DNA of 64,000 nucleotides from a virus. The notes under the pieces were generated by a model. That model saw only the letters and a program-made list of their open reading frames with translations, was not told the DNA's origin and did no database searches. Positions 1 to 64,000 of this stretch are shown here, piece after piece. The position numbers and the translations under genes were made by a program. The stretch lies in the IMG/VR virus record IMGVR_UViG_3300045988_140747; one strand, written 5' to 3'. Positions within the stretch are counted from its first letter, which is position 1. Every line of letters starts with the position of its first letter.

Positions 1-492
1 GACGCCTATGATCGGGTTCTTTCTCGCAAGAAGGATATGATTGATCCTCTGAAATCTGCAGAGGATATCCTGAAAAGCAAAATGACGACCTACTCTGACG
101 AGCAGGAGCGAAAGCGAAAGGCTCAGGAAGAAGCGCTGCGCAAGCTTGCCGAGGCTGAGCTTGAAAAGAAACTTTCGGAAGCTACTGCCGCAGAGGCATC
201 TGGGGACACCGAGGCCGCCAGCAGCGCTATGGCTGAAGCTGAAGTTATGGATGACGTGTCCATTGGCGGAAGCGTCAGTGCCCCGGATGTTAAGGTCAAG
301 GGTGTGTCCAAGAGCAAGACGTGGAAGATTGTTGGCGTTGACGCTTCCCATGTCCCCGTTGAGATTAACGGCATGGTTATCCGCCCGGTCGATGAAAAAG
401 CTATTCTGCGGATTATCAAAGCATCTAAGGGAACCATTCGGATTCCCGGTGTTATTTATGAAGAAACCACGCAAATTAGCGCCCGTGGTTGA
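1..492 (+). CDS. hypothetical phage protein, 5' end outside window
   Basis: Frame 1 is open from nt 1 to TGA 490-492. Ala/Glu-rich coiled-coil-like N-part. Sits directly upstream of the annealase gene. No family recognised. Confidence 0.5.
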   Translation, partial: DAYDRVLSRKKDMIDPLKSAEDILKSKMTTYSDEQERKRKAQEEALRKLAEAELEKKLSEATAAEASGDTEAASSAMAEAEVMDDVSIGGSVSAPDVKVKGVSKSKTWKIVGVDASHVPVEINGMVIRPVDEKAILRIIKASKGTIRIPGVIYEETTQISARG

Positions 493-512
493 ATTTAAAG
501 GAGGTTATTGTT

Positions 513-1424
513 ATGGCAAACAATGCACTGAGCAAGGCCGAAAGCAACGCTCTGAGCGTCAGTTATGACGTTATGGGCACGAGAGTTGATCTGGATCTGA
601 ACTTCGTTAAGCGCTACCTTGTCAGAGGACAGGCCGATCGAGTGACTGATCAGGAGCTGGTGTTCTTTATGAATACCTGCAAGATGCAGAAGCTGAACCC
701 GTTGGCCTCCGGCGAAGTGTACTGCATCAAGTTTGGCAGTGATCCTGCGCAGATGGTTATCGGTAAGGATGCTTATCTGCGCCGGGCATTCAGCAATCCC
801 GACTACCTTTATAAGGAAGACGGCATCACCGTTCTGCGCGGAGAGCAGATCGTGCAGAAAGAAGGCTGCTGCCTTTACCCGGGAGAGAAGCTTATCGGCG
901 GATGGTGTAAGGTCTATTTCATGCGGAACGGCAAGGAACGTACCGCATACAAGGAGGTTTCCCTTGAGGAGTACAACAAGGGCCAGGCGAACTGGAAGAC
1001 AAAGCCGGCGACCATGATCGACAAGGTAGCCGTCTCTCAGTGCGTCCGCGATGCGTTCCCGAAAGACTACGAGGGCCTGTACAGCGAGGATGAAATGGTC
1101 GCTTCTGGAGCGATTCCCGTAAATTTCCGCGAGGTGAAGAACACGGAAAGCTCAAATGCACCGGCGACCGAGGTTGTCGATGCTGATCCCGTCATCTCTC
1201 AGGAACAGCGACAGGCTCTTTTCAAAGCCGCCCAAAAACAGTTCGGCAAGGAAGAAGGCAATGCGGTTGTCAAGAAAATCATCGAGAGTATGGGACTTGA
1301 ATCGACAACGGGAATGACTGAAAGCCAGTATGTCGAAGCTACCGAAAGGCTCATGAAGATGGTTGATGACAGAAAAGCTGCTGTCGCCAGTGAGGAGACT
1401 GCCGCCGATGAAGCCAGCGAATGA
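513..1424 (+). CDS. single-strand annealing recombinase, RecT/Bet-like
   Basis: RBS AAAGGAGG 497-504, then ATG 513. Motifs GKDAYLRRA and KPATMIDKVAVSQCVRDAFP are typical of phage RecT/Bet annealases. Acidic C-tail. Confidence 0.85.
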   Translation: MANNALSKAESNALSVSYDVMGTRVDLDLNFVKRYLVRGQADRVTDQELVFFMNTCKMQKLNPLASGEVYCIKFGSDPAQMVIGKDAYLRRAFSNPDYLYKEDGITVLRGEQIVQKEGCCLYPGEKLIGGWCKVYFMRNGKERTAYKEVSLEEYNKGQANWKTKPATMIDKVAVSQCVRDAFPKDYEGLYSEDEMVASGAIPVNFREVKNTESSNAPATEVVDADPVISQEQRQALFKAAQKQFGKEEGNAVVKKIIESMGLESTTGMTESQYVEATERLMKMVDDRKAAVASEETAADEASE

Positions 1425-1459
1425 TCGCTATTATCAAAAGGAGAGGCGGGTGATGCTCA

Positions 1460-2257
1460 ATGGCATGGGTCAGTGTGCATGATACGGTTGACGGGAGGAA
1501 GCTGCGAGAGCTTGCTAAGTCAATCGGATGCACCAAGGAAGAGGCCCTTGGAACATTGGTGTCCCTCTGGATGTGGGGACTCAAGAACGCCGACAAGTTT
1601 GGCAGAATCATAAGCGCGGACAAAACGGATATCCTTGACGCGTTCAGCATGAAGTTGGTTGCAAAAATCCCGAATGTCGTTGATTTGCTCATAGAAAACG
1701 GGTGGATTGACGTTGAAAACGAGAAAGACCTCGTCATCCACGACTGGGATCAATGGCAGGCGTTGTGGTACAAGGCAAACGAGCGGAGAGAGAGCGATGC
1801 AAGGAGAAAGAAGAAGGAACGGCTTAAAAAGCGTGGAACCGCAGATGAACCGGAGCAAACACGCGAAACTGCCGATTATCAAACGACAGAAGCCACCGAA
1901 GAGGCCGAGAACATGAGTTTCCTTCCGAAGGATGAAAAGCCGGTATCCAAGTATTCTGAAGGCTTTGAATCTTTCTGGAAGGCGTACCCAAGAAAAATCG
2001 ACAAGGGGAATGCCTACAAAAAGTATTCCGCTCGAAGAAAAGATGGATTTTCGGACGAGGAACTTATCGAAGCCGCTACTGCTTATGCCGGGGAGTGCAA
2101 TAGGCTTCACACTGAGCAGAACTACATCAAACATCCGAAGACATTCCTGAGCGATAGCTTGCCGTTCACGGACTACATCAAGAAGAAACCCACTTCACCG
2201 GCAGAATGCCAAGAACCGAATACTGCAGATCCGTTTGCGGAATGGGGTGAGCCGTAA
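1460..2257 (+). CDS. phage replisome organizer / DnaD-like replication protein
   Basis: N-terminal organizer-like region (LVSLWMWGLKNAD, DWDQWQ), basic KKKERLKKR linker, C-terminal FESFWKAYPRK...IKHPKTFL conserved phage C-terminus motif. Directly precedes the helicase-loader gene. Confidence 0.7.
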   Translation: MAWVSVHDTVDGRKLRELAKSIGCTKEEALGTLVSLWMWGLKNADKFGRIISADKTDILDAFSMKLVAKIPNVVDLLIENGWIDVENEKDLVIHDWDQWQALWYKANERRESDARRKKKERLKKRGTADEPEQTRETADYQTTEATEEAENMSFLPKDEKPVSKYSEGFESFWKAYPRKIDKGNAYKKYSARRKDGFSDEELIEAATAYAGECNRLHTEQNYIKHPKTFLSDSLPFTDYIKKKPTSPAECQEPNTADPFAEWGEP

Positions 2258-3135
2258 TGTACGAAACAAGCTATCAGATGATGAAAGCAGCGGCTGAAAG
2301 ATGCATGAAAATGCAGAAGGAGAGGCCGGGAGACTATAGGAATAGTCAGGGGCTTCTTGTATGTGGCCGCTGTAAGAGTCTACGACAGAAGATTATGATG
2401 ATTTCCAATCCGACTCCTGAAGACAAGGATCATAAAAGCCAGCTGATTGTTCCGATTCAGTGCAGATGCGATATCTCTGATCGCGAAAAAGGCTTGAAAG
2501 ATAGGGCCGATGCGCAAAATGCCGAAAGGCTTAAAAGGTTGAAAGCGGCCAGTCTGATGGATGAAAAGCTTGCAAATGCATCCTTTGACGGATTTCGGAG
2601 CAATCCATATAATGAGCGAAATCGAAAACTGTGCATCAGCTACGCCGATCGGTTTCAGAAAATGGTTGATAACAATCAAGGACTGCTTTTTTGGGGTGGA
2701 GTTGGAACAGGAAAGAGCTATGCTGCAGCCTGTATAGCCAACAGTCTTATGGGAAAAGGCGTTCCTGTTGTCATGACATCTTTTGTCAAGCTATTGGAGA
2801 TCATTCAATCCACCGGTCAGGAGTCCACAATATTATCAAACCTCAATTCTGCACAACTTGTTATTTTCGATGACCTTGGAGCTGAGCGTGGAACTGATTA
2901 CACGTTAGAAAAGGTTTACAACATTGTGGATAGCCGATATCGGAAAAGACTTCCGATGATTCTGACTACGAATCTTACTATCGAGCAGATGAAGGACGAG
3001 CAAGATATCCGCTACAGCCGAATTTATGATCGAATCTTCGAGTCCTGCTATCCGATGCAGTTCACAGGACCGAGCTGGAGAAAAAAAGAAGCATCCAGAC
3101 GTTTCAAGGAGATTGAAGATCTGCTTGGCAAGTAA
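2257..3135 (+). CDS. DnaC/IstB-like AAA+ helicase loader
   Basis: Walker A GGVGTGKSY, Walker B LVIFDDLGAE, then MILTTNL. The ATG overlaps the upstream stop (TAATG). Confidence 0.85.
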   Translation: MYETSYQMMKAAAERCMKMQKERPGDYRNSQGLLVCGRCKSLRQKIMMISNPTPEDKDHKSQLIVPIQCRCDISDREKGLKDRADAQNAERLKRLKAASLMDEKLANASFDGFRSNPYNERNRKLCISYADRFQKMVDNNQGLLFWGGVGTGKSYAAACIANSLMGKGVPVVMTSFVKLLEIIQSTGQESTILSNLNSAQLVIFDDLGAERGTDYTLEKVYNIVDSRYRKRLPMILTTNLTIEQMKDEQDIRYSRIYDRIFESCYPMQFTGPSWRKKEASRRFKEIEDLLGK

Positions 3136-3150
3136 AAGGAGATAAACCCA

Positions 3151-3351
3151 ATGAATGAACGTGAGAAAGAAGGAGTCCTTCGCATCTCAAATGAAGCGGA
3201 TCGTATGACTGTCGTTGCCATCCTGTATAAGAACGGATACAGTGTGTCTCCGATTCGGAGGAAGAAAAACGGTAGAAGCTACGAATACTTTATCAAATAT
3301 TCGTACAACGAGAGTATCGATGAAATCGGAGGTACGCCCAGTGACAGTTAA
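3151..3351 (+). CDS. hypothetical small protein
   Basis: 66-aa ORF preceded by AAGGAG. No motif recognised. Confidence 0.5.
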   Translation: MNEREKEGVLRISNEADRMTVVAILYKNGYSVSPIRRKKNGRSYEYFIKYSYNESIDEIGGTPSDS

Positions 3352-3832
3352 GTTTACCGTTTTTGGACAGCCCATCGGAAAAGGAAGACCAAAGTTTTCT
3401 ACGGTGTGCGGGCATGTGAATACCTACACACCGGAAAAAACTGCAAACTACGAGACGCTTGTGAAGTATGCGTACCAGAGCCAGTGCAGAGGAATTCGGT
3501 TTGACCCAAAGATTCCTCTTGATGTCCGAATCACTGCGTATTTCAAGATACCGTCCAGCTCGAGCAAGAAACGCGCAAAGTTGATGAGAGAGCACATCAT
3601 AAGGCCTGTCGTAAAGCCTGACATCGACAACGTGGCTAAGGTGGTGCTGGACTCCATCAATGGAGTTGCATTTTATGACGACTCTCAGATTGCGGATATG
3701 CAGGTGCGAAAATTCTATGACGACTCTCCCCGGGTGGTTGTCACAATCCGGGACATCCCATTGACTATGCCACGCGATTACCAATCGGAAATTAAACGCA
3801 GAAAACCGGAAATGAAAAGGAGAAAAACATGA
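3341..3832 (+). CDS. rusA: RusA-family Holliday junction resolvase
   Basis: GTG 3341 follows GGAGG 3328-3332. Motifs FTVFGQPIGKGRPKF and KPDIDNVAKVVLDSINGVAFYDDSQI are typical RusA. The longer upstream start of the track ORF would overlap the previous gene. Confidence 0.8.
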   Translation: MTVKFTVFGQPIGKGRPKFSTVCGHVNTYTPEKTANYETLVKYAYQSQCRGIRFDPKIPLDVRITAYFKIPSSSSKKRAKLMREHIIRPVVKPDIDNVAKVVLDSINGVAFYDDSQIADMQVRKFYDDSPRVVVTIRDIPLTMPRDYQSEIKRRKPEMKRRKT

Positions 3833-4062
3833 GCAGAGAACTTGAGTTTGACGGCTACTGGGAGGGCGATATTGTCTACTCCTGCGATTGCTGTAACAAG
3901 GAAGAGCGATACCCGTTCACCTCGGAGGAAGAAGCCAAGTCCTACCGAGAGAAAGCCGACCTGAAGAAAAAAGGCTGGCTTTTCACCAAGGTGAACAACC
4001 GATTTGTTGATACATGCTGCGAGTCATGTCGCAACAAGTATATCCGTATGAACACCCTTTGA
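3829..4062 (+). CDS. small Cys-rich (zinc-ribbon-like) protein
   Basis: 77 aa with CDCC and CCESC pairs. Start overlaps the upstream stop. Confidence 0.55.
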   Translation: MSRELEFDGYWEGDIVYSCDCCNKEERYPFTSEEEAKSYREKADLKKKGWLFTKVNNRFVDTCCESCRNKYIRMNTL

Positions 4063-4082
4063 TATTTTAGGAGGAAACTGAA

Positions 4083-4622
4083 ATGACCAACAACGAAATG
4101 ATCCTGAGCCTGAAGAGCGACACCTTTGCAGCCATGAAGGAGGACTTCGACGGCGTGCTGGCACGTACGATCGGAAACATGGAGATGAAGAACGCTGACA
4201 ACGCCACCATCACCCTGAAGCTTGGCATCACGCTGGACAAGGTCAGCGTTGGCACTCCGAACGGCAATCAGGACATCACCCGTCCGTCCTTCAAGCATGA
4301 CATCAGCTCTGTCATGCAGGTCAAGGACCGCAAGTCCGGCGCTCTTACTGGAGACTATGAGCTCGTCTACGAGGATGGCAAGTATGTCATGCGCCGCATC
4401 GATGACGGCCAGACCAATATGTTTGATGGACAGATTGAGCATGTCGAGCCTTCCTTCGTTGATGCTGACTACAATGATGTTGTGGATGACGACACTGATC
4501 GCCAGAAGGCAATCCCGGCGGCATCTGAGGTAGGCCCTCGTAAGCTTCCCGCAGCATCCACCGATGCTTCCGAGGATGACCCCGAAGATGGTGATTACAC
4601 TTACGACGAGCCGGAAGACTAA
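4083..4622 (+). CDS. hypothetical acidic protein
   Basis: RBS AGGAGG 4069-4074. 179 aa with a strongly acidic C-terminal third. No family recognised. Confidence 0.6.
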   Translation: MTNNEMILSLKSDTFAAMKEDFDGVLARTIGNMEMKNADNATITLKLGITLDKVSVGTPNGNQDITRPSFKHDISSVMQVKDRKSGALTGDYELVYEDGKYVMRRIDDGQTNMFDGQIEHVEPSFVDADYNDVVDDDTDRQKAIPAASEVGPRKLPAASTDASEDDPEDGDYTYDEPED

Positions 4623-4658
4623 GTAGGCCATAAAAATCCGTAAAAAGAGGGAAGCTAC

Positions 4659-5390
4659 ATGAAAAGCCCCATCGATGTTGTAAAAGGAACGATAGTAGGT
4701 TATGACGACAGAACCCGAGAGATTATCATCCGAGCGCCTTATGATGATTGGTTCACCATGACAAAGCGAGGCTACTCAAAGTGCAATGTCCAGTTGATAG
4801 ACTCTCGGCCACTGTCTGACAAGCAAAGAAGAACGTGTTACAAGCTCATTAGAGAGATTGCAAACTACACGGGAATGGGACTCGACCCCGCCAAAGAATA
4901 CCTCAAGTTGAAGTTCTTGGTTGAAGATATGGAGTCCACTGCTGACCAGATGTTCTCTTTGAGCGATGCTCCGATGAGCCTTGTGTGCGCGTTTCAAAGA
5001 TTCCTTGTACATTTCATCATCGACTGGGATCTGCCCTGTAGCTTCCCTCTGCTGGATTTTGTAGACGACACACAGGATTACATCTATGCCTGTTTGGCCG
5101 CTAAGAAATGCTGCGTATGCGGAAAGCAGAGTGATCTGCACCACGTTGAGCATGTCGGCACCGGACGAGACAGAGAAGACATCATCCACGAAGGAATGGA
5201 AGTTTTACCATTATGTAGAATCCACCACACAGAAGCGCACCAGATCGGCCAGATCACCTTCAACCGGAAGTACCACATCGATCGGGGCGTAAGGTTGGAC
5301 AAGGATCTCTGCAAGATCTATAGGCTGAAGAGAAAAAAGGAGCAAGAAAATGCTGAATGTAGTGGCGATTATGGGTCGGCTGGTTGCTGA
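4659..5390 (+). CDS. putative HNH-type nuclease
   Basis: C-terminal CCVCG...LHHVEHVG...LPLCRIHHTEAH (Cys pair plus His-rich beta-beta-alpha metal-finger pattern), as in phage HNHc-like proteins. Confidence 0.65.
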   Translation: MKSPIDVVKGTIVGYDDRTREIIIRAPYDDWFTMTKRGYSKCNVQLIDSRPLSDKQRRTCYKLIREIANYTGMGLDPAKEYLKLKFLVEDMESTADQMFSLSDAPMSLVCAFQRFLVHFIIDWDLPCSFPLLDFVDDTQDYIYACLAAKKCCVCGKQSDLHHVEHVGTGRDREDIIHEGMEVLPLCRIHHTEAHQIGQITFNRKYHIDRGVRLDKDLCKIYRLKRKKEQENAECSGDYGSAGC

Positions 5391-5811
5391 CCCTGAGCTC
5401 AGAACCACGCAGAGCGGTACTGATGTATGCAGTTTTCGTATCGCTTGTGATCGTAATTTTGTACGCCAAGGAGAGCAGCGTCAGGCAGATTTCATCGATA
5501 TTGTCGCTTGGCGAAATCAGGCATCCTTTGTAAGCAAGTATTTCCAGAAAGGTAGTCTGATTGCCATTGAAGGCAGTCTTCAGACCCGAAACTATCAAGA
5601 CAAGAATGGCAACAAGCGTACAGCAGTAGAGGTCGTTGCAAACAACATTAACTTCGCTGGCCCCAAGAACAACGGCTCTGGCGGAGGCAATGATTATCAA
5701 AACGCATCCTCTAACACGAGCTATGACGCTGCGGATCCTGCGCCCGCAGAGGATGCAACAGCGGCTGACGATTTCGCTGTCATTGACGATACAGATGACC
5801 TGCCATTCTAG
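5350..5811 (+). CDS. ssb: single-stranded DNA-binding protein
   Basis: OB-fold N-domain (MLNVVAIMGRLVADPELR...AVEVVANNINF), Gly/Asn-rich linker and canonical acidic tail DDLPF. Confidence 0.9.
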   Translation: MLNVVAIMGRLVADPELRTTQSGTDVCSFRIACDRNFVRQGEQRQADFIDIVAWRNQASFVSKYFQKGSLIAIEGSLQTRNYQDKNGNKRTAVEVVANNINFAGPKNNGSGGGNDYQNASSNTSYDAADPAPAEDATAADDFAVIDDTDDLPF

Positions 5812-5824
5812 CGAGGTGTGAAAA

Positions 5825-6232
5825 ATGAGTCTTGCCCGTAAAATGATTCGTTGCAGTCTGCGTACTGGCGGAAAGAGCATAGAGCAAATCCGAGAGATGT
5901 TCAAAGGGCAGGGGCTGACTTACCGGGACTTTGAAAACCTTCAGAAAATGTATGAAGAGTTTGACGGCGCGGAAGTTGTCCTGTCGCTGTGGGACTGGGA
6001 TCGGAGAGAAAGCTATCATCTTGATAGTTGGTCAGCTGCTGATGATGAGAAGGTGATGCGCGGCGTATACTTCGCCGAGCAGACTCATCCGTTCCCGCGG
6101 TACAAAGACAATTTTGAAAAGTTCCAATGCGACTGGAAGGCTGGAAAATATGACTTCGGAGGAGCTTCTTTGACATTTTCACCCGAGGACGTTGAAGAAA
6201 TCGAAGAGGTTATCGGAATGGAGATGCCCTGA
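5825..6232 (+). CDS. hypothetical protein
   Basis: 135-aa ORF, GAGGTG upstream. No family recognised. Confidence 0.55.
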   Translation: MSLARKMIRCSLRTGGKSIEQIREMFKGQGLTYRDFENLQKMYEEFDGAEVVLSLWDWDRRESYHLDSWSAADDEKVMRGVYFAEQTHPFPRYKDNFEKFQCDWKAGKYDFGGASLTFSPEDVEEIEEVIGMEMP

Positions 6233-6235
6233 AAT

Positions 6236-6652
6236 TTGAACAAGAGCTGTGCTATCTGGCTTGACGGGCGCTCTTTTTCTATGAAAGATGAAATTTTACT
6301 GCAATTGGGTAATGATGGAAATCTCAAAAAGTACAATGATGAGTTTGACATCATCATTCATTGCGAAACCGAAAAGGATAGGGAAGATACCATAAGGCTC
6401 CTCAAGAGAGCCGATAGGCTTAGATGGCACGATGTCAACAAGGAAATGCCTAAAGATGACGTGGATCCTTTGGCCAAAGATTGTAGCGTTGAGGTGTATG
6501 TTGTAACCAATGATGGATGGACGGGCATTGCCTTTCATGTCAAAGGTGATCCGGCAGACGAATGGATGTTCGCCGAAGGCTCTGCAAGCTTCGGAACGTC
6601 TTTTGACGGCGTGACCCATTGGATGTATCAACCTGATGCGCCAGACAAATGA
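6236..6652 (+). CDS. hypothetical protein, DUF551-like C-terminus
   Basis: C-terminal W...VTHWMYQPDAPD resembles the phage DUF551 pattern. Start uncertain (TTG 6236 or ATG 6281). Confidence 0.5.
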   Translation: MNKSCAIWLDGRSFSMKDEILLQLGNDGNLKKYNDEFDIIIHCETEKDREDTIRLLKRADRLRWHDVNKEMPKDDVDPLAKDCSVEVYVVTNDGWTGIAFHVKGDPADEWMFAEGSASFGTSFDGVTHWMYQPDAPDK

Positions 6653-6670
6653 AAGGAATAGACAAGATAT

Positions 6671-7168
6671 ATGAGCGTAGTAGCAGCAAAGGTATATACC
6701 GACCACATCGAAGTGGCAGCGGATTCTATCATTGTCCAAGGCGACATGAAGAGATCTGGCTTTTTTTCAAAGCTTGAATGCATCAACGATATGATTATTG
6801 GAGCTTGTGGGACTGCGAGAGAGGCTTCTTTAATGTGGCAATTTGCAAAGACCCACAAGCCAGAATCTGCCACTGAGAGAGATGTTCTTGCGTACATGGT
6901 CGAATTTCTTAAATGGAAAAAGGATTTCGGAGGAGACGCCGAAATTGAGAATGATTACGTTATTGCTTACCAAGGGCGTCTTTTTGAAATCGAGGAAACG
7001 TTTGTGAATCGAGTGAAAGACTACGTTGCGATCGGAGCCGGCATGTACTTTGCAACTGCAGCTCTTTACCTCGGCCAGAGTCCCAAAAATGCGGTTAAGG
7101 TGGCGTGCGATCTTAACTGCTATGTGGCCGAACCTATTGTGTCTTATGAGATGAAAACAGTTGACTAA
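6671..7168 (+). CDS. Ntn-hydrolase, HslV/proteasome beta-like
   Basis: The 165 aa can be aligned by eye to HslV: N-terminal MS-VVAAK (Ser after Met as candidate nucleophile), GACGTAREA, and YVAIGAGMYFATAALYL (cf. HslV AIGSGG.YA.AAA). Confidence 0.5.
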   Translation: MSVVAAKVYTDHIEVAADSIIVQGDMKRSGFFSKLECINDMIIGACGTAREASLMWQFAKTHKPESATERDVLAYMVEFLKWKKDFGGDAEIENDYVIAYQGRLFEIEETFVNRVKDYVAIGAGMYFATAALYLGQSPKNAVKVACDLNCYVAEPIVSYEMKTVD

Positions 7169-7180
7169 GGAGGTTTTAGT

Positions 7181-7597
7181 ATGAAAGTCATTATCAATAC
7201 CCACGGAAACCCGCTTCCCGCGTCTTACGGCGAGTGGGTCGATCTTTACACCGCAGAAGATGCAACCCTCGAACCGCTGGAGTTTAAGATCATCTCTCTT
7301 GGCGTGTCCATGCAGTTGCCCAAAGGAAAGTATGCCGTCGTGGTCCCACGCTCTTCTGCCTGCAAGAACTATGGTGTCATCATGGCGAACAGCATTGGCA
7401 TCATTGAGAACAGCTATTGCGGCAACAATGACATCTGGGGATTTCCTGCTGTTGCCATCCGGCACACTGAGATTCCGAAGGGAACACGGCTGTGCCAGTT
7501 CCGGCTTGTTGACCAGTCCGAAGCGATCGTGTTTGAACCCGTTGATGACCTCGGGAACCCTGACCGTGGCGGGTTTGGAAGCACTGGCAGCAAGTAA
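7181..7597 (+). CDS. dut: dUTP diphosphatase (trimeric dUTPase)
   Basis: Motifs VVPRSS, GIIENSYCG and C-terminal RGGFGSTG. RBS AAGGAGG upstream. Confidence 0.9.
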   Translation: MKVIINTHGNPLPASYGEWVDLYTAEDATLEPLEFKIISLGVSMQLPKGKYAVVVPRSSACKNYGVIMANSIGIIENSYCGNNDIWGFPAVAIRHTEIPKGTRLCQFRLVDQSEAIVFEPVDDLGNPDRGGFGSTGSK

Positions 7598-7677
7598 ACC
7601 TCTCTGTTGGGACATTTTCATTCCATTATCTGCCCCTGCTAAAGGATAGAGTGATGACGATGTAGGAGGAAATCAAA

Positions 7678-8214
7678 GTGAGAAGCCCGGAAATCGAGAT
7701 AAAAGAAAGACGGTATGACGTTGATGCCGTAAAGAATCGGCTCAACGCATACCGCGATAAAGAGCGGGAAATCGACGTCAAGGTCGAACGGCTTGAAACT
7801 TTGATTTCCAAAATGAAAAGCATAGAATCCCAGAGGATGTCCGATATGCCTAAAGCTGCCGGAGCCGGAAGTGACAGAATGGCGCGTGATCTTGAGCATA
7901 AGGAAGACCTAGAAAATGCTATCAATGAAGCAATAATGTCGCAGAAGGTCGAAAAGGCCGCTATCAAGGAAGAACTCGAGCAGCTGAAACTTTCAGATGA
8001 AAGAGAAGTTATCCAGATTCGGTATTTTGATTGCAACGGGTGGAGCGATGTTGCCCGGATCATGTTTGGTATGAAACCTGACTATGAGCGAAAGCAAGAT
8101 AGCTATCTTCGACGAGTGTTCAAAATACACGGCTCTGCACTCCTGCACATTGCGATGATCGAAGAGGAAGGAACAATGAATCCGTCCGAGAAGACTTCGG
8201 AAATTGCGAATTAA
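7678..8214 (+). CDS. sigma-70 region-4-like phage transcriptional regulator (ArpU/RinA/DUF1492-like)
   Basis: GTG after AGGAGG 7664-7669. Coiled-coil N-part with SDMPKAAGAGSD, then LSDEREVIQIRYFDCNGWSDVARIM...RRVFKIHGSALLHIA (HTH resembling sigma region 4). Confidence 0.55.
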   Translation: MRSPEIEIKERRYDVDAVKNRLNAYRDKEREIDVKVERLETLISKMKSIESQRMSDMPKAAGAGSDRMARDLEHKEDLENAINEAIMSQKVEKAAIKEELEQLKLSDEREVIQIRYFDCNGWSDVARIMFGMKPDYERKQDSYLRRVFKIHGSALLHIAMIEEEGTMNPSEKTSEIAN

Positions 8215-8224
8215 CGCAATTTAT

Positions 8225-8266
8225 TTGACATGGACGGTAGTTGTGGTACGATAACGTTGTAAAAAC
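8225..8266 (+). promoter_or_regulatory. promoter P1: TTGACA-16 nt-TGgTACGAT plus conserved downstream aacGTTGTAAAAAc
   Basis: -35 TTGACA 8225-8230, extended -10 TGgTACGAT ending at 8252. One of three near-identical motifs (see 22113 and 31930). Confidence 0.6.
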
Positions 8267-8293
8267 AAACCCACAACAAACGGAGGAAATACA

Positions 8294-8524
8294 ATGAAGG
8301 CCAAAATGAAGAAGTATTTCGCTGTCAAGAACGTTGAGCTTCCCGATTGCACTTATGTTCCCGGGTACTTCGGAAAGGAGCATTTTGCCTCAACACATCC
8401 GACCCCGAAGGAGATTGAGACGTTTGGCTTTGACACCAGAAATCAGGCGATCGATGAACTTTGCAACCTTGCGAAGATCTTCGGAACCGGGAACGTACAC
8501 GGATACGCTGTTGTTGAACTATGA
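8294..8524 (+). CDS. hypothetical protein
   Basis: 76-aa ORF with CGGAGG RBS. First gene after promoter P1. Confidence 0.6.
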   Translation: MKAKMKKYFAVKNVELPDCTYVPGYFGKEHFASTHPTPKEIETFGFDTRNQAIDELCNLAKIFGTGNVHGYAVVEL

Positions 8525-8775
8525 TTACCGAAAAGGAGGCTGTTTGGATGACCAAGATTGACGCTTTCAAGGAAACTATCAATATCGATATCGCAATGAA
8601 GCGCGGTATGATGAATCGCGACGTTGAAAGCATCAGGAACTGCATTGACAGTGATCCTGTTGCGTTCGCCGATCAGATTCTCAGCTACGCTGAGGATCTT
8701 TCAAGACTTAAGAACGAGATTATCAATCTGAAATCCACCTTGTCTATGCTTGATGCTATCAAAGTATCTGAATGA
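8521..8775 (+). CDS. hypothetical protein
   Basis: 84-aa ORF. Start overlaps the upstream stop (ATGA). Confidence 0.55.
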   Translation: MITEKEAVWMTKIDAFKETINIDIAMKRGMMNRDVESIRNCIDSDPVAFADQILSYAEDLSRLKNEIINLKSTLSMLDAIKVSE

Positions 8776-8792
8776 TCGCGGAGGAAAAGAAT

Positions 8793-9206
8793 ATGAACAT
8801 CAGCTTTGAAGAAAAGAAGACGGAAGCCATCAACCGCATGAAGATGCTCGGAATCTTCCCGGAGACCATCAAGCAGTTCAAGCAGGGGGGCTATGTTAGC
8901 CGGAGTGATCCTCCCTTTGGAGCGTACTACTGGGTAGAAGGCGATGAACTTGATGCCCTTAGAAAGTTTGAGCAAGCGCACAACTGCCTTGTCTACACTG
9001 TCGTTCGAGCTTACACAAGCATCGGCATGATGGACAGCTACCTGTTTGTAAGCGACTGCAAGGATGACTGGGATTCCGATCGAGAGGATCTCAAGGAAGG
9101 GTATGCCTTCTCCTACACAGTCAACTACGATGCCCCTGACTGCTCCGAGTTTGGCACTATTGGGATCAAGCTTGCCGCTGCCGCAGGACTCGTACGGACA
9201 GCGTGA
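8793..9206 (+). CDS. hypothetical protein
   Basis: ATG 8793, about 9 nt after GGAGG. 137 aa. No family recognised. Confidence 0.6.
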   Translation: MNISFEEKKTEAINRMKMLGIFPETIKQFKQGGYVSRSDPPFGAYYWVEGDELDALRKFEQAHNCLVYTVVRAYTSIGMMDSYLFVSDCKDDWDSDREDLKEGYAFSYTVNYDAPDCSEFGTIGIKLAAAAGLVRTA

Positions 9207-9239
9207 TGGCTGTTTATCAATAAAAAGGAGGAGCGTCTT

Positions 9240-9299
9240 ATGAACGGAAAACCGCCGAGAGATCCGAAGTATCCATACAAATTGCCTATTTGGTGGTGA
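9240..9299 (+). CDS. possible 19-aa micro-ORF (MNGKPPRDPKYPYKLPIWW)
   Basis: Strong RBS AAAAGGAGGA 9222-9231, 8 nt before the ATG. Too short to support further. Confidence 0.3.
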   Translation: MNGKPPRDPKYPYKLPIWW

Positions 9300-9312
9300 A
9301 GTTCCAATCCAT

Positions 9313-9333
9313 GCCGGGAGCACCCGGCTTTAT
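9313..9333 (+). terminator. GC hairpin plus T-run upstream of tRNA-Pro
   Basis: GCCGGG-agca-CCCGGC followed by TTTAT. Ends 1 nt before the tRNA. Confidence 0.5.
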
Positions 9334-9409
9334 CGGGTATTGGCGCAGACGGTAGCGCGCCAGATTTGGGATCTGGAGGCCGTCAGTTCGAATCTGACAT
9401 ATCCGACCA
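9334..9409 (+). tRNA. tRNA-Pro (anticodon TGG)
   Basis: Hand-folded cloverleaf. Acceptor CGGGTAT/ATATCCG (one G-T), D arm GCGC/GCGC, anticodon arm CCAGA-TTTGGGA-TCTGG, T arm GTCAG-TTCGAAT-CTGAC. CCA encoded. Confidence 0.85.
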
Positions 9410-9460
9410 GCGGATCATCTCCGCATCGATTGTCAACACATATAGTCTGGAGGAAATGAA

Positions 9461-9628
9461 ATGCCTACGCAGAGAGAATTTTCTGAAGCTTTCAGGTGGA
9501 TGTTCGGAAGCACTTGGAGAGGAGCTGTTGAGACGTACAAGGAAATGAAACGGAAGGATCCACAGTATATCGAAACAGTCGTGGCCGTCTACCGGAAAAA
9601 TAGCCGAGATGCGTTTTATAACGACTGA
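9461..9628 (+). CDS. hypothetical 55-aa protein between two tRNAs
   Basis: GGAGG 9449-9453 precedes two ATGs (9455 and 9461). The 9461 frame gives MPTQREFSEAFRWMFG...RDAFYND, 55 aa ending at TGA 9626-9628. Below the ORF-track cutoff. Confidence 0.4.
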   Translation: MPTQREFSEAFRWMFGSTWRGAVETYKEMKRKDPQYIETVVAVYRKNSRDAFYND

Positions 9629-9638
9629 TTATCAATAC

Positions 9639-9715
9639 GGGCTAGTAGCTCAGTCGGTCAGAGCCGGCAGCTCATAACTGCTTGGTCGCGGGTTCAAGTC
9701 CTGCCTGGCCCACCA
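9639..9715 (+). tRNA. tRNA-Met (anticodon CAT; elongator type or tRNA-Ile2)
   Basis: Acceptor GGGCTAG/CTGGCCC, D arm GCTC/GAGC, anticodon arm GGCAG-CTCATAA-CTGCT, T arm GCGGG-TTCAAGT-CCTGC, CCA encoded. G1-C72 paired, so not initiator-like. Confidence 0.85.
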
Positions 9716-9752
9716 TTTTTTTGAATACTACCCCAAAAAGGAGAGATGGATA

Positions 9753-9998
9753 ATGAAAAATTCGAGCGTCAAGGAAATCGTTGAATGGGTTATTGCGAAG
9801 GGGAAAGAGAAGGCTTCGTCTCGTGTCGCGGTTATCCACGAAAGCGAGATTATCAAAGAGTTCGGTGTGGAACCTGGATGGCTTCAGAGCCATGGTCCCG
9901 AAATCTATCATGAGTGCGATCGGCACACAGAAGTTTCGGATTCTCTGATCTACACCGGAAATGACAGGGACTATTGGTCTATTCAGCTCACTTTTTGA
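9753..9998 (+). CDS. hypothetical protein
   Basis: 81 aa, RBS AAAAAGGAGAG upstream. Confidence 0.6.
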   Translation: MKNSSVKEIVEWVIAKGKEKASSRVAVIHESEIIKEFGVEPGWLQSHGPEIYHECDRHTEVSDSLIYTGNDRDYWSIQLTF

Positions 9999-10035
9999 GC
10001 AAATAATAAGTCAAACGTGAAGGAAGGTTTTCATT

Positions 10036-10407
10036 ATGTTTTATTCGTTCTGCTTCTTGAACGGCAAGATCGGCGTTACTCTTGATCGCTACACCACCAT
10101 CTCACCGAAGTTCCGCTCTTGCATTACCGGAATGATCGTTTCCGAAGATGATACTGAGGCGCTTGGCGATATGATCGGTGAAGAGGGCATTCATCTCCTT
10201 GTTGAGAACGGCTTTCTGATCGAAGAAGGCGAATGGAAAAAGACTCCTGACACCAGATCGTGGCAGGAGCTTTGTGAGTATGGCGAGGTTATCAAAGCGG
10301 TAAGGAAATTCAGGGAAGATCACGATTCCACCCTGAGAGAAGCTCGTGATGCCATTGAGAACTACAAGGCGTTTCTGAAGAACAAGTACGGCAGGAAGGG
10401 AAAGTAA
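10036..10407 (+). CDS. hypothetical protein
   Basis: 123 aa. The C-terminal GEVIKAVRKFREDHDSTLREARDAIENY loosely recalls the L7/L12 C-terminal helix motif. Weak. Confidence 0.55.
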   Translation: MFYSFCFLNGKIGVTLDRYTTISPKFRSCITGMIVSEDDTEALGDMIGEEGIHLLVENGFLIEEGEWKKTPDTRSWQELCEYGEVIKAVRKFREDHDSTLREARDAIENYKAFLKNKYGRKGK

Positions 10408-10673
10408 TGATGCATCCCAATTATTTCACGGTTCTTGGTTACAACAAGGACGATGGCAGTTACACTCATTTTACGGACTGCTCAAGTTTTCCAAATGCAG
10501 AAAGGTATGCAAGGTACTTGCTTCGGACGGCTCAGGCAAAGCCGGCTGGCGGAAGCTTTGACCAGTTCGAAGTATGGGATATCAACAAGAACCGGGTTGC
10601 AGTGCTATCCCCCGACGGGGGGAAGCGAATCTGTGAGGGCGTGACAAATGCGGATCGAGAAGATTTTCTGTGA
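10407..10673 (+). CDS. hypothetical protein
   Basis: 88 aa. Start abuts the upstream stop (TAATGATG). Confidence 0.55.
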   Translation: MMHPNYFTVLGYNKDDGSYTHFTDCSSFPNAERYARYLLRTAQAKPAGGSFDQFEVWDINKNRVAVLSPDGGKRICEGVTNADREDFL

Positions 10674-10902
10674 TCGTTGCGGCAAGGAGATTCCAAAGGT
10701 TACAGAGATGAACATTTTGGGCCATGAAGTAGAGAGATATCGGCTTGGGAAGCTAGATTTTGGATTTCCATTCCACGACATCGACCTTAGCCGGTATGGC
10801 ACAGACGTTTGCGAGAAATGCGCTTTTGAAGTAAGCATATTGATGCGCGACCAGAAAGCTAAAATGATTGGAGGCAACGGCTATGGAACACTCAAGGAAT
10901 GA
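10648..10902 (+). CDS. small zinc-ribbon-like protein
   Basis: CDRCG...CEKC pairs. 84 aa. Confidence 0.55.
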   Translation: MRIEKIFCDRCGKEIPKVTEMNILGHEVERYRLGKLDFGFPFHDIDLSRYGTDVCEKCAFEVSILMRDQKAKMIGGNGYGTLKE

Positions 10903-11365
10903 CGCCTACAATGCACTGGATACTCTGGCAAGCAACGTCAGAGAAACAGACAACTACGGCATGTTCTGCAGGGACGAGCTGAAAAGCCTGATTGATGACT
11001 ATTTTTCAATTGTAGATCACCTCAAGCAAACGACACTCTGGGATGTCCTGACATATGAAGATCGGCTTGAAAGTCCGGTGCGAATCCTCACAGCAGACAA
11101 TGAGCGGCTGAAGAATGAAAACAACGAGCTTCTTTGCAAGCTCAAACAGTCTGAAAAGTACATAGCTTACGAAGACATCGATGAACAGCTCCGCATTGGT
11201 GATGTAGTTTACTCGAAGATTTTGAAAACGGCTGGAACGGTTCTCCGAGCCGATCCTGATGACTATATTATCGCAGACTTTGATATGAGAAATGGATCGT
11301 CAAAGAGATATGCGTGCAGATGGAATGATATTGTTCTTATAGAACGGAAGGGGGAGCAAAAATGA
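10883..11365 (+). CDS. hypothetical coiled-coil protein
   Basis: ATG 10883, 8 nt after GGAGG 10870-10874. 160 aa. Confidence 0.6.
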   Translation: MEHSRNDAYNALDTLASNVRETDNYGMFCRDELKSLIDDYFSIVDHLKQTTLWDVLTYEDRLESPVRILTADNERLKNENNELLCKLKQSEKYIAYEDIDEQLRIGDVVYSKILKTAGTVLRADPDDYIIADFDMRNGSSKRYACRWNDIVLIERKGEQK

Positions 11366-11604
11366 AGTATTTTGTTGAAGCGAACGTTAAGTACCCTTAC
11401 ATGAGCACGACTGCCACGTTTATCATTGATTGCGATTGTACGATCGAATCTGTTGATGGCATCACGTGGCTTGAATCTCAAGCAAAAAGGGCTTTCGATG
11501 AAGAGCCATCCAACCGCAAAGACTACGATGAGTTCATTATTATCTCGTTTTCTCCGCTTGACACACCTACGGGCCCCATTTGCGGAGGTGCAGCTTTGTT
11601 ATGA
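11362..11604 (+). CDS. hypothetical protein
   Basis: 80 aa, RBS GGGGGAG upstream, start overlaps the upstream stop. Confidence 0.55.
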   Translation: MKYFVEANVKYPYMSTTATFIIDCDCTIESVDGITWLESQAKRAFDEEPSNRKDYDEFIIISFSPLDTPTGPICGGAALL

Positions 11605-11786
11605 AAAAGAAAGAAAAAACATGCGATCCTGGCACCTGCGACTATTGCCAGTACATTGGCGAAGGTGACTTTTTGTGCGACAAATATCTCGAAGTCGTCG
11701 TAGAGGACTGGGAACCCACCAAAAACTTTTTGATGTGTGCCAAGAAAAAACGGAGGATTTCAAATGACTTTTCTGTGCGTCCCTGA
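11601..11786 (+). CDS. small Cys-rich protein
   Basis: MKKKEKTCDPGTCDYCQYIGEGDFLCDKY...; ATGA overlap with the previous ORF. Confidence 0.5.
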   Translation: MKKKEKTCDPGTCDYCQYIGEGDFLCDKYLEVVVEDWEPTKNFLMCAKKKRRISNDFSVRP

Positions 11787-12003
11787 AAAGTGCGATATCA
11801 GTATTATCACACCTGCAGACAAAGAGACTCCAATTCTCTGCACTGCCCACAATTGCGAGAGAAGAGTCTCTCCTACATGTGGAAGCTGTAAGTTCTATGC
11901 GGAACATGAAGGCGTGTGCTGCTACTACAAGTCGGAACATGTGGCGGATTTTACCGCTCCTGATGATGAATGCCGCTGTTGGAGGAAGAAAGAAGATGCT
12001 TGA
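11764..12003 (+). CDS. small Cys-rich protein
   Basis: ATG 11764 after CGGAGG. 79 aa with 11 Cys (CERRVSPTCGSCKFY...CCYY...CRCW). Confidence 0.5.
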   Translation: MTFLCVPEKCDISIITPADKETPILCTAHNCERRVSPTCGSCKFYAEHEGVCCYYKSEHVADFTAPDDECRCWRKKEDA

Positions 12004-12241
12004 TATCGTTCTGAAGATTTCGCAGATCGCTGCCGCCGGCGCTGCGATTTTTATGATTTATCAAAGCGTTAAGCCAAGACCGCTTTGTGATAGATGCAAA
12101 CATCTGATCTGCAAAAGGACGGATGACTACTTCAAATATGTGTGCGGAGCTGGCTCTTTTAGAGAGTTCTATCATAAAGCCCCTGAGATCTGTAACTGTT
12201 TTGAGAAAAAAGTGGAAGGCAATACGTCCCATTTTCAATAA
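11996..12241 (+). CDS. small membrane-anchored Cys-containing protein
   Basis: ATG 11996. N-terminal hydrophobic helix ISQIAAAGAAIFMIY, then CDRCKHLIC. Confidence 0.5.
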   Translation: MLDIVLKISQIAAAGAAIFMIYQSVKPRPLCDRCKHLICKRTDDYFKYVCGAGSFREFYHKAPEICNCFEKKVEGNTSHFQ

Positions 12242-12274
12242 TGACAGGAGATAATCTTTAGGAGGAGCTTGTGG

Positions 12275-12472
12275 ATGAAAAAAGCAAACGGCAGGTATAT
12301 GGATGTAGTGTGCGACCGTTGTGGGCGCGATATCCGAGTGGATGACACAAGCAGGGCGCTACTACACGGATGGGGATGGCGAAAAGACACTGGAGACTTA
12401 TGCCCGGGGTGTTATAGCGACTACAGAAAAATGATCTCTGAATTCAAATCCGAGAAGCGCAAAATCCGATAA
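12275..12472 (+). CDS. small zinc-ribbon-like protein
   Basis: ATG 12275, 9 nt after AGGAGG 12260-12265. CDRCG...CPGC. Confidence 0.55.
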   Translation: MKKANGRYMDVVCDRCGRDIRVDDTSRALLHGWGWRKDTGDLCPGCYSDYRKMISEFKSEKRKIR

Positions 12473-12498
12473 ATGTTAAGATTTAGGAGGAACTAAGC

Positions 12499-12726
12499 AT
12501 GGAAGAATGCAGATTAAAACCATGTCCCTTTTGTGGTGGCGAGGTCACCATCGCTGAAGGCGGCGATGATTTAACTAAGTGGATGTTTGTCACAAGAGGA
12601 AACAAAGAAAACGCTTGCAAGTGCCGCGTATTTATGGAAAGTAAACCGTACTATTCTGATTGCGAAGAAAATGATAAACAAAGTATCAAGCGGAAGCTTA
12701 TCAATGAGTGGAATAAGAGGATTTGA
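12499..12726 (+). CDS. Lar-family restriction-alleviation-like protein
   Basis: N-terminal LKPCPFCGGE, internal CKC, C-terminal NEWNKR: the pattern of Lar-family small zinc proteins. Confidence 0.6.
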   Translation: MEECRLKPCPFCGGEVTIAEGGDDLTKWMFVTRGNKENACKCRVFMESKPYYSDCEENDKQSIKRKLINEWNKRI

Positions 12727-12755
12727 TAAAAGCTGAGATTTAAGGGAGATACATT

Positions 12756-12953
12756 ATGAAAAAGTTCGTTGTTCTTTTTGAAGGTTGGAATGATAAGCAC
12801 GACCGTGAATGTATGCGCTATGTTGTTGATGCAGATGATGGCTTTGAAAGTATTTTGAGTGTTGAAGAACGGGCGGAAAAGATGGCTCGAAGCAAACATC
12901 CTAATCTGAAAAATTTTAAGACGCTTTACATCAAAGAACTGCTTAACAGATAA
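12756..12953 (+). CDS. hypothetical protein
   Basis: 65 aa, RBS AAGGGAG upstream. Confidence 0.5.
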   Translation: MKKFVVLFEGWNDKHDRECMRYVVDADDGFESILSVEERAEKMARSKHPNLKNFKTLYIKELLNR

Positions 12954-12975
12954 AAACTAAGTTTTAATTAGAGTT

Positions 12976-13158
12976 GTGATGGAAGAACATGAACTGAAAC
13001 CATGCCCGTTTTGCGCATCGGAGTATCCTCATGTCATGCTAAACGATAGAGGAGCGAAGGCTGGAATGTGGAGATACTTTGTAGAATGCCTTAACTGCGA
13101 AAGCAAAACTGGCATCTATAAAACAAAGGAAGGCGCAATGCAGGCATGGGAGCTGTGA
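12976..13158 (+). CDS. Lar-family restriction-alleviation-like protein (second copy)
   Basis: ELKPCPFCAS...VECLNCESK...AMQAWE. Paralogous pattern to 12499-12726. Confidence 0.6.
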   Translation: MMEEHELKPCPFCASEYPHVMLNDRGAKAGMWRYFVECLNCESKTGIYKTKEGAMQAWEL

Positions 13159-13193
13159 GCATATAAAAAATAGGTTCTATGGAGGTTTGTCTC

Positions 13194-13511
13194 ATGGAGA
13201 AAATTAAATTGGTTGATGCAATTTCCATTTCTGATGGATTCAAGAAGGCTGGACTGGAGAAAAAATCTGAGGCAAAGAGGCTTATGGATTCAAAAGATAT
13301 CTATAAGCAACGGAAGGGGATAGTCAAGGACTGTGGAGCTGATATGATCATTGGCCTTGCTGAAGACCTCGCTACATTTCGAGGAATTGATATTGTTGCA
13401 CTCCTCACCGAATATGAGTCGATAAAGACATATACAGATTGTGAAGAATACAGAAAGCAGGGTGCCATTGAGGTTCTCGAGAGGATGATCGACATGCTCT
13501 CTTCAAATTAA
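13194..13511 (+). CDS. hypothetical protein
   Basis: ATG 13194 after GGAGG 13181-13185. 105 aa. Confidence 0.55.
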   Translation: MEKIKLVDAISISDGFKKAGLEKKSEAKRLMDSKDIYKQRKGIVKDCGADMIIGLAEDLATFRGIDIVALLTEYESIKTYTDCEEYRKQGAIEVLERMIDMLSSN

Positions 13512-13534
13512 ATCTGTAATCGGAGGTTCAATTT

Positions 13535-13834
13535 ATGCCATATTTTGTATGTGAGGAATGCAAAGCTGGCCATTGCGCACGAAGGTCTCCCGGACCGAAT
13601 ATCGTAGTGGATAGAATGTGCGATTTTTTCATTGGATGGTGCGATATCGAAAAATACAAACCGCCGGAATGTACGGAGATTGTAGTCAAGGATTCAAAAG
13701 GCAAAATGCATCTTGCTTTTTATCAGCCTGGTTGGGATGTTGGCTACGCTCATAAGGATCCTGTAGTTATGGACAGCAATACGGGAGAAAAAATCGAGGA
13801 TCCGGCAAAATGGCTCAAAGGAATGCAGCTATAG
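13535..13834 (+). CDS. hypothetical protein (possibly DUF551-like)
   Basis: 99 aa, RBS CGGAGG upstream, N-terminal Cys cluster. Confidence 0.55.
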   Translation: MPYFVCEECKAGHCARRSPGPNIVVDRMCDFFIGWCDIEKYKPPECTEIVVKDSKGKMHLAFYQPGWDVGYAHKDPVVMDSNTGEKIEDPAKWLKGMQL

Positions 13835-13845
13835 GAGGAATAAAG

Positions 13846-14364
13846 ATGAACGAAGCAAAGATTTTCAAATTTTCCGGGTACGCGGTCGATTCGATTGATC
13901 CGTACTCAAAAGATCAGGTTAAGGATAGCCTTTACGACTGGGCTGACGATCAGTCTTTCCAGTTCCTGCAGCATGTACATGTCGAGGAGGCTGTGTTGCA
14001 AGATGATGATCTGGATGATCTGAGCGTCAAGAACTGCGACTTGTCGCACTGCGAGAAACATTTTCAAAAGCAAGCAAGCGCAGCTGAGTATGACCGGCCC
14101 ATTCCTAAGCCGGGCGAGCACTGGATGCACTTCAAGGCAGGAAAGATGGTCGAGATCGTTGCGGTCAGCCGATGCAGCGAAAGCCCCGATTCTTTCAGCG
14201 TGATCTATCGAGATCCAAACGGCATCGTGTGGGACCGCCCTCTTGATATGTTTATGAGTGAAGTGGATCGCGAGAAATATCCGAATGCTCTCACGAAATA
14301 CCGTTTCGAGAAAGTTGTTGCAAGCTATACGGCGTATTCTGATACCGTTGAACACTACGAATAA
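13846..14364 (+). CDS. hypothetical protein with DUF1653-like C-domain
   Basis: ATG 13846 after TAGGAGG. C-terminal HWMHFKAGKMVEIVAV...VIYRDPNGIVWDRPLDMF...YRFEKV matches the DUF1653 pattern. Confidence 0.55.
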   Translation: MNEAKIFKFSGYAVDSIDPYSKDQVKDSLYDWADDQSFQFLQHVHVEEAVLQDDDLDDLSVKNCDLSHCEKHFQKQASAAEYDRPIPKPGEHWMHFKAGKMVEIVAVSRCSESPDSFSVIYRDPNGIVWDRPLDMFMSEVDREKYPNALTKYRFEKVVASYTAYSDTVEHYE

Positions 14365-14374
14365 GGAGGATCGC

Positions 14375-14647
14375 ATGAAAACCATTTTTTACCCGGCTAT
14401 CTTTCACCCGGAAACAACAGGCTATTCCGTTTCCGTCCCTGATATTGAAGGCTGCTTCACTCAGGGAGAGAACATGGAAGATGCCATGTCTATGGCAAAA
14501 GAGGCTGTTAGCCTTATGCTCGAAGAGGCGAGCATATTTCCAAAACCGTCACTCGCCGCTACGATTCGGCTCCACCGTGGAGACTTCATTTCCATGATCC
14601 CATTTGAGCCAAAGGATGCTAAAGCTAAAGGAGATTCTCTGCGATGA
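14375..14647 (+). CDS. HicB-like antitoxin-fold protein (no HicA seen)
   Basis: ATG 14375 after AGGAGG. FYPAIFHPETTGYSVSVPDIEGCFTQGENMEDAMSMAKEA is the typical HicB/UPF0150 N-domain. Confidence 0.65.
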   Translation: MKTIFYPAIFHPETTGYSVSVPDIEGCFTQGENMEDAMSMAKEAVSLMLEEASIFPKPSLAATIRLHRGDFISMIPFEPKDAKAKGDSLR

Positions 14648-14943
14648 ATGAAAAAATTGTCGGCCTTTTCAAGTGCCGTAACTGTGGGTCAATCTTTAAT
14701 GAAAAAGTGGAAGTGACGCAGTCTGTAAGTTGGGCAATCAAAGACATGTCCAAGGAAGTTGAATATACCACGACCGCGGCATTCCACGGAACTTCTCTCC
14801 CGGGGCGCTTTATCATTCACCGGTGCAAAAAAGGATGGTTCTGCATTTGCGACCTTGTTGGATGGAAGATTGGAGAGGAGGCGCAGGACGGTTGTGAATT
14901 TGGATGGAATATTGGAGAGGAGACGCAGGACGGTGGTGAATGA
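14644..14943 (+). CDS. hypothetical Cys-containing protein with duplicated C-terminus
   Basis: 99 aa. CRNCG...HRCKKGWFCIC. The last 28 aa are a 14-aa tandem duplication. Confidence 0.5.
   Translation: MNEKIVGLFKCRNCGSIFNEKVEVTQSVSWAIKDMSKEVEYTTTAAFHGTSLPGRFIIHRCKKGWFCICDLVGWKIGEEAQDGCEFGWNIGEETQDGGE
14858..14941 (+). repeat. 42-nt tandem duplication (2 copies)
   Basis: ttggatggaagattggagaggaggcgcaggacggttgtgaat and ttggatggaatattggagaggagacgcaggacggtggtgaat differ at 3 positions. Confidence 0.85.
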
Positions 14944-15286
14944 GGTTAGGCCTGTAGATGCCAATGAGCTGCTGAAGCAGTCTGTCTACTGTAAAGGCGA
15001 GGACGGGACTATGTTTTATGCTGTACCCGCTAGTTCTATTATCAAAGCTTCAACACTGACACCGAAATACATATGGAACACACCAGACAAGAAGCCAACC
15101 GAGGCGGATGTTGATCGAAGCGGTTACGTTTTGGCAATCCACAAGAACGATACCCATATTGAGAGGTGGCTCGCATACATAGTTGCGGAGCACCCGGAAA
15201 AATTTTATTGCTGGTATCCGTTGCCGGAGCCCAAACTGGAGGTTTTCGATCATGAGCAAAATGAAAAAGCTGATTCTTGCAGATGA
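14933..15286 (+). CDS. DUF551-like protein
   Basis: GTG 14933/14936 downstream of GGAGAGGAG. Ends in the ...FYCWYPLPEP pattern. The upstream part of the track ORF overlaps the previous gene out of frame. Confidence 0.45.
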   Translation: MVNEVRPVDANELLKQSVYCKGEDGTMFYAVPASSIIKASTLTPKYIWNTPDKKPTEADVDRSGYVLAIHKNDTHIERWLAYIVAEHPEKFYCWYPLPEPKLEVFDHEQNEKADSCR

Positions 15287-15677
15287 CCTGTACGACAAGG
15301 TCTCAAGCATGGGTTTGCAGAATGGCTCTGCTCTTGGTCATCACAGCGGCACCGCTGATGTCATTGCGGAGATGATTTGGCGTGCCCCTGCTGTTGACCC
15401 TGCAAGCTGCCTGAACTGGCACACCGGAATGCCGCCCGAGCATGATTCTCAATCAGCAAAGCTGAAAGGAACAGAAAAGTGGCATCCATGGATGTTTGAA
15501 AAAATATCCGACAAGGTTCTTGTGACCATTGAAGATGCAGAAGGCAATCGATGCACCGATGTGTCGCAGACGTTTGACGGGAAATGGAAGGGGTACTACC
15601 AGATGGATGCTTTGAAACTCAAAATCGTTGCATGGACCGAATTTCCATCACCTGCAAAGGAGGCCGACAATGACTGA
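15252..15677 (+). CDS. DUF551-like protein
   Basis: ATG 15252 after TGGAGG. C-terminal KIVAWTEFPSPAKE. Confidence 0.55.
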   Translation: MSKMKKLILADDLYDKVSSMGLQNGSALGHHSGTADVIAEMIWRAPAVDPASCLNWHTGMPPEHDSQSAKLKGTEKWHPWMFEKISDKVLVTIEDAEGNRCTDVSQTFDGKWKGYYQMDALKLKIVAWTEFPSPAKEADND

Positions 15678-15954
15678 AATAGAAAAGCTGGATGCCGCTC
15701 TTACCGAAATGAACATCGGCCACGAGCACGTCATTCAGCCTATTGGTGGTGGCGATATGATAATCGCTTACGGTGGAAGATTCGGAACAAAGTATCTGTT
15801 TGACGCGATCTGCAATGAATTTTCATACGGCGGAAGGCAGGGCCTTTTGGAAGTCATGGGCAAATGGCTTATCGGAAACAGGGATGTTATGGGGGGGCTC
15901 ACTGCCGATGAGGTCGTCAAACTCATCAACAAGAAGTTGGAGGAAAAGAAATGA
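15670..15954 (+). CDS. hypothetical protein
   Basis: ATG 15670 after AAGGAGG. 94 aa. Confidence 0.55.
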   Translation: MTEIEKLDAALTEMNIGHEHVIQPIGGGDMIIAYGGRFGTKYLFDAICNEFSYGGRQGLLEVMGKWLIGNRDVMGGLTADEVVKLINKKLEEKK

Positions 15955-16202
15955 CAGAAAAGATATATGGGCTCACTGAAAAAAGGCGAGGACTCTACGA
16001 AGTTCCCATCGAATATACAAAGCGAGGGAAGATGATAGTTCATGCTGATTCTTATGAAGAGGCCATCCAGAATGCGCTGGATCCGATGTCTGGATCACTT
16101 CCGGTTGATGATGAGGTTGTAATGGGGAGCCTACACATTCCGTTCGAAAAGGAAAATGCTCCATTACACATCAGATTCAAAGAATTGCCAAAATGGCTAT
16201 GA
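15951..16202 (+). CDS. hypothetical protein
   Basis: 83 aa, ATGA overlap with the previous ORF. Confidence 0.55.
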   Translation: MTEKIYGLTEKRRGLYEVPIEYTKRGKMIVHADSYEEAIQNALDPMSGSLPVDDEVVMGSLHIPFEKENAPLHIRFKELPKWL

Positions 16203-16422
16203 GATGCAACAGCTGCATTTTGTATCGCAAACCATTGCTTTCGTGCATTTTGCATAAAAAATCATATAATCGCATAAAAAGTCATTGTAGTACATTATCG
16301 ACCTATGGTATCCTGTATCCTGTCAAGAATGAGCGAGAGGCAAACAGCATCTTGCGATTTCCGATCGGCAACAGCAGGAAACCGATCCGACATGTTCCCG
16401 ACATTTTGCCGGGAACATTCAT

Positions 16423-16498
16423 GCAGCTGTAGTTCAATTGGCAGAGCATCGGATTTCCAATCCGAGTGTTGCGGGTTCGATCCCCGTCAGCTGCTCCA
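16423..16498 (+). tRNA. tRNA-Gly (anticodon TCC)
   Basis: Acceptor GCAGCTG/CAGCTGC, D arm GTTC/GAGC, anticodon arm TCGGA-TTTCCAA-TCCGA, T arm GCGGG-TTCGATC-CCCGT, CCA encoded. Preceded by a 9-bp hairpin (16392-16418). Confidence 0.85.
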
Positions 16499-16867
16499 CC
16501 TGCGTAATGCAGGCCATGAATTGACCAACCTTCACACTGCCATGCTCGGCTCTCCATCACGGTGGAGCGGCAGGCTGCAAGCCGAGCGCTTTATATGCGG
16601 ATAATGGATGCCTTAAATGCGAGGCCCGGTTCGATACCGGAAATCCGCGCGAAAGGGGTGGATGAGATGCTGGAGCTATATTATGTGAAAGGCACTGACC
16701 TTGTATACGTCCGTCTCATCTGTCCGAAAGTGCGATCGATTTCGGCTAAAGGCAACGGAATCCACTCCAATCGTATCAACCGTTCAGCAAAGGCTGAGAC
16801 TGGAGGCGGAGGTTGTAGATACTCTAGGGGCCGACCTGCAACTCGGTTTGAAAGCGGATGTTAAGTA

Positions 16868-16926
16868 AAGTGGAAGATTATCATTCCCATTGCTGCTGAT
16901 ACCAGCTGATAGTCTTCCACTTTTAT
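16868..16926 (+). terminator. 15-bp hairpin plus T-run
   Basis: AAGTGGAAGATTATC ... GATAGTCTTCCACTT (one mismatch) followed by TTTAT. Lies immediately 5' of the tRNA-like element. Confidence 0.55.
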
Positions 16927-16928
16927 AA

Positions 16929-17013
16929 GGGCGTGTAGCTCAGAAGGTAGAGCACGCGTGAGTCCAAAAGGTCTCCGCCAGAAGAAGTCGTCGGTTCGAT
17001 TCCGACCACGCCA
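16929..17013 (+). pseudogene. tRNA-like element / probable tRNA pseudogene
   Basis: Canonical acceptor (GGGCGTG/CACGCC), D arm (GCTC-AGAAGGTA-GAGC) and T arm (GTCGG-TTCGATT-CCGAC). The 36-nt middle has no 5-bp/7-nt anticodon arm in any register. No CCA. Confidence 0.4.
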
Positions 17014-17120
17014 AGACCGAAAGTATTGAAAGATCATGTGTGGTGCGCAACATACGCGGTCTGGAGACACATAGTAGGCAACAAGGCTCGTGTTAGGTAC
17101 AAGCACGGGTCAAATGCAAG

Positions 17121-17152
17121 AGAGCTGAAGACGTTCAGCTCTCTTTCTTTAT
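17121..17152 (+). terminator. 9-bp hairpin plus T-rich tail upstream of tRNA-Ser
   Basis: AGAGCTGAA-gacg-TTCAGCTCT followed by CTTTCTTTAT. Confidence 0.5.
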
Positions 17153-17242
17153 GCAGTCGTACTCAAGTCTGGTTTAAGAGGGCTGTTTTGAAAACAGCTA
17201 GGTGGGTAACACGCGCGGGTTCGAATCCTGCCGGCTGCGCCA
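17153..17242 (+). tRNA. tRNA-Ser (anticodon TGA), class II
   Basis: Acceptor GCAGTCG/CGGCTGC, anticodon arm GCTGT-TTTGAAA-ACAGC, long variable arm, T arm GCGGG-TTCGAAT-CCTGC, discriminator G, CCA encoded. Confidence 0.8.
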
Positions 17243-17271
17243 TGAAAATAAAAATGAAGGAAGGCCATTTT

Positions 17272-17946
17272 ATGAAAGTTGAAAGACCCAGTTATCAAAT
17301 CCTTACTGAGATCTCAAAAGACGGCATCGAAGAGCTGCAGCGAATTGAACGCGTAGCACGAGTCTGCTATAAGAGCGAGGATAAGATCGTCCCGGATGGC
17401 TCATCGGCGAAGAAGCTGGTGAGCTTTCTTATTAAGCAGGAGCATGAGGCCATGCTGGAGCACTCCCAGCTGTCTGTGCTGTTCACCTGTGACAGGGCCA
17501 TTGCAAATGAACTGGTACGTCACCGCATTGCATCCTTCGCGCAGGAGAGCACCCGCTACTGCAACTATGCAGGGGAGAAATTCGGATGGGAGACTACGGT
17601 TATCAAACCGTACTACATTCCCGGCGATGGGTCTGACGCATATAAAGCTTGGTTCGATGCCTGCTGGGAAGCAGAGCAAAGCTATCTGAAGCTCATTCGG
17701 AGTGGTCTTCGTCCTGAACAAGCACGCTGCGTATTGCCGTTGTGCCTGAAGACAGAGATCGTGGTGACTGCCAACTACCGTGAGTGGCGTAACATTTTCA
17801 AATTGCGTACACATATCGCCGCTCACCCTCAGATGCGCCAGCTTATGTGCCCGCTTCTTCTCGAGCTGCAGAAGAAGATCCCGGTTGTGTTTGATGATAT
17901 CTACACCTACTGGCCGAATGATGACCAGACCGGTAAGAAAGCTTAA
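17272..17946 (+). CDS. thyX: FAD-dependent thymidylate synthase ThyX
   Basis: ATG 17272 after AAGGAAGG. ThyX signature RHRIASFAQESTRY, plus EHSQLSVLF and REWRNIFKLR. The 5' part of the track ORF (from 17026) runs across the tRNA and is not coding. Confidence 0.9.
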   Translation: MKVERPSYQILTEISKDGIEELQRIERVARVCYKSEDKIVPDGSSAKKLVSFLIKQEHEAMLEHSQLSVLFTCDRAIANELVRHRIASFAQESTRYCNYAGEKFGWETTVIKPYYIPGDGSDAYKAWFDACWEAEQSYLKLIRSGLRPEQARCVLPLCLKTEIVVTANYREWRNIFKLRTHIAAHPQMRQLMCPLLLELQKKIPVVFDDIYTYWPNDDQTGKKA

Positions 17947-17972
17947 CCCAAAGCCGTGGAAACACGGCACAT

Positions 17973-18062
17973 CGAGGATTCGCCAAGATGGTAATGCAGC
18001 GGAATTTGACTCCGCCAGTGCTGAATAAGCGATCGCAGGTTCGAGCCCTGCATCCTCGGCCA
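17973..18062 (+). tRNA. atypical class II tRNA, Ser-like scaffold with anticodon TTG (nominally Gln)
   Basis: Acceptor CGAGGAT/ATCCTCG, discriminator G, CCA. Anticodon arm GCGGA-ATTTGAC-TCCGC (perfect 5 bp). Long variable arm with TGCT/AGCG stem. T arm GCAGG-TTCGAGC-CCTGC. The D stem is weak. Confidence 0.55.
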
Positions 18063-18085
18063 TAAAAGCAATCTGGAGGTCGTTC

Positions 18086-18715
18086 ATGGAAAGCAAAGAA
18101 CAGCTGGTGATTTTCGGTGCCGGCCAGCAGGGGCGCGTATGTAAGCGCCTTGCCATTGAAAACGGTTATGATGTGGCAGCATTCATTGATGACTTTGCCG
18201 CAGGATTAGTAGAGGATGTCCCCGTTTATCAAACCATCTATGATATCCCGGACTTCCGAAAATACAAATATTTCGTTGCCATTGGGGATGTCAAGGCAAG
18301 ACGGAAGTTCGTTGACCAGATCTACTCTCAGAAACTTGAATCTGTCAATTTGATCGACAAAGCCGCCTATATCGAAGATGGAGCGCAGCTCGGTACAGGA
18401 AACTACATCTGCAAGCTTGCGATCATCTACGCATCTGCAAAGATCGGAAGCCACAACATTATCAACTGTAAGGCAGTTCTCGCCACGGATACGGTGGTAG
18501 GCACCAACAATAACATCTCAATGGGATGCAACCTATGCGGAAGCGTCCGTGTCGGGAACAACTGCTACATAGGATGTCAGGCGTCCATTGTGAGCGAACG
18601 AACTATTGGAAACGGCTCTACTGTCGCAGCTGGCGCTGTTGTCCTGAAGAATGTCCCTGAGAATTCTTTCGTTGCTGGTGTACCTGCCATTCCGAAGGAG
18701 AGGAAAAGACGATGA
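18086..18715 (+). CDS. NeuD/PglD-family hexapeptide-repeat sugar N/O-acyltransferase
   Basis: N-terminal Rossmann-like VIFGAGQQGR...AFIDD, then left-handed beta-helix hexapeptide repeats (IGSHNIIN, VGTNNNIS, VGNNCYIG, IGNGSTVAAGAVV). Confidence 0.8.
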   Translation: MESKEQLVIFGAGQQGRVCKRLAIENGYDVAAFIDDFAAGLVEDVPVYQTIYDIPDFRKYKYFVAIGDVKARRKFVDQIYSQKLESVNLIDKAAYIEDGAQLGTGNYICKLAIIYASAKIGSHNIINCKAVLATDTVVGTNNNISMGCNLCGSVRVGNNCYIGCQASIVSERTIGNGSTVAAGAVVLKNVPENSFVAGVPAIPKERKRR

Positions 18716-19374
18716 AAGTTCTTGTTATCGCACCTCACCCTGATGACGAGATTCTCGGTGTTGGCGGAACGATAGCAAAAAGGGCTGCTGTCGGCGATGA
18801 AGTTACCGTGTGCATCTGTACAAAGGGCGTACACCCTATGTTCGATCAAAAGATTATTAAAGCTGGACGTGATGAAGCCAGAAAGGCTCACACATACCTT
18901 GGTGTCTCAGAAACCATATTTCTGGATCTTCCTGCTGCAGAGCTTGATAGTCTGCCTATGACTGATATCGTGGGAAGGCTCGAGAATGTGGTTTGCGAAA
19001 CACGTCCAGATGAGATTTTCATTCCTCATCATGGTGACATCCACAATGACCATAAGGCTATCTCTGCTGCCGCGATGGTTGCTTTGAGGCCGAAACGGTT
19101 CAAGAAGCCTGTTCGCATTCTCAGCTATGAGGTTCCGTCTGAGACAGGATGGGATACTCCTACTCCAGAAAATGCATTTAGCCCGAATGTATATGAGGAT
19201 ATCACCGACACAATCGGAAAGAAGCTCGACGCTGTTCTTATATACAGATCGCAAGCTGAACAGTGGCCGGGCGCTCGTTCCGCGGGCGCTGTTGAAGCTC
19301 TTGCAAAATATCGGGGATCTACCGTCTGCATCCCTTACGCCGAGGCATTTCAGCTTGTAAGGCAGACACTGTGA
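18712..19374 (+). CDS. PIG-L/LmbE-family de-N-acetylase
   Basis: VLVIAPHPDDEILGVGGT...HHGDIHNDH are the zinc-binding motifs of GlcNAc-type deacetylases. ATGA overlap with the upstream gene. Confidence 0.8.
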   Translation: MKVLVIAPHPDDEILGVGGTIAKRAAVGDEVTVCICTKGVHPMFDQKIIKAGRDEARKAHTYLGVSETIFLDLPAAELDSLPMTDIVGRLENVVCETRPDEIFIPHHGDIHNDHKAISAAAMVALRPKRFKKPVRILSYEVPSETGWDTPTPENAFSPNVYEDITDTIGKKLDAVLIYRSQAEQWPGARSAGAVEALAKYRGSTVCIPYAEAFQLVRQTL

Positions 19375-19401
19375 CCAACATCTAAAGAAGAGGGTTCGTC
19401 A

Positions 19402-20055
19402 ATGGAAAAACGAATTGAAGTTTGCAAGATGAGAGCTGGAGATATCAAAACCGGCTTCGGGAATCCCAGAAAGATCAGCAACAAAAAAATGGATGAGCTC
19501 GAGCAGAGCATGAGCACCTTCGGAGATTTCGGGATTTTCCTCATCGACGAAAAGAACAACGTCATCGGCGGAAACCAGCGGTTGAAAGTTGTCAAGAAGC
19601 TTTATGGCGAAGATGCCATGATTGATTGCAAACGGCTCATCGGATATTCTCAATCCGAGCTCAAGGCGATCAACATCAAGGACAACACACACTCTGGTGA
19701 ATGGGACCTTGACTTGTTGGCTGACTGGACTTCTGAACTCGTCATGGACTTCAGCGTTGAGGCCGAGGAGAAGAAGCAGATCGAAGAGCGCGAGATCCCG
19801 GAGATGGAGCTTATCCACTACGAAAAGTACGATTATGTCATGATCGTATGCAACAACGAGCTGGATTACAACAATCTGGTGAGAGCACTTGGCATCGAAG
19901 GCAAGAAAGTTCGGATTTCCAAACGCAAGATCAACGCGCGTGCGGTCTGGTATCACAAGATGAAGGCGAAGGTCATTCCTTACGATGAACTTCCTGAAGA
20001 ACTTCTTGATGATTCTGACATCAAGGCAAGGGATGGCGGTGGCGAAGATGAGTAA
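19402..20055 (+). CDS. ParB/Srx-fold N-terminal domain protein
   Basis: GFGNPRKIS...SMSTFGDFGIFLIDEKNNVIGGNQRL...NIKDNTHSGEWDLDLLADW is the pattern of ParB-like nuclease/NTP-binding domains, often fused to phage DNA methylases. No methylase domain here. Confidence 0.65.
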   Translation: MEKRIEVCKMRAGDIKTGFGNPRKISNKKMDELEQSMSTFGDFGIFLIDEKNNVIGGNQRLKVVKKLYGEDAMIDCKRLIGYSQSELKAINIKDNTHSGEWDLDLLADWTSELVMDFSVEAEEKKQIEEREIPEMELIHYEKYDYVMIVCNNELDYNNLVRALGIEGKKVRISKRKINARAVWYHKMKAKVIPYDELPEELLDDSDIKARDGGGEDE

Positions 20056-20671
20056 CAATACTCTCGTTATCCTTGGTGCCGGCCAGCAGGGAAGAAACTG
20101 CCATAGACTGGCTCCCATCAACGGTTATCAAACGGTTGCCTTCGTCGATGATTTCATCACTGACCCAGTGGAAGACATCCGGGTGTATAGCAAGATCGAA
20201 GATATTCCGGATTTCATGGATCATAAGTACATCGTTGCTGTTGGGGATCTTGCGGTCAGAAAAAAGTTCATTGAGCAGATCAATCTGCTTGGCCTTGAGT
20301 GCGCAAACCTGATTGATCCCACCGCTGATATCGAACCCGGAGCCAAGATTGGAACTGGCAACTACATCTACAAGTTCGCCAGCGTGTATGCTTCGGCCAC
20401 AATCGGAGACCACAACATTATCAATTGCAAAGCTGTACTTGCTACCGACAGCGTTATTGGCAACAACTGCAATATCTGCATGGGAAGCAACATCTGTGGC
20501 GCGGTTCATGTAGGAGACAATAGCTATATTGGGTACAACGCAACGGTCGTCAGCGGGAACAACGTGGGGGCGAACGCCACAGTGGAGGCTGGATCTGTGG
20601 TTATGGAGGATGTGCCGGACTGGCTCCGCGTTTCTGGTATTCCGGCTCGAGACGCCGAAGAACTGTGGTAA
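20048..20671 (+). CDS. NeuD/PglD-family acyltransferase, second paralogue
   Basis: ATG 20048 overlaps the upstream stop. Alignable over its full length with 18086-18715 (VILGAGQQGR, IGDHNIINCKAVLATD, VGDNSYIG). Confidence 0.8.
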   Translation: MSNNTLVILGAGQQGRNCHRLAPINGYQTVAFVDDFITDPVEDIRVYSKIEDIPDFMDHKYIVAVGDLAVRKKFIEQINLLGLECANLIDPTADIEPGAKIGTGNYIYKFASVYASATIGDHNIINCKAVLATDSVIGNNCNICMGSNICGAVHVGDNSYIGYNATVVSGNNVGANATVEAGSVVMEDVPDWLRVSGIPARDAEELW

Positions 20672-20686
20672 ACGTAGAGGTGTAAT

Positions 20687-21403
20687 ATGGAAAAGCCAGA
20701 TATTTTCGGAATCTACATTCCGAGCTATAAGAGATCTGATACGATTACCACTCATAAGCTTCTCGAATACTACAAGGTTGTTATTCGCCAGAGCGAATAT
20801 GAAGACTACCTCAAGACCATCCCTGCAGAAAACATCATTGCCGTTCAGGACGATCTTATCGATAGCGTTCCGAAGGTGTGGAACTGGATCATCGACAATG
20901 CAGAGGAGGACTACTTCTGCATTATCGGTGATGATGTTCCAAGGTTCTACTACCGGCTTGAGAAGAGCGAGGCCATCACAGATCCTGAGATTATCACTTC
21001 TGAGATAGAGCGAATCGGCCAGCTTATGATCGATCTCAATATCGGATGGGGATGTGATGATGCCACCAACGTGCCTTGGGGATACGATGCTGAGTTCACG
21101 TTCAAGGGGACTACCGGCGGAATCAACTGGATTAACAGGAAGAAGCTCAAGGGAAGGTTCAATGCGGAAATCGGATACTGCTGCGATACCGATGTCGTTA
21201 TGCAGGAACTTCTGGTAAACCGGATTATTCTCAAACCCAAGTATTTGTGTCCCGGCGGTGGAGCTGACAAAAACAAAGGCGGCAACTCAAAGAAGAGCCG
21301 AGAGAGTATGATTGCCAGCTTCGAACTTATGAAAACGAAGTGGGGCAAGTATTTCGACTACGACCTGAAGACCAACAAGATCTATGTGAGGGTTCCGCGA
21401 TGA
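20687..21403 (+). CDS. putative GT-A-like glycosyltransferase
   Basis: N-terminal IYIPSYKRSD strand-loop and FCIIGDDV (DxD-like). Resembles phage DNA/TET-associated or GT2-like glycosyltransferases. Assignment by motif only. Confidence 0.4.
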   Translation: MEKPDIFGIYIPSYKRSDTITTHKLLEYYKVVIRQSEYEDYLKTIPAENIIAVQDDLIDSVPKVWNWIIDNAEEDYFCIIGDDVPRFYYRLEKSEAITDPEIITSEIERIGQLMIDLNIGWGCDDATNVPWGYDAEFTFKGTTGGINWINRKKLKGRFNAEIGYCCDTDVVMQELLVNRIILKPKYLCPGGGADKNKGGNSKKSRESMIASFELMKTKWGKYFDYDLKTNKIYVRVPR

Positions 21404-22083
21404 CCGATGTAAGAGTGTTCTCAGGCCATCAGCCAAACTTCCTTCCATACATGGGCGTGTTCTACAAGATGTACCGTTCCAACGTGTTTGTCTTGGATGA
21501 CGATGTGCAGTATTCTAGGGATGGACTTCACAACGCCAACTTTATCAAAGTGAATGGGTCTAAGCACAGGATTACCGTGCCGGTCAAATACAACTTTGGA
21601 GATCCGATCAACAAGGTTGAGATATGCAACGACATGGATTGGGCTGGCAAGATGCTCAAGACTATGAAGTGCGCTTATGCAAAGGCTCCGCATTTTGAAG
21701 AAGGATATGGGCTCTTGGAAAGGCATTTTCAAAACATGCCAACCCGCTTGTCGGACTTGAACATTGGCCTCATCCGCGAAATCGCAGATAGATTCGGGAT
21801 GACGTGCAAAATTGTCGTTGCCAGCGAATCTGTTCCTACGGATCTCAAGAAGAACGAAAGAAACCTCTACCAATGCATCACCCTCGGGGGAAGTGAGTAC
21901 CTGTCAGGAGAGGGAGGAAGGGTATACAACGACGAAGAGCTGTTTGCTGGGCACGGGATCGACGTGAAGTACTCCGATTATCATCCACTCCATTACAGGC
22001 AAGTCGGTAGGGAGTTCATCGAGAACTTATCCGTTATTGACTACATTTTTAATGTTGGATTTGCGATTCCTGAAGAATGGTGA
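21400..22083 (+). CDS. WbqC-family protein
   Basis: ATG 21400 (ATGA overlap). SGHQPNFLPYMGVFYKM...VLDDDVQYSRDG..HNANFI...ITVPV...LSVIDYIFNVG matches the WbqC-like O-antigen-cluster family pattern. Confidence 0.7.
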   Translation: MTDVRVFSGHQPNFLPYMGVFYKMYRSNVFVLDDDVQYSRDGLHNANFIKVNGSKHRITVPVKYNFGDPINKVEICNDMDWAGKMLKTMKCAYAKAPHFEEGYGLLERHFQNMPTRLSDLNIGLIREIADRFGMTCKIVVASESVPTDLKKNERNLYQCITLGGSEYLSGEGGRVYNDEELFAGHGIDVKYSDYHPLHYRQVGREFIENLSVIDYIFNVGFAIPEEW

Positions 22084-22112
22084 AATAATTCTCGGTGATA
22101 CGTCAAAAATAC

Positions 22113-22156
22113 TTTACAAATGGAATGGTTGTGTTACGATATAGTTATATAAAAAC
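22113..22156 (+). promoter_or_regulatory. promoter P2: TTTACA-16 nt-TGtTACGAT plus downstream atAGTTATATAAAAAc
   Basis: Second copy of the conserved promoter-like motif. About 20 nt upstream of the RBS of 22175. Confidence 0.55.
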
Positions 22157-22174
22157 CACATCAGGAGGTTAAAT

Positions 22175-23335
22175 ATGGCTTATCCGTACACAGAGAATGG
22201 CTACAACATGTTCGACATGCTCAGCCTGATTCAGAAATCCATCCGCCGTTCCGACTACAATCATGCAAGCTTCGCAGCAAAACAACTCAAGGGGCGATAC
22301 CGCAGTACAATGTGGAATCGCCTTTTTGTCACCGCATCGGAAGACTGTTTTGGCGTATTATCAAAAGAACTCGTCGAGCTGAGGAAATGTGATGAAGTGC
22401 ATCCCAGCGACCAGAACCTCAGTGATGCACTCGCTCTGATGTGCAGAGCAAAGAAAAGCCGGGATGCCTGCTACTTTGCCTGCAATTTCGTCCTTGCAAA
22501 CAGAAAGCCGCGCAACTTCGAGTTTTCGGAATCGGAGATGTACGGTTTTCATTTGCAGTTGAATAGAATCCATGATCGTATTGCCGGGAAGATCAATCCT
22601 GATGGATGCGATCAGCTCTCTATCGAAGAGAACGGATTCAAAGAAGCTGACATTGACTACTGCGATCTGTTCTGTGAACTCAGCGAGGGAGAAGCCGCAG
22701 TGGCATACAATGGCCTTGCTCTCCAGAAGGCTATGAAACACCGCGACATGGATATGATCGGCTATCACACCAACTTCTTCCGGGAAAATTGCCGAGAGAA
22801 GTTTTGGGAGACACTGCTCGATTACACCCTGACCAATGCGCTGGATCTCTATAGTGAGATTGACGCCCTGCGGATCTGCGATGAAGTTGTCAACAAGAGG
22901 AGAGCACCTCTCGATAAGGACAACATCTTCGTGGCGAAGGCGGTCATGCTGCTGTGCTACTACGAAGATGACCGGTTCGACTCCGTATTATCAAACAAGA
23001 TTGTCAAGTTCGATGAGCTTATCGACTGGTCGCAGTGGGACATTCCTTCCATTGAGCGGGCAAGGCTCGTGAATGGTGAAATCCCTGAGTGGGTATATGA
23101 CTGCCACACCCTGAAGGGAAAGAAAGCGGGGAAAACCGACTGGGATATGACCGTTAGTGAGCAGGCAGCTCTTACACCTCTCCAGCCGGCATACTTCGAT
23201 GAAGCAAGCTGGCTGTACACCTACGAGCAGGACGTGGAGATGGGAGTTCTCGATGAGGTGGGGATGAAGCCCATCCGGGAATTCGCAAAAACGCATCCAG
23301 TGAATCCCGTGGAGGTAATCCCCTATGAGGAGTGA
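22175..23335 (+). CDS. hypothetical protein with MgsA/RarA C-terminal-like helical domain
   Basis: N-terminal FDMLSLIQKSIRRSDYNHASFAAKQL...RLFVTASEDCFGV parallels the RarA C-domain motif (SA.HKS.RGSD.DAA.YW...RR...ASED.G). No AAA+ module. Confidence 0.45.
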   Translation: MAYPYTENGYNMFDMLSLIQKSIRRSDYNHASFAAKQLKGRYRSTMWNRLFVTASEDCFGVLSKELVELRKCDEVHPSDQNLSDALALMCRAKKSRDACYFACNFVLANRKPRNFEFSESEMYGFHLQLNRIHDRIAGKINPDGCDQLSIEENGFKEADIDYCDLFCELSEGEAAVAYNGLALQKAMKHRDMDMIGYHTNFFRENCREKFWETLLDYTLTNALDLYSEIDALRICDEVVNKRRAPLDKDNIFVAKAVMLLCYYEDDRFDSVLSNKIVKFDELIDWSQWDIPSIERARLVNGEIPEWVYDCHTLKGKKAGKTDWDMTVSEQAALTPLQPAYFDEASWLYTYEQDVEMGVLDEVGMKPIREFAKTHPVNPVEVIPYEE

Positions 23336-23576
23336 GCCTGAAAGAAAGTCCGATAAGGTCCGGAGGTTGGTGGCAGAGGGAAGATACAAGGAAGCCCTGA
23401 GAATTGCCAAGGATTTCCATTTTGGCATATCCAAGGAAGACTCCGACACCATGAAGCGGGGATATGAATGTATGGTATGGCCGGACTTTTACAGGCAGAT
23501 AGGGAAGATGCCCTCTGAAATCTCACAAAAAGCCATAGAAACCGTGCAACGGCTGTATGGAATAAAATCAATCTAA
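23325..23576 (+). CDS. hypothetical protein
   Basis: 83 aa. GGAGG about 9 nt upstream. Overlaps the upstream gene's end. Confidence 0.5.
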   Translation: MRSEPERKSDKVRRLVAEGRYKEALRIAKDFHFGISKEDSDTMKRGYECMVWPDFYRQIGKMPSEISQKAIETVQRLYGIKSI

Positions 23577-23598
23577 GAAGATAAAAAACGCTCATAAA

Positions 23599-23635
23599 CA
23601 GCCTCTACGATCAATGCGTAGGGGCTGTAATTTTT
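23599..23635 (+). terminator. rho-independent terminator
   Basis: CAGCCTCTACG-atcaatg-CGTAGGGGCTG (11 bp, one T-G) followed by TAATTTTT. Confidence 0.7.
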
Positions 23636-23643
23636 GAAAAAGG

Positions 23644-24255
23644 TTGGTGAAACTAGTGGACGAAAACAAGGAACGGAATGACGCTCCCGAAACGGCGCTT
23701 AAAAGCGCGAAGAAAACGCGAAGAAAACTTTCCCCTCAACTGAAGGAAAATCAATACACCAAGGGGTCCGAAAAGGCAAGAGAGAATGGTCGGAAGGGCG
23801 GGATCAAATCCGGCGAGTCCAAACGGAACAAGAAGGATGCCAGAGAGTCTATCCGGTATATGCTTCAGTTGTCCGCCAAGAAGGGCTGGGAAGCAAACCT
23901 CAAGGAGTTTGGCGTTGCTACGGAAGAGCTGACCAACATGAACGCCCTTAGCGCCAGGCTGTTTTCAATGGCTTTGAGCGGAAACCTTGATGCCTATCTG
24001 ACCCTCATGAAGATGGGAGGATATGATCCCGAAGAAATCCGTAGAGAGCGCGAGAGCATTGCATCCGATGCCCGCCGGGATAAGGAAGTCAATGCTAAGG
24101 TGGAAGCTCTCGGTAATGGGCCGGATGGATCCAGCGCCGCGCTCAACATGAATGACGAGGAAGGCCACAGCGATGTCGTAATCTACATGCCGCAGGTAGA
24201 AAAGTTCGAGGATCTTGAGGAAAAAGACCAAGAGGGCGGCAAGACTGAGGAATAA
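23644..24255 (+). CDS. putative terminase small subunit
   Basis: Sits immediately upstream of TerL. 203 aa with a basic N-half (KKTRRKL, GRKGGIKSGESKRNKK) and an acidic tail. TTG/GTG start. Assignment is mainly positional. Confidence 0.5.
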   Translation: MVKLVDENKERNDAPETALKSAKKTRRKLSPQLKENQYTKGSEKARENGRKGGIKSGESKRNKKDARESIRYMLQLSAKKGWEANLKEFGVATEELTNMNALSARLFSMALSGNLDAYLTLMKMGGYDPEEIRRERESIASDARRDKEVNAKVEALGNGPDGSSAALNMNDEEGHSDVVIYMPQVEKFEDLEEKDQEGGKTEE

Positions 24256-24288
24256 TTTTCCAAATTCCGTTCGGAAGGGGTGATGAGT

Positions 24289-25691
24289 ATGCCACAGATC
24301 CTGAAGCCGCAGGAAGGACCTCAGACACGGTTCATGTCTACCCCCGCGAGCATTTGTATCTATGGCGGCTAGGAGCAGCCGGCGGAGGGAAAAGCTTTGG
24401 ATTGCTCATGTCTGCCCTTCGGTACAAGAACGTGCCCGGGTTTGGCTGCACCATATTCCGAAAGAACTTCAACCAGATATTTGCACAGGGCGGTCTGTGG
24501 GATGAATCCATGCAGATCTACCAAGACGTCAAGGGAGCTTGTCCCAAGTTCGCTCGAGGGCAATGGTTGTTCTGCAATGACAAAGGTGAGGTTTTATCAA
24601 AGGTCACGTTTGCTCATATTGAGAAGGATGAGGACGTCCATAAATGGCAAGGCTCTCAGATCTGCGAATTGGGATTTGACGAGCTAACTCATTTTACCGA
24701 GAAAACGTTCTTCTATATGCTATCCCGTAACCGATCTGCCTGTGGTGTTGAGCCATTTGTCAGGGCTACATGCAACCCTGATGCGAATTCATGGGTGGCA
24801 AAGTTCATTGAGTGGTGGATCGATCAGGATACTGGATACCCAATCCCTGAACGGAGTGGGAAGATTCGATGGTTTATCCGCCGGGATGAAGTGCTCTACT
24901 GGGCTAATACCCGGCAAGAGCTCTGGAAAAGATTCAATCTCACTACAGAAGAGGAGAAAAGTGAGCCAAGGTCTGTCACGTTCATAATGTCTAAGTTGAG
25001 CGACAACAAGGAACTTATGAAGGTGAACCCGGGCTACCTTGCAAACCTAAAGGCGCTGTCTCAGATCGAGAGAGAGCGCCTTCTTTATGGAAACTGGAAG
25101 ATCAAGGCCGCTGCTGGTCTCTACTTCAAGAGATCACAGCTTGGAGAGATTCTCAATAGTGTCCCTGCGGATGTCATCCAGTGGGTAAGATGCTGGGACT
25201 TGGCTGCTACGGAAAAGGACGACAAGGGAGACCCGGCATATACTGCTGGCGTCCTTATGGGAAAGCGGAAGAATGGACGATATGTCATTGCCAACGTTGT
25301 CAACAAGCAGATGTCCGCATCTGATGTCCGAAAGACCATCAAGCTCACGGCACAGTCTGATAGAGCTGCCTATAAGCGAGTCCGAGTTCGATTGCCACAG
25401 GATCCCGGACAGGCCGGTAAGGAACAGGCGGAGTCCTACATAAAGTTCTTGGCCGGCTTTGATGTTACGACTGTGGCAGAAAGCGGAACCAAAGAGGCAA
25501 GAGCGGAGCCAATGGCTGCACAATGGCAGGCTGGAAACTTCGACATTGTATACGGCGAGTGGAATGAAGAGTACCTGCTTCAGCTTGAAAACTTCCCAGA
25601 TGGAAAGTTCAAGGATATGGTCGATGCTTCCGCAAATGCTTTTGCAGAGATCGAATCCAGATGCGCATTCAACCTCAGCAACCTGATTTGA
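24289..25691 (+). CDS. terL: terminase large subunit, reading frame interrupted near codon 27
   Basis: ATG 24289 (RBS GGAAGGGG) encodes MPQILKPQEGPQTRFMSTPASICIYGG, then TAG 24370. The -1 frame continues LGAAGGGKSFGLL (Walker A), FDELTHF and ATCNPD. The long frame has no ATG or RBS of its own. Confidence 0.75.
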
Positions 25692-25717
25692 TTACCATAC
25701 CGGAAGGAGATATAAGC

Positions 25718-27110
25718 GTGGATAAGATGACACAAGAGGATCGCATCAAGCACTATGCGCATCTGATTCAGCGTCAGACTGGCAAGGCTGTGCGACCGTA
25801 CCGTGCTGACGGATACGTCAACATGGTTAACCGGTATGGCACATCGAAAGATTCGTCCGAGCAGTACAACTTCGTACCGGATGCGCCGGTTGCTGACGAT
25901 GTGCTTGAAATGCACTATGAAAACAACGGCCTGTTTTCCAAAATCATCGATATGCCGGCAGAGGAAGCCATCAAGCACGGCTTTACCATCGAAGACGTAG
26001 AGGACGGAAAGCTGGCTGACTTCTACAGCGAAGCTCTCGACGAACTCAACTGGGAAGAGAACGCCATGACCGCCGTTAAGTGGGCAAGACTGTTCGGCGG
26101 CTCCATTGCCATTATGCTTGTGAACGATGGTCGTGGGCTCGAGGAACCTCTCGATTGGAAGAACATTCAATCCATTGACGATATCCGAGTGTACGACAGA
26201 TCGCTCATTAGCCCTGACTACAGTAGCGTGTTCAACTACGATCCGCAGGATCCATTCCGAGTTCGCGGCAGTCGGCTTGGTATGCCCGAATACTATGATG
26301 TCTATAGCAAGTATGGATCATTCCGAGTACACGACAGCAGATGCCTTGTTTTCCAAAACGGCGTCCTGCCTGAAAATGCAACTAACTCCATCTACCAGTT
26401 TTGGGGAATCCCGGAGTACATCAGGCTGAACAAGGCCATCCGGGATGCGGACATTGCACACCGCAGCGCACCCAAGTTGCTGGAACGGTCTGTGCAGCCC
26501 ATCTATAAGATGAAGGATCTCGCGGCTGAGTTGGCTACAGAACAGGGCGAAGACCGCATTCTCAAACGTCTGCAGGTTATCGACACTGCACGAGGAATCC
26601 TCAACAGCCTTGTCATCGATGCCGATGGCGAAGACTATGACTTCAAGACGTTCCAGTACAACGGTATCACTGACGTTATCAGTGCATCCTGCAATATGCT
26701 CGCTGCCCTGTCCAATATTCCACAGATCATTCTGTTTGGGCAGACCATCAGCGGAATGAGCAGCACTGATGACACCAGCATGGAGAACTACTACAACTAC
26801 GTTGAGCGCATTCAGAAAAGGATGCTGCGGAGTAATCTCCGATATCTACTGTCTGTTGTTTTTCAAGCCGGCCTTGCAACCGGAGAGGTTGATGAAGTCC
26901 CAAAGCTGAAGGTTCAGTTCAATCCTCTGTGGTCTGTCAGCGATTCCGACCAAGCAACTCTGGATCAGCAGAAGGCCCAGACCGAGCAGATCAAGGCGCA
27001 GACTGCCCAGATCTATGTCGGTATGGAAGCCATTGATCCCAGCGAGGTTCGTTCCAAGCTTGCAGATAGCGATGACTTTGATGTCGAGAATATGCTTGAT
27101 GAGTATACTG
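25718..27110 (+). other. portal domain (DUF1073-like)
   Basis: RADGYVNMVNRYGTSKDSSEQYNF...LEMHYENNGLFSKIIDMPAEEAIKHGF and the following ~400 aa fit the DUF1073 portal pattern. Position is directly after TerL. Confidence 0.75.
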
Positions 27111-30100
27111 AAGAGGAACTCGAAGCTGGAATGCCAAGCAATGATGAGAGCCAAGAGCAAACGCCTGATGATGGACAGCCTGCTACTCCTGATTCTCAAC
27201 CTACTGGAAATGATGAAAAAGCCGGACCTGGTCAGCTCCTGAACGAAAAGACTCTCTCTGCTGTTGGAAACAATGCAAAAGATCCTGCCACCATGGAGAC
27301 TAAGGTTAGCTCCGATCCTCATGAAAACAAGGAAGGCACTGAAGGTGATGCCCCTGCATCCGCCCCTGCTGCGACGAAAAAGCCTTCCGACATGGACCCT
27401 GAAGAAAAGGCCAAAGCTGCACAATCGCGCCAAAACAAGGCAAAAGACCGGGAGGACTCACTTCGTACCGATGACAACAATTCTCACTCCGAAGATCAAA
27501 AAGGCTCGGTGGGCGTTATTGTGGTCAATGGGGGCAGAGTCCTGAATGGTACTCGGCACAACGATTTTGGCTACGGCCTTGTCTGTGGCCCCGGCGGTCA
27601 CATTGAAGAAGGTGAAACTCCGGAACAGGCTGCATTCCGAGAGACCAAAGAAGAATTCGGTATTACGCCCAAAAGCCTTATGTGCCTTGGACAAGGGCCT
27701 AAAGAAAAAGATACCGGCCTGAAGCCGTACCTGTTCCTGTGCACCGAATACTACGGCACTCCGAACTGCGAAGATCTCGAGATGACCGGCGCCAAGTTCA
27801 GTACCATTGAGGAATTGAACGAAAAGGCCGAATCCTTGTTCGGCCCGTTCGCAGACGGCCTGAACATCCTGATGGACTGCCTTGAAACCGGCATCTTCTA
27901 TACAGACCCAGCGGAAGGCGTAACTGGCGAGAAACTGAATTCTCATCTGGAAAAGGCTATGAATGCCGATGGAGGTCAAGGATCTGGCAATTTTGGACAC
28001 GAAGGAAGGCCAGGAAAAGTAGGAGGAAGCGCCGAGTCGCACAACTTTGGAGGGCTCAAAAACAGCGAGCTTTCATCTAAGATGAATGGCGTGTTCGATG
28101 ATGCAAAGATAGGAACTCGCTTTTCCGTAAAGATGAACGGCGTTGCCGGAAAAGATGATTATGAAATCTATAAAGTTTCAGATGGATTCTACGTTCGGAG
28201 CAAAAAAGGCGGAAACGATATTGTCAAATCAGTTGACAAGCTCGTCGAGAATTGCGGTGTATACGTCACAAATCTGACCTCTGACAAGGTCATGTATAAG
28301 GAAGCCAACATTGAAGTTGGTGAACCCGAAACAGAAGAAGCACAAAGTTTTACTAGAGCATACGAATCTTGCAGAAAGGAAAGAGAGCGACTTGCATCTG
28401 GGAATTATAAAATCACTGAAGTTGATGATGCTACCGCAAAAAAGTATGCTGACACTTTGAACAAAGCAAGCAAGGCAAAAATCGCAAAACTTGCTATTGA
28501 TGACCCACAGTTCAAGGCTGTTGTTGATAACATTTCTGCGTATACACAGGGAGAATATGTATATCAGCGAAAAGCGACTGAAAAATTCATCAGCAACGGA
28601 TATGACCCATCTAACGATGCAATCCTCGGAGATCGACTTACCGATTCTTTGTATTTATGCAAAGACATGTACAAGGGACAAAATCTTTCCGTTTCCAGTG
28701 CAAGTGTAACGGAAGGCATGGCGAACTTGACAAAGGCTGTGAATTGCTCCGATCCGTTTGACGGAGAGCTGTACCGAGTTGCTCAGGACAGAAGCCTGAT
28801 GAAAACTGCAGACTCTGGAAACCAGGGAGTATACACTCCGCCAAAACCCGGAGAAACAATATCCATAGTTGCTCCTACTTCGTTCTCAAAGGACAAAGCG
28901 GCTATTGATAAGATTGCCAAAGATAAGTCCGGTGATATCATCTATTACACTGTTCAACCGGGTGCTCATGCCGTAGATGTATCAAAGCTGTCACCGTATA
29001 AGCAAGCTGAACTCCTTACCTGCGGAGAATATGAGGTTGTCAGTGTTGATTCCAAGCCTCAGAGAGTTGTTATGACTCAGATCGATCGTTTCACAAGTGA
29101 AACAATCGATTCGCTGAAGGCCAACAGAGGGGCAACAGTTGACGACGGTTTTGTTAAATTTCCAATCCTTGAAACTCATGTGACTCTTCGCCAGAAAGAA
29201 CCTATTCACATGGATTCTTGCGATGATAGCATCCACAGATACAGACCCGACGATTTTTCCGAACGGATGGTCTATGATGACGAGATTGATCTCGATGGTG
29301 GCCCAGGGTCTGGGAACTATGGGCACGAGGGCGTTCCGGGGCAAGTGGGCGGAAGCGCCCCTAGCACAAGCGGTCCGATTTCCAAAAGTAGCTTTCAGAA
29401 GGGCTCTGGTCACTTTGAAGTAACTGGTGACGTGAAAGATATGTATCTCACAAAGCCGGCAAGAACCAGAATTGAAGGGGCTATTAAAACGGTGAAAACC
29501 GCTAATGACCTCAAGAAATATCTTGAAAATCAAGGAATCAAGCTTGAAACGTCTTATGAACCACTCAAGAAAGCGATGGATAGAGAGATCCCGTCCATCA
29601 AGGAGCAGGCTGATTATGTGATTGCCGCTATTGAGCAGTACAAGGATCTCGGTGGGCTTAAAGCGCTTAAAGCGGTTCACATCTATGACCATGATATTGA
29701 TGCACAGGCGCAGTACAGCTATCGCGCAAAAGGGGAAGGTGATGTTCCAGACGAGGGACATTTGTATATCAGCTACATGGCTAATGGAGAGCAAATTATG
29801 CATGAGTTTGCTCACGCCTATGCTGACTCCACAAAGCCTGATGGAATGGATGTTGTCGAATGGTCAGCGAAGCTCAACCAAGAAGCAGGCCTTTCGAAAA
29901 ACGTAAAATCATACTTCGGCGCGGACAGCGATGCTAAAGAAGCTGAGCGTTTTGCCAATGCGATTGGGTACGCAATTGCGGATGGAGATGGACCGGATGG
30001 CCGACTTGCATTTGCTGCAAATGTTGCGAATATCGTAAGAAATTCCAATGGATCGTCCGCAGGAATGTCCGGCGGAAACCTTGCATTTAGAAGCATGATT

Positions 30101-31897
30101 CCGAAAGACAGCTACTTCAACTCTCCATCCTACAAGAAGGCTGTTGAAGCCTACCGCGGAGCCATCAGAAAGCATGACGATGCATGGAAGAAATATAGCG
30201 ACCTCAAGGAAGATCTCAAAGCAGAGTCCGCTCCGAAGCCTGAATCTGAATGGGATGATAACGACATCTTCGAAGATCTCATTGGCCATCGTCCCATGAC
30301 CTACACAGAAAAAGGCAAGAAGATCAAGTCTGAGATGGACAAAGCCTTCAAGGATTCACAGGAATATGACCATGAGCAGACCGAGACTGGCGACAAGCTT
30401 CGCGAGATCAAGAAAAAAGAGCATGACAAGCAGGTGAAGGGCATCCATTTCCAACCGCCTGCTGATGCCTCCTCCGATGATTATGAGGGCTTTACCACTA
30501 AGACCACCGGAACGTCCGCCTATGATGACTACATCAACGGAGAAAGGAACGGAGGCCGAATTGCAGAGATGTCCCCGGCGGAATATCTTCAAAGATGCGC
30601 CTATCAGGTCTTTGAAGATGCTACCATTGAGTCCACTCTGGCTGCTATCGATGAGTCCAACGTTAAGAAGTATGCCGATATGATGAAGAATGGCACAAAG
30701 TTTGACATGCCGTATCTCAATTTCATGTCTGGTCAGCAGGAAGGACGGCATCGAGCCGCTGCTGCCATGCAAGCTGGTATCGATAAGATCCCTGTGCTTG
30801 TGGTCGGAGAAAGGTTTGCCAAGTATGACGGAGGAAAAGGCTCTGGCAACTGGGGCCATGAAGGCCGAAAAGGGAAGCTCGGTGGATCGGCCCCCGGCGG
30901 AGGCGTGCACAACCGGATTTCCGAAGAGGGCGGATCCTACACCTCATTCTCAAAGAAGCAGAAGAAACTTGCCACAACGCACTTTGCCGGCAAGGGGGAA
31001 TTTCACAATCTCCCGGACAAGACTAAGATTGTTGCCGATCTTGTGTTTGGACCGTACTCTATGGTCTATAACGCCAAGCATGGCATGTTCATCGGCGAAG
31101 ACGGTGCCGAAATGAACCCGGATGATGTGACAGACGCTTGCGACAAAGACACTCCTGTTCGAGTGTTCATTCCGAATGAGGCGAGCACGAACTACAACAA
31201 GCTCAAGCAGTCCTTTGATGTTTCCCCGTCCAGAATGGCTGAAGCAAAAGCCTATTCACAGCCAAAGCAAGCCGACAAAGACCTCCGAAAGAAAACCGGA
31301 GAGGTGTGGAAAACGCTTACTGATGGTCAGAAAAAGTCACTTTATGATTATACCGGCGGCTTTTTTATGGACATCAACCACTCCCTGAGAAGTGGTCATG
31401 GAACTGTGCAGAACCAGTCCAAGGCCTCTGACATCACGACCGCCATAGCTAAGAGCAAAACTCAAGAGGATATGTGGCTGTATCGAGGAGTTGGCTTGGA
31501 GGCTGTTCCTAAGATGTTTGGTATTGACTGGGGAAAAATACAGAAGAATGACATTGGTTCTATTGTTGGAATGTCCGGCTCTGACGACGGCTTTATGTCG
31601 TGCGGTACAACTGCTGGCACTGGATATGGAGACGTAACCGATGTCAACATGAAGATTTTCGTTCCGAAGGGGTCTGAGGCTCTATACGCAGAGCCGTTCT
31701 CAAAGTATGGAAGCAACCCGGATGCCAAGAACTGGAACGGCGAAAGCGATCAGACCTATTTTTCCTCCGAAATGGAGACTATCTTGCAAAGAGGGTCTCA
31801 TTTCCAATGCACAAAAGCCTACTACGATGAGGACAAAAAGAAATACAGTATCGAAGTGGCTGTCACCGGACAAGAATACAAGGAGCTCAATTGGTGA
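25718..31897 (+). CDS. portal protein fused to a ~1,500-aa multi-domain (polyvalent) effector extension
   Basis: GTG 25718, 8 nt after GGAAGGAG (or ATG 25727). One uninterrupted frame of about 2,060 codons. N-terminal DUF1073-type portal, then NUDIX, ART-like, HExxH, ParB-like and ART domains separated by a repeated Gly-rich motif. Confidence 0.85.
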   Translation: MDKMTQEDRIKHYAHLIQRQTGKAVRPYRADGYVNMVNRYGTSKDSSEQYNFVPDAPVADDVLEMHYENNGLFSKIIDMPAEEAIKHGFTIEDVEDGKLADFYSEALDELNWEENAMTAVKWARLFGGSIAIMLVNDGRGLEEPLDWKNIQSIDDIRVYDRSLISPDYSSVFNYDPQDPFRVRGSRLGMPEYYDVYSKYGSFRVHDSRCLVFQNGVLPENATNSIYQFWGIPEYIRLNKAIRDADIAHRSAPKLLERSVQPIYKMKDLAAELATEQGEDRILKRLQVIDTARGILNSLVIDADGEDYDFKTFQYNGITDVISASCNMLAALSNIPQIILFGQTISGMSSTDDTSMENYYNYVERIQKRMLRSNLRYLLSVVFQAGLATGEVDEVPKLKVQFNPLWSVSDSDQATLDQQKAQTEQIKAQTAQIYVGMEAIDPSEVRSKLADSDDFDVENMLDEYTEEELEAGMPSNDESQEQTPDDGQPATPDSQPTGNDEKAGPGQLLNEKTLSAVGNNAKDPATMETKVSSDPHENKEGTEGDAPASAPAATKKPSDMDPEEKAKAAQSRQNKAKDREDSLRTDDNNSHSEDQKGSVGVIVVNGGRVLNGTRHNDFGYGLVCGPGGHIEEGETPEQAAFRETKEEFGITPKSLMCLGQGPKEKDTGLKPYLFLCTEYYGTPNCEDLEMTGAKFSTIEELNEKAESLFGPFADGLNILMDCLETGIFYTDPAEGVTGEKLNSHLEKAMNADGGQGSGNFGHEGRPGKVGGSAESHNFGGLKNSELSSKMNGVFDDAKIGTRFSVKMNGVAGKDDYEIYKVSDGFYVRSKKGGNDIVKSVDKLVENCGVYVTNLTSDKVMYKEANIEVGEPETEEAQSFTRAYESCRKERERLASGNYKITEVDDATAKKYADTLNKASKAKIAKLAIDDPQFKAVVDNISAYTQGEYVYQRKATEKFISNGYDPSNDAILGDRLTDSLYLCKDMYKGQNLSVSSASVTEGMANLTKAVNCSDPFDGELYRVAQDRSLMKTADSGNQGVYTPPKPGETISIVAPTSFSKDKAAIDKIAKDKSGDIIYYTVQPGAHAVDVSKLSPYKQAELLTCGEYEVVSVDSKPQRVVMTQIDRFTSETIDSLKANRGATVDDGFVKFPILETHVTLRQKEPIHMDSCDDSIHRYRPDDFSERMVYDDEIDLDGGPGSGNYGHEGVPGQVGGSAPSTSGPISKSSFQKGSGHFEVTGDVKDMYLTKPARTRIEGAIKTVKTANDLKKYLENQGIKLETSYEPLKKAMDREIPSIKEQADYVIAAIEQYKDLGGLKALKAVHIYDHDIDAQAQYSYRAKGEGDVPDEGHLYISYMANGEQIMHEFAHAYADSTKPDGMDVVEWSAKLNQEAGLSKNVKSYFGADSDAKEAERFANAIGYAIADGDGPDGRLAFAANVANIVRNSNGSSAGMSGGNLAFRSMIPKDSYFNSPSYKKAVEAYRGAIRKHDDAWKKYSDLKEDLKAESAPKPESEWDDNDIFEDLIGHRPMTYTEKGKKIKSEMDKAFKDSQEYDHEQTETGDKLREIKKKEHDKQVKGIHFQPPADASSDDYEGFTTKTTGTSAYDDYINGERNGGRIAEMSPAEYLQRCAYQVFEDATIESTLAAIDESNVKKYADMMKNGTKFDMPYLNFMSGQQEGRHRAAAAMQAGIDKIPVLVVGERFAKYDGGKGSGNWGHEGRKGKLGGSAPGGGVHNRISEEGGSYTSFSKKQKKLATTHFAGKGEFHNLPDKTKIVADLVFGPYSMVYNAKHGMFIGEDGAEMNPDDVTDACDKDTPVRVFIPNEASTNYNKLKQSFDVSPSRMAEAKAYSQPKQADKDLRKKTGEVWKTLTDGQKKSLYDYTGGFFMDINHSLRSGHGTVQNQSKASDITTAIAKSKTQEDMWLYRGVGLEAVPKMFGIDWGKIQKNDIGSIVGMSGSDDGFMSCGTTAGTGYGDVTDVNMKIFVPKGSEALYAEPFSKYGSNPDAKNWNGESDQTYFSSEMETILQRGSHFQCTKAYYDEDKKKYSIEVAVTGQEYKELNW
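27503..27900 (+). other. NUDIX hydrolase domain
   Basis: Nudix box GPGGHIEEGETPEQAAFRETKEEFGI (GX5EX7REUXEEXGU). Confidence 0.8.
27968..28033 (+). repeat. protein-level linker motif copy 1: DGGQGSGNFGHEGRPGKVGGSA
   Basis: Read directly from the translation. Codons differ from the other copies. Confidence 0.9.
28520..29120 (+). other. possible ADP-ribosyltransferase-like domain (R-S-QxE)
   Basis: YTQGEYVYQRK..., ELYRV (Arg, nt 28775), PTSFS (nt 28877), KQAELL (QxE, nt 29003), spaced about 35 and 42 aa apart as in C3-like ARTs. Motif-level only. Confidence 0.35.
29294..29359 (+). repeat. linker motif copy 2: DGGPGSGNYGHEGVPGQVGGSA
   Basis: Read directly from the translation. Confidence 0.9.
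29400..30060 (+). other. HExxH (zincin-like) domain
   Basis: IMHEFAHAY at nt 29798-29821 within a helical region. No third ligand assigned. Confidence 0.4.
30550..30812 (+). other. ParB/Srx-like domain
   Basis: MSPAEYL...YADMMKNGTKFDMPYLNFMSGQQEGRHRAAAAMQAGIDKIPVLVV (GRHR plus IPV pattern). Confidence 0.6.
30827..30892 (+). repeat. linker motif copy 3: DGGKGSGNWGHEGRKGKLGGSA
   Basis: Read directly from the translation. Confidence 0.9.
31300..31894 (+). other. C-terminal ADP-ribosyltransferase domain (R-S-ExE type)
   Basis: LYDYTGGFFMDINHSLR, WLYRG (Arg, nt 31484), GFMSCGT (STS-like), SEMETILQRG (ExE, nt 31769-31777). Confidence 0.75.
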
Positions 31898-31929
31898 TTC
31901 TTGCAATATTCTGAAATGTTTGTTGTTAT

Positions 31930-31973
31930 TTGACAAAACAGAATGTATCTGTTACGATACGTTTGTAAAAAAC
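31930..31973 (+). promoter_or_regulatory. promoter P3: TTGACA-17 nt-TGtTACGAT plus downstream acGTTTGTAAAAAAc
   Basis: Third copy of the conserved motif. About 20 nt upstream of the RBS of 31996. Confidence 0.6.
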
Positions 31974-31995
31974 ATCATGTTCTAGGAGGGATAAA

Positions 31996-32223
31996 ATGGC
32001 GAAATGGGACAATGAAGAACTGTCGTGGGTACGGCCTGACAAGAATAAAATCCAATGTTCAAAGTGCATGCTGCGAGAGAAGGACCGACTGGACGGAGAA
32101 ATCGACGGGGCCACACTTGGTGTGTGTGAAGCCTTCCAATTTAAGCCGACGGAGATTCTTTTCAACGGCGCTGAGTGTCCGTATTTCATTGACGAGAACA
32201 CGCCAGACGACGAAGAAGAGTGA
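31996..32223 (+). CDS. small Cys-containing acidic protein
   Basis: 75 aa, RBS TAGGAGGG. CSKC...C...C. Acidic tail DDEEE. Confidence 0.6.
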   Translation: MAKWDNEELSWVRPDKNKIQCSKCMLREKDRLDGEIDGATLGVCEAFQFKPTEILFNGAECPYFIDENTPDDEEE

Positions 32224-32238
32224 CTTGAAAGGGAACAG

Positions 32239-33057
32239 GTGGCAGGATTGAAGAACACCAATCGAATCATCGGAGGAATCGTTGGCGATATCGTCGGATC
32301 TGTATATGAGTTCGACAATATCAAGTCCAAGGACTTCGTTCTGTTTGGGGATCATCACGGTCAGAAATGCTTCGCAACCGATGACAGCATAATGACTCTG
32401 GCGGTTTGCGATGCGTTCACCAAGAGTGCTCCGTACTACGAATTCCTTTACGAAAACCTCATGAAGTCCATGCAGGAAATCGGAAGACCGTATCCGGATT
32501 GCGGATACGGAGGAAGATTTTATAGCTGGATGTACTCTGATAACCCACAGCCGTATAACAGCTTTGGGAATGGCGCTGCGATGCGCGTAAGTGCTGCAGC
32601 ATACGCTGCGAATACGCTCTCTGAAGCTCTCGACTTCGCAAGAATCACTGCAGAAGTCACCCATAATCACCCTGAAGGCATCAAGGGCGCACAGGCTACT
32701 GCTGGATGCATTTACCTTGCGCTTCATGGATATGACTTCCGAAAGATCCTGCGATTTGCCGATCACTACTATGACCTAGACTTCACCCTTCACGGTATCC
32801 GTGACAGCTATCGGTTCAATGAGTCCTGCCAGGAAACAGTTCCACAGGCTATTGTCGCTTTCCTTGAATCCACTGATTTTGAGGATTCAATCCGCAACGC
32901 GATTTCCATTGGCGGGGACAGCGACACACTGGCCTGTATTACTGGATCTATTGCCGGAGCCTACTATGGTGTTCCCGTAAACATCGCAGATAAGGCCATC
33001 GGATATTTGGATCCTCGCCTCCGTGAAATCTACGATCGGTTTGTTGAAGAGTTCTGA
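32239..33057 (+). CDS. ADP-ribosylglycohydrolase (ARH/DraG family)
   Basis: GDIVGSVYEF, ATDDSIMT, NSFGNGAAMR, THNHPEGIKGA and IGGDSDTLACITGSIAGAYYG are the ARH metal-binding motifs. GTG start. Confidence 0.85.
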   Translation: MAGLKNTNRIIGGIVGDIVGSVYEFDNIKSKDFVLFGDHHGQKCFATDDSIMTLAVCDAFTKSAPYYEFLYENLMKSMQEIGRPYPDCGYGGRFYSWMYSDNPQPYNSFGNGAAMRVSAAAYAANTLSEALDFARITAEVTHNHPEGIKGAQATAGCIYLALHGYDFRKILRFADHYYDLDFTLHGIRDSYRFNESCQETVPQAIVAFLESTDFEDSIRNAISIGGDSDTLACITGSIAGAYYGVPVNIADKAIGYLDPRLREIYDRFVEEF

Positions 33058-33084
33058 TCTGCTACAATTCCATAAGCACCTGTG

Positions 33085-33118
33085 AGCAGGGCCATCTTTT
33101 TGATGGTCCTGCTTTTTT
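33085..33118 (+). terminator. rho-independent terminator abutting tRNA-Thr
   Basis: AGCAGGGCCATC-ttttt-GATGGTCCTGCT (12 bp, one G-T), then TTTTTT. Confidence 0.8.
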
Positions 33119-33194
33119 GCTAGTGTAGCTCAACCGGAAGAGCAGACGTCTTGTAATCGTCAGGTTGCGGGTTCAAGTCCCGCCGTTAGCTCCA
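33119..33194 (+). tRNA. tRNA-Thr (anticodon TGT)
   Basis: Acceptor GCTAGTG/CGTTAGC (two wobbles), D arm GCTC/GAGC, anticodon loop CTTGTAA, T arm GCGGG-TTCAAGT-CCCGC, CCA encoded. Confidence 0.8.
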
Positions 33195-33448
33195 ATAGCC
33201 GTACACCGTAATCGGCACGTCGAATGGCACATGGATCATCGCAACGTTTTTGTTTGCGCGTTACGGTTTCCAACAGAAGCTGGCAATGGGAGCAAGTTTG
33301 TCCATAACGCCTCCGCCCATTGTCTGTCGGATGCGCTGTAAGCAATCAGCTGTGTGCCATAAAGCTCTGTACTCGTAAAAAGGTGCAGGGCTTCTTTTAT
33401 GAACACTTCACCAAATCTAAATAAAAGGCCGGGAAAGGGGACATCTCT

Positions 33449-34384
33449 GTGAACAATAAAATTCACCAAGAAGCTGTCAAACAGGCCACACAGGCCAAAT
33501 TCCGCGGCAAAAAGACCATCAAGTGCAAAACCAAACCATTATACCCGGAATCTGCCGAACGAGAGTATGCCCGAGTTACAAACGGCTACATGAAAATCCT
33601 CGACGATACTGTCAAGAAGCACATGCCAGCTATCATGAAAGCATACAAGGCAGATCTCGATGCAAGCATCCGAGAAGATGACATCCATGATGTTTTCGAC
33701 AAAACCCGCCGGGAATTCCAAAGAATGGCTGAAGAGCTTGAACGGAAACTTGCAAAGTATGGGCTGCAGAACCTCGTTGGCAAAGTCGCTCGCGTCGCAA
33801 GAAAGAGCTCATATAGGCAGTGGAAACGGGCCTGCAAGCAAACTCTCGGCATCGACCTTATGGACGATTACTACAACGGAGACTTCTATCGGCAAGCTGT
33901 TCAGAAATGGGTTGACGACAATGTCTTGAAGATTAAGAGCCTTCCGAATGACTCTCTCGGGTCAATGCAGCAGATTGTCTATAAGGGTTTTCAAAGTGGT
34001 GCAAGCGTCAGAGACATCTCGAAGGAGATTCAGGACGAGTACCAAACATCCAAGCATCAGGCACAAATGCTTGCTAGGGATCAGCTGTCCACCCTGAATT
34101 CTCAAATCACCCGACTTCAGCAAGAGGATGCCGGCTGTAAGCGATATAGGTGGTCAACGTCCAAAGACTCCCGAGTCCGGGACTGCCACAAGTCCTTCGA
34201 AGGAAAAGTGTTCAGCTGGGACGACCCACCTGAAGGATGGTATAAGACCAAGAACGGAATCAAGTACACTGGACGAAGATGCCACCCCGGGGAGGACTAC
34301 ATGTGTAGATGCGTAGCGATCCCCGTTTTCGACTGGGAAACCATAGACGTCCCTATGCAGACTGATGGTGAAAAGGAGAGCTGA
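33449..34384 (+). CDS. MuF/SPP1 gp7-like minor head (head morphogenesis) protein
   Basis: Central helical region, then C-terminal RYRWSTSKDSRVRDCHKSFEGKVFSWDDPP...RCHPGEDYMCRCVAIPV, typical of the Phage_Mu_F domain. GTG start after GGGAAAGGGGA. Confidence 0.8.
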   Translation: MNNKIHQEAVKQATQAKFRGKKTIKCKTKPLYPESAEREYARVTNGYMKILDDTVKKHMPAIMKAYKADLDASIREDDIHDVFDKTRREFQRMAEELERKLAKYGLQNLVGKVARVARKSSYRQWKRACKQTLGIDLMDDYYNGDFYRQAVQKWVDDNVLKIKSLPNDSLGSMQQIVYKGFQSGASVRDISKEIQDEYQTSKHQAQMLARDQLSTLNSQITRLQQEDAGCKRYRWSTSKDSRVRDCHKSFEGKVFSWDDPPEGWYKTKNGIKYTGRRCHPGEDYMCRCVAIPVFDWETIDVPMQTDGEKES

Positions 34385-34389
34385 TTTCA

Positions 34390-34578
34390 ATGGAAACCAA
34401 AGAAAAGATCGAAGTTTTCATTGACATTGAGAACGGGAACACGGTCTGCATCTGCAAACGCACTCGAAAAGGATGCAAAAAGTTCTGCGAAGCAGCTGTT
34501 GTTGAGAGGGATAAGTACCTCGGCTGGGAAAAGACGTTCCGACAGAACCGATACGGAAAATGCGATGGAATAGACTGA
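34390..34578 (+). CDS. small Cys-containing protein
   Basis: 62 aa, RBS AAAAGGAGAG. Confidence 0.5.
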   Translation: METKEKIEVFIDIENGNTVCICKRTRKGCKKFCEAAVVERDKYLGWEKTFRQNRYGKCDGID

Positions 34579-34666
34579 AGGGGTGGCAGACTTGAGGTCG
34601 AGATCGCGATCACTGGTCAGAATACCAAGAAGCTCAACTGGTAGATCATAGAAAGGAACTTTTTAC

Positions 34667-35566
34667 ATGAAAAACACAATACAAGATATTCGAGAGAGAC
34701 AGATGCTTCGAAGGAAAGCGATGGACAGCCGAAAGCTTGTTATTTTTCGAAAAGACGGTTTGCCGGTTGTTGTTAGCGAGGATGGAGGCCCGGGGTCCGG
34801 TAATTTCGGACATGGAGGGCGTCCTGGAAAGGTTGGCGGTTCATCTGGCGGAGAAGGCTCTAAAAGCGCATCTGCTCCCAGCAGTAAAGCACCAAAAGCC
34901 AAGACTTACAACAATGAGATATCAAAAGCGTATAAGTCGAAGAACTACGCAGATGTTGGCAAAGCAATTAGAAAATGCGTTACGGATGCACCTATCGGCT
35001 CGAAATTCACCTCAAACGGAAACTCCTACACCAAAACAGGAGACGATACATTCGAGTATACAATCGCTTCGTTTCCGAATAAAAAGTTTCCTGCCAATAC
35101 GAACATGGTTGTAAATAACGCCGACTTGTTCAAATCCGAAAACGCTCTGAAGTTTGAAGAAAGTGAAGAAAAAGCATCGAAAGCCAGTGAAGAACAGGCA
35201 TCCGCTCCGCAGAAAAAAACTTCAGATAAAGAAACTTCGTCCCGAAAGCCGACCTTTAGCGGAAGCAAAAAGACCGAAGGAATTCGTTCTTTTGGTGGCA
35301 TCAAGTGGAACGAAAGAAATGAAATTCTCGAGAAAGCCCCAGTTGGAGCTAAAATCGAAGGAATTGTCAGCAATTCCGGGCGCCCGGTTGTCATTGAAAA
35401 GACGAGCGGTATTGTTTCCAAAACGTCTTATTTCGGAGACATCTTCAAAGAGAAGGAGGATTACTGGGAAGTCAACGGAGAAAGGGCTAACGGAAGCTCG
35501 CAGATTGCTGAGATTATTGGTCAGACTCTGAAGGGCACGAGCAAGTACTACAAGCTGAAGGAATAA
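34667..35566 (+). CDS. hypothetical virion-cargo-like protein carrying the GSGN linker motif near its N-terminus
   Basis: 299 aa. Residues 39-62 are DGGPGSGNFGHGGRPGKVGGSS. The rest is Lys/Ser-rich and unrecognised. Confidence 0.65.
   Translation: MKNTIQDIRERQMLRRKAMDSRKLVIFRKDGLPVVVSEDGGPGSGNFGHGGRPGKVGGSSGGEGSKSASAPSSKAPKAKTYNNEISKAYKSKNYADVGKAIRKCVTDAPIGSKFTSNGNSYTKTGDDTFEYTIASFPNKKFPANTNMVVNNADLFKSENALKFEESEEKASKASEEQASAPQKKTSDKETSSRKPTFSGSKKTEGIRSFGGIKWNERNEILEKAPVGAKIEGIVSNSGRPVVIEKTSGIVSKTSYFGDIFKEKEDYWEVNGERANGSSQIAEIIGQTLKGTSKYYKLKE
34781..34853 (+). repeat. linker motif copy 4: DGGPGSGNFGHGGRPGKVGGSS
   Basis: Read directly from the translation of 34667-35566. Confidence 0.9.
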
Positions 35567-35602
35567 CGGCTATAGTCGTGCCATCACTTGATTGAATGAA
35601 AG

Positions 35603-35896
35603 GTGTTGTTTATGCAAAATTCTGCGGCTGTAGGTAGTATCTGCGCACAACTTATCAAGTCGTGCGAGAAGGTTCAAACGATCACATCGGCTATGGATGC
35701 TTTTGAGCAGACTAACGAGAAGCTCGTTGAATCTTATGGGAACATTCGGTTTGACGAACTCGAGCACATCCAGATTCTCACGCTGATGCTCACGGAGCTT
35801 GTCTCCGTTGAGAACGAGGAGAACATGGATGGAGAGGGGAGCGTATTTGCCCCCGGAGATCTCAACGACGTAAAGAAATGTGAGGGCGAGGAATGA
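35603..35896 (+). CDS. hypothetical protein
   Basis: 97 aa. Precedes the scaffold gene with an ATGA overlap. Confidence 0.5.
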   Translation: MLFMQNSAAVGSICAQLIKSCEKVQTITSAMDAFEQTNEKLVESYGNIRFDELEHIQILTLMLTELVSVENEENMDGEGSVFAPGDLNDVKKCEGEE

Positions 35897-37452
35897 CAAG
35901 AAATACCGAAAATGCACCGCCCAAGCTTTCTAGGGTCTACCGGCTCGATAGCTCTCCTGTGAATTCCACCTATTTCACTGAGGAAGGTTATCTGATCGAC
36001 CACCCGATTCTGACAAGCATCGGAATCTTCGAATACACGAACCCTGACGGAACCACTCGCAGGGAACTGCGAATTCCTGAAGAGGTTTTTAAGCCTGAAA
36101 GCCTCAAGTCCTATAAGGGTAAGCCTATCATCGTGACTCATGATGCCGGGCTTATCACCAAGGATAACGTTGGCGAAGAGGCAATCGGAACAATCCTGTC
36201 TGAAGGATACCAGGACAAGGATGACGTCCGAGCCGAAATCATCATCCATGATACGGATGAGATGAAATCTGTTGGGTTGAAGGAGCTGTCGCTCGGCTAT
36301 AACCTCACGCTCGATGAAACGCCGGGCGTGTGGGAAGGCAAGCCGTATGACGCTATTCAGCGAGATATTACCATCAATCACCTTGCGCTGGTTCTTCAAG
36401 CGAGAGCTGGCGACCAAGCACGGCTTAACATCGATAGCCGTGACCGCACTACGAAAGGAGTAAAAACCACCATGAGCAAGAAGATCAAAAAGTTCGGCTC
36501 TCGCGCCGACGGTGTTCTGAGCCCCGAAGAGCTGCAGAAGGCAATCGCCGACTACAAGAAGCGCCGCGCAGAGCGCATCGAGGGTCAGAAGGATGCAGAT
36601 GACGTTGCTCCTGCAGAAGCAGAGAACAAAAAGCCTGCTGCTGTCGAGACCGACGGAGATGAGACTGCTCCAACTGGCGCTGACGACCAGAAGAACGCAG
36701 TTCAGGCTGTCAAGGACCGCCGCGATCGTCGCGATGAGGAAGGCGACCCGAAAGATAAGGATGCCGCAATGGGCGTTATTGCCCAGCAGGATAGCGACAT
36801 GGATATCCTGTTTGACATCATCGACACCCTGCTGGCCGAGCGCGACATGAAGACTTCCGCCACCGATGGAGAGGAATGCGATCCCGAGGATCCCAACACC
36901 GACGCCGATGACGAGGAGAACAAGCCCGCATCTGCACTGGCTGCGGTCAACGGCGATGAGGACGAGGACGAGGATGAGGATCTCAACTCCGACGAGGATG
37001 ATGAAGAGGAAGTCAATGCCGATGAGGACGACGATGAGGTGCCTTCCACGAACGAGGGAGATGTCGGCAGCGCTGTCGTCAAGGAACCCACTTCCAATAT
37101 GGACTCTATCGATGCCATCGTTCGCCAGCGCGTCCAGCTCGGCATCGCAGGATCCAAGCTCGGCATCAAGGGCCTTGAGAACATGAAGCTGTCAAAGGCC
37201 AAGAAGACCGTCATTCGCGCAGTCAACCCCGGCATTCGTCTGGATGGCAAGAGCGATGCCTACATCAACGGCGCGTTCAGCTGCGCAATGGCTGCAATCA
37301 ATGCTCCTGCAAAGAAGGGCATTGCCTATCAGAAGAAGCAGATGTTCAACGGCGATTCCCGCGACTTTGCTTCTCGCACCACCAAGATGACTTCTGCTGA
37401 TGCAGCACGCGCTCGCATGATCGAGCGCCGTATGAACAAGGAGGTAAAGTAA
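35893..37452 (+). CDS. DUF2213-like head scaffolding / maturation protein
   Basis: N-domain YFTEEGYLIDHPILTSIGIFEY...ELRIPEEVF...KGKPIIVTHD...LSLGY...INHLALV (DUF2213 pattern), then a long acidic low-complexity region (DEDEDEDED...). Confidence 0.65.
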   Translation: MTRNTENAPPKLSRVYRLDSSPVNSTYFTEEGYLIDHPILTSIGIFEYTNPDGTTRRELRIPEEVFKPESLKSYKGKPIIVTHDAGLITKDNVGEEAIGTILSEGYQDKDDVRAEIIIHDTDEMKSVGLKELSLGYNLTLDETPGVWEGKPYDAIQRDITINHLALVLQARAGDQARLNIDSRDRTTKGVKTTMSKKIKKFGSRADGVLSPEELQKAIADYKKRRAERIEGQKDADDVAPAEAENKKPAAVETDGDETAPTGADDQKNAVQAVKDRRDRRDEEGDPKDKDAAMGVIAQQDSDMDILFDIIDTLLAERDMKTSATDGEECDPEDPNTDADDEENKPASALAAVNGDEDEDEDEDLNSDEDDEEEVNADEDDDEVPSTNEGDVGSAVVKEPTSNMDSIDAIVRQRVQLGIAGSKLGIKGLENMKLSKAKKTVIRAVNPGIRLDGKSDAYINGAFSCAMAAINAPAKKGIAYQKKQMFNGDSRDFASRTTKMTSADAARARMIERRMNKEVK

Positions 37453-37453
37453 C

Positions 37454-37960
37454 ATGAGCGCACAGATCAATTACGGATTTTCTACCCCGATCGGCTCTGC
37501 TGGCGGCATTGTCGATCTGGCTCCCTATGCCATTGACAGCTTCCTGAACGATGAGGATAACGGCAAGCTGAAGTTCGGCATCGGCGTTGTCCGCGGAGAG
37601 AAGCCCGGCGTTGGCATTAAGCTGCCTGCCACCGATTCCACCGCTGCCAAGTTTGAAGGCATCACCACAAACAACCGTACCACTGAGTACAATATGGACG
37701 GTGACCTGTCCATCCGTAAGGGCGCATCCGTTGGTGTCATGCGTTATGGTCGCATCTATGCTCGCGTTGCAGATGGTGTGACGGTCAAGTATGGTGATGC
37801 ACTGTATCTGCTGACCGATGGCGAAAATGCCGGCATGTTTACCAACGCTGCATCTGCTACCACTCCCAAAGCTGTGGCTGTCAAGGGACGCTTCCTTGGC
37901 GCAGCTGATCTCAGCACCAAGGTCGCCGCCGTCGAGCTGTTCGATCAGGCACAGGCTTAA
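37454..37960 (+). CDS. capsid cement/decoration protein (Gp24/DUF2190-like)
   Basis: 168 aa, lying between the DUF2213-like and major capsid genes as in related head modules. Gly-rich beta-type sequence. Confidence 0.5.
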   Translation: MSAQINYGFSTPIGSAGGIVDLAPYAIDSFLNDEDNGKLKFGIGVVRGEKPGVGIKLPATDSTAAKFEGITTNNRTTEYNMDGDLSIRKGASVGVMRYGRIYARVADGVTVKYGDALYLLTDGENAGMFTNAASATTPKAVAVKGRFLGAADLSTKVAAVELFDQAQA

Positions 37961-37980
37961 ACAGAAAGGAGAAAATCACA

Positions 37981-39024
37981 ATGGCTATTAAGAAAGCTTC
38001 TTACAACAAGGATGAAGCAAAGGCTCTGCGCAACTCTGCCATTCCCGCAGCCGTCATGGCCTCCGAGGGTACTCGCTTCGACAGCGCTGATGACGCTTCC
38101 GTCTTTTTTGCCCGCGAGCTGGATCACGTCAAGGCTGAGTCCTACGACGTTGAGTACCCGGAGTTCACGGCTCTGAACCTTTTCCCGGTCAGCAACGAGA
38201 CTGATCCTGGCGCAGAGACCGTCACCTACTACACCTACGACAAGACCGGTCTGGCAAAGGTCATCGACAACTACAGCACCGACCTGCCCCGTGCTGATGT
38301 GACCGGCAAGCCCAGCTATGCTCAGGTGAAGTCCATCGGCGACAGCTATGGCTACTCCGCACAGGAGATGCGTGCATCCCGCATGGCCGGCAAGTCTCTG
38401 GACTCCCGCAAGGCTGAGTCTGCTCGCTACCAGATCGACAACCTGACCAACCGCATTGCATGGGCTGGTGATGAAAACTCCGGCCTGATGGGTGTTCTGT
38501 CTACTGGTCAGAATGTCCCTCTGTACACCATCGGAAATGGTGCTGGAAACAAGGCTGACTGGGCAAGTAAGACTGCCGATGAGATTCTGGCCGATGTCAA
38601 CGGTATGCAGAAGCAGGTCGCCCGCGTCACCAAGAACGTTGAGCGTCCTGATACTCTGTGCGTGCCTTCTGATGTCTACATGGATATCAGCACCCGCCGC
38701 ATTCCCGATACCGCTACCACCGTCAAGGCTTTCCTGCTGGAGAACGCTCCCTACCTGAAGGATATCGTTTCCGCCGCAGAGCTGGATGCTGACTCCGTTG
38801 ATACCAACCCCTATGCAAAGGCCGCCACTGGCGGCAAGGGCGTTGCGTTCCTGTTCAAGAATGACAAGCGCAAGATGTCTCTGGAGAACCCCATGCCCTT
38901 TATGCAGTACCCGCTGCAGGTCAAGGGCCTGGAAACCGTCATTCCCTGTGAGGCTCGTACCGCCGGTGTCATTTTCTACTACCCGCTGTCCGCTCTGATC
39001 GCCGTTGGCGTTTCCGTGAACTGA
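37981..39024 (+). CDS. major capsid protein (DUF2184-like)
   Basis: 347 aa, strong RBS GAAAGGAGA. FFARELDHVKAESYDVEYPEF...TYYTYDKTG pattern. Followed by a strong terminator. Confidence 0.8.
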   Translation: MAIKKASYNKDEAKALRNSAIPAAVMASEGTRFDSADDASVFFARELDHVKAESYDVEYPEFTALNLFPVSNETDPGAETVTYYTYDKTGLAKVIDNYSTDLPRADVTGKPSYAQVKSIGDSYGYSAQEMRASRMAGKSLDSRKAESARYQIDNLTNRIAWAGDENSGLMGVLSTGQNVPLYTIGNGAGNKADWASKTADEILADVNGMQKQVARVTKNVERPDTLCVPSDVYMDISTRRIPDTATTVKAFLLENAPYLKDIVSAAELDADSVDTNPYAKAATGGKGVAFLFKNDKRKMSLENPMPFMQYPLQVKGLETVIPCEARTAGVIFYYPLSALIAVGVSVN

Positions 39025-39048
39025 TCTTTAACGACTATAAGATTCTCG

Positions 39049-39086
39049 AAGAGGTTGTCCATGAGGGCAACCTCTTTGTTTTTTAT
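39049..39086 (+). terminator. rho-independent terminator after the capsid gene
   Basis: AAGAGGTTGTCC-atga-GGGCAACCTCTT (12 bp with one G-T), then TGTTTTTT. Confidence 0.8.
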
Positions 39087-39106
39087 GAAAGTGAAAGGAC
39101 GAGACT

Positions 39107-39370
39107 ATGATTCTCTCTAATATTGGCACGAAGATTATCAATGTTGGCTCTACTGTTCTCATGCCTGGTGACAATATGAAGATCGATGCAGAAATTGCCA
39201 CTCTGCCCGCCATCGAGGCATTCAAGGAAATGGGGTTTGTGGCTGTCATCGGTGAAGAGCCTGAGCACACCTCTGAACCTAATACAGCAGATGAAAACGT
39301 TGCTGACGAGGCGGCAACCGTTAAGCGCCGTGGCCGCAAGCCTGCTGCTGAGGAAGCTCCACAGGAGTAA
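39107..39370 (+). CDS. hypothetical head-associated protein
   Basis: 87 aa, RBS GAAAGGA. Basic C-terminus. Confidence 0.55.
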   Translation: MILSNIGTKIINVGSTVLMPGDNMKIDAEIATLPAIEAFKEMGFVAVIGEEPEHTSEPNTADENVADEAATVKRRGRKPAAEEAPQE

Positions 39371-39382
39371 CGGAGGAATTTC

Positions 39383-39772
39383 ATGCCCGCCATCGAGATT
39401 ATTCGGCTCATCGGAGCGGAGTTTAGCGAAGTTGATGAAGATACCATTTTGAAATGGATCGAGCTGGTCAAACCGATGGTCAGCAAAAAGCAGTTTGGAG
39501 ATCTCTATGAACAGGCTATTGCTTATCTGGTGTGTCACAAGCTGAAGATGTCCGGCAATGGTCAGAACCCCCTCGGAGAAATTGGCGCCATTGGCGTTGG
39601 GTTTTCCATCAGCAGCGTATCTGAAGGTGGAACCAGTGTTAGCTTTGGAGCTGGACAGAGTTCAAACCTCGCTACGGATGCAGAGCTCACGCTCACCGCC
39701 TATGGCCTGCAGTATCTGTCTCTCCGTCGGCTTGTAATTATTCCTATTCGATGCAGTGGAGAAAACCAGTAA
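39383..39772 (+). CDS. head-tail adaptor (DUF4054-like)
   Basis: [27 protein letters not shown]...[17 protein letters not shown] fits the DUF4054 connector pattern. Confidence 0.6.
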
Positions 39773-39782
39773 GGAGGACTTC

Positions 39783-40262
39783 ATGGGTGAGATTGCAAAC
39801 GCTCTCGGACTTAATCTGACTCCAGAAGGCGCTGTTGCTATCGCAAGACTCGAAGAGCTGAACGGACTCACCATCGAGGTCGGCTATCACGAAGATCAGA
39901 TTGCTGATGATGGAAAGACTCCACTCGCAGCTATCGCCTACTGGAACCACTTCGGAACTGTATCTGAAAATGGTTCCGTTGCTATACCAGCTAGACCGTT
40001 CATGGACGCGCTTAATACGCATAAGGATCAAGTTCAACAAATTGCGCAAAGTGCCCTTTCATCTGCGGCATCTGGACAAGAAACAGCCTCGATTATCGGA
40101 GCTGCTGCCGTTGGCATCATACAGAAAGAAATTGTTGATGGAAAGTGGGTTCCGAATGCTCCTTCCACCATCAAGAAAAAGGGAAGTGCTCAACCCCTGA
40201 TCGATACAGGTCATATGCGCCAGTCCTGCCATTTCGTAGTCAAGAATAAGGAGGAGCAGTAA
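39783..40262 (+). CDS. head-tail connector/neck protein
   Basis: ATG 39783 after TAAGGAGG. 159 aa. Assignment is positional. Confidence 0.5.
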   Translation: MGEIANALGLNLTPEGAVAIARLEELNGLTIEVGYHEDQIADDGKTPLAAIAYWNHFGTVSENGSVAIPARPFMDALNTHKDQVQQIAQSALSSAASGQETASIIGAAAVGIIQKEIVDGKWVPNAPSTIKKKGSAQPLIDTGHMRQSCHFVVKNKEEQ

Positions 40263-40267
40263 CTGCT

Positions 40268-40639
40268 ATGGTTTTCTTCAAAAAGCCGTACAAGGTAAGA
40301 CGGTACGGAAAAACAGAGTGGACAAACGGCTATGCAGCTGCTCCGTATGAAGATATTACGCTGCATCTTGATGTTCAAGGAACCACTCGCACAAATCAAG
40401 ATGATCCTGCCGGCAGATATCCAACTGGATCTCTTACAGTGTACAGCGATGAAGCACTTCACCCTGCCGAGCCAGACAATCAGGAAACTGGCGACCGTCT
40501 TGAAATGATGGGGCGATGGTATATCTGCAAAAGTTCAGTGTACTGGGGGAACACAATACTCAAGCACTGGGTTTCCCAGTTTGAAGCTATCGATGGCGAA
40601 CCGACCGGAGGTGAAAAAGGTGATAGCATCAGCATGTAG
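40268..40639 (+). CDS. neck/tail-terminator-like protein
   Basis: 123 aa. Assignment is positional. Confidence 0.45.
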   Translation: MVFFKKPYKVRRYGKTEWTNGYAAAPYEDITLHLDVQGTTRTNQDDPAGRYPTGSLTVYSDEALHPAEPDNQETGDRLEMMGRWYICKSSVYWGNTILKHWVSQFEAIDGEPTGGEKGDSISM

Positions 40640-41210
40640 GGAGTACATAAGAAAACTCTTTTCTGATCTGTACCCCGGCTGCACCGTTATCTATTCGTAT
40701 CCCGGGATCTCTCCAAGACCACCGCTTCCATATATCGTGCTTGACTTTGGAAAGGTGCAAACATCCAAAGTTAATGCCGCTATCGAAGACGGCATTCTTC
40801 AGCAAGCATGGTACAAAACCATTCCGTTTACTGCTGAGCTTGTCGCATCAAGCAAAGTGACCCACTCTGATGGAAGCATGAGCGTTTCTGCCTCTACTGT
40901 TGTAGATGATCTCGATAGGTCAATTCAGTTTCTGAGGAGTGATTACGTTGCAGATCAGTCCAGAGCTGTCAACATTGCAATCTCGGTCGCCGGAGACCCC
41001 GAGCCTGTTTACAATGCTGCACCCAGCGTTGAACGAGCAAAGTGTTCCTACTCCGTTGATTTTATTGAATCTACAGATGAATATGCTGCGCTCCATCCGG
41101 CAGATGGCGTCTATTCTGCAGATCATCCGAGTGCCGCATCCGAAAAGCTCACAAATATGCAAGCGGGTTGGTTCAACGAAGCTGAAATCATCCCAAAGGT
41201 TAATGAATAA
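40620..41210 (+). CDS. neck/tail completion protein
   Basis: GTG 40620, 9 nt after GGAGG 40606-40610. 196 aa. Assignment is positional. Confidence 0.45.
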   Translation: MIASACREYIRKLFSDLYPGCTVIYSYPGISPRPPLPYIVLDFGKVQTSKVNAAIEDGILQQAWYKTIPFTAELVASSKVTHSDGSMSVSASTVVDDLDRSIQFLRSDYVADQSRAVNIAISVAGDPEPVYNAAPSVERAKCSYSVDFIESTDEYAALHPADGVYSADHPSAASEKLTNMQAGWFNEAEIIPKVNE

Positions 41211-41224
41211 AGGAGCGATTACGT

Positions 41225-42271
41225 ATGAATATCGACAAGATCGTACAGTGCGATATTGCTATTTCTGAAGCGGTTTCCATCGATGGAGGATACGATACCA
41301 TCCTGCTTATTGGTCCGCTTCCCAAGAATCCCGGGGGACGGAGCACTCCCGATATTGCTGGATACTCCAGCACTCAGGAACTCAAAGAGGCTGGATTCGA
41401 TACCGAAGATCCTATCTATATCGCAGCCTCAAAGGCTTTTTCCCAAACGCCGAAGCCCACAATGGTCATGGTCGCGGTACAGAAACTGATTTCTGGCTCG
41501 ACAGAAAAGGTCGATGTCACTCTCGAACGTGCCATGGGTGTTCCTGGCTGGTATTGCGTATGCCCTGCAGGAATCAAGGAAGACTTCTACCAGTCCATTG
41601 CTGACTGGGTTGAAGCCAATGAAAAACTTTGCGTTTGTGAAACCACCGGCATCTCCGCATCTCCTGTCACAGACTCTATGATGCGAACAGCTGTTATTCA
41701 CGCATCTGCTGAAAACGACTGTATCAATGTCGCATTTGCCGCAAAGTTCTTGGCCTATGACCCCGGTTCTGAGCAGTGGTCTTTCAAGACCCTGAATGCT
41801 ATTTCCGCGCAGAGCCTGTCTTCTTCTGACACGACAAAGCTCGAAGAGCGTAACATTTCCTACTACATCAGAATTGGGAATATGGCTATGGTTCAGGGCG
41901 GCAAGGTCTCTGGCGGAGAATGGATCGATACTATCCGGTTCCGTGACTGGCTAAAGGCCACAATTCAGCAGAAGGTCTTGAACCTGATCGTGTCCGTTCC
42001 CAAAATTCCGTACACTGACCCGGGCATTGGCCTTGTTTATAACGCCGTCAAGGATGCACTTGAAGCCGGCGTTGCAGCTGGCGGTATCGCCGCCCCGTCT
42101 GCTTCTGAAGACAATTCGGCTCTTGTACCAGCATACACCATTGAAGTTCCCCGCGCTGCTGACCTCGACGCATCTGAGCGCAAGTCTCGTAGGCTTCCCA
42201 GTGTCAAATGGTCCGCACAGCTTGCTGGCGCTATCATTGCTGTAAAGATCAGCGGCGTGCTGAACTATTGA
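41225..42271 (+). CDS. tail sheath-like protein (DUF3383-like)
   Basis: 348 aa. GGYDTILLIGPLPK...TPKPTMVMVAV pattern. Followed by a tube-like gene, the chaperone and the tape measure. Confidence 0.6.
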   Translation: MNIDKIVQCDIAISEAVSIDGGYDTILLIGPLPKNPGGRSTPDIAGYSSTQELKEAGFDTEDPIYIAASKAFSQTPKPTMVMVAVQKLISGSTEKVDVTLERAMGVPGWYCVCPAGIKEDFYQSIADWVEANEKLCVCETTGISASPVTDSMMRTAVIHASAENDCINVAFAAKFLAYDPGSEQWSFKTLNAISAQSLSSSDTTKLEERNISYYIRIGNMAMVQGGKVSGGEWIDTIRFRDWLKATIQQKVLNLIVSVPKIPYTDPGIGLVYNAVKDALEAGVAAGGIAAPSASEDNSALVPAYTIEVPRAADLDASERKSRRLPSVKWSAQLAGAIIAVKISGVLNY

Positions 42272-42286
42272 GAAGGGAGAAGTTAA

Positions 42287-42706
42287 ATGCGAAACGATAT
42301 CCACGTTTACAGCCCCGATAATGTTATTACCGCTCTTGGCAACCATATGCCGAGCGGTTTCGCCCCGGACAGCTTCATCACCATTACTGAGCTTGGTGAT
42401 GGTGTCACTGATGAGGCTGGTGCTGACGGAGAGGTCGTTGTGAATGTTTCCAACGATCCTCGATATGAGGTTAAGATGGTGTTCCTGTACGGCTCTCAAA
42501 CGAACCAGTGGCTGCTGAATCGATACAATCTGCTCAAGAACAATCCGAACAGCGGATTTTTCTCTATGCTGATTACCGATCTCGGCGATAACCCTAAGTT
42601 CACTGCGACTCAGGCATGGATCACAAAGCCTGCAGGCATTGCTTACGGAAAGGCCGGCAACAATCAGGAGTGGACACTGCACTGCATTGGCAAGCTTGGT
42701 GAGTAA
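42287..42706 (+). CDS. tail tube protein (DUF3277-like)
   Basis: 139 aa. YSPDNVITALGNHMPSGFAPDSFITI...YEVKMVFLYGSQTNQWL pattern. Confidence 0.6.
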   Translation: MRNDIHVYSPDNVITALGNHMPSGFAPDSFITITELGDGVTDEAGADGEVVVNVSNDPRYEVKMVFLYGSQTNQWLLNRYNLLKNNPNSGFFSMLITDLGDNPKFTATQAWITKPAGIAYGKAGNNQEWTLHCIGKLGE

Positions 42707-42723
42707 CAGGAGGGCAACTACCA

Positions 42724-43242
42724 ATGAAAATGAAGCGAATGTCCGTTAAAGAAGTTGACATCGGCGGTTTTTCCTTTAAAATCCGCCCGTTCGGTGCTAT
42801 GGATGCAAGCTATATCTTTGGTGATGTTGTTTCCATTGTTCTGCCGATCATAGGAACAGTTGCCTTATCTTCTAACGATAGTGAAAAGGCATCCATTGCT
42901 GTCTCCGATAACATGAAGCTTGATGCCGAGTCGATTGCAACCTCTCTTGGAAAGCTGAACGGTAAAGAGCTTACGAATCTTATCCGCGAGCTGCTGCTCG
43001 ATCACAACAATGTTTCCTTCAGAGACAATGAAGCCGGCGGAGAGTTTCAGCGGCTCACACGGGACGATTTCGACGAGATCTTCTGTATGTACTTTGCCGG
43101 AGCTTTAAAGCTTTGCGCGGAGGTGCTGATTCAGAACTACGGAAATTTTTTCGGAGATGCCAACACCCTCTTTGGAAGCCTGCTCGATCGTTTTCTGGCG
43201 GAGAAATCAAAGAGTACGGCCAGTTTGACAACGAACGCCTAA
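42724..43242 (+). CDS. tail assembly chaperone (short form)
   Basis: 172 aa, directly upstream of the tape measure gene. Contains the slippery site. Confidence 0.65.
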   Translation: MKMKRMSVKEVDIGGFSFKIRPFGAMDASYIFGDVVSIVLPIIGTVALSSNDSEKASIAVSDNMKLDAESIATSLGKLNGKELTNLIRELLLDHNNVSFRDNEAGGEFQRLTRDDFDEIFCMYFAGALKLCAEVLIQNYGNFFGDANTLFGSLLDRFLAEKSKSTASLTTNA

Positions 43243-43415
43243 GCGACCTGGAATGGCGTATGTATGCGCTCATCATGGATCATTCTGCATCCATGCAGGA
43301 GCTGAAGTACGTTTATACGTTGGATGAAGCTCTCATGCTCTATGATCTGCTTGAAATGCGCCAAGATCAGCAAAGAATCGAGTACGAACGTCAATCGGAG
43401 AAGGGAGGTGAGTAG
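42724..43415 (+). CDS. tail assembly chaperone, -1 frameshift-extended form
   Basis: A slip at T_TTT_TTC (43146-43152) joins ...QNYGNFF to the -1 frame FRRCQHPLW...SEKGGE, which ends at 43415, 2 nt before the tape-measure start. Confidence 0.6.
43146..43152 (+). promoter_or_regulatory. -1 programmed frameshift slippery heptamer U UUU UUC
   Basis: Zero-frame codons are aaT TTT TTC. The overlapping ORF 43113-43415 is in the -1 frame. Confidence 0.6.
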
Positions 43416-43417
43416 CT

Positions 43418-45235
43418 TTGGCAGAAACGATTATCAGTAAGTTCGTCAGCCTTATACAGACCAAGGTTGACCCTAAGAGCGTTCAGCAGACGCAAGCAAC
43501 CCTGAAAAGTGTAAGGAGCTTTGCCGCTAAAACGCTTGGAGTCCTTGGTATTGGATTTTCTTTGTCATGGTTAAAGAACATTACAGAGGAGTTCAAAGGC
43601 GCCAATGACCAAATCCGTGGGGCTACAGAAGGATTGGGAGAGCAAGCAGAAATCCAGAAGAAAATTCTGGCTGCGGCAAACTCATGCCGTGAGTCTTACA
43701 GCGATATGGCCGGCTATGTTACCAGCCTGACGAGCAACAGTTCAAAAATCTTCCCAGTTGATGATGCAACGCGGTTTGCATCTATTGTGGCAAAGCTTGA
43801 AAAAGCTTCCGGCAAATCTGGAAACACGAATGCAACCATGACTGCCATGACAAAGATGGCGTCTACCGGAAATATTGACAAAACGAGTTTTGCTTCGCTT
43901 TCTCCTGAAGTTCTGAGCGTTCTTGAAAAGTCCCTCGGAAAGAGCAAGAAGCAGCTTGAATCAATGGCTGCGGCAGGCACACTCACCGCCAAAACGATAA
44001 AGAGTGCCTTCTTTGCAGCTGAAGAAGATATCCAGAAAAAGTTCAACAATCTGGATCTGACGATTACGGATGCTACAAAGCATATTCGAAATAGTTGGGG
44101 TTTCTGGTTTGAAGATCTGGGCTCCACCTATAAGATCACTGATAAAATTGCGCGATTTCTCGTGGATGTCAGTGATAGGTTGATGTCCAAAGCCCAGAAA
44201 ATCACAAGCTGGCTAAAAATCCTTGGCGACAAGCTAGAAGGAACCGATAAGGTGTTGAAACTTATTGCGTTCTCTGCTGCAGCCATATTCCTCGCGATGA
44301 ACGCCCAGAAAATCACGGCATTCCTTCTTACGGCCGTGAATTTTCTGAAAAGCTTTAACATTCAGACGGCGCTTGCTGCAGCTAAGTGGTTGCTTCTGTT
44401 CCTTGTGCTTGAAGATATCTGGACCTTTTTCCAAGGCGGGGACAGCGTTTTGGGCCGATTGCTTAAAGACGCTGGTGTTGATGTTGATGCTCTGCGAGAA
44501 AAAATCAGCACATTCTTTGATAATGCAAAGCAATGGTGCCAAGATACACTCTCCTCTATTGGCTCATGGTGGCAAGAACATAAAGACACTGTGCTCGCCG
44601 TCCTTCAATGGATTTGGCAAGGCTTTGTTGATTTGACCGCTGACATCATTACCCTCGGAGAACATTTGTTTGATCTTTTGGCCGGCCTTATCACTGGATT
44701 TCAAACTGGTGACTGGACTCAGTTCCTTACTGGATGCAAAGAGCTGTGGCAAGATTTCCTTGATGTATTGAATAGACTTGGCGAGATTTGCTTTGGCGAG
44801 ACATGGGAACCAATGAAGGAAAGTGCCAAGGAAATCTGGGACTATCTGACCGGATTTTTCGACTGGTTCGGAGACAAAATCAAGTGGGCAAAAGATCTTT
44901 GGAGTGGAGCTAAGGACATCTTGAACAAAGTCACCGGGAAGGATCAGGATGATCCTAAGCCAATGGGTGGTGGAAGCACATCCTCTGGAAATGGCTCTGG
45001 ACGAAAAGGTGTCAGTGATTTCTTGGCTGGTGGACAAGGTGTATCTGGAAGGACCGCCGCAACAGCTCCCGTGTCCAACAACACTACGAACACCACTATA
45101 AAGCAGGAGAACAATCAGCAGTATACCTTCCATGTGTCTGAACGGGATGCTGCGGATAAGCTCCAACGGGAGGCCTATGCTCAAGGCAACAATTCTGCCA
45201 TTCAGCTTTCACATGCTTTGAATTACGGGAGGTGA
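43418..45235 (+). CDS. tail tape measure protein
   Basis: 605 aa, TTG after GGGAGGTGAG. Helical N-half, hydrophobic segment (LKLIAFSAAAIFLAM...), Trp-rich C-part. Canonical position. Confidence 0.8.
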   Translation: MAETIISKFVSLIQTKVDPKSVQQTQATLKSVRSFAAKTLGVLGIGFSLSWLKNITEEFKGANDQIRGATEGLGEQAEIQKKILAAANSCRESYSDMAGYVTSLTSNSSKIFPVDDATRFASIVAKLEKASGKSGNTNATMTAMTKMASTGNIDKTSFASLSPEVLSVLEKSLGKSKKQLESMAAAGTLTAKTIKSAFFAAEEDIQKKFNNLDLTITDATKHIRNSWGFWFEDLGSTYKITDKIARFLVDVSDRLMSKAQKITSWLKILGDKLEGTDKVLKLIAFSAAAIFLAMNAQKITAFLLTAVNFLKSFNIQTALAAAKWLLLFLVLEDIWTFFQGGDSVLGRLLKDAGVDVDALREKISTFFDNAKQWCQDTLSSIGSWWQEHKDTVLAVLQWIWQGFVDLTADIITLGEHLFDLLAGLITGFQTGDWTQFLTGCKELWQDFLDVLNRLGEICFGETWEPMKESAKEIWDYLTGFFDWFGDKIKWAKDLWSGAKDILNKVTGKDQDDPKPMGGGSTSSGNGSGRKGVSDFLAGGQGVSGRTAATAPVSNNTTNTTIKQENNQQYTFHVSERDAADKLQREAYAQGNNSAIQLSHALNYGR

Positions 45236-45241
45236 CACGGA

Positions 45242-45823
45242 ATGACTGCTGCCAAGCCTGCCACTCTCGGAACGCTCGAATTCGATGCTGTCGTCTCAAG
45301 ATCTGAAACTATGGATGCAGATATTCCTGAGTACGCCACCGAAGCTGGTTATTCTGTTAGCGATAACATCTGCCTCAAGGCATTAACACTTGATGTTGAA
45401 GCGGTTATAAGCAACACTCCCGTGACATGGGCGAACATTCACTCCCCGTCGCAATCTCGTGTTGAAACGCTGTGCGATGAATTCCGAAAGCTGTGGAAAG
45501 AAAAGAAAACCCTCACTTTTTCCGCTGGCAGCGATGTATATGAGAACATGTGCATCGAAAGCCTGACACTGCCAAGAAAGGCCGAAAACGGAAGCAGCGT
45601 CTACATTTCTCTTACCTTGAAACAGGTCACTGTTGCACAAAGTGATACCGCTGCTATTTCTATCAACTATGCCCGTGGCGGAAAATCTGGACAGAACACA
45701 GGATCAGGACAGCGTAAAACCACCTCTACATCATCCGGGAAAAGTCAAGGGACAAAGAAAAGTCAAGGGACAAAATCTAGTATTTTGTGCTCTGGAGCAA
45801 AAGCGCTCGGCTTATTCAAGTAA
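45242..45823 (+). CDS. tail/baseplate protein (Dit-like N-domain?)
   Basis: LEFDAVVSRSETMDADIPEYATEAGYSVSDNI...LTLDVEAVIS pattern. Low-complexity basic tail. Confidence 0.45.
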   Translation: MTAAKPATLGTLEFDAVVSRSETMDADIPEYATEAGYSVSDNICLKALTLDVEAVISNTPVTWANIHSPSQSRVETLCDEFRKLWKEKKTLTFSAGSDVYENMCIESLTLPRKAENGSSVYISLTLKQVTVAQSDTAAISINYARGGKSGQNTGSGQRKTTSTSSGKSQGTKKSQGTKSSILCSGAKALGLFK

Positions 45824-45832
45824 GGAGAAGAC

Positions 45833-46150
45833 ATGCAGTATTATGAAATATCTGTCCCTGACAGAAACGATTCTATTATGCGTGTTAGCTTCGATGGCGC
45901 GTATTACTACCTGCGAACGACTTGGAATGAACACGGAGGATTCTGGCTACTCAGTATTTACGATGCTGACATGAATCTGCTTATCGGCATGGCAAAGCTT
46001 GTGTCCGGTGTGATATGGAACTTTTACGAAATTGAAAGTGTAGGTCCTCCTGGCATAATTGGCGTTCTTACGGACAATGAGAGAATCGGAAGAAACGACT
46101 TTGTTTCTGGCACAGCAAAGCTGGTTTATCTTCCGTCGGATCAAATGTAA
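45833..46150 (+). CDS. baseplate-associated protein
   Basis: 105 aa. Assignment is positional. Confidence 0.45.
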   Translation: MQYYEISVPDRNDSIMRVSFDGAYYYLRTTWNEHGGFWLLSIYDADMNLLIGMAKLVSGVIWNFYEIESVGPPGIIGVLTDNERIGRNDFVSGTAKLVYLPSDQM

Positions 46151-46182
46151 GTTGCTCTGCACAAACTGGAACGGATGATTAC

Positions 46183-47061
46183 ATGGAATACTTCAATCGA
46201 CAGTACCGTGTCCAAATCGGAAAGAACGGTACGATGGGCAAAGAAATCGGCAAGCCGGATCCTGAAACAGGTAGGTCAATTAGATGCCAATTCTCTTGTG
46301 AAATCGGAGATTCTTCCGCATCGAATACGGGCAAGATCACTCTGTGGAATCTTTCCGACGAGACTCTCCGCCTTCTGGATCAAGAAGCTTGTCTCATTGA
46401 GCTTCGAGCTGGATATGGAGATGATCTCCCTGTAATAATGGGCGGCTCCTTGGTATCGTGCGTTACGTCTCCCGATGGAGCTGACTCTCAAACAGAAATT
46501 GAGTTCGTTGACGGATTCAAAAGCGCCCGTGACAACACCTTGAGCCTAAGCTACTCCGGTTCTGTAAACGGAAAGAAAATCGTTGAGGACGCTGCTAAAA
46601 AAATCGGCTGTGAAGTTCGCTATTCCAACAGCGTAAAATTTTCTGATCTCAAAAATTTTGCGTTTGTTGGAAACGGAAAAACGCTCATAGGGAAAATATG
46701 CAACAAGTCCGGCCTCCGATGGAGCGTTCAGAATGGAATTGTCCAGATATGCACGCTTGATGAGCCGATCACGACAGCTGCATATCGCCTTGCCGCCGAT
46801 ACAGGACTTATTGGTTCTCCAAAGCCTGTCTATGAATCATCCCAAACCAGCAATAATAAGGGAAAGAACTCAACTAAGCGAAAGGCAAAAAAGGGTCTTG
46901 AAATTGAATACCTTTTGAACGGCCATATCCTGATTGATGACTACATCAAGTTGGAATCTCGCAAATATAGCGGTAATTACCGAATGTCAAAAATAGCCTT
47001 TGATGGTGATACCGAAGGCGGAGACTGGATCTGTAAAGCCCAGATTGTGGAGGTGAAGTGA
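46183..47061 (+). CDS. baseplate hub protein (XkdQ/Mu gp44-like)
   Basis: 292 aa. ...NTGKITLWNLSDETLRLL...IELRAGYGDD pattern and position. Confidence 0.5.
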   Translation: MEYFNRQYRVQIGKNGTMGKEIGKPDPETGRSIRCQFSCEIGDSSASNTGKITLWNLSDETLRLLDQEACLIELRAGYGDDLPVIMGGSLVSCVTSPDGADSQTEIEFVDGFKSARDNTLSLSYSGSVNGKKIVEDAAKKIGCEVRYSNSVKFSDLKNFAFVGNGKTLIGKICNKSGLRWSVQNGIVQICTLDEPITTAAYRLAADTGLIGSPKPVYESSQTSNNKGKNSTKRKAKKGLEIEYLLNGHILIDDYIKLESRKYSGNYRMSKIAFDGDTEGGDWICKAQIVEVK

Positions 47062-47062
47062 G

Positions 47063-47704
47063 GTGAAGGATCGAGACTTCAAACAAGATGTTTATGAAGC
47101 ACTGGATGAATTGATCTCATCGAAGATCAATGAAAGCATCCATACTTCAGCTCCCGGAAAGATCGGAAATATTACGGATAACTTCACCGCTGAAGTAAAG
47201 CCTGATCTCGAAGTTACAACTGACGATGGAGAGAAAATCCCGTATCCGAATCTTTCAGGAGCAAAGGTACTTATGCCATGTGGAGCAGGCGGCACAATCG
47301 GATTTGCATTTCCCGTCAAAAGCGGCGATGGGTGTATTTCGCTGTTTAGCGAAGGGGGTACCGGATCCGATCTTAAGTTCGATCTTTCAAATTCTCTTTT
47401 GCTTCCCGGCCTATGTGGATCTTCTGGAGAACAGACAAAAAGATCTGGTACGGAGGATGCTGCCATTATGTATGCTCCCACCGCAACCATTACGGTAAAA
47501 AAAGACTGCATAGAGCTGAAGAAGAATGGAACCACGGTCAAAATTACTGACAGTTCTATTGATATCACCGGAGATGTAGCGGTCAAAGGGACCGTTCAGG
47601 TTAATGGAAATGTTACGATCTCTGGAACATTGACACTTGGCGGCATTGTGATGAACTCTCATACCCATGCCGGAGTGCACGGCCCGACAAGCGGTCCGCA
47701 GTGA
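47063..47704 (+). CDS. baseplate spike / assembly protein V-like
   Basis: C-terminal VQVNGNVTISGTLTLGGIVMNSHTHAGVHGPTSGPQ resembles Mu gp45 / P2 gpV spikes. Confidence 0.6.
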   Translation: MKDRDFKQDVYEALDELISSKINESIHTSAPGKIGNITDNFTAEVKPDLEVTTDDGEKIPYPNLSGAKVLMPCGAGGTIGFAFPVKSGDGCISLFSEGGTGSDLKFDLSNSLLLPGLCGSSGEQTKRSGTEDAAIMYAPTATITVKKDCIELKKNGTTVKITDSSIDITGDVAVKGTVQVNGNVTISGTLTLGGIVMNSHTHAGVHGPTSGPQ

Positions 47705-47718
47705 TTGGAGATTCAATT

Positions 47719-48099
47719 ATGGCATTGAAAGATCTTGCCCTCAACTCGCAAGGAGATTTGTTCATCAATGAAAAAGGTGACTTTGAAATCATTGACTCAG
47801 TTCGCCAAGCTGTATCCATAAAGCTGAGATGGATAAAAGGCGAATGGATCTTCAACAAAGCGCTCGGAACCCCGTACTTTGAATCCATCCTCATAAAAAA
47901 TCCAAGTGAGCATTTGATTGAGAAGCTCATCAAAGATCAAATCTTGAGCGTTGATGGGATTATCGGCGTTAGCTATATCAACTTGGTCAATGATCGCTCG
48001 AAGCGAACACTGACAGTCAAATTTGCGGCGAAAACTTCTGAAGAAGAAATAGAGAGCGAGGTGGAATTGTCTCATGCCGGATCTTGGAATAACACCTAA
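47719..48099 (+). CDS. baseplate wedge protein (gp25/W-like, DUF2634-like)
   Basis: ATG 47719, 9 nt after GGAG. GDFEIIDSVRQAVSIKLRWIKGEWIFNKALGTPYF pattern. Confidence 0.55.
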   Translation: MALKDLALNSQGDLFINEKGDFEIIDSVRQAVSIKLRWIKGEWIFNKALGTPYFESILIKNPSEHLIEKLIKDQILSVDGIIGVSYINLVNDRSKRTLTVKFAAKTSEEEIESEVELSHAGSWNNT

Positions 48100-49591
48100 A
48101 GGCTTTGTCATGCGCCGTTTGGACGAAATCTATGATACTGCCTGCAAAAGGTTCAAAACAGAAGTTGGAATAGACCCGTCCGAGAATCCTCAGAGCTTTA
48201 TGAATGTGCTCTTCACCATCTTTTCTGATGAGCCTTCAATGCTTTGGGAGATATTCGCAGCCGGATATCAAAACCTTTTTCCTAATACTGCCGAAGGGAT
48301 TGCGCTTGACAACTGTATGCAGCTTGGCGGAGTCAGCCGTATTGGACAGTCAAAAACAAAATACACTCTTGCCTGCACAGGGCGAGAAGGAACCACTATT
48401 CCCGTTGGCGCTATCGTTCAGACAAGCTCTTTTCCTCAAAGGCAGTTCCAAGCATCAGAAGTCTCTCAGATTTCAAGTGTAAATTGGAATGTCCTTGATA
48501 TCGCTCCAATTGAGAGCATTTCTGGAGACATTACTTTCACATTTGGCGTTGTGCGAAGCTCAACATCTGGCGAGGTTGGAGCCTACGACGAGTCAATATC
48601 TGTTACTAAAGATCTTTCGGTGTCCTCTTATGACGATGCCTTCAGTCAGATTTTTAGTGTGCTCCAAAATTTTAGCGATCTGAAAAAATACGGAATCTCC
48701 GTTTCAAAGATCGCTGATGATAGTGGAGGATCCGTTATCCGGTTCAAGTCCTCTGGTTCTTCTGATAGCTTTTCCGCCACGCTCTGCCGCTACATAACGG
48801 TGGTCTCGGTCACAAGCAATATTGCCTTTGAGAGCGTCGATTATGGAAGCGTCGTTTTGGCAAACGGAACCATAACAGATATCGTTACTACAGTAGATGG
48901 ATGGAGCTCTTGCACCAATTGCATCGCTCCGATAAAGGGAAGACTTGTTCAGACTGATGCTGAAGCAAGATCCAGCTACACAAATCGAGTTGCCATGCGC
49001 GGAACCGGAACGGTTCTTAGCATCGCTTCTCTGCTGTACAACGATGTTGATGGGGTCACATTTTCCACTGGATACCAAAACGATGGTGATGAACCCGATT
49101 CTGCCGGAAGACCGCCTCATAGCATTGAAATGATCGTTCAGGGCGGAAGCGACGATGACGTTGCAAAAGTAATCTGGGAAAACAAGTCTGCTGGTATTCG
49201 GGCGTATGGATCTCATTATGCCTACGCTGTTGATTCCAACGGCCAAAAACAGTATGTGGAATTTACTCGCGTTCTGGATGTCTACTTGCTTGTGTCTGTT
49301 AAGATCACAAGTTCTGATGGACTGGATGATGATTATGTCTCCAGAATTCAGACCCTTCTCCTTGATGAGCAGCTTCATACGGGTCAGGTGATCCGACTGC
49401 AAAAATTCATCAGGCCAATTCTCGAATCTGTTTCTGGAGTTGATTTTGTCGAAATCAGAGGGATGCTCAGTAGAACCCCTGACATTTCTGATGTGTCTGA
49501 TGATGAGCTGTTGAACGGAGTTGTTCCCGTCAAAATCAATCAGCAACCGATTCTGACTCCCAAATGCATTAGGGTGGTGAAGACAACTTGA
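48074..49591 (+). CDS. baseplate J-like protein
   Basis: 505 aa. N-terminal PKGFVMRRLDEIYD...NLFPNTAEGIALDNCMQLGGVSR is typical of Baseplate_J. Confidence 0.75.
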   Translation: MPDLGITPKGFVMRRLDEIYDTACKRFKTEVGIDPSENPQSFMNVLFTIFSDEPSMLWEIFAAGYQNLFPNTAEGIALDNCMQLGGVSRIGQSKTKYTLACTGREGTTIPVGAIVQTSSFPQRQFQASEVSQISSVNWNVLDIAPIESISGDITFTFGVVRSSTSGEVGAYDESISVTKDLSVSSYDDAFSQIFSVLQNFSDLKKYGISVSKIADDSGGSVIRFKSSGSSDSFSATLCRYITVVSVTSNIAFESVDYGSVVLANGTITDIVTTVDGWSSCTNCIAPIKGRLVQTDAEARSSYTNRVAMRGTGTVLSIASLLYNDVDGVTFSTGYQNDGDEPDSAGRPPHSIEMIVQGGSDDDVAKVIWENKSAGIRAYGSHYAYAVDSNGQKQYVEFTRVLDVYLLVSVKITSSDGLDDDYVSRIQTLLLDEQLHTGQVIRLQKFIRPILESVSGVDFVEIRGMLSRTPDISDVSDDELLNGVVPVKINQQPILTPKCIRVVKTT

Positions 49592-49827
49592 TATCTGCTT
49601 ACAACAATATGGTTGAAAAGCTCCCACTGCAATTTCGTCTGGAAGCTTGTGACGAATCTTATTTCGGAGACTTTATTTGTGATACGAAAGACGATCTTAA
49701 AAGCTTGCCAACCGATTGTGCAATGGGAAGCATCGCCAGAGTTATCGAGCCGCCATCTATTTATAGAAAAAGTGCATCTGGCACTTGGGTTCTGCAAAAA
49801 AGCGTCGGGGAGGATGAAGAAATTTGA
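49588..49827 (+). CDS. hypothetical tail protein
   Basis: 79 aa. TTG start overlapping the upstream stop. Alternative ATG 49609. Confidence 0.4.
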   Translation: MISAYNNMVEKLPLQFRLEACDESYFGDFICDTKDDLKSLPTDCAMGSIARVIEPPSIYRKSASGTWVLQKSVGEDEEI

Positions 49828-50405
49828 GCTACGAAATCATCGAAACCACCCCCATACGGATAGAAAAAATGTCCGTCATAGATGGTATCCCCTGGGCATT
49901 TTCTCCGGCATATGAAGAATTGGAGCTTGCACTCGGTCAGATTGAAAGTCTGAATGATATTGATTCGTGTTCTGGCGTTCTACTTGATCGCATAGGGCAA
50001 ATTGTTTGCTTGTCCAGACAGGAAGCGGGCATCATGATCGGAAGCCGTGAGCTTGCTGACGACGACAGCATCTATAGGGTATGCCTTAAATATAAGGCTT
50101 ATGTCAACAGCTGTCGCTGTACCCCGGATGAAATCATTGAAGCGACAAAAATTATTTTTGGGGCTTCACAGGTTTTGTACAGCGAGCAGCGAGACACACC
50201 AGCCACATTTCATCTGTCAATATCTGCGCCTTTTTCCGATCTAGTTCTTTCGATTCTTGGATCTCACGATCTTATCGTTCATCCTGCCGGCGTAAAGGTC
50301 AAAGCGGATTGTTCTACAGTAGATACAGATACATTCGGATTTGTTGACATAAATCCAAATGTTGCGGGGTTCGGAAACGGAAAATTCGCGCAATCGATTA
50401 ACTAA
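49824..50405 (+). CDS. tail-fibre-proximal baseplate protein (DUF2612/XkdU-like)
   Basis: VLLDRIGQIV...DDDSIYRVCLKYKAYVNSCRCTPDEII pattern. Confidence 0.45.
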   Translation: MSYEIIETTPIRIEKMSVIDGIPWAFSPAYEELELALGQIESLNDIDSCSGVLLDRIGQIVCLSRQEAGIMIGSRELADDDSIYRVCLKYKAYVNSCRCTPDEIIEATKIIFGASQVLYSEQRDTPATFHLSISAPFSDLVLSILGSHDLIVHPAGVKVKADCSTVDTDTFGFVDINPNVAGFGNGKFAQSIN

Positions 50406-50423
50406 AGGAAAGGAGGATTTTTT

Positions 50424-51458
50424 GTGGCCGAAACACGATCCGGATTAGTTGTGGATGACTATTCAAAAGTTGCCTTTTCTGTAGATGGCACCAAACAGGA
50501 GCTATCTATTGACGAATGGAAGGCCGGCTGGGCTACCATTGTTGGCGGCATTAACGGAAAGCCGACAAGCCAGCAGTTCAACATGGTTACATACATTCTG
50601 TCAAGCTTGCTGAATCAAGCCATTTCAGATCTTTCAACTGTTAAAAGCACCGCCAATGACGCACTGCCAAAGACCGAATTCACAGCGGATCAAATTGCAA
50701 AGATGCTTGCAGAACTGGATCTGATGAATGGATGCAACGCCGATAAGCTTGACGGAAAACATGGCGATGAATATGCGTCTGCAGACCATAAGCATTCTGC
50801 AGACGACATTGAAGTCGGAACATTGCCCATCGAACGAGGTGGAACATATGCCACTACCGCTCCTGAGGCGTGTGCAAATCTTGGCGCAATGCAGACAGCC
50901 GGCGGTACGTTCATTGGTGATGTTTACTTTGCAAACGGAACTGCGCATTATGTTTTGTCAACAGGCGACGCGCATCTTAAATCTTTGACGGTATCTGGTG
51001 ATATCAATGCAAAGCGAGTCTACGATGCAGTTTATAACGACTATGCTGAGTTGATGCCGCGTGGCGAACAAACAGAACCGGGCGACATCGTTGCTCTCGA
51101 TACCAGCAGTCAGACGGAACGATACATCAAGGCAACGAATTTGTCTGACCGTATCGCTGGAGTCCACACTGATGAGTTTGCAATGCTTATCGGCGGCAAT
51201 AAAGTTAGAGAAGGGCAGGATTTCCTTGCGGAAAACCTGCCCTCTTTTATTCCTGTTTCTCTTGCTGGCCGTGTGCATACCAAAGTGATCGGGCCTGTTC
51301 ATACGGGTGACTACATTGTTTTGTCTGAAACGCCAGGAATCGGACGTGCCGTTGGTTCGTGTGAATCCTGCCCGACCGATAAAATTGTTGGCTACGCTTG
51401 TGAAGGCGATGACCGAACAGATCTTAGACTGGTAAAAGTCAGAGTAGGGGGCAAGTGA
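50424..51458 (+). CDS. tail fibre protein 1
   Basis: GTG after AAAGGAGG. W..GW..IVGGINGKPTSQQFN, DKLDGKHGDEYA..HKHSADDIEVGTLPIERGG: classic fibre motifs. Confidence 0.7.
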   Translation: MAETRSGLVVDDYSKVAFSVDGTKQELSIDEWKAGWATIVGGINGKPTSQQFNMVTYILSSLLNQAISDLSTVKSTANDALPKTEFTADQIAKMLAELDLMNGCNADKLDGKHGDEYASADHKHSADDIEVGTLPIERGGTYATTAPEACANLGAMQTAGGTFIGDVYFANGTAHYVLSTGDAHLKSLTVSGDINAKRVYDAVYNDYAELMPRGEQTEPGDIVALDTSSQTERYIKATNLSDRIAGVHTDEFAMLIGGNKVREGQDFLAENLPSFIPVSLAGRVHTKVIGPVHTGDYIVLSETPGIGRAVGSCESCPTDKIVGYACEGDDRTDLRLVKVRVGGK

Positions 51459-52444
51459 TGATAAAAAAGGATTCACGGTGCTATGCTTCTGACTTTTCTG
51501 AAATAAAGAAAGCACTTGATGCTGAGCTTGGCCGTCGCGGAAAAGCTGAGGGAACAGCGCGTGGGCAGAGCGTTGGCAGCATGGCTTCATACAAACAAGA
51601 GTTCTCAAATGCTATTGCAGTAGGAGAAACTATCAGAAATGAACACATTCAGAAGCTCACTCAGCCTTTGAGCGCCATTACGGGTTCATCCATTGCACCT
51701 GAAAATGGAAACAAGGTTACTGCCGATGTACTGGCTCAAGCTGCATCGATGCTCAGTGAACTCAGTTCGGTCGAGGAGACATCCTCATCAAGCGGATGCG
51801 CAGGAGCGTGCTCCGGCCTTTGCGCAACTGGTTGCTATTCCTCGTGTTCTGGATGTACCGGTAGCTGCACGGGTGGTTGTTTAGACTCTTGCGTTGCGAC
51901 TTGCGCAGATGATTGCGTTGGTGGCTGCAAGACAACATGCTCTGGATTGTGCACCGGGACATGCACTGGAACGTGCACGCAAGCATGTGCAAATACTTGC
52001 GGAGGAACATGTACCGGCACTTGCATGGGCACCTGCGTAAATTCCTGCACTGGCAACTGCGTTGGAAAATGTACAGGTACATGCACAGCAGCCTGTGCCG
52101 ATAGCTGCACAAGGAACTGTAAGACAACCTGTAGTGGCGGATGCTCCGGTTCATGTGATGGTTGTTCAAGTTCCTGCGAGGGAAGCTGCAGCACCAATTG
52201 TGCTGATAGCTGCGATAACAATTGCACGACTGGGTGCAAATCTTATTGTGCAAATAGCTGTCAGGATAGTTGCGCTGGAACGGGTTGCCTTGCTAACTGC
52301 GAAAGCGGCTGCTCGAACTCTTGCAGAGGCGACTGTAATTCGCACTGCGGTTCACAGTGCACTAGCGGTTGCGATTCAAGCTGCGATGGATGTTCTGGAT
52401 CGTGTTCCGGTGGCTGCACAAGCTGCTCTGGATTCTTATTTTAA
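51455..52444 (+). CDS. CXXX-repeat (54-Cys ladder) protein, candidate radical-SAM substrate
   Basis: GTG/ATG 51455/51458 overlaps the fibre gene stop. 114-aa non-repetitive N-domain, then about 215 aa with Cys at nearly every 4th residue (CTGTCTGTCTQACANTC...). Confidence 0.8.
   Translation: MMIKKDSRCYASDFSEIKKALDAELGRRGKAEGTARGQSVGSMASYKQEFSNAIAVGETIRNEHIQKLTQPLSAITGSSIAPENGNKVTADVLAQAASMLSELSSVEETSSSSGCAGACSGLCATGCYSSCSGCTGSCTGGCLDSCVATCADDCVGGCKTTCSGLCTGTCTGTCTQACANTCGGTCTGTCMGTCVNSCTGNCVGKCTGTCTAACADSCTRNCKTTCSGGCSGSCDGCSSSCEGSCSTNCADSCDNNCTTGCKSYCANSCQDSCAGTGCLANCESGCSNSCRGDCNSHCGSQCTSGCDSSCDGCSGSCSGGCTSCSGFLF
51797..52441 (+). repeat. 12-nt periodic Cys-codon array (54 TGC/TGT codons)
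   Basis: Units counted by hand: 49 CXXX, 4 CXX, 1 CXXXX. Spacer residues are almost only G/S/T/A/D/N. Confidence 0.9.
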
Positions 52445-52462
52445 AAAATACAGGAGGAAAAG

Positions 52463-53047
52463 ATGGACGCTACTATTCATTATGCAAGTAACGGCGACTC
52501 AGATGCAGATGCATCGTATCTCAGAAATCTGCCGATCATTAAGCTCCTTCAAAAGGCCACCATCGATGTCGATGACTGGAGTGTGCTCTTGTCTGCCGCT
52601 CCTAACGGCGAAGATAAGCTTTTCTGGTGTCTTGGATATGCTGGCGCTCTTTGTGCTATCGACGCAACAGACTTTGATGACTGGTTTATCTACTGCCTTA
52701 CAGTCGTGGACTCCGCTTTGCAAGCCTGCAAAATCGAGAGTGCTTCTGATGAGCGCCGAAACCTGCTTGCTCTTGGGCTTGCATCGAGAACTTTTAATTT
52801 TGCAGCAAATCCTGTCACCAAAGATCTGAAATGTAAGGACGCATTACTCGGCGCTGGCGATTACCGTTGTTCTGAAGATGCTGATATCTTTGCCATGTGG
52901 TTTGCTCTTCGCATCTTGACTGAATATCTGAGGCTTGACTTCAACAGCAATCTGCGGGCTTTGACAAATGCCATGGTGTCCATGAACAAAATTCGGGAAC
53001 GGTACAGCCAGATTGCAGACAGGCTTCCGAAAATGGATGCCTGCTGA
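52463..53047 (+). CDS. hypothetical protein of the CXXX/rSAM cluster
   Basis: 194 aa, RBS CAGGAGGAAAAG. Seven Cys. No family recognised. Confidence 0.6.
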   Translation: MDATIHYASNGDSDADASYLRNLPIIKLLQKATIDVDDWSVLLSAAPNGEDKLFWCLGYAGALCAIDATDFDDWFIYCLTVVDSALQACKIESASDERRNLLALGLASRTFNFAANPVTKDLKCKDALLGAGDYRCSEDADIFAMWFALRILTEYLRLDFNSNLRALTNAMVSMNKIRERYSQIADRLPKMDAC

Positions 53048-53067
53048 GATCTGAAAAGGGGAAGAGT

Positions 53068-53370
53068 ATGAAAATTGTAGAGTTGACTACCATCGAGAGC
53101 GAAACTGTAGAGCGTGCTTTTTATGAGGCACAGTCGTATGAGTCGCTCATGGCGGTTCTCAGCCGACAGCTGAATGCCAATGCGAATCCTGAAACTGCCA
53201 AGATCCTTATGCATTATGCAGAGCTGTGCAGAGCTGCACAAATGAAGCTTAAAATGGCACAGGATACCGTCGTTTCGCGGTATATCGACCTGAACGATCC
53301 GCGATATGTCCGATACCAATTCGATTTCGGCAGGGAGGAGGTCCATCTCCTTGAAAAACAAGAGATTTGA
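53068..53370 (+). CDS. hypothetical small helical protein of the CXXX/rSAM cluster
   Basis: 100 aa, RBS AAAAGGGGAAG. No family recognised. Confidence 0.6.
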   Translation: MKIVELTTIESETVERAFYEAQSYESLMAVLSRQLNANANPETAKILMHYAELCRAAQMKLKMAQDTVVSRYIDLNDPRYVRYQFDFGREEVHLLEKQEI

Positions 53371-54700
53371 GGACTACGGAAATACAGTCCAAAGACTGTA
53401 CTGCCGAGACCTTCCTGAAACCAGCAGTGCATGCCGCAATATCACATTTCAGGTTACGAACGGCTGCAATCTTCGGTGTTCTTATTGCTATGAGCATCAC
53501 AAGGGATCGGAGCATATGAGCGTCGAGACCGGCAGAAAAATTGTTGATTACTTGCTTGACCAGTACGAACGCAACGATTCGGACTTCATCAACTGGAATA
53601 CACGGGCTGTCGTTCTCGACTTTATCGGCGGAGAACCGCTGCTTGAGGCCACTTTGATTGAACAGATCTGTGATTACTGGTTTTCAGAATGCTTCCGTCG
53701 CGACATTCCACTGGCTCCGTTCACAAGGATCTCTTTTGCTACGAATGGTCAACTCTGGTTTAGCTCTGAAGCGCAGCATTTGATTGAAAAGTATCACGAC
53801 CTCATGTCAATCACAGTTAGCATTGACGGTGTTCAGGATCTTCACGATATGTACCGCCTCGATGAACACGGTAACGGGAGCTTTTCAAAAGCATGGGTCG
53901 CATTTCAAGATGGAAAGCGCCGCTTTGGATGGGCCAACAGCAAAATGACTTTTGTTCCCGGGTCATTCCCGTACATTTCCGATAGTCTCAAGATGATGTT
54001 AGATGAAGGATGCTCTGATGTCGCTTGTAACTACGCATATGAACCTGTGTATACGCCTGCAGATGGACGGTCTCTGTATGAGCAGCTGAAGATTGTGTCC
54101 GACTACATTGTAGACAACAAACTGGATGTTGTTGTCACGATTCTCGATAGTCTGCTCGGCGGAAAAGCTAAAGACGACAAGAATTTCTGCGGTGGCACAG
54201 GCGCTATGTTATCGTTTGCGCCGGATGGGAGCGCCTATCCATGTATTCGATATGCTCCTATTAGCATTGGTGTGGAAAAAGCCAAGAAAGTCCGCTTTGG
54301 AAGCGTCTACGATGGACTATATGTCACTGATGAGCAAAAACGTGTAAAAGCGGATCTTGACGCAATTACTCGTACAACACAGTCTCCAAAAGAATGCTTG
54401 GAATGCCCTGTGTCTGCAGGGTGCGGCTGGTGTTCTGGCATGAATTATGAGGTGTTCGGTACAGCCAATAAGCGTACCACCTCTATTTGCTGGGCACACA
54501 AGGCCCGTGTCCTTGCAAGTGCCTATTATTACAATCACCGGTATGTTGAGATCGGCGATTGCCTGCCAATCAAGGTCGAACTGCCTGAAACCGATGCGCT
54601 GAAGATCCTCTCCAAGCAAGAGTATTCTAAGTTTCAGAACTTAGAAAAAAAGGCGCTGCTGAAATTTGCTGATGCAGCAGGAATTAGAAGAAAGGAGTGA
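53351..54700 (+). CDS. radical SAM / SPASM-domain enzyme (peptide/protein maturase-like)
   Basis: TTG 53351, 9 nt after GGAGGAGG (alt. ATG 53306). CNLRCSYC cluster, GGEPLL, ATNG. C-terminal FCGG...YPCIRY...CLECPVSAGCGWC...SICW is a SPASM-type auxiliary-cluster Cys pattern. Confidence 0.85.
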   Translation: MKNKRFEDYGNTVQRLYCRDLPETSSACRNITFQVTNGCNLRCSYCYEHHKGSEHMSVETGRKIVDYLLDQYERNDSDFINWNTRAVVLDFIGGEPLLEATLIEQICDYWFSECFRRDIPLAPFTRISFATNGQLWFSSEAQHLIEKYHDLMSITVSIDGVQDLHDMYRLDEHGNGSFSKAWVAFQDGKRRFGWANSKMTFVPGSFPYISDSLKMMLDEGCSDVACNYAYEPVYTPADGRSLYEQLKIVSDYIVDNKLDVVVTILDSLLGGKAKDDKNFCGGTGAMLSFAPDGSAYPCIRYAPISIGVEKAKKVRFGSVYDGLYVTDEQKRVKADLDAITRTTQSPKECLECPVSAGCGWCSGMNYEVFGTANKRTTSICWAHKARVLASAYYYNHRYVEIGDCLPIKVELPETDALKILSKQEYSKFQNLEKKALLKFADAAGIRRKE

Positions 54701-54704
54701 AAAA

Positions 54705-56309
54705 ATGGCTGTTTTAATTGCAGAAACCAAGCTCGAAACAATTGATACAGCATGGTACCACTTCTACATTGACAAAGTTGCCGATATAGAGTCACTTCCC
54801 ACTAGTTGTTCGATTGGCATTGCCTTTTCTGTAAAAAAATATGCTCGGCCAACCAGCGTTGCCTACTGCATAGAAGACGCGCATGTATATATGCTCGACA
54901 GCCATGACAAGTGGCGTCCCATGTACGGCTTCTCTGATGATGTTCTTGACGCCCTTGATGTCAAAACAAGTGATTTCTTCAAGATCTGCTCCGAGACAAA
55001 GAACTATAGGGATGAAGCAGTTTCAAATGCTAATTCCTCCGCTAAAAGTGCAGCTGCTGCTCTCGCAAGTCAAAATGCCGCCAAGAACAGCGAGACAAAA
55101 TCTGCTGCAAGTGAAGCCGTAGCAAAAAGAAGTGAGCAAAGTGCAGCAGCTGCAGCTGCAGCTGCAAGCAGCAGTAAAACTTCTGCCGCTGCAAGTGAGG
55201 CAACAGTCAAAGCATCTGCAACTGCTGCCGCTGAATCTCAGGCTAAAGCCGCCGAATCAGAGAAAAATGCAAAGGCTAGCGAGACTTTAGCTGGTACAAG
55301 CGCCACAAACGCATCCACGTCCGCAAAAAATGCAGCCTCTTCCGCCACTACAGCAACTGACGCCGCTACGACAGCTTCCGAAAAGGCTACTGCCGCTAGC
55401 TCTAGTGCCACCAATGCAGCTGCAAGCGCAAAAACTGCAGAAAAAAGCGAAGCAAACGCTAAAATTTATGCTGAGAAAGCTCAACTTATCGGCGACAGTT
55501 ACAAAGGCTGGTACCAAACAGAAAAAGAACTGGCCGCAGATCTGACAGAAGCAAAAAACGGTGACTGGGCGATCGTCGGCGAGTCTGACACCATGTGGGT
55601 GTGGGATGGCGACACCGGCGCGTGGGTCAATACCCGCAAAGAGGTGGACCTGTCGGACTACATGACGCAGGACCAGATCATGAAGCTGCTTGAGCAGTAC
55701 ATGCCACTTCGCCCCGCCACCGCAACCACACTGGGCGGAATTAAGGTCGGCAGTGGACTTTCTGTGACCGAAGATGGAATGCTGAGCGCCGATGCTCAGG
55801 AATACACCCTCCCCGCCGCCACCGCAACCACGCTGGGCGGTGTGAAGGTTGGCAGCGGTCTGACGGTCGATGCGGACGGAACACTTTCTGCGGACAGCGC
55901 TTTGGCTGCCTACCCCGTTGGCAGTATTTTTCAAACAGTCAGCACTACCAGTCCCGCCGAACTGTTCGGCGGTACATGGCAGGAGATTGCATTTAACCGC
56001 GTGCTGATGGGTGCTGGCACAGGCTACACAGCGGGAAGCACGGTGGAGGCCGGACTGCCGAACATCACGGGCAGCTTAATAGAAACAAACGCAGAATCCT
56101 CCCCATTCCGTGGTTCAAAAGCGTCTTTGAAATCATCGGGAGCTTTAAAATTCGTAGAAATCAATACTTCTTGGGGTGGCTACAGTGGTATGTCAGGTTC
56201 GACGTATGATGTTTACTTTGATGCTTCCCGCTCGAACTCAATCTACGGTCGCAGCTATACCGTGCAGCCCGCCGCCTACTATGTGCACATCTGGAAGCGC
56301 GTGGCATGA
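54705..56309 (+). CDS. tail fibre protein 2
   Basis: ATG 54705 after GAAAGGAG. Long Ala/Ser/Thr-rich helical repeat region, duplicated TLGG(I/V)KVGSGL motif, C-terminal YPVGSIFQT...GGTWQEI collar-like domain. Confidence 0.75.
   Translation: MAVLIAETKLETIDTAWYHFYIDKVADIESLPTSCSIGIAFSVKKYARPTSVAYCIEDAHVYMLDSHDKWRPMYGFSDDVLDALDVKTSDFFKICSETKNYRDEAVSNANSSAKSAAAALASQNAAKNSETKSAASEAVAKRSEQSAAAAAAAASSSKTSAAASEATVKASATAAAESQAKAAESEKNAKASETLAGTSATNASTSAKNAASSATTATDAATTASEKATAASSSATNAAASAKTAEKSEANAKIYAEKAQLIGDSYKGWYQTEKELAADLTEAKNGDWAIVGESDTMWVWDGDTGAWVNTRKEVDLSDYMTQDQIMKLLEQYMPLRPATATTLGGIKVGSGLSVTEDGMLSADAQEYTLPAATATTLGGVKVGSGLTVDADGTLSADSALAAYPVGSIFQTVSTTSPAELFGGTWQEIAFNRVLMGAGTGYTAGSTVEAGLPNITGSLIETNAESSPFRGSKASLKSSGALKFVEINTSWGGYSGMSGSTYDVYFDASRSNSIYGRSYTVQPAAYYVHIWKRVA
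55716..55895 (+). repeat. two 78-nt copies (period 102 nt) encoding ATATTLGG(I/V)KVGSGL(S/T)V..DG.LSAD
   Basis: Copies at 55716-55793 and 55818-55895, aligned by eye. Confidence 0.8.
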
Positions 56310-56327
56310 GAAAGGAGGTTTTGATCG

Positions 56328-56630
56328 ATGATCCCTGTGACATTTGATACTGTGGCAACATTGCAGTTTGGCAGTGAGGGTCACCCGACCAGTCTGCACT
56401 TTGCCATCCCGGAAGAGTGGAAAACCTGCAAAATCAGACTCCACCTGCGGCGCAGCGACGGTAGCTTTGTGCCCCCGATGCAGCTGGACGAAAATGGGTG
56501 CGTAAAAGTAGACCGCAGTGACTCCGGCAAGACCGGCGGACAGTGGATGCTGTCGGCTGAAAGTCCTGACGGAAAAGTATCTTACTCGCGAATCGGCAAA
56601 TATGTGACCCCCATGGAGGTGACACAATGA
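56328..56630 (+). CDS. hypothetical tail-fibre-associated protein
   Basis: 100 aa, RBS GAAAGGAGG. Confidence 0.55.
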   Translation: MIPVTFDTVATLQFGSEGHPTSLHFAIPEEWKTCKIRLHLRRSDGSFVPPMQLDENGCVKVDRSDSGKTGGQWMLSAESPDGKVSYSRIGKYVTPMEVTQ

Positions 56631-57349
56631 AGATCCTTGACGAGACCGGCGCGGTCGTGGAAAACCCCGACCTGACCCTTGGCTACCTGACCGACGACAC
56701 CGAAGAAGTTACCCACCCCGCCGTAGAGGGCGTGGAGGAGCAGTGGCACTGGGAGACCGTGACCGAGTATCCGAACGGCGGCAAGGATGTGCAGAAGGTC
56801 ATCGACGTGCCGGGCGTGCCTGCGCAGGCCGCATGGACCGAACAGGTGCCGGTGCAGAGATACATCCGTTACACGGAAGAAGAGCTGGCCGAAATAAAAG
56901 AATCTCTACGCACAGAAAAACTAAAAGAGGTTTCTGCTGATTGTGAAAAGGCAATTTACGCAGGTATCGATGTGATATTTGCAGATGAATCACAAAAACA
57001 TTTTAGTCTTCAACCCAATGACCAAACTAATATTGATAGTGTTTTTAATGCAATTGTATTGGGCGCAACAGAATACCCGTACCATGCCGATGGTGAGCCG
57101 TGTGTTATGTATAGTGCAGCTGACATTATGACTTTGTATGTGGCTTACAAAAGCTTTATCACCAGGCAGACCACGTATTGCAACTTTTTGCGTCAGTGGA
57201 TTAAGCGCGTTGACAACAAAGAAGCTCTGAACGCGATTGAGTACGGCGCAACTCTTCCGGATGATTTGGAGGCTGGCGTTGAAAAGATTCTGAGTGCAGC
57301 GGAGCAGCAGGTTCAGTCTATCATCGCAAAGCTTACAGAAGGTAATTGA
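56627..57349 (+). CDS. DUF4376-like tail-fibre-associated protein
   Basis: C-terminal FSLQPNDQTNIDSV...MYSAADIMTLYVAYKSFITRQTTYCNFLRQWI pattern. Sharp GC-to-AT composition change near nt 56885 inside the gene. Confidence 0.5.
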   Translation: MKILDETGAVVENPDLTLGYLTDDTEEVTHPAVEGVEEQWHWETVTEYPNGGKDVQKVIDVPGVPAQAAWTEQVPVQRYIRYTEEELAEIKESLRTEKLKEVSADCEKAIYAGIDVIFADESQKHFSLQPNDQTNIDSVFNAIVLGATEYPYHADGEPCVMYSAADIMTLYVAYKSFITRQTTYCNFLRQWIKRVDNKEALNAIEYGATLPDDLEAGVEKILSAAEQQVQSIIAKLTEGN

Positions 57350-57464
57350 TATGAGTGCATGGGTAAATGAGTCTCATGGTATTCGTCCAGCGTTTATTGT
57401 TACATACGATACAAAACTTAAAGTGGTGTAAGAATAAAATAAGCTAGAATCGATGTGATGAAAT

Positions 57465-57887
57465 TTGAATAGATTAAAAGAGATTTTGAAGTGTCTTGTT
57501 CTATTTTTAATTGGCGGAACTCTTTACTGCTGCCTCGAAGTTCTATGGCGCGGATATACCCACTGGACGATGGCTGTTGTGGGCGGTTGCTGCTTTATTG
57601 TTATCGGTGGATTAAATAACTATATTCCTTGGGAAATGAAAATCTGGAAGCAAGGAGTTGTTGGCGCGGTATTCGTTACCGCGATGGAACTTGTTGTTGG
57701 CGTTCCTCTCAACCTGTTCATGGGCTTAAATATCTGGGATTACTCTCAGGTGCCTTTTAACTTTCTTGGACAGATTTGTTTGCCGTTTACTGTTCTTTGG
57801 TTCTTTCTGTCAATTCTGTGCATTTTTGTTGATGACTGGCTACGTCATATTTTGTTCAAAGAAGAAAAGCCTAAATATTATTGGTAA
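57465..57887 (+). CDS. small polytopic membrane protein (ABC-transporter type IV-like/DUF1113-like)
   Basis: TTG start. Four hydrophobic segments. LIGGTLYCCLEVLWRGYTHW motif. Confidence 0.5.
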   Translation: MNRLKEILKCLVLFLIGGTLYCCLEVLWRGYTHWTMAVVGGCCFIVIGGLNNYIPWEMKIWKQGVVGAVFVTAMELVVGVPLNLFMGLNIWDYSQVPFNFLGQICLPFTVLWFFLSILCIFVDDWLRHILFKEEKPKYYW

Positions 57888-58098
57888 AGGTGGTGAGAAA
57901 AATGAGTTGATATATTGAAGTTGGCTGGACGACTAGTGACAACAGTAGATTTCCCGAGGATAGCGTTCTGCTGGCGTACTTTGGCAACAGCTCCGGCGGT
58001 AACAGCAAGCGTATCGCATACAACGGCGGCAGCGCTGCAGGCCGCTCTGGCCGACGATGAAACAACTGAAACTGCATGAGCAGAAAGGAAGGAATACT

Positions 58099-58215
58099 AT
58101 GGAATTTTATAACGCCTGTAATCTCATGATCGAGCGCGGCCAGACCGCGGGCATGGCAAAGAAGCTGGACATCTTATACGCCGCCGTCAAGCTGACCGAA
58201 AAGACCAGCGCCTGA
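58099..58215 (+). CDS. 38-aa XkdX-like small protein
   Basis: ATG 58099 after AGAAAGGAAGG. MEFYNACNLMIERGQTAGMAKKLDILYAAVKLTEKTSA. Below the ORF-track cutoff. Confidence 0.4.
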   Translation: MEFYNACNLMIERGQTAGMAKKLDILYAAVKLTEKTSA

Positions 58216-58253
58216 CCGGGCCGGAAAAGGACGCACCAAGGAGGTGTTGCTTT

Positions 58254-61169
58254 ATGATCGAGTTCCCCATCACGCTGACATCCGGCGGCAGCGTATGCAT
58301 GCCCGGGTACGTATTTGCGCTGGCCCTCGGCTACACCAAGAACCTGGGCGTGTACCGCCTGCACGTCGATGCAACCGGCGAGTGGGAAGGGCTGACTATC
58401 CGCTGCTTCTGGCACGTGCCGGACGGCAAAGATCCGTCATCCTCGTTGGTGGTGGACGGCTATGTGGACGTGCCCGCCAGCGTGACCGCACAGCCCGGGA
58501 GCGGGTGCATCACCTTTGAGGGCAGCGATGACACCAAGAACATCACCAGCGCAGACCTGCACTACCGTGTAAGTGCCAACTCAGGCACAGAGGATGGCAC
58601 AGAGCCGGAACCGGGCACCCCTGCATGGCAGCAGCTGGTGGATGCCGTGCACACTGACGCCACCGCCGCAGAGCAGGCCAAGACCGATGCACAGACGGCA
58701 GCACAGCAGGCCGGGGCATCTGCCCAAAAGGCTGGGAATGCCCTTTCTGACACCATTACCGCCAAAGAGGATGCTCTGAAAGCCACCAAAGACGCACAGA
58801 CCGCTGCTAGTGAAGCCAGTGCATCAGCCGAAAATGCTGCGCTTGCACAAGTTACAGCATCTCAACTTGCAGGACAGGCAGCGGGCAGTGCGTCTGAAGC
58901 TCAAAACAGTGCCACTAAGGCTGCTGCGAGTCAACAGACCGCCGAAAGCAATGCAGCAGCTGCACAAGGGAGCGCCACAAAGGCCGAGGCATCAGCTTCT
59001 ACAGCTGTTCAGGGACAACAGCGTGCGGAGGCGGCAGCAGCCCGTGCCGAAACCGCACAGCAGCAGACTGAAAGTGCCAGCACTGACGCGCTGGATAAAA
59101 TCAGCTCTGCAAAAACTGATGCACTGAAAGCCATCGGTAACAAGCAGACTTCTGCCACCACTGCAGTAGAAAGCGCTCAGGGAAAAGCTCTTGACGCTGT
59201 GGCTGATGCCAAGAACACCGCCGTAACAGCCGTGACCGATGCTCAGACCGCCGCCACACAGGCAGTGGGCACTGTCCAAGCTAATGCCATTCAGCAGATG
59301 AAATCCACAAAAACAGACGCTCTGAAAGCCATCGGTGACAAGCAGACCGCCGCCACGCAGGCTGTGGACACGGCCCGGGACAAGGCCCTCCAGCAGGTGG
59401 GAGCCTCTACAGAAGCCGCACAGACCGCAGCCAATAAAGCCGCCACCAGTGCGGGCAATGCAGACCAGAGCGCTCAGAAGGCCGCTGGCAGTCTGCAGGA
59501 GCTCAAGAACGGCATCGCAAGCGGTGACTTCAAAGGCGAGCCCGGCAACGACGGGAAATCTCCAGTTGTAACTGTACTTGGCATCGAAAATGGCCATCGT
59601 GTTAGCATCACTGACAAAGACGGTACCAAAACAATTGATGTCTTGAATGGCAAAGACGGCAAAGATGCTCCACAAATTGATGACACCACTGTGGGGCTTG
59701 ACGCATGGAGCAGCAAGCACATCGTGGATATGCTCTGTCCGCCGCTTGAGGAGACCGGGAACCCGGTGCAGTGTTATCCTGTGGCGGAATATCCGCTGGG
59801 CTGTAAGGTGAGCTGGGAACCCGTGCAGGAAGGCAGTGGAACACCGTATCCGGCAGGTGGCGGAAAAAACCTGTTTAATCCTGCATGGATGCCAGAAAAA
59901 ACCTTGAACAATGGATTAACATGGACAACGACCTCCGATGGCACTGTAACAGCAAACGGAACGGCAAATGGGACTTCATACTACAATTCTGATTATTTTT
60001 CGCTCCCTGCGGGCACATACACGATTAGCGCAATGCCGTATTCCCGTATGTCAATTCTCAATAGGGATGTAGGCGATACTACAGTTGCTGCCCAACAGGT
60101 TGGGCAGCCGTGTACATTTACGGTAGAGACTGACATACAAAATGCCTCCTTGTTTTTTGCCACCTCTGGCATACTGGATAATGTTTCGGCAAAACCGCAG
60201 ATAGAGAAAGGCACGACTGCAACAGCCTATGCACCCTACGAAAACATTCGCTCGATTAAGGGCAAGGGCAGCGTGACGGTCGAGCGGTGCGGGGGAAATC
60301 TGCTGAATCCAAAAGAGAACGCCAATGATACATATACTCCGTATGGCCTAACGATAACTTATATTGGGGATAACAAGGTTCATTTAAGTGGAACTTACCA
60401 AGAAAACGGCGGCAGCTTTGCCATCCTTGACACTCAGCAAAAACTTCTTGCGGGAAAAGGGCTGAAAATCACCGGATTTACGGTAGCCGGAACAAAACAA
60501 AGCTACACTCTTTACGGACTACGGACAAAAAACGAAACCGTTATTGCTATGAGTGCACAGTTTGCAAAAGGCGATGTTATTGATATGACTGTCGCTGTTG
60601 TCGTGTCAGGCACCACCGCCCCTACCACTTACGCCCCTTACACCGGCCAAACCGCCACCCTCACTCTGCCCCGCACCATCTACGGCGGCACGGTGGATGC
60701 AGTGACAGGAGAGGGAAACGAAAACGCAAAGATTATCACGCTGGACGGCAACGAACTGAAATTTGTCAAAGCCAACATCTATATCAACCTCCCGAATCAT
60801 TCTGCACCGGGGATTTCAAAAGGTGGAATTGTTTGTTGTAGTCACTTTAACAAAAGGCTTTTTGCCGTGAATACGACTTACGAGTTTTGTTTTTTGTTAG
60901 AGTCTGATATGACTAGTCTTTTTGCCAGTGTTGACGACCTGAATGCCTACCTTGCTGCCCAGTACGCAGCCGGAACTCCCGTGCAAATCGCTTACAAGCT
61001 GGCAGAGCCTATGCCCTTCACTGCACCTGGTGCACAGCCCATCCCCGCTCTGAGCGGCGTGAACACAGTCCTGACCGATGCAGACAGTGCAACCGTTACC
61101 GGCAAGGCTGACCCCATCAAACGCATTACTGACCTTGAGGACGCAGTAGCGTCCATGACAACGACCTAA
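58254..61169 (+). CDS. tail fibre / receptor-binding protein 3 (971 aa)
   Basis: RBS CAAGGAGG. About 330-aa Ala/Gln/Thr-rich helical repeat region, GDFKGEPGNDGKSP collagen-like turn, beta-rich C-terminal half. Confidence 0.75.
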   Translation: MIEFPITLTSGGSVCMPGYVFALALGYTKNLGVYRLHVDATGEWEGLTIRCFWHVPDGKDPSSSLVVDGYVDVPASVTAQPGSGCITFEGSDDTKNITSADLHYRVSANSGTEDGTEPEPGTPAWQQLVDAVHTDATAAEQAKTDAQTAAQQAGASAQKAGNALSDTITAKEDALKATKDAQTAASEASASAENAALAQVTASQLAGQAAGSASEAQNSATKAAASQQTAESNAAAAQGSATKAEASASTAVQGQQRAEAAAARAETAQQQTESASTDALDKISSAKTDALKAIGNKQTSATTAVESAQGKALDAVADAKNTAVTAVTDAQTAATQAVGTVQANAIQQMKSTKTDALKAIGDKQTAATQAVDTARDKALQQVGASTEAAQTAANKAATSAGNADQSAQKAAGSLQELKNGIASGDFKGEPGNDGKSPVVTVLGIENGHRVSITDKDGTKTIDVLNGKDGKDAPQIDDTTVGLDAWSSKHIVDMLCPPLEETGNPVQCYPVAEYPLGCKVSWEPVQEGSGTPYPAGGGKNLFNPAWMPEKTLNNGLTWTTTSDGTVTANGTANGTSYYNSDYFSLPAGTYTISAMPYSRMSILNRDVGDTTVAAQQVGQPCTFTVETDIQNASLFFATSGILDNVSAKPQIEKGTTATAYAPYENIRSIKGKGSVTVERCGGNLLNPKENANDTYTPYGLTITYIGDNKVHLSGTYQENGGSFAILDTQQKLLAGKGLKITGFTVAGTKQSYTLYGLRTKNETVIAMSAQFAKGDVIDMTVAVVVSGTTAPTTYAPYTGQTATLTLPRTIYGGTVDAVTGEGNENAKIITLDGNELKFVKANIYINLPNHSAPGISKGGIVCCSHFNKRLFAVNTTYEFCFLLESDMTSLFASVDDLNAYLAAQYAAGTPVQIAYKLAEPMPFTAPGAQPIPALSGVNTVLTDADSATVTGKADPIKRITDLEDAVASMTTT
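59112..59399 (+). repeat. internal ~90-nt duplication (period ~198 nt): KTDALKAIG(N/D)KQT.AT.AV..A..KAL
   Basis: Copies about 59112-59201 and 59310-59399, aligned by eye. Coordinates approximate. Confidence 0.6.
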
Positions 61170-61182
61170 AGGAGGACTGACT

Positions 61183-61401
61183 ATGGCTATCAAAAGCAAA
61201 GCCCGCCATGACCTGACCCTGCGCTCCATCAAGCGGGAGATTTCCGCAGGACGTGACGTGGCATACTGGCTGGACAAAGCGTACACCCATCTGGACAGCG
61301 GATTGTTGGACGCCGACGACGTCGCAGAGGTGGAAGCCCTTGCACAGGCGTACTACGATGCACTGGATGCGGCGGACGCTGAGGAAATCACGCAGGAGTA
61401 A
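61183..61401 (+). CDS. hypothetical acidic protein
   Basis: 72 aa, RBS TAAAGGAGG. Confidence 0.55.
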   Translation: MAIKSKARHDLTLRSIKREISAGRDVAYWLDKAYTHLDSGLLDADDVAEVEALAQAYYDALDAADAEEITQE

Positions 61402-61892
61402 AAAATCAGCAGATTGGAAGCAGATTGCTCTTTTATACCTTATTATAATAGGACAGTCCGCAAAATGTCCGTCGGACAATCCAACGGACATTCCGAAACG
61501 GTATTTAAAAATTTGTCGAAAAATTGCCGTGATTTGTTGCGCTCTCAAAAAAATCGGTCAAATTTTGCTGCCCAGAAGCGCAATATATGTGTCATTTTCT
61601 GACAATGAACACAATATTTGCACTATTATGGACAGTACTGTGGATTTTCCGCGTGACAATCCACAGCAAATCCAGACATATACCGTAACCGTAACCATAT
61701 AGTTATATATTATATATATTTTATGATTATATATTAAGCTTAGAGTATTAAATATATTATTAGATGGATGTATAGTATAACTATATGGATGGCATCTGTT
61801 GATGAACCTTGGCGGGCTGATTTTATCGGCCTTTTTATTTTGCAAAAAATCAGCTAGTGTCTTACGGCTGACCGGATTGGAGGTGAATCGAA

Positions 61893-62351
61893 ATGAGCCT
61901 GAAAGCCATCTGGGAAGCATGGGGACCAGCTATGGTCACGCCTGCCGTCATTGTTCTGCTGTCTCTTGTGGAGATTGCTCCCATCAAACTCAACCCGTGG
62001 TCAGCTATTATTGGATTTTTAAGCAAAAACCTAAACGCCGATGTAACGCAGCGGCTTTCTGTTTTGCAGCAGCGGTTGGAGGAAATGCAAAAGAAGCTGG
62101 ACGAACATGTTGTTACCGATGATGACCGAGAAGCTAGATCGTGGAGAACGCAAATTTTGCGTTTCAACGATGAACTGATACACGGGGTTCGTCACACAAA
62201 AGAGCACTTTGACGAAATGCTCGACATCGTGCATGACTATGAGAACTACTGCCAAAAGCACAAGAATTTCCCGAATGGAAAGTGCGTCCATGCCATCGAC
62301 AACATCAACCGCGTGTACGACGAGCTGCTGGAAAGCCATGATTTTCTATGA
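61893..62351 (+). CDS. membrane-anchored coiled-coil protein of the lysis module
   Basis: RBS TTGGAGGTG. N-terminal TM (AMVTPAVIVLLSLVEIAPI), then a helical domain. Directly precedes the endolysin. Function not recognised. Confidence 0.55.
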   Translation: MSLKAIWEAWGPAMVTPAVIVLLSLVEIAPIKLNPWSAIIGFLSKNLNADVTQRLSVLQQRLEEMQKKLDEHVVTDDDREARSWRTQILRFNDELIHGVRHTKEHFDEMLDIVHDYENYCQKHKNFPNGKCVHAIDNINRVYDELLESHDFL

Positions 62352-62366
62352 AAGGAGATGGTGCCG

Positions 62367-63020
62367 ATGAGCATCGTAACGTTTAAGCGTGGAGACCACA
62401 CAGCACTGACAAGAAACTTCACCCGTAACGAATTTGAGTGTCCCTGCGGCTGCGGACAGCAGTCGGTTGATACGGAGCTGGCCGAAAAGCTCCAGCTCAT
62501 CCGGGACAAGGTAGACCGCCCGCTGAAGATCACATCCGGCTACCGTTGTATTCCGCATAATGCGGCGGTTAAAGGAAGTTCGGGCAGTAAGCACCGCTAT
62601 GGCATGGCGGCGGACTGGAGGACGGAGAACCGCAGCATCAACCCGGTGGCACTGGGCATCCTTGCTCAGGCCGTGGGGTTCGGCGGCATCGGTATCTACT
62701 GGCACAGCCGTGGGGCTTTTGTTCACGCCGACACCCGTGGCACGAAAGCGACGTGGCTCTGCACCACACCGGGAAAGTACCCCAGCACGACCTACAACAA
62801 GTTCTTGTTGCCCACCATCCGTCGGGGCTGCACCGGGGACTCGAACCGCAGTGCTACCATCATGCTCCAGAAGCTCCTGAAGCTGAAGGCTGATGGTCTG
62901 TTCGGCGAGGCCACCGAAAACGCCCTGCTGAAGGCGCAGGAGGCGCATGGCCTGACTGTGGACGGCATCTGCGGCCCTGCATCGTGGAAGGCGCTGTCTG
63001 GCGCTGACAAGTACCTGTGA
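62367..63020 (+). CDS. endolysin: peptidase M15-like domain plus PG_binding_1 domain
   Basis: ATG 62367, 9 nt after AAAGGAG. SGYRCIPHNAAVKGSSGSKHRYGMAAD...VHADTRG (H-D-H zinc triad), C-terminal LQKLLKLKADGLFGEAT...DGICGP. Confidence 0.8.
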   Translation: MSIVTFKRGDHTALTRNFTRNEFECPCGCGQQSVDTELAEKLQLIRDKVDRPLKITSGYRCIPHNAAVKGSSGSKHRYGMAADWRTENRSINPVALGILAQAVGFGGIGIYWHSRGAFVHADTRGTKATWLCTTPGKYPSTTYNKFLLPTIRRGCTGDSNRSATIMLQKLLKLKADGLFGEATENALLKAQEAHGLTVDGICGPASWKALSGADKYL

Positions 63021-63035
63021 GAGGAGATAGGCTCT

Positions 63036-63287
63036 ATGACGAATAGCAAAGTGTCCATCGCTACGCTGGCCCGCACGGCCGCTCTGGCGTTCGCTCTTAC
63101 GAATCAGGTTTTGAGTGCCTGTGGCAAACCGATACTTCCTATCGAGAGCCAGACGGTTGAACAGTTTGTGTCTGCTGGCCTGACTGTCGCTGCCGCTATT
63201 CCTGCTTGGTGGAGCAACAACAGCTTTACCGCAGCCGCTATCGAAGGCGACAAGCTGATGAACAATCTAAAAAATCGGATTCACTGA
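63036..63287 (+). CDS. holin (phi-LC3/Phage_holin_1-like)
   Basis: 83 aa, two hydrophobic segments and the AWWSNNSFTAAA motif. Confidence 0.6.
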   Translation: MTNSKVSIATLARTAALAFALTNQVLSACGKPILPIESQTVEQFVSAGLTVAAAIPAWWSNNSFTAAAIEGDKLMNNLKNRIH

Positions 63288-63302
63288 AAGGAGTAAAAAA
63301 CA

Positions 63303-63707
63303 ATGAATGATCTTCTTCGCAATTTGGTGTACATTGCACTGCTGGTTTGCATTCCTTTTGCCACAGCATGCGTGAAGAAAGGAATCTCTCTGCTGGTTGA
63401 AATGGCAACCGACAAGATCGAGAATGACAAGATTGACCGTATCGTCCGAGAAATCGGTAATGCCGTTTCTGATGCTGTTGCCGCTTGCAATCAGACGTAC
63501 GTTGATGACCTCAAGAAAGTTGGAAAATTCGACGAGAAGGCACAGAAGGAGGCACTGCAGCGTGCCCTGTCTGCCGCAATCAAGTCCTTGAGCTCTGATG
63601 CAATGAAGTATATTAAGGACAACTACGGCGACACCACCAGCTATCTGGAAGATAAAATCCATGCAACCATTGGAGAGAATAAGCTGGCAAAGAAAATCTC
63701 TGCTTGA
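63303..63707 (+). CDS. LL-H-type holin-like protein
   Basis: 134 aa, a single N-terminal TM (LVYIALLVCIPFATA), then an amphipathic helical region. Confidence 0.5.
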   Translation: MNDLLRNLVYIALLVCIPFATACVKKGISLLVEMATDKIENDKIDRIVREIGNAVSDAVAACNQTYVDDLKKVGKFDEKAQKEALQRALSAAIKSLSSDAMKYIKDNYGDTTSYLEDKIHATIGENKLAKKISA

Positions 63708-63738
63708 CGCCTCCTGAAAAACGAATAGTATCTGAATT

Positions 63739-63777
63739 TCCCCCGTCTTGGCTCCCGCCGAGGCGGGGGATTTTTTG
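63739..63777 (+). terminator. rho-independent terminator ending the lysis module
   Basis: TCCCCCG ... CGGGGGA (7 bp), then TTTTTTGTTTTTTG. Confidence 0.7.
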
Positions 63778-64000
63778 TTTTTTGCAGAAAGTGCTCCAAA
63801 TACGCAATAGACATAATTAACAAACTTTAGAACAATTTTTTTACATTTACGTCTCACCGGGTTTTCAGAAAAAACCAATACACACATACCCCGAATCAAA
63901 AAACGCCGCAAATAGGCTAAAATTGACCTCTTACGCAAAATGACCCCGAAAGAAAATACTCTGAACAATATTTTTGAAAATAGCGAAAAATACTTGACTT

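Follow-up and report, generated by a model that had tools for sequence, protein, structure and literature searches.

The closest described counterpart of the locus analysed here is the CXXX-repeat radical SAM system held in curated databases (TIGR04114, TIGR04115 and PF27846), in which a long run of cysteines at every fourth residue lies beside a radical-SAM/SPASM enzyme. To our knowledge this family has been defined only computationally, and full-text literature searches returned nothing on a CXXX-repeat target/maturase system or on a phage version of it. Other systems share single features with it. PapB acts on freyrasin, a ranthipeptide with Cys-X3-Asp beta-thioethers, in which closely spaced cysteine motifs are repeated and each gives rise to a small macrocycle; the SCIFF peptide and its maturase CteB combine a cysteine-rich core with a SPASM enzyme. 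QhpD, likewise a SPASM radical SAM enzyme, installs several Cys thioether cross-links in QhpC, a subunit that stays in a larger assembly and yields no exported peptide, and thus provides a precedent for radical SAM cross-linking of an assembly-retained protein. Among viruses, the SPN3US-like jumbo phages encode proteins with cysteine-rich CXXX/CXX tails just upstream of a PapB/TIGR04115-like radical SAM enzyme (Erwinia phage Asesino gp180-gp185); these are annotated just as hypothetical or radical SAM proteins.

Our analysis concerns a phage version of this pairing in a window of 64,000 nucleotides of viral DNA (IMG/VR record IMGVR_UViG_3300045988_140747), where the array is encoded within a cassette with the order tail fibre with an IMC-like C-terminus, CXXX protein, X (~194 residues), Y (~100 residues) and radical SAM enzyme (Table 1). 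In contrast to the curated system, the phage version has an enzyme that scores below the family cutoff, a folded N-terminal domain of ~113 residues on the substrate, two genes (X and Y) between substrate and enzyme, and a setting in a tail-fibre module. The fused N-domain and the five-gene cassette are features beyond those described in an earlier sequence-only reading of this DNA. We propose, with a probability of roughly 0.6, that the CXXX protein is a dedicated substrate of the radical SAM enzyme and forms a cross-linked, tail-fibre-associated structural or adhesive element.

Table 1. Features of the cassette and of the tail-fibre genes at its two ends, in window positions.
Feature	Positions	Strand	Basis or remarks
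Tail-fibre-like protein (344 aa)	50424..51458	+	phrog_11393 (tail fibre family) match
N-terminal domain of CXXX protein (~113 aa)	51455..51796	+	family conservation, AlphaFold2 fold
CXXX array	51797..52441	+	54 Cys in 215 aa; Cys statistics, TIGR04114 and phrog_6085 matches
Accessory protein X (194 aa)	52463..53047	+	all-alpha; one invariant Cys (C89)
Accessory protein Y (100 aa)	53068..53370	+	conserved motifs ER..Y...S and FDF...EV
Radical SAM/SPASM peptide maturase	53306..54700	+	TIGR04115 best match; CX3CX2C and SPASM motifs
Tail fibre / baseplate gp10-like protein (547 aa)	54666..56309	+	Pfam Gp10_C and several PHROG tail-fibre families

In-frame translation of the array reproduced exactly the hand count of the sequence-only reading, which had given 54 cysteines, four CXX units (CSG, CDG twice and CTS) and one CXXXX unit (CAGTG). 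Its figure of 49 CXXX units stands if the terminal CSGF(LF) is counted as a unit and becomes 48 by Cys-to-Cys spacing, where spacings of 4 (n = 48), 3 (n = 4) and 5 (n = 1) were found. The residue make-up was also as claimed, Pro, Trp and Ile being absent and Phe restricted to the final GFLF, as was the alternation of cysteine codons, with 37 TGC and 17 TGT interleaved along the array. The cysteine periodicity is far above chance and is held at the protein level in the annotated frame: 48 cysteine pairs occur at lag 4, where 10,000 residue shuffles of the window array never gave more than 23, and the autocorrelation that had been suggested as a check continues with 43 pairs at lag 8 and 38 at lag 12. 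The array is not a DNA tandem repeat, in agreement with the view that no recent one is present; each of its 53 nucleotide units is distinct, spacer-only nucleotide identity is 0.32 at lag 12, while lags 9 and 15 give 0.27-0.28, and TRF reported only 3.8 copies with 63% match at 51934-51978. Long ORFs are present in the other frames and on the opposite strand of the region, and had rightly been put down to its skewed composition. Rather than having an ORF of its own, the array takes up the last two-thirds of ORF 51455-52444; its aromatic tail, CSGFLF, stands ahead of a stop codon at 52442-52444. AlphaFold2 gave the array a pLDDT of ~40 and predicted neither a confident fold nor an ordered disulfide or beta-helix fold.

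The full CXXX protein has 328 or 329 residues (51458 or 51455 to 52444); its ORF opens at GTG 51455, and an AGGGGG Shine-Dalgarno sequence precedes ATG 51458, which is the likely true start. The profile matches show that it belongs, as a predicted member, to the curated CXXX-repeat radical-SAM target repeat family: it passed the TIGR04114 cutoff (28.8 bits against 20), the array matched phrog_6085 with an E-value of 9.4e-14, and precomputed Pfam annotation places PF27846 (tSAM_targ_Cxxx_rpt) on most of 735 homologues, this last being evidence from the homologues, with the window protein itself scored with TIGR04114. TIGR04117 (Syntroph_Cxxx) reached 38.3 bits, below its cutoff of 50, in an alignment that covers only the beginning of the array, where residues 110-158 are matched with model positions 49-97. 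An exact-sequence look-up of the window protein returned no record. One viral homologue carries the automatic UniProt label 'TNFR-Cys domain', and other bacterial CXXX classes (L087, L145, L090 and L100) resemble short peptides or Tat-signal proteins.

Comparison across the relatives, which come from gut and other metagenomes, argues that the CXXX gene is real, in-frame and under purifying selection, and by these sequence criteria we regard the point as shown. Homologous arrays contain 13-63 cysteines, with a spacing of 4 in 2836 of 3181 intervals; their cysteine columns are conserved, and their indels comprise whole units, as in a clean 7-unit deletion in the window. The selection check proposed in the sequence-only reading gave dN/dS values of 0.08-0.21 for the array and 0.12-0.44 for the spacers alone, and only one of ~80 homologues is frameshifted, so that the 'hypervariable, frameshifted junk' it had held out as the opposing outcome does not describe this family. 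The spacers favour Thr, Ser or Ala at position 1, Gly at position 2 and Ser, Thr, Gly or Asn at position 3; a conserved acceptor residue was sought in the spacers of the homologous arrays and none was found. The aromatic tail at the C-terminus is conserved, and the distal half of the array is charged. The N-domain carries invariant residues (E24, R28, G41 and H64 in 25 sequences) and was modelled by AlphaFold2 with a pLDDT of 80-92 and three long helices; a fold search against the PDB gave no match, and BFVD held uncharacterised viral homologues only. A phmmer search with this domain against 1.8 billion representatives gave 45 hits, among which the large multi-stretch hits P0245, P0255 and P0270 were rejected as spurious repeat proteins, judged eukaryotic.

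The radical SAM ORF encodes 464 residues from ATG 53306, and its real start is likely TTG 53351, which is preceded by GGGAGGAGG and would give a protein of ~449 residues, similar in length to its relatives. The CX3CX2C motif lies at residue 39-54 (C54-X3-C58-X2-C61), and three relatives retain both this CNLRCSYC motif and the SPASM motif of seven cysteines (C295, C313, C364, C367, C373, C376 and C395) unchanged. The top match is TIGR04115 (rSAM_Cxxx_rpt) at 316.7 bits, under the equivalog cutoff of 350, and four other phage-type enzymes score 286-301 bits, also under the cutoff. Because TIGR04115 is the best-matching family though the score lies below its cutoff, we place the phage enzymes, on profile scores, as a sister clade to TIGR04115 and not as curated members. 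A scan of GTDB genomes with generic patterns found distant radical SAM enzymes only, with 35-38% identity at best. About 38-53 residues stand ahead of CX3CX2C in the window enzyme, against 80-114 in RRE-bearing relatives, and the PapB-like enzyme of Paenibacillus (L106) has an N-terminal RRE-type domain of ~100 residues that the phage enzyme does not; by sequence, the enzyme lacks the usual N-terminal PqqD-like RRE (peptide-recognition) domain.

The differences from the better-matching neighbours of this family are considerable. PapB is the runner-up for the window enzyme, with a full-length match of 134 bits against a cutoff of 340. The PapB acceptor pattern, Cys-X3-Asp/Glu, is inapplicable to the array because position i+4 is Cys, and not Asp or Glu, in 48 of 53 units, and there are 54 sites here against 6 in freyrasin. 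The suggestion in the sequence-only reading that the units resemble concatenated SCIFF-like cores pointed in the right direction, since a radical-SAM/SPASM peptide maturase lies 0.9 kb downstream, and fails as to the SCIFF cores themselves: the SCIFF maturase model (TIGR03974) reaches 74.6 bits, its cutoff being 425, with TIGR04114/TIGR04115 being the best match and PapB the next, and the window substrate has 329 residues, 54 cysteines and a folded N-domain against the ~45 residues and six cysteines of SCIFF. QhpD is among the matches of the enzyme, at 72 bits; QhpC, the small gamma subunit of quinohemoprotein amine dehydrogenase, differs in having three or four links, in belonging to a periplasmic enzyme and in being non-periodic and non-viral. 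The Asesino enzyme is only ~26% identical to that of the window, the Asesino targets are shorter (~70-155 residues, 15-21 cysteines) with a different N-terminus, and that locus has a second radical SAM enzyme and lacks X and Y.

Proteins X and Y would be new to the databases searched. X, found at the same position in most loci, was modelled by AlphaFold2 as eight helices (pLDDT 88.9, pTM 0.86) and matched nothing in Pfam, NCBIfam, PDB sequence profiles or the PDB fold search. A borderline hit to the ALR/Erv sulfhydryl oxidases (E 1.1) is taken to be noise, since only one cysteine of X is invariant and it has no invariant CXXC. Of the genes that accompany the CXXX gene and the enzyme, Y is the most constant; tblastn located it in 73 loci, and it also occurs at the P0081 locus, which lacks X. 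Searches of Pfam, NCBIfam and PDB profiles with Y gave no match. Neither Y nor X resembles a discrete RRE: when they were compared by hhalign with the RRE domains from five related maturases, the probabilities were 0.2% and 0.1%; the RRE profile used was shallow, and these values are still compatible with a very remote kinship.

In the window the enzyme gene lies ~0.9 kb 3' of the CXXX gene on the same strand, with X and Y between them, and in all 77 informative IMG/VR loci (those found through the enzyme and with enough upstream DNA) the CXXX protein is encoded ~0.9 kb upstream on the same strand. The reverse search, through the CXXX proteins of P0023, P0093, P0081 and P0110, found the enzyme 0.3-1.3 kb downstream in all. 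The stop codon of the fibre gene overlaps the CXXX start as TGATG, and the two genes are evidently translationally coupled. The C-terminal domain of this fibre (~145 residues) directly precedes the CXXX gene in 81 loci; PF11962 (Peptidase_G2 IMC domain) gave weak hits below the Pfam cutoff in 11 of 14 fibre members (best E 4.5e-4), the window protein scoring 14.7 bits against a gathering cutoff of 25, and a PDB search with the domain returned nothing but ubiquitin matches, which we regard as spurious. The fibre protein also has a weak match to the HxH...LP..RGG motif of R-pyocin tail fibres.

Upstream of the CXXX gene the window encodes sheath, tape measure, baseplate wedge, DUF2612 and tail-fibre proteins, and a second tail fibre follows downstream, a homologue of this gp10-like protein being found after the enzyme in 45 loci. 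Other backbones surround the cassette with tape measure, major tail, baseplate wedge, Baseplate_J/Mu gp48 and tail-fibre genes. On these annotations the cassette is shown to lie at the distal end of the predicted tail module and to recur in unrelated myovirus-like and siphovirus-like backbones; one contig carries two divergent fibre, CXXX and radical SAM cassettes. No promoter or terminator was found inside the cassette, and the genes called or scanned in the window and in related loci included neither a leader peptidase nor an ABC exporter. Sequence identities co-vary among all modules (r 0.68-0.95, with similar partial correlations), and these identity correlations do not discriminate between coupling of the N-domain to the fibre and to the enzyme.

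We suggest a model in which the 54 cysteines are most likely turned into covalent cross-links by the radical SAM enzyme of the cassette. After translation the enzyme would abstract hydrogen atoms from spacer residues of the array, and each cysteine sulfur would then be joined to a carbon of a neighbouring residue, so that small thioether macrocycles would form a ladder along what had been a flexible Gly/Ser/Thr-rich chain. Thioethers are put forward as the nature of the cross-links on family resemblance. The product may be a rod or knob that is rigid, redox-independent and protease-resistant, which the folded three-helix N-domain would anchor to the tail fibre or baseplate, and the CXXX protein would accordingly be expected in virions. 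In-frame addition and removal of blocks of units may adjust the length of the array (13-63 cysteines). Since the enzyme lacks the usual N-terminal peptide-recognition domain, we propose that Y probably, and X often, assist it; this helper role is a guess, because neither protein resembles RRE domains. The pairing of substrate and enzyme is favoured by the TIGR04114 match (28.8 bits), by TIGR04115 as the top family and by the thioether-forming PapB as the second. Counting against the model are the cost of 54 SAM-consuming turnovers per polypeptide for a slow class of enzyme, and the scores of the phage enzymes (286-317 bits), all under the TIGR04115 cutoff of 350, together with the misfit of the PapB acceptor pattern, the want of a conserved acceptor residue in the spacers and the low-confidence AlphaFold2 model of the array. 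A classical exported RiPP has a short, disordered leader and, in its cluster, a leader peptidase and/or an exporter. The system differs from it, with a confidently folded N-domain of ~113 residues and neither peptidase nor exporter seen among the neighbouring genes called or scanned.

These last observations bear on the reading of the CXXX protein as a phage RiPP-like effector, whose N-domain would be an oversized leader and whose modified cysteine-rich core, freed at lysis, would target other bacteria or the host as a toxin, an antimicrobial or a signal. Such an effector would explain the pairing of substrate with maturase and the arrangement of an N-terminal region before a cysteine-rich C-terminal core, both typical of radical SAM RiPPs, and it fits with the short-peptide or Tat-signal character of the other bacterial CXXX classes and with the cultured jumbo phages that carry small cysteine-rich peptides beside two radical SAM enzymes. 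We nevertheless consider it unlikely, as leader protease, exporter and immunity genes were not seen in the neighbourhoods examined, the N-domain is conserved as well as folded, and the CXXX gene always lies right behind the tail-fibre gene, coupled to its translation, and moves with the fibre C-terminal domain between unrelated tail modules. Improbable too is an array based on metal, Fe-S clusters or disulfides, in the manner of a metallothionein or a disulfide-stapled beta-helix, with the enzyme making some other modification or using another substrate, such as the fibre. The strict two-way co-occurrence of CXXX gene and enzyme argues against this, as do the best matches of that enzyme, to a family curated for CXXX repeats and then to thioether formers; AlphaFold2 gave no ordered disulfide or beta-helix fold, and disulfides would be unreliable if the hosts are anaerobes, as we assume for phages with relatives from gut and other metagenomes. 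Its attractions are a cysteine content of 25% with small polar spacers, which is reminiscent of metallothioneins and the Tenebrio antifreeze beta-helix, spacers that hold no conserved acceptor for a side-chain thioether, and the automatic 'TNFR-Cys domain' label of the viral homologue.

Genes right after tail-fibre genes often encode assembly chaperones, and the position of the CXXX gene directly 3' of the fibre gene would also suit a cross-linked scaffold, ruler or chaperone that acts on the upstream fibre and is then discarded from the virion. The IMC-like C-terminal domain of that fibre suggests a complex maturation, and the broad range of array lengths (13-63 cysteines) would agree with such a role. 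An enzyme, two helpers and up to 63 SAM-consuming modifications would be a high price for a discarded factor, and the conserved aromatic tail and charged distal half look like a functional surface; we therefore hold this to be quite improbable. That the array is non-functional, hypervariable or mis-framed sequence, with another frame expressed, could be entertained from the long alternative ORFs on both strands, and has already been refuted for practical purposes by the comparative data: ~79 of 80 relatives keep this frame open, with the conserved cysteine columns, whole-unit indels and low dN/dS (0.08-0.21) described above, the window array is interrupted by 2-14 stops in its other frames, and the matches to curated families fall in the annotated frame.

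A cross-linked, tail-fibre-associated substrate of the radical SAM enzyme is thus the reading we prefer. With the ~385 related viral contigs, the window shows that a large branch of the CXXX family travels with phage tail fibres as a portable accessory cassette, for a CXXX-repeat/radical-SAM pair that has so far been a computational prediction in curated databases. We advance more tentatively, as possible and somewhat short of even odds, the fuller claim that a tail fibre is partly built from a protein with up to 54-63 enzyme-installed thioethers, made by a leader-domain-independent SPASM enzyme with two helpers of new fold. If true, RiPP-type radical-SAM chemistry would be making a covalently laddered, redox-proof and protease-proof virion element, and the CXXX-repeat family would have its first assigned function. 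Such a natural enzyme system, placing dozens of staples per polypeptide, would be of interest to RiPP enzymologists and protein engineers and, if the protein is both cross-linked and in the virion, would offer a new principle for virion engineering. It would also represent a new form of covalent reinforcement of virus particles, alongside HK97-type isopeptide chainmail, by which gut phages might survive proteases, bile and changing redox conditions.

Within the tail-fibre block of the window, a Cys-ladder protein and a SPASM radical-SAM enzyme (rSAM) make up a co-inherited, dedicated pair, and we consider it very probable (about 0.9) that this system is a CXXX target together with its maturase. 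The CXXX protein scores 28.8 bits against the NCBIfam model TIGR04114 ('Cys-rich repeat' radical-SAM target; cutoff 20) and also matches phrog_6085; at 38 bits against a cutoff of 50 it is not a member of TIGR04117. It has 735 homologues at E <=1e-3, mostly of 190-230 aa, and most of these carry Pfam PF27846 (tSAM_targ_Cxxx_rpt) in precomputed annotation. The enzyme, which contains CX3CX2C and a 7-Cys SPASM motif, is best matched by TIGR04115 ('radical SAM peptide maturase, CXXX-repeat target family'; 316.7 bits, cutoff 350), followed in order by PapB (134 bits), CcpM, the SCIFF maturase (74.6 bits, cutoff 425) and QhpD. Four further phage-type enzymes score 286-301 bits against TIGR04115, and we take the phage enzymes to be a consistent sister clade just below its curated threshold. 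A CXXX repeat with an rSAM is an already catalogued kind of system, which explains the periodicity of the protein.

The array of CXXX units, which forms the C-terminal two-thirds of a 329-aa ORF, translates in frame (51797-52441) into 215 residues, 54 of them Cys, with Cys-to-Cys spacings of 4 (48 times), 3 (four times) and 5 (once). The sequence-only reading had described a near-perfect Cys period in a protein of skewed composition, and the description holds: 48 pairs of Cys lie at lag 4, where none of 10,000 residue shuffles gave more than 23, Pro, Trp and Ile are absent, Phe is confined to the terminal GFLF, and 37 TGC codons are interleaved with 17 TGT codons. The long ORFs it had reported in other frames and on the minus strand are likewise present, the alternative frames across the array holding 2-14 stops. 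The period is a property of the protein and not of the DNA, since all 53 nucleotide units are distinct, nucleotide identity at lag 12 is 0.32 with the Cys codons left out (0.27-0.28 at lags 9 and 15), and Tandem Repeats Finder returns just 3.8 poor copies (51934-51978). The array is also polar, with uncharged proximal units, a distal half rich in D, N and K, and an aromatic tail; nearly all variants lack charged residues in the first ~8 units and in the last ~4.

Nor is the array hypervariable, frameshifted junk, the alternative raised in the same reading. Where dS is unsaturated, dN/dS is low (0.08-0.21 for the array, 0.12-0.44 for the spacers alone), Cys columns align throughout the compared arrays, and only one of ~80 relatives is frameshifted (L033, 8001-9245; pieces of 35 and 28 Cys), either through sequencing error or as a pseudogene. 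A single clean in-frame gap of 28 residues, or 7 units, separates the window array from its closest relatives, which have 61-63 Cys. In the proximal half of the arrays of these relatives (L009-L016) a K-then-D unit pair is repeated at intervals of 7 units (28 aa), so the window array is short of exactly one super-repeat. Between L009 and L016, dS is 0.01 in the N-terminal domain and 0.49 in the array; the two parts evidently recombine independently of each other.

The ATG at 51458 overlaps the stop codon of the upstream gene (TGATG) and follows an AGGGGG Shine-Dalgarno sequence, which makes it likely that the CXXX product has 328 aa and is translationally coupled to that gene; no promoter- or terminator-like site of note was found inside the block. 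The homologues have in common an N-terminal domain of ~110 aa with an EHI.KI..P motif, in which E24, R28, G41 and H64 are invariant in 25 sequences, a strongly conserved array start (GC..sCtGLC..GCy..C.gCTGSC) and an aromatic C-terminal tail (GFLF, GFLW or GSFW). AlphaFold2, run with 83 sequences, predicts the N-domain confidently as three long helices (pLDDT 80-92) and leaves the array without a confidently modelled fold (pLDDT ~40). A Foldseek search with the N-domain returned nothing from the PDB and only uncharacterised viral homologues from BFVD.

Features of the window in the structural and tail-fibre region; every gene in the window is on the + strand
Feature	Position	Strand	Remark
Terminase	24354	+	
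Portal fusion	25661-31897	+	2078 aa, single ORF
Major head protein	37981	+	
Tail sheath	41225	+	
Tape measure	43418	+	
Baseplate wedge	48074	+	
DUF2612	49824	+	
Tail-fibre-like protein	50424	+	directly ahead of CXXX gene
CXXX protein	51455-52444	+	
X	52463-53047	+	ORF without assignment
Y	53068-53370	+	ORF without assignment
Radical-SAM protein	53306-54700	+	
Second tail fibre	54666	+	
DUF4376 protein	after tail fibre 54666	+	
ORF of 971 aa	58254-61169	+	GC 57% vs ~48% elsewhere

Two other ORFs of the window deserve mention. The portal fusion is unusually large; it starts as a portal protein (phrog_15528, E 7e-182), and its residues ~580-725 resemble a NUDIX hydrolase and ~1853-2075 a Bxa ADP-ribosyltransferase. 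The locally GC-rich 971-aa ORF has matches, weak throughout, to a collagen-flanked surface repeat and a minor tail protein.

An rSAM alignment run against IMG/VR picked out 385 viral contigs; 80 of them were retrieved, and the loci are a sample from metagenomes. Where the upstream DNA reached far enough (77 loci), there was in every case a CXXX protein of 13-63 Cys ~0.9 kb upstream of the rSAM on the same strand, and over 71 distinct variants the Cys spacing is 4 (2836), 3 (297), 5 (41) or 6 (6). Conversely, the loci found through CXXX homologues P0023, P0093, P0081 and P0110 all have an rSAM 0.3-1.3 kb downstream, with X and Y, Y alone or three small genes in between. By tblastn, the members of the five-gene cassette occur in 81 (C-terminal ~145 aa of the fibre-like protein), 81 (CXXX N-domain), 61 (X), 73 (Y) and 85 (rSAM) loci. 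The flanking backbones differ, with tape measure (L045), major tail/Ig (L060), baseplate wedge (L075), Baseplate_J/Mu gp48 (L175) or a tail fibre directly upstream (L089), so the cassette is a portable unit of tail-fibre modules. In 11 of 14 members its fibre C-terminal domain shows a weak match to the Peptidase_G2 intramolecular-chaperone domain (best E 4.5e-4, below the Pfam cutoff).

Individual loci show further arrangements. One 148-kb IMG/VR contig (L068) carries two divergent, back-to-back cassettes (2408-5796, -; 7479-11335, +), a separate fibre domain, CXXX protein and rSAM being present in both; the two rSAMs are 60% and 51% identical to that of the window. At L003 (7265-9994) the cassette fibre-domain gene abuts the bacterial housekeeping genes infB, rbfA and truB on the opposite strand, which suggests that the boundary of a prophage or tailocin-like element lies right at the cassette. 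The homologue P0001 (390 aa), found on contigs of up to 130 kb, joins the CXXX array directly and in frame to the C-terminal SPASM portion of the rSAM (CADNCTNISIGEEKSKKVRFGSVYDGLY). Either a deletion has apparently taken out X, Y, the radical-SAM core and the distal array, or the assembly of the contig is wrong; on both readings the cassette is decayed.

The CX3CX2C of the window enzyme stands at residue 54 counted from ATG 53306 and at ~residue 39 counted from TTG 53351, which GGGAGGAGG precedes and which is probably the true start. In related maturases with an N-terminal RRE-type (peptide-recognition) domain, among them a Paenibacillus PapB-like enzyme adjoining a CX3D peptide, the motif lies at residue 80-114; because it is so much nearer the N-terminus in the phage enzyme, the latter lacks the usual recognition domain. 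Y, of ~100 aa with the motifs ER..Y...S and FDF...EV, would be a natural candidate for a trans-acting helper, and profile comparison with RREs did not support homology of Y or X. X is confidently predicted as all-alpha (pLDDT 88.9, pTM 0.86) with one invariant Cys. Neither protein matched Pfam, NCBIfam or PDB sequences, and X matched no PDB fold. At L077 (9114-10004) a single 296-aa ORF covers the positions of both, and may be a natural X-Y fusion or an assembly artefact; a true fusion would argue that X and Y work together. Public gene calls at L167-L171 (11048-12223) start the rSAM at an internal ATG, giving 391 aa with CX3CX2C cut off and no Pfam match recorded; the complete motif can be read further upstream in the same frame, where ATG is absent, so the true start is probably a non-ATG codon.

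PapB, CteB/SCIFF and QhpD, the nearest characterised relatives of the enzyme, all form Cys thioethers, and by analogy we lean slightly towards thioether cross-linking here, in which Cys sulfurs would bond to carbon atoms of residues close by. The PapB rule of an acceptor at i+4 fails for the array, where i+4 is Cys. Spacer side chains are conserved only as 'small', with Gly dominant at position 2. Since i+4 is Cys and the spacers hold no conserved side chain, the acceptor may be the backbone C-alpha, as in sactipeptides, or a side chain at i±1-3 used promiscuously. There is about an even chance that the CXXX protein is virion-associated; a structural role there is suggested by where the gene lies and by its translational coupling, by the folded N-domain and the polarity of the array, and by the fact that the neighbouring genes examined included no protease or exporter.

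Our literature search found no description of the phage tail-module setting, the N-domain, the X and Y genes or the RRE-less enzyme clade, and no curated model covers these at threshold. A distant analogue exists in culture: SPN3US-like jumbo phages, among them Erwinia phage Asesino, encode small Cys-rich proteins upstream of two rSAMs. In Asesino (L006, NC_031107; 2097-3140 and 4058-6296), gp185, gp183 and an ORF at 2097-2480 with no matching annotated CDS have a common 'ISLKNIRDRL' N-terminus and Cys-rich CXXX/CXX tails, the downstream radical-SAM genes being gp181 and gp180; ~44 records of Erwinia and Salmonella jumbo phages carry the Asesino-type enzyme. Other CXXX-repeat classes adjoin distant rSAMs in L090 (8823-9952) and L100 (9083-9775), both Acidobacteriaceae MAGs, L087 (14424-14642) and L145 (5261-5602); in part these are short peptides (72-113 aa), in part proteins whose CXXX runs come after an N-terminus resembling a Tat signal (RRQFLR...AALLL). 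The presence of these classes argues that the phage type is just one branch of the CXXX-repeat family.

Follow-up and report, generated by a model that had tools for sequence, protein, structure and literature searches.

Gene order at the locus

The window, by which we mean the whole 64,000-nucleotide stretch of viral DNA analysed here, carries a block of consecutive genes for a tail-fibre protein, a cysteine-repeat (Cxxx) protein, two small proteins (orf194 and orf100) and a radical SAM (rSAM) enzyme, followed by a second tail-fibre-like gene. The block is part of the late operon for baseplate and tail fibres in a temperate Faecalibacterium phage from the gut; its operon neighbours encode the tape measure, baseplate hub and wedge, and fibres, and an endolysin gene lies downstream. 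The features are given below; residue numbers of the enzyme, here and throughout, count from ATG 53306, not from TTG 53351.

50424..51458, + strand: tail-fibre protein, 344 aa, with a weak PHROG tail-fibre match; its stop overlaps the Cxxx start by 4 nt
51455..52444, + strand: Cxxx-repeat protein, 55 Cys, two genes upstream; TIGR04114/TIGR04117 matches
51455..51796, + strand: N-domain, aa 1-114 of the Cxxx protein, conserved over 25 diverse members
51797..52444, + strand: C-x3 repeat region, aa 115-329, with 54 Cys, nearly all 4 residues apart; TIGR04114, TIGR04117
52463..53047, + strand: orf194, a 194-aa all-helical accessory (AF2 pLDDT 89.2, 8 helices)
53068..53370, + strand: orf100, a 100-aa accessory and putative remote TIGR04116 homolog (AF2, family HMM, hhalign); its last 20 nt overlap the rSAM start
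53334..53341, + strand: Shine-Dalgarno sequence GGAGGAGG within orf100, 9 nt before TTG 53351; GGGAGGAGG spans 53333-53341
53351..54700, + strand: rSAM/SPASM maturase of the CXXX-repeat-target family, phage clade, 449 aa from TTG
53465..53488, + strand: CNLRCSYC (CX3CX2C; C54/C58/C61), predicted site of the AdoMet-cleaving [4Fe-4S] cluster, invariant in 22 sequences
53627-53644, + strand: GGEPLL motif of the rSAM, read from the sequence and invariant in the alignment
54188..54490, + strand: SPASM region (C295/C313/C364/C367/C373/C376/C395), predicted to hold two auxiliary [4Fe-4S] clusters, from invariance and alignment with CteB
54707..56309, + strand: next tail-fibre-like gene, matching Gp10_C and several PHROG tail/tail-fibre families

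Homologs of the upstream fibre protein combine a tail-collar fibre N-terminus with a Peptidase_G2-type intramolecular-chaperone C-terminus (PF12571 in 4 of 11, PF11962 in 3 of 11; best E 1e-5). The downstream fibre-like gene probably starts at ATG 54707, 6 nt past the rSAM stop, and homologs of its product open with MAILIA... at the equivalent ATG. We surveyed ~150 loci from viruses and Faecalibacterium; wherever the locus is long enough, the genes run tail fibre, Cxxx, 194-aa protein, 100-aa protein, rSAM, with the 194-aa gene confined to the phage clade. When loci were retrieved with the fibre protein instead, the Cxxx gene came directly next and the rSAM further on, with no exceptions among loci having at least ~3 kb of downstream sequence. 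Seen from the enzyme, a Cxxx ORF ends ~0.9 kb upstream in 78 of the 78 viral loci that span this stretch (the other 2 of the 80 viral loci are truncated before it), and most genome loci likewise have a Cxxx ORF near the rSAM. The preliminary description of this DNA had left both the 55-Cys repeat protein and the tail-fibre placement unlinked to the enzyme. We also considered whether the cassette might be a moron and rejected this: promoter- and terminator-like sites in it show no excess over shuffled expectation, and its GC content is like that of the neighbouring genes.

A radical SAM/SPASM enzyme of the CXXX-repeat-target family

The rSAM had been described as a peptide-modifying maturase with a full SPASM cysteine set, and both parts of that description are borne out. 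CNLRCSYC, GGEPLL, ATNG and the C-terminal cysteine motifs all stand where they had been placed: FCGG contributes C295 (nt 54188), YPCIRY contributes C313, CLECPVSAGCGWC supplies C364/C367/C373/C376, and SICW gives C395 (nt 54488-54490). The seven-cysteine SPASM motif reads CX9-15GX4C ... CX2CX5CX3C ... C; the phage enzyme has C-x12-G-x4-C ... C-x2-C-x5-C-x2-C ... C, a SPASM pattern in which the last spacing is x2 instead of the usual x3. All 10 cysteines of the CX3CX2C and SPASM motifs are invariant in an alignment of 22 homologs (50-95% identity). In a PDB profile search that also recovered anSME (E 3e-8), the seven SPASM cysteines matched those of CteB (5wgg; E 3e-27) column for column. Such invariance together with the CteB match goes far beyond chance. 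Pfam searches returned Radical_SAM (PF04055, 35.3 bits against a cutoff of 29.5) and Fer4_12 as the only matches, with none to the Pfam SPASM model at E 0.1; the fold is predicted from HMM and PDB sequence matches.

Among protein families, TIGR04115 fits the enzyme best (E 2.4e-94, 316.7 bits, model positions 2-359 of 359), at a score below the curated cutoff of 350 bits; eight other phage-clade rSAMs score 295-330, likewise below it. An adjoining C-x3 repeat target (TIGR04114/TIGR04117), which TIGR04115 calls for, is present at the locus, as is a TIGR04116 accessory when recognised by profile-to-profile matching (hhalign, 94%). These profiles place the enzyme in a phage clade that is sister to TIGR04115, the rSAM maturases with CXXX-repeat targets. 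PapB and then the SCIFF/CteB family are the next-best NCBIfam families, all well under their membership cutoffs: NF047865 (PapB) gives 134 bits against 340 over model positions 4-328 of 330, TIGR03974 (SCIFF maturase/CteB) 74.6 bits against 425, and TIGR03942 (anSME) 50.4 bits against 349. There is no SCIFF peptide at the rSAM locus and no sulfatase among the annotated genes at 43-63 kb of the window. TIGR03906 (QhpD-type) scores 72 bits, and phrog_1802 matches with E 2e-67. We found 1372 rSAM homologs. None of the close ones in GenBank phage records comes from a cultivated phage, the close matches there being exclusively contigs from human faeces that are labelled 'Bacteriophage sp.' and bear no annotation; identity falls to 25% for the rSAM proteins of jumbo phages of the SPN3US/Asesino type.

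An RRE (PqqD-like) domain is a leader-binding winged helix-turn-helix of three β-strands and three helices. The phage rSAM has just 28 residues ahead of its core, and its match to CteB begins at CteB residue 90, leaving the N-terminal ~89 residues of CteB unmatched. In PapB, residues 1-86 form the RRE (PMC12715619). With an N-terminus this short and no counterpart of CteB 1-89 or PapB 1-86, the phage enzyme lacks an RRE, as the preliminary description had suspected. The canonical Anaerococcus TIGR04115 enzyme similarly has only ~33 residues before its core.

The repeat protein and its fate

The product of ORF 51455..52444 matches TIGR04114 (28.8 bits, cutoff 20), TIGR04117 (E 1e-9) and phrog_6085, and contains 48 Cys-x3-Cys steps. 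In phage-type repeats, x1 is T, S or A, x2 is G in 47% of cases, and x3 is S, T or G; at the DNA level the repeat region is no tandem repeat of recent origin. We took the long ORFs that cross it in other frames or on the opposite strand, such as 52062..52829 and 51762..52253, to be composition artefacts. Phage-type Cxxx proteins span 160-390 aa, and their cores reach ~270 residues and 65 Cys. Ahead of the repeats, the N-domain keeps K18, E24, R27-R28, E63-H64 and K67 invariant or nearly so in 25 diverse members; it has no relative in Pfam or the PDB, and an exhaustive phmmer search (45 clusters) placed it only at the N-terminus of Cxxx-repeat proteins. Three large repetitive multi-stretch proteins among these clusters were inspected and found to be spurious. 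Given its TIGR04114 and TIGR04117 matches and the conserved position of Cxxx ORFs upstream of the rSAM, ORF 51455..52444 is likely the substrate of the rSAM, with the repeat region as core, and its N-domain may be either a long leader or a structural anchor.

From synteny with the tail-fibre gene we infer a role in the virion for the modified protein. One could instead imagine a prophage-carried, bacteriocin-like RiPP directed against competitors, in which the N-domain is the leader, a host protease cleaves off the core, and the product leaves by lysis or through a host exporter. Canonical TIGR04115 loci do resemble bacteriocin clusters, in that they encode a short precursor, ABC transporters and a two-component system; targets in Bacteroidales and Ignavibacteria carry Tat-like RRxFFK signals and so are exported; and a domain confined to Cxxx proteins is what one would expect of a leader. 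The 114-aa N-domain could equally be a long leader cut off by a host protease. At the phage locus, however, no gene for a protease, an exporter, immunity or regulation is found among those annotated at 43-63 kb, the cassette lacks a promoter and a terminator of its own, and it is fixed between fibre genes with a stop/start overlap and 0 exceptions (loci with at least ~3 kb downstream). Known RiPPs are also far smaller than the largest of these cores, at ~270 residues and 65 Cys. We consider secretion as a bacteriocin unlikely, though the most serious of the competing explanations. Because no peptidase or exporter is found, the proteins are as large as 160-390 aa, and the gene is tied to a fibre gene, the modified protein most likely stays intact and bound to the fibre or virion.

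Comparison with characterised systems and the likely chemistry

CXXX-repeat systems were defined by comparative genomics (NCBIfam TIGR04115, TIGR04114/TIGR04117 and TIGR04116), the families reportedly by Haft and Basu in 2011. Our searches of the literature found no biochemical study of a TIGR04114, TIGR04115 or TIGR04116 member, and to our knowledge none has been characterised biochemically; nothing relevant emerged on a phage version of the system or on radical SAM enzymes of Faecalibacterium phages. The phage cassette shares with the canonical system a full-length best match of the enzyme, the C-x2-C-x5-C-x2-C variant of SPASM (present also in the Anaerococcus enzyme), the lack of an N-terminal RRE, an adjoining C-x3 target and a ~90-100-aa accessory of β-α-α-β-β type beside the enzyme. 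The two also differ. Canonical targets are peptides of 55-130 aa, whereas the phage target has 160-390 aa, of which ~110 form a conserved N-domain, and as many as 65 Cys; the phage accessory is very divergent and lies before the enzyme, the canonical one after it; and the Anaerococcus enzyme bears a ~360-aa C-terminal extension missing from the phage rSAM. The Anaerococcus locus encodes a 61-aa precursor, ABC transporters and a two-component regulator, while the phage cassette has an extra 194-aa helical protein, no transporter or regulator, and a place inside a tail-fibre operon.

Better understood enzymes lie further away. PapB, the ranthipeptide maturase that acts on PapA (freyrasin, Paenibacillus polymyxa), forms six Cys-Asp thioethers in C-x3-D motifs; like the phage rSAM it is an rSAM enzyme with auxiliary clusters whose substrate holds Cys at a four-residue register, but it has an N-terminal RRE, an Asp instead of a Cys at i+4 of its substrate, and 6 repeats as against ~54. 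CteB, the SCIFF/thermocellin maturase (5wgg, 5why), is the closest solved structure; core and SPASM align and seven Cys coincide, while only CteB has the RRE (its N-terminal ~89 residues) and its SPASM spacing is C-x3-C. QhpD/QhpC represents the rSAM/SPASM maturation of the quinohemoprotein amine dehydrogenase gamma subunit, in which several Cys thioether crosslinks are formed. Its product stays in a larger assembly and so offers a precedent for a structural, non-secreted product, although QhpD is distant in sequence and differs in substrate and context, a periplasmic enzyme subunit. anSME (4k36-4k39) has the rSAM core and SPASM architecture in common with the phage enzyme, yet it converts one sulfatase Cys or Ser to formylglycine and the phage locus has no sulfatase.

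By analogy with PapB and CteB, the nearest characterised relatives, multiple thioether crosslinks are the likely chemistry. This reading leans on homology, at 134 bits to PapB and E 3e-27 to CteB, and the i+4 position of the Cxxx repeats is Cys, whereas the PapB acceptor is Asp four residues after Cys. SPASM enzymes catalyse many reactions, and YhhB and XyeB (cyclophane-forming), DynA and anSME score 40-65 bits here; as the C-x3-D acceptor rule of PapB is not followed in the Cxxx repeats, the cysteines might be modified without thioethers, by formylglycine formation as in anSME, C-C crosslinking, epimerisation or desulfurisation. We think this improbable, somewhat more so than secretion, since the characterised relatives that score best, PapB and CteB (the latter over core and SPASM), lead the others by a wide margin and both form thioethers, and a Cys-dominated substrate with small polar residues between the cysteines suits a chemistry in which Cys is the donor.

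Two accessory proteins without an RRE-like fold

The small ORF overlapping the enzyme had been proposed as its translationally coupled partner, and its conservation shows it to be a genuine partner. An orf100 family HMM finds a member adjoining the rSAM in 93 loci, with weaker matches in further distant loci; in every viral locus, and in prophage-type loci further afield, orf100 and the rSAM gene are immediate neighbours, and their stop and start usually overlap. Minimal loci such as L090 and L100 consist of Cxxx, orf100 and rSAM genes, with the orf100-like ORF adjoining the rSAM, and in distant loci such as L107 and L111 the orf100-like ORF stands downstream of the rSAM. TIGR04116, the 'CXXX repeat peptide modification system protein', is the named third component of CXXX-repeat systems. 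The window orf100 has no direct match to this model at E 0.1 and stays below its 50-bit cutoff; an orf100-type member from another locus (L098) matches it with E 0.014, and hhalign aligned the orf100 family over its full length with a set of 14 putative TIGR04116 members, one of them confirmed against the model (probability 94%, E 1.5e-7). These profile comparisons point to orf100 as a remote homolog of TIGR04116.

The companion gene orf194 is an accessory specific to the Faecalibacterium-phage clade: nearly all loci of this clade with upstream sequence (L002-L085, L087) have it, placed after the Cxxx gene and before orf100, and it was not detected in more distant loci. A search of BFVD with orf194 returned uncharacterised viral proteins only, and in one locus (L072) orf194 is naturally fused in frame to orf100.

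The suggestion that an RRE-like fold might be hidden in ORF 53068 or ORF 52463 did not stand: AF2 models, Foldseek against the PDB and Pfam revealed one in neither. The orf100 model (pLDDT 89.9) has E-H-H-E-E (β-α-α-β-β) topology, found no PDB match (Foldseek best E 0.5) and had no RRE among the 50 matches listed. The orf194 model is all-α, again with no PDB match (best E 0.3) and no RRE among the 50 matches listed. When both ORFs were tested for an RRE, 26 family members gave no PqqD (PF05402) match in Pfam. We rejected an RRE/PqqD-like fold for either ORF. Even so, orf100 may act in substrate recognition or as a chaperone. Both genes are located in a tail-fibre module, neither product has an RRE fold, and TIGR04116 itself has only a putative function; on these grounds the two might be ordinary tail-fibre assembly chaperones, unrelated to the rSAM reaction and next to the enzyme for merely operonic reasons. 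That is quite improbable, given that an orf100-like ORF stays by the rSAM even in the minimal loci, can be found 3' of it in distant ones, and is homologous to a family found in non-phage RiPP clusters that have no fibre gene.

Translation start of the enzyme

Comparative data over homologs uphold the earlier proposal that the rSAM starts at TTG 53351, inside the preceding ORF (53068..53370; overlap 20 nt). Many lineages without an upstream ATG share a TTG preceded at 9 nt by a perfect AGGAGG, and in related loci this TTG stands 38-39 codons before the CX3CX2C motif; distant lineages have an ATG with a good Shine-Dalgarno sequence at the equivalent site, 36-42 codons before the motif. The 15-residue extension that would result from ATG 53306 occurs in 0 of 21 aligned homologs, and that ATG has no Shine-Dalgarno sequence (3/6 matches). 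The conserved TTG/AGGAGG, the equivalent ATGs of distant lineages, the lack of an extension and the lack of a Shine-Dalgarno sequence at ATG 53306 thus favour TTG 53351, which we assign on comparative grounds as the start. Although ATG 53306 is the sole upstream ATG and yields the longest ORF, a 464-aa enzyme begun there is very improbable, as full-length homologs of 434-460 aa have no such extension, most relatives lack this ATG and keep the TTG with AGGAGG, and the stretch upstream of the TTG is conserved as the orf100 C-terminus in another frame.

A proposed phage-borne CXXX-repeat system

We propose, at a probability of roughly 60%, that a three-component, phage-borne CXXX-repeat system, in which the rSAM is the catalytic subunit, installs thioether rings in a protein with a role in the virion. 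The enzyme would first cleave SAM reductively and take hydrogen from a carbon of the repeat; as PapB and CteB do, it would then bond this carbon to the sulfur of a Cys bound at an auxiliary cluster. Repetition of the joining step would leave the repeat region as a ladder of small thioether rings. The substrate would be presented by orf100, perhaps together with orf194, standing in for the RRE that the enzyme lacks, and the stop/start overlap of orf100 and rSAM would couple production of the two proteins. The modified Cxxx protein would stay whole and function together with the fibre or virion, forming a crosslinked, redox-inert rod or tip.

A broader and much more tentative version of this proposal is that temperate gut phages (~62-260 kb, mostly of Faecalibacterium) staple a tail-fibre-associated virion protein with a RiPP-type rSAM, making of a ~215-residue repeat a continuous ladder of dozens of thioether rings, which would replace disulfides in an anoxic habitat and be redox-inert. 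In it, orf100 would be a new type of stand-alone substrate presenter, one that is not a winged helix-turn-helix.

Significance

CXXX-repeat rSAM enzymes have curated models in NCBIfam/TIGRFAMs, yet no known chemistry or function. This locus and ~150 related ones constitute a defined variant, with a large target tied to a fibre gene, an enzyme that has no RRE, and a small conserved partner with an overlapping gene start and a confidently predicted fold that has no PDB match. A related prophage, whose rSAM is 74% identical, is carried by an isolate, F. prausnitzii NZ_CP186691 (at 2.32-2.34 Mb), and the system comprises four genes, which makes it directly testable. Should the product be secreted instead, no known RiPP-like product would come close to it in extent of crosslinking. 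If it is a virion component bearing a ladder of thioethers, phage structural proteins would join the products of RiPP-type maturation, and this could explain how fibres are kept stable without disulfides in the anaerobic gut.

A phage relative of the CXXX-repeat maturases

The radical SAM (rSAM) enzyme belongs to a cassette in a phage or prophage late region, where the gene order is tape measure, baseplate hub, wedge subunits, tail fibre, cassette, more fibre-like genes and endolysin. The features discussed here are as follows (positions on the given strand; + or − where an ORF is listed by orientation).

50424..51458, tail fibre
51455..52444, Cys-x3-repeat (Cxxx) protein, likely substrate
51762..52253 (−), ORF over the Cys-repeat DNA
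51835..52239 (−), ORF over the Cys-repeat DNA
52062..52829 (+), other-frame ORF over the Cys-repeat DNA
52463..53047, 194-aa protein (orf194)
53068..53370, 100-aa protein (orf100)
53351..54700, rSAM enzyme
54666..56309 (+), next fibre-like gene, listed from TTG 54666 and overlapping the rSAM gene
57465..57887, 140-aa multi-pass membrane protein (phrog_20274), flanked by tail-fibre-like genes and far ahead of the endolysin (62358)

The rSAM ORF and every motif attributed to it in the preliminary description were confirmed at the locus. Counting residues from ATG 53306, CNLRCSYC provides C54, C58 and C61, GGEPLL and ATNG are also found, and the C-terminal third carries FCGG (C295), YPCIRY (C313), CLECPVSAGCGWC (C364/367/373/376) and SICW (C395). 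The spacing (C-x12-G-x4-C ... C-x2-C-x5-C-x2-C ... C) conforms to a SPASM pattern in which the last spacing is x2 instead of x3. All ten Cys are invariant across 22 aligned homologs (50–95% identity), and the best PDB match in a profile search, CteB (5wgg/5why, E 3e-27), matches through the core and the SPASM domain, with all seven SPASM Cys in identical columns, bearing out the proposed SPASM-type auxiliary Cys set.

Pfam reported Radical_SAM and Fer4_12 and nothing else. The nearest NCBIfam model is TIGR04115, "radical SAM peptide maturase, CXXX-repeat target family" (E 2.4e-94, 316.7 bits, model positions 2–359 of 359), followed by PapB (134 bits) and then CcpM, SCIFF maturase and QhpD; the anSME model scores only 50 bits. 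The assignment to a peptide-modifying class therefore holds, with TIGR04115 nearest and no placement in a non-peptide-modifying rSAM family. Because the score misses the curated TIGR04115 cutoff of 350 bits, as do those of eight further phage-clade members (295–330 bits), we treat the phage group as a sister clade of TIGR04115, not as a certified member. The enzyme family is already recognised by name in public annotation: PHROGs assigns the protein to phrog_1802 ("radical SAM domain-containing protein"), and a 60%-identical homolog carries the TIGR04115 name in one public Caudoviricetes MAG record. Cultivated phages in GenBank contain no close homolog. Enterobacterial jumbo phages (SPN3US, SEGD1, phiEaH2, Asesino and others; matches H7–H34) encode a distant rSAM protein, 25–27% identical over ~81–83% of the query and annotated "AlbA" in one record.

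The enzyme starts at a TTG inside the preceding gene

Two in-frame starts are on offer, ATG 53306 and TTG 53351, the latter lying within the orf100 gene, 9 nt past GGGAGGAGG. The preliminary description had favoured the TTG, and three lines of comparison agree: full-length aligned homologs are 434–460 aa long and none has the 15-residue N-terminal extension; related loci from lineages lacking an upstream ATG repeatedly show a TTG 38–39 codons before CX3CX2C, with a perfect AGGAGG 9 nt ahead of it; and the sequence 5' of the TTG is conserved in a different frame, where it encodes the orf100 C-terminus. In more distant lineages the position equivalent to TTG 53351 is occupied by an ATG with a good Shine–Dalgarno sequence. 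TTG 53351 is therefore the start, and the overlap between orf100 stop and rSAM start is conserved at 7–20 nt in the loci inspected.

A large Cys-repeat protein as candidate substrate

The Cxxx protein (329 aa; 329 to 386 aa among close relatives) contains 55 Cys, with 48 Cys-x3-Cys steps, and matches TIGR04114 (above cutoff) and TIGR04117, both targets of TIGR04115. Across phage-type Cxxx proteins, successive Cys are 4 residues apart in 3116 cases and 3 apart in 321; T/S/A occupy x1, G makes up 47% of x2, and S/T/G occupy x3. No recent tandem duplication is seen in the repeat DNA, which means that the periodicity is kept at the protein level, and the long other-frame and antisense ORFs over it are most likely composition artefacts, not genes. 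Residues 1–114 form a conserved domain without a Pfam or PDB relative, and when 1.8 billion representatives were searched exhaustively it turned up on Cxxx proteins only. In bacterial relatives its place is taken by short leaders or by Tat-like RRxFFK signals. Targets with such a twin-arginine-like start occur in Bacteroidales, Ignavibacteria and Acidobacteria (loci L117, L123, L124, L130, L134, L140, L141, L143–L145, L149, L150), often as 2–5 tandem paralogs upstream of the rSAM gene.

The small upstream protein is related to TIGR04116

The enzyme had been described as having no obvious RRE/PqqD-like region, and indeed only 28 residues precede its core, and its alignment with CteB begins at CteB residue 90; the RRE of PapB occupies residues 1–86 (PMC12715619). 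The canonical Anaerococcus TIGR04115 enzyme likewise has no N-terminal domain. RRE-like folds were sought in orf100 and orf194 and did not materialise. Confident AlphaFold2 models (pLDDT 89.9, topology β-α-α-β-β, for orf100; pLDDT 89.2, eight helices, for orf194) gave no significant PDB match (best E 0.5 and 0.3, respectively), the listed matches included neither an RRE nor a PqqD structure, and none of 26 orf100 family members matches Pfam PqqD; we therefore reject the RRE-fold reading. BFVD matches of the orf194 model are uncharacterised viral proteins only.

The suggested partnership of the small upstream protein with the enzyme did stand. An orf100-family HMM finds a member directly adjoining the rSAM gene in 93 loci and, at weaker scores, members in further distant prophage-type loci, consistent in position and twice downstream of the rSAM gene. 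Its weakest matches, in Anaerococcus and Peptoniphilus loci, proved to be genuine members of TIGR04116 (83 bits against a cutoff of 50), named "CXXX repeat peptide modification system protein", and one intermediate member matches TIGR04116 over its full length (E 0.014). Profile–profile comparison of 26 orf100 family members with 14 candidate TIGR04116 members, of which the model confirmed one, gave a probability of 94% (E 1.5e-7, 83 of ~94 columns). On these matches, orf100 appears to be a divergent TIGR04116. The orf194 protein is confined to the Faecalibacterium-phage clade. In one 248-kb viral contig (L072, 6114..7004) orf194 and orf100 form a single in-frame 296-aa ORF, joined at a poly-A run (…NNAKKKKV…); if natural and not an assembly error (an indel), this fusion hints that the two act together.

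A fixed site in a mosaic late region

Genome matches point to Faecalibacterium as the putative host, among them a prophage at 74% identity in an F. prausnitzii chromosome, NZ_CP186691. Wherever the contig is long enough, the 80 IMG/VR loci and the loci from Faecalibacterium genomes keep the order fibre, Cxxx protein, ~200-aa ORF, ~100-aa ORF and rSAM. Loci retrieved independently with the fibre protein as query (L160–L238) and extending at least about 3 kb downstream show, with no exception, a fibre gene followed immediately by the Cxxx gene and at a greater distance by the rSAM gene. Homologs of the fibre protein include matches to PF12571 (tail-collar fibre N-terminus) and PF11962 (Peptidase_G2 intramolecular-chaperone domain). 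One ~148-kb viral contig (L062) has, besides a full cassette at 5.2–8.3 kb, a second, divergently oriented set at 721..2796 (minus strand) with a fibre fragment, a Cxxx ORF (1660..2349) and orf194-like and orf100-like ORFs, and no second rSAM gene within the fetched stretch.

Cassette genes overlap or are separated by 18–20 nt, their GC content resembles that of neighbouring genes, and promoter-like or terminator-like sites show no excess. Among the genes annotated between 43 and 63 kb, none was detected for a protease, an exporter, immunity or regulation. Compared over 48074..54700, L004 is 95–99% identical to the window in rSAM, orf100 and orf194 versus 63% in the Cxxx protein and 76% in the fibre, and the baseplate genes reach just 68–73% even in L002, versus 89–99% for its cassette; the region is mosaic. 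Downstream, the next fibre-like gene probably starts at ATG 54707, because its homologs open with MAILIA...; this ATG is preceded by AAGGAG and lies 6 nt past the rSAM stop. At 55000..56500 and 58000..59500, the Ala/Ser/Thr-rich centres of two large fibre-like proteins, GC rises to 0.54–0.59 versus ~0.45–0.48 elsewhere in the region and AT skew is stronger, which suggests mosaic origin or repeat-driven compositional bias.

A phage-specific form of the CXXX system

Judged by sequence, the cassette appears to be a phage-specific form of the TIGR04115/TIGR04114/TIGR04116 system. It differs from the bacterial system in the size of its likely substrate, a large protein with an N-domain of its own, in the accessory gene, which precedes and overlaps the enzyme gene, and in an additional helical protein, the lack of export machinery and a fixed site behind the tail-fibre gene. 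The canonical Anaerococcus locus (L136, 4508..12884) instead comprises a histidine kinase and response regulator, a 61-aa precursor, TIGR04116 and ABC transporters, and its 729-aa rSAM enzyme has a ~360-aa Cys-containing C-terminal extension absent from the phage enzyme. A second rSAM-like gene lies at 12892 in L136.

Domain and motif content, family relationships, start codon and conserved gene order with its overlaps are shown; the chemistry is proposed by analogy with established knowledge of PapB and CteB and of SPASM enzymes generally. SAM would be cleaved at the CX3CX2C cluster, the enzyme would then abstract hydrogen from a substrate carbon, and that carbon would be joined in a thioether with the sulfur of a Cys bound to an auxiliary cluster, repeatedly along the C-x3 array. 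The PapB rule places Asp at i+4, whereas the Cxxx repeats have Cys there; candidate acceptors are the following Cys or the small polar residues at the x positions. The TIGR04116-like protein may stand in for the missing RRE, and the modified product may remain a protein that works with the tail fibre. We found no publication on the chemistry of the CXXX-repeat system or its phage variant in the searchable literature. The rSAM enzyme is by itself ordinary; the system to which it belongs, so far unstudied, is widespread among gut phages and lends itself to direct testing.
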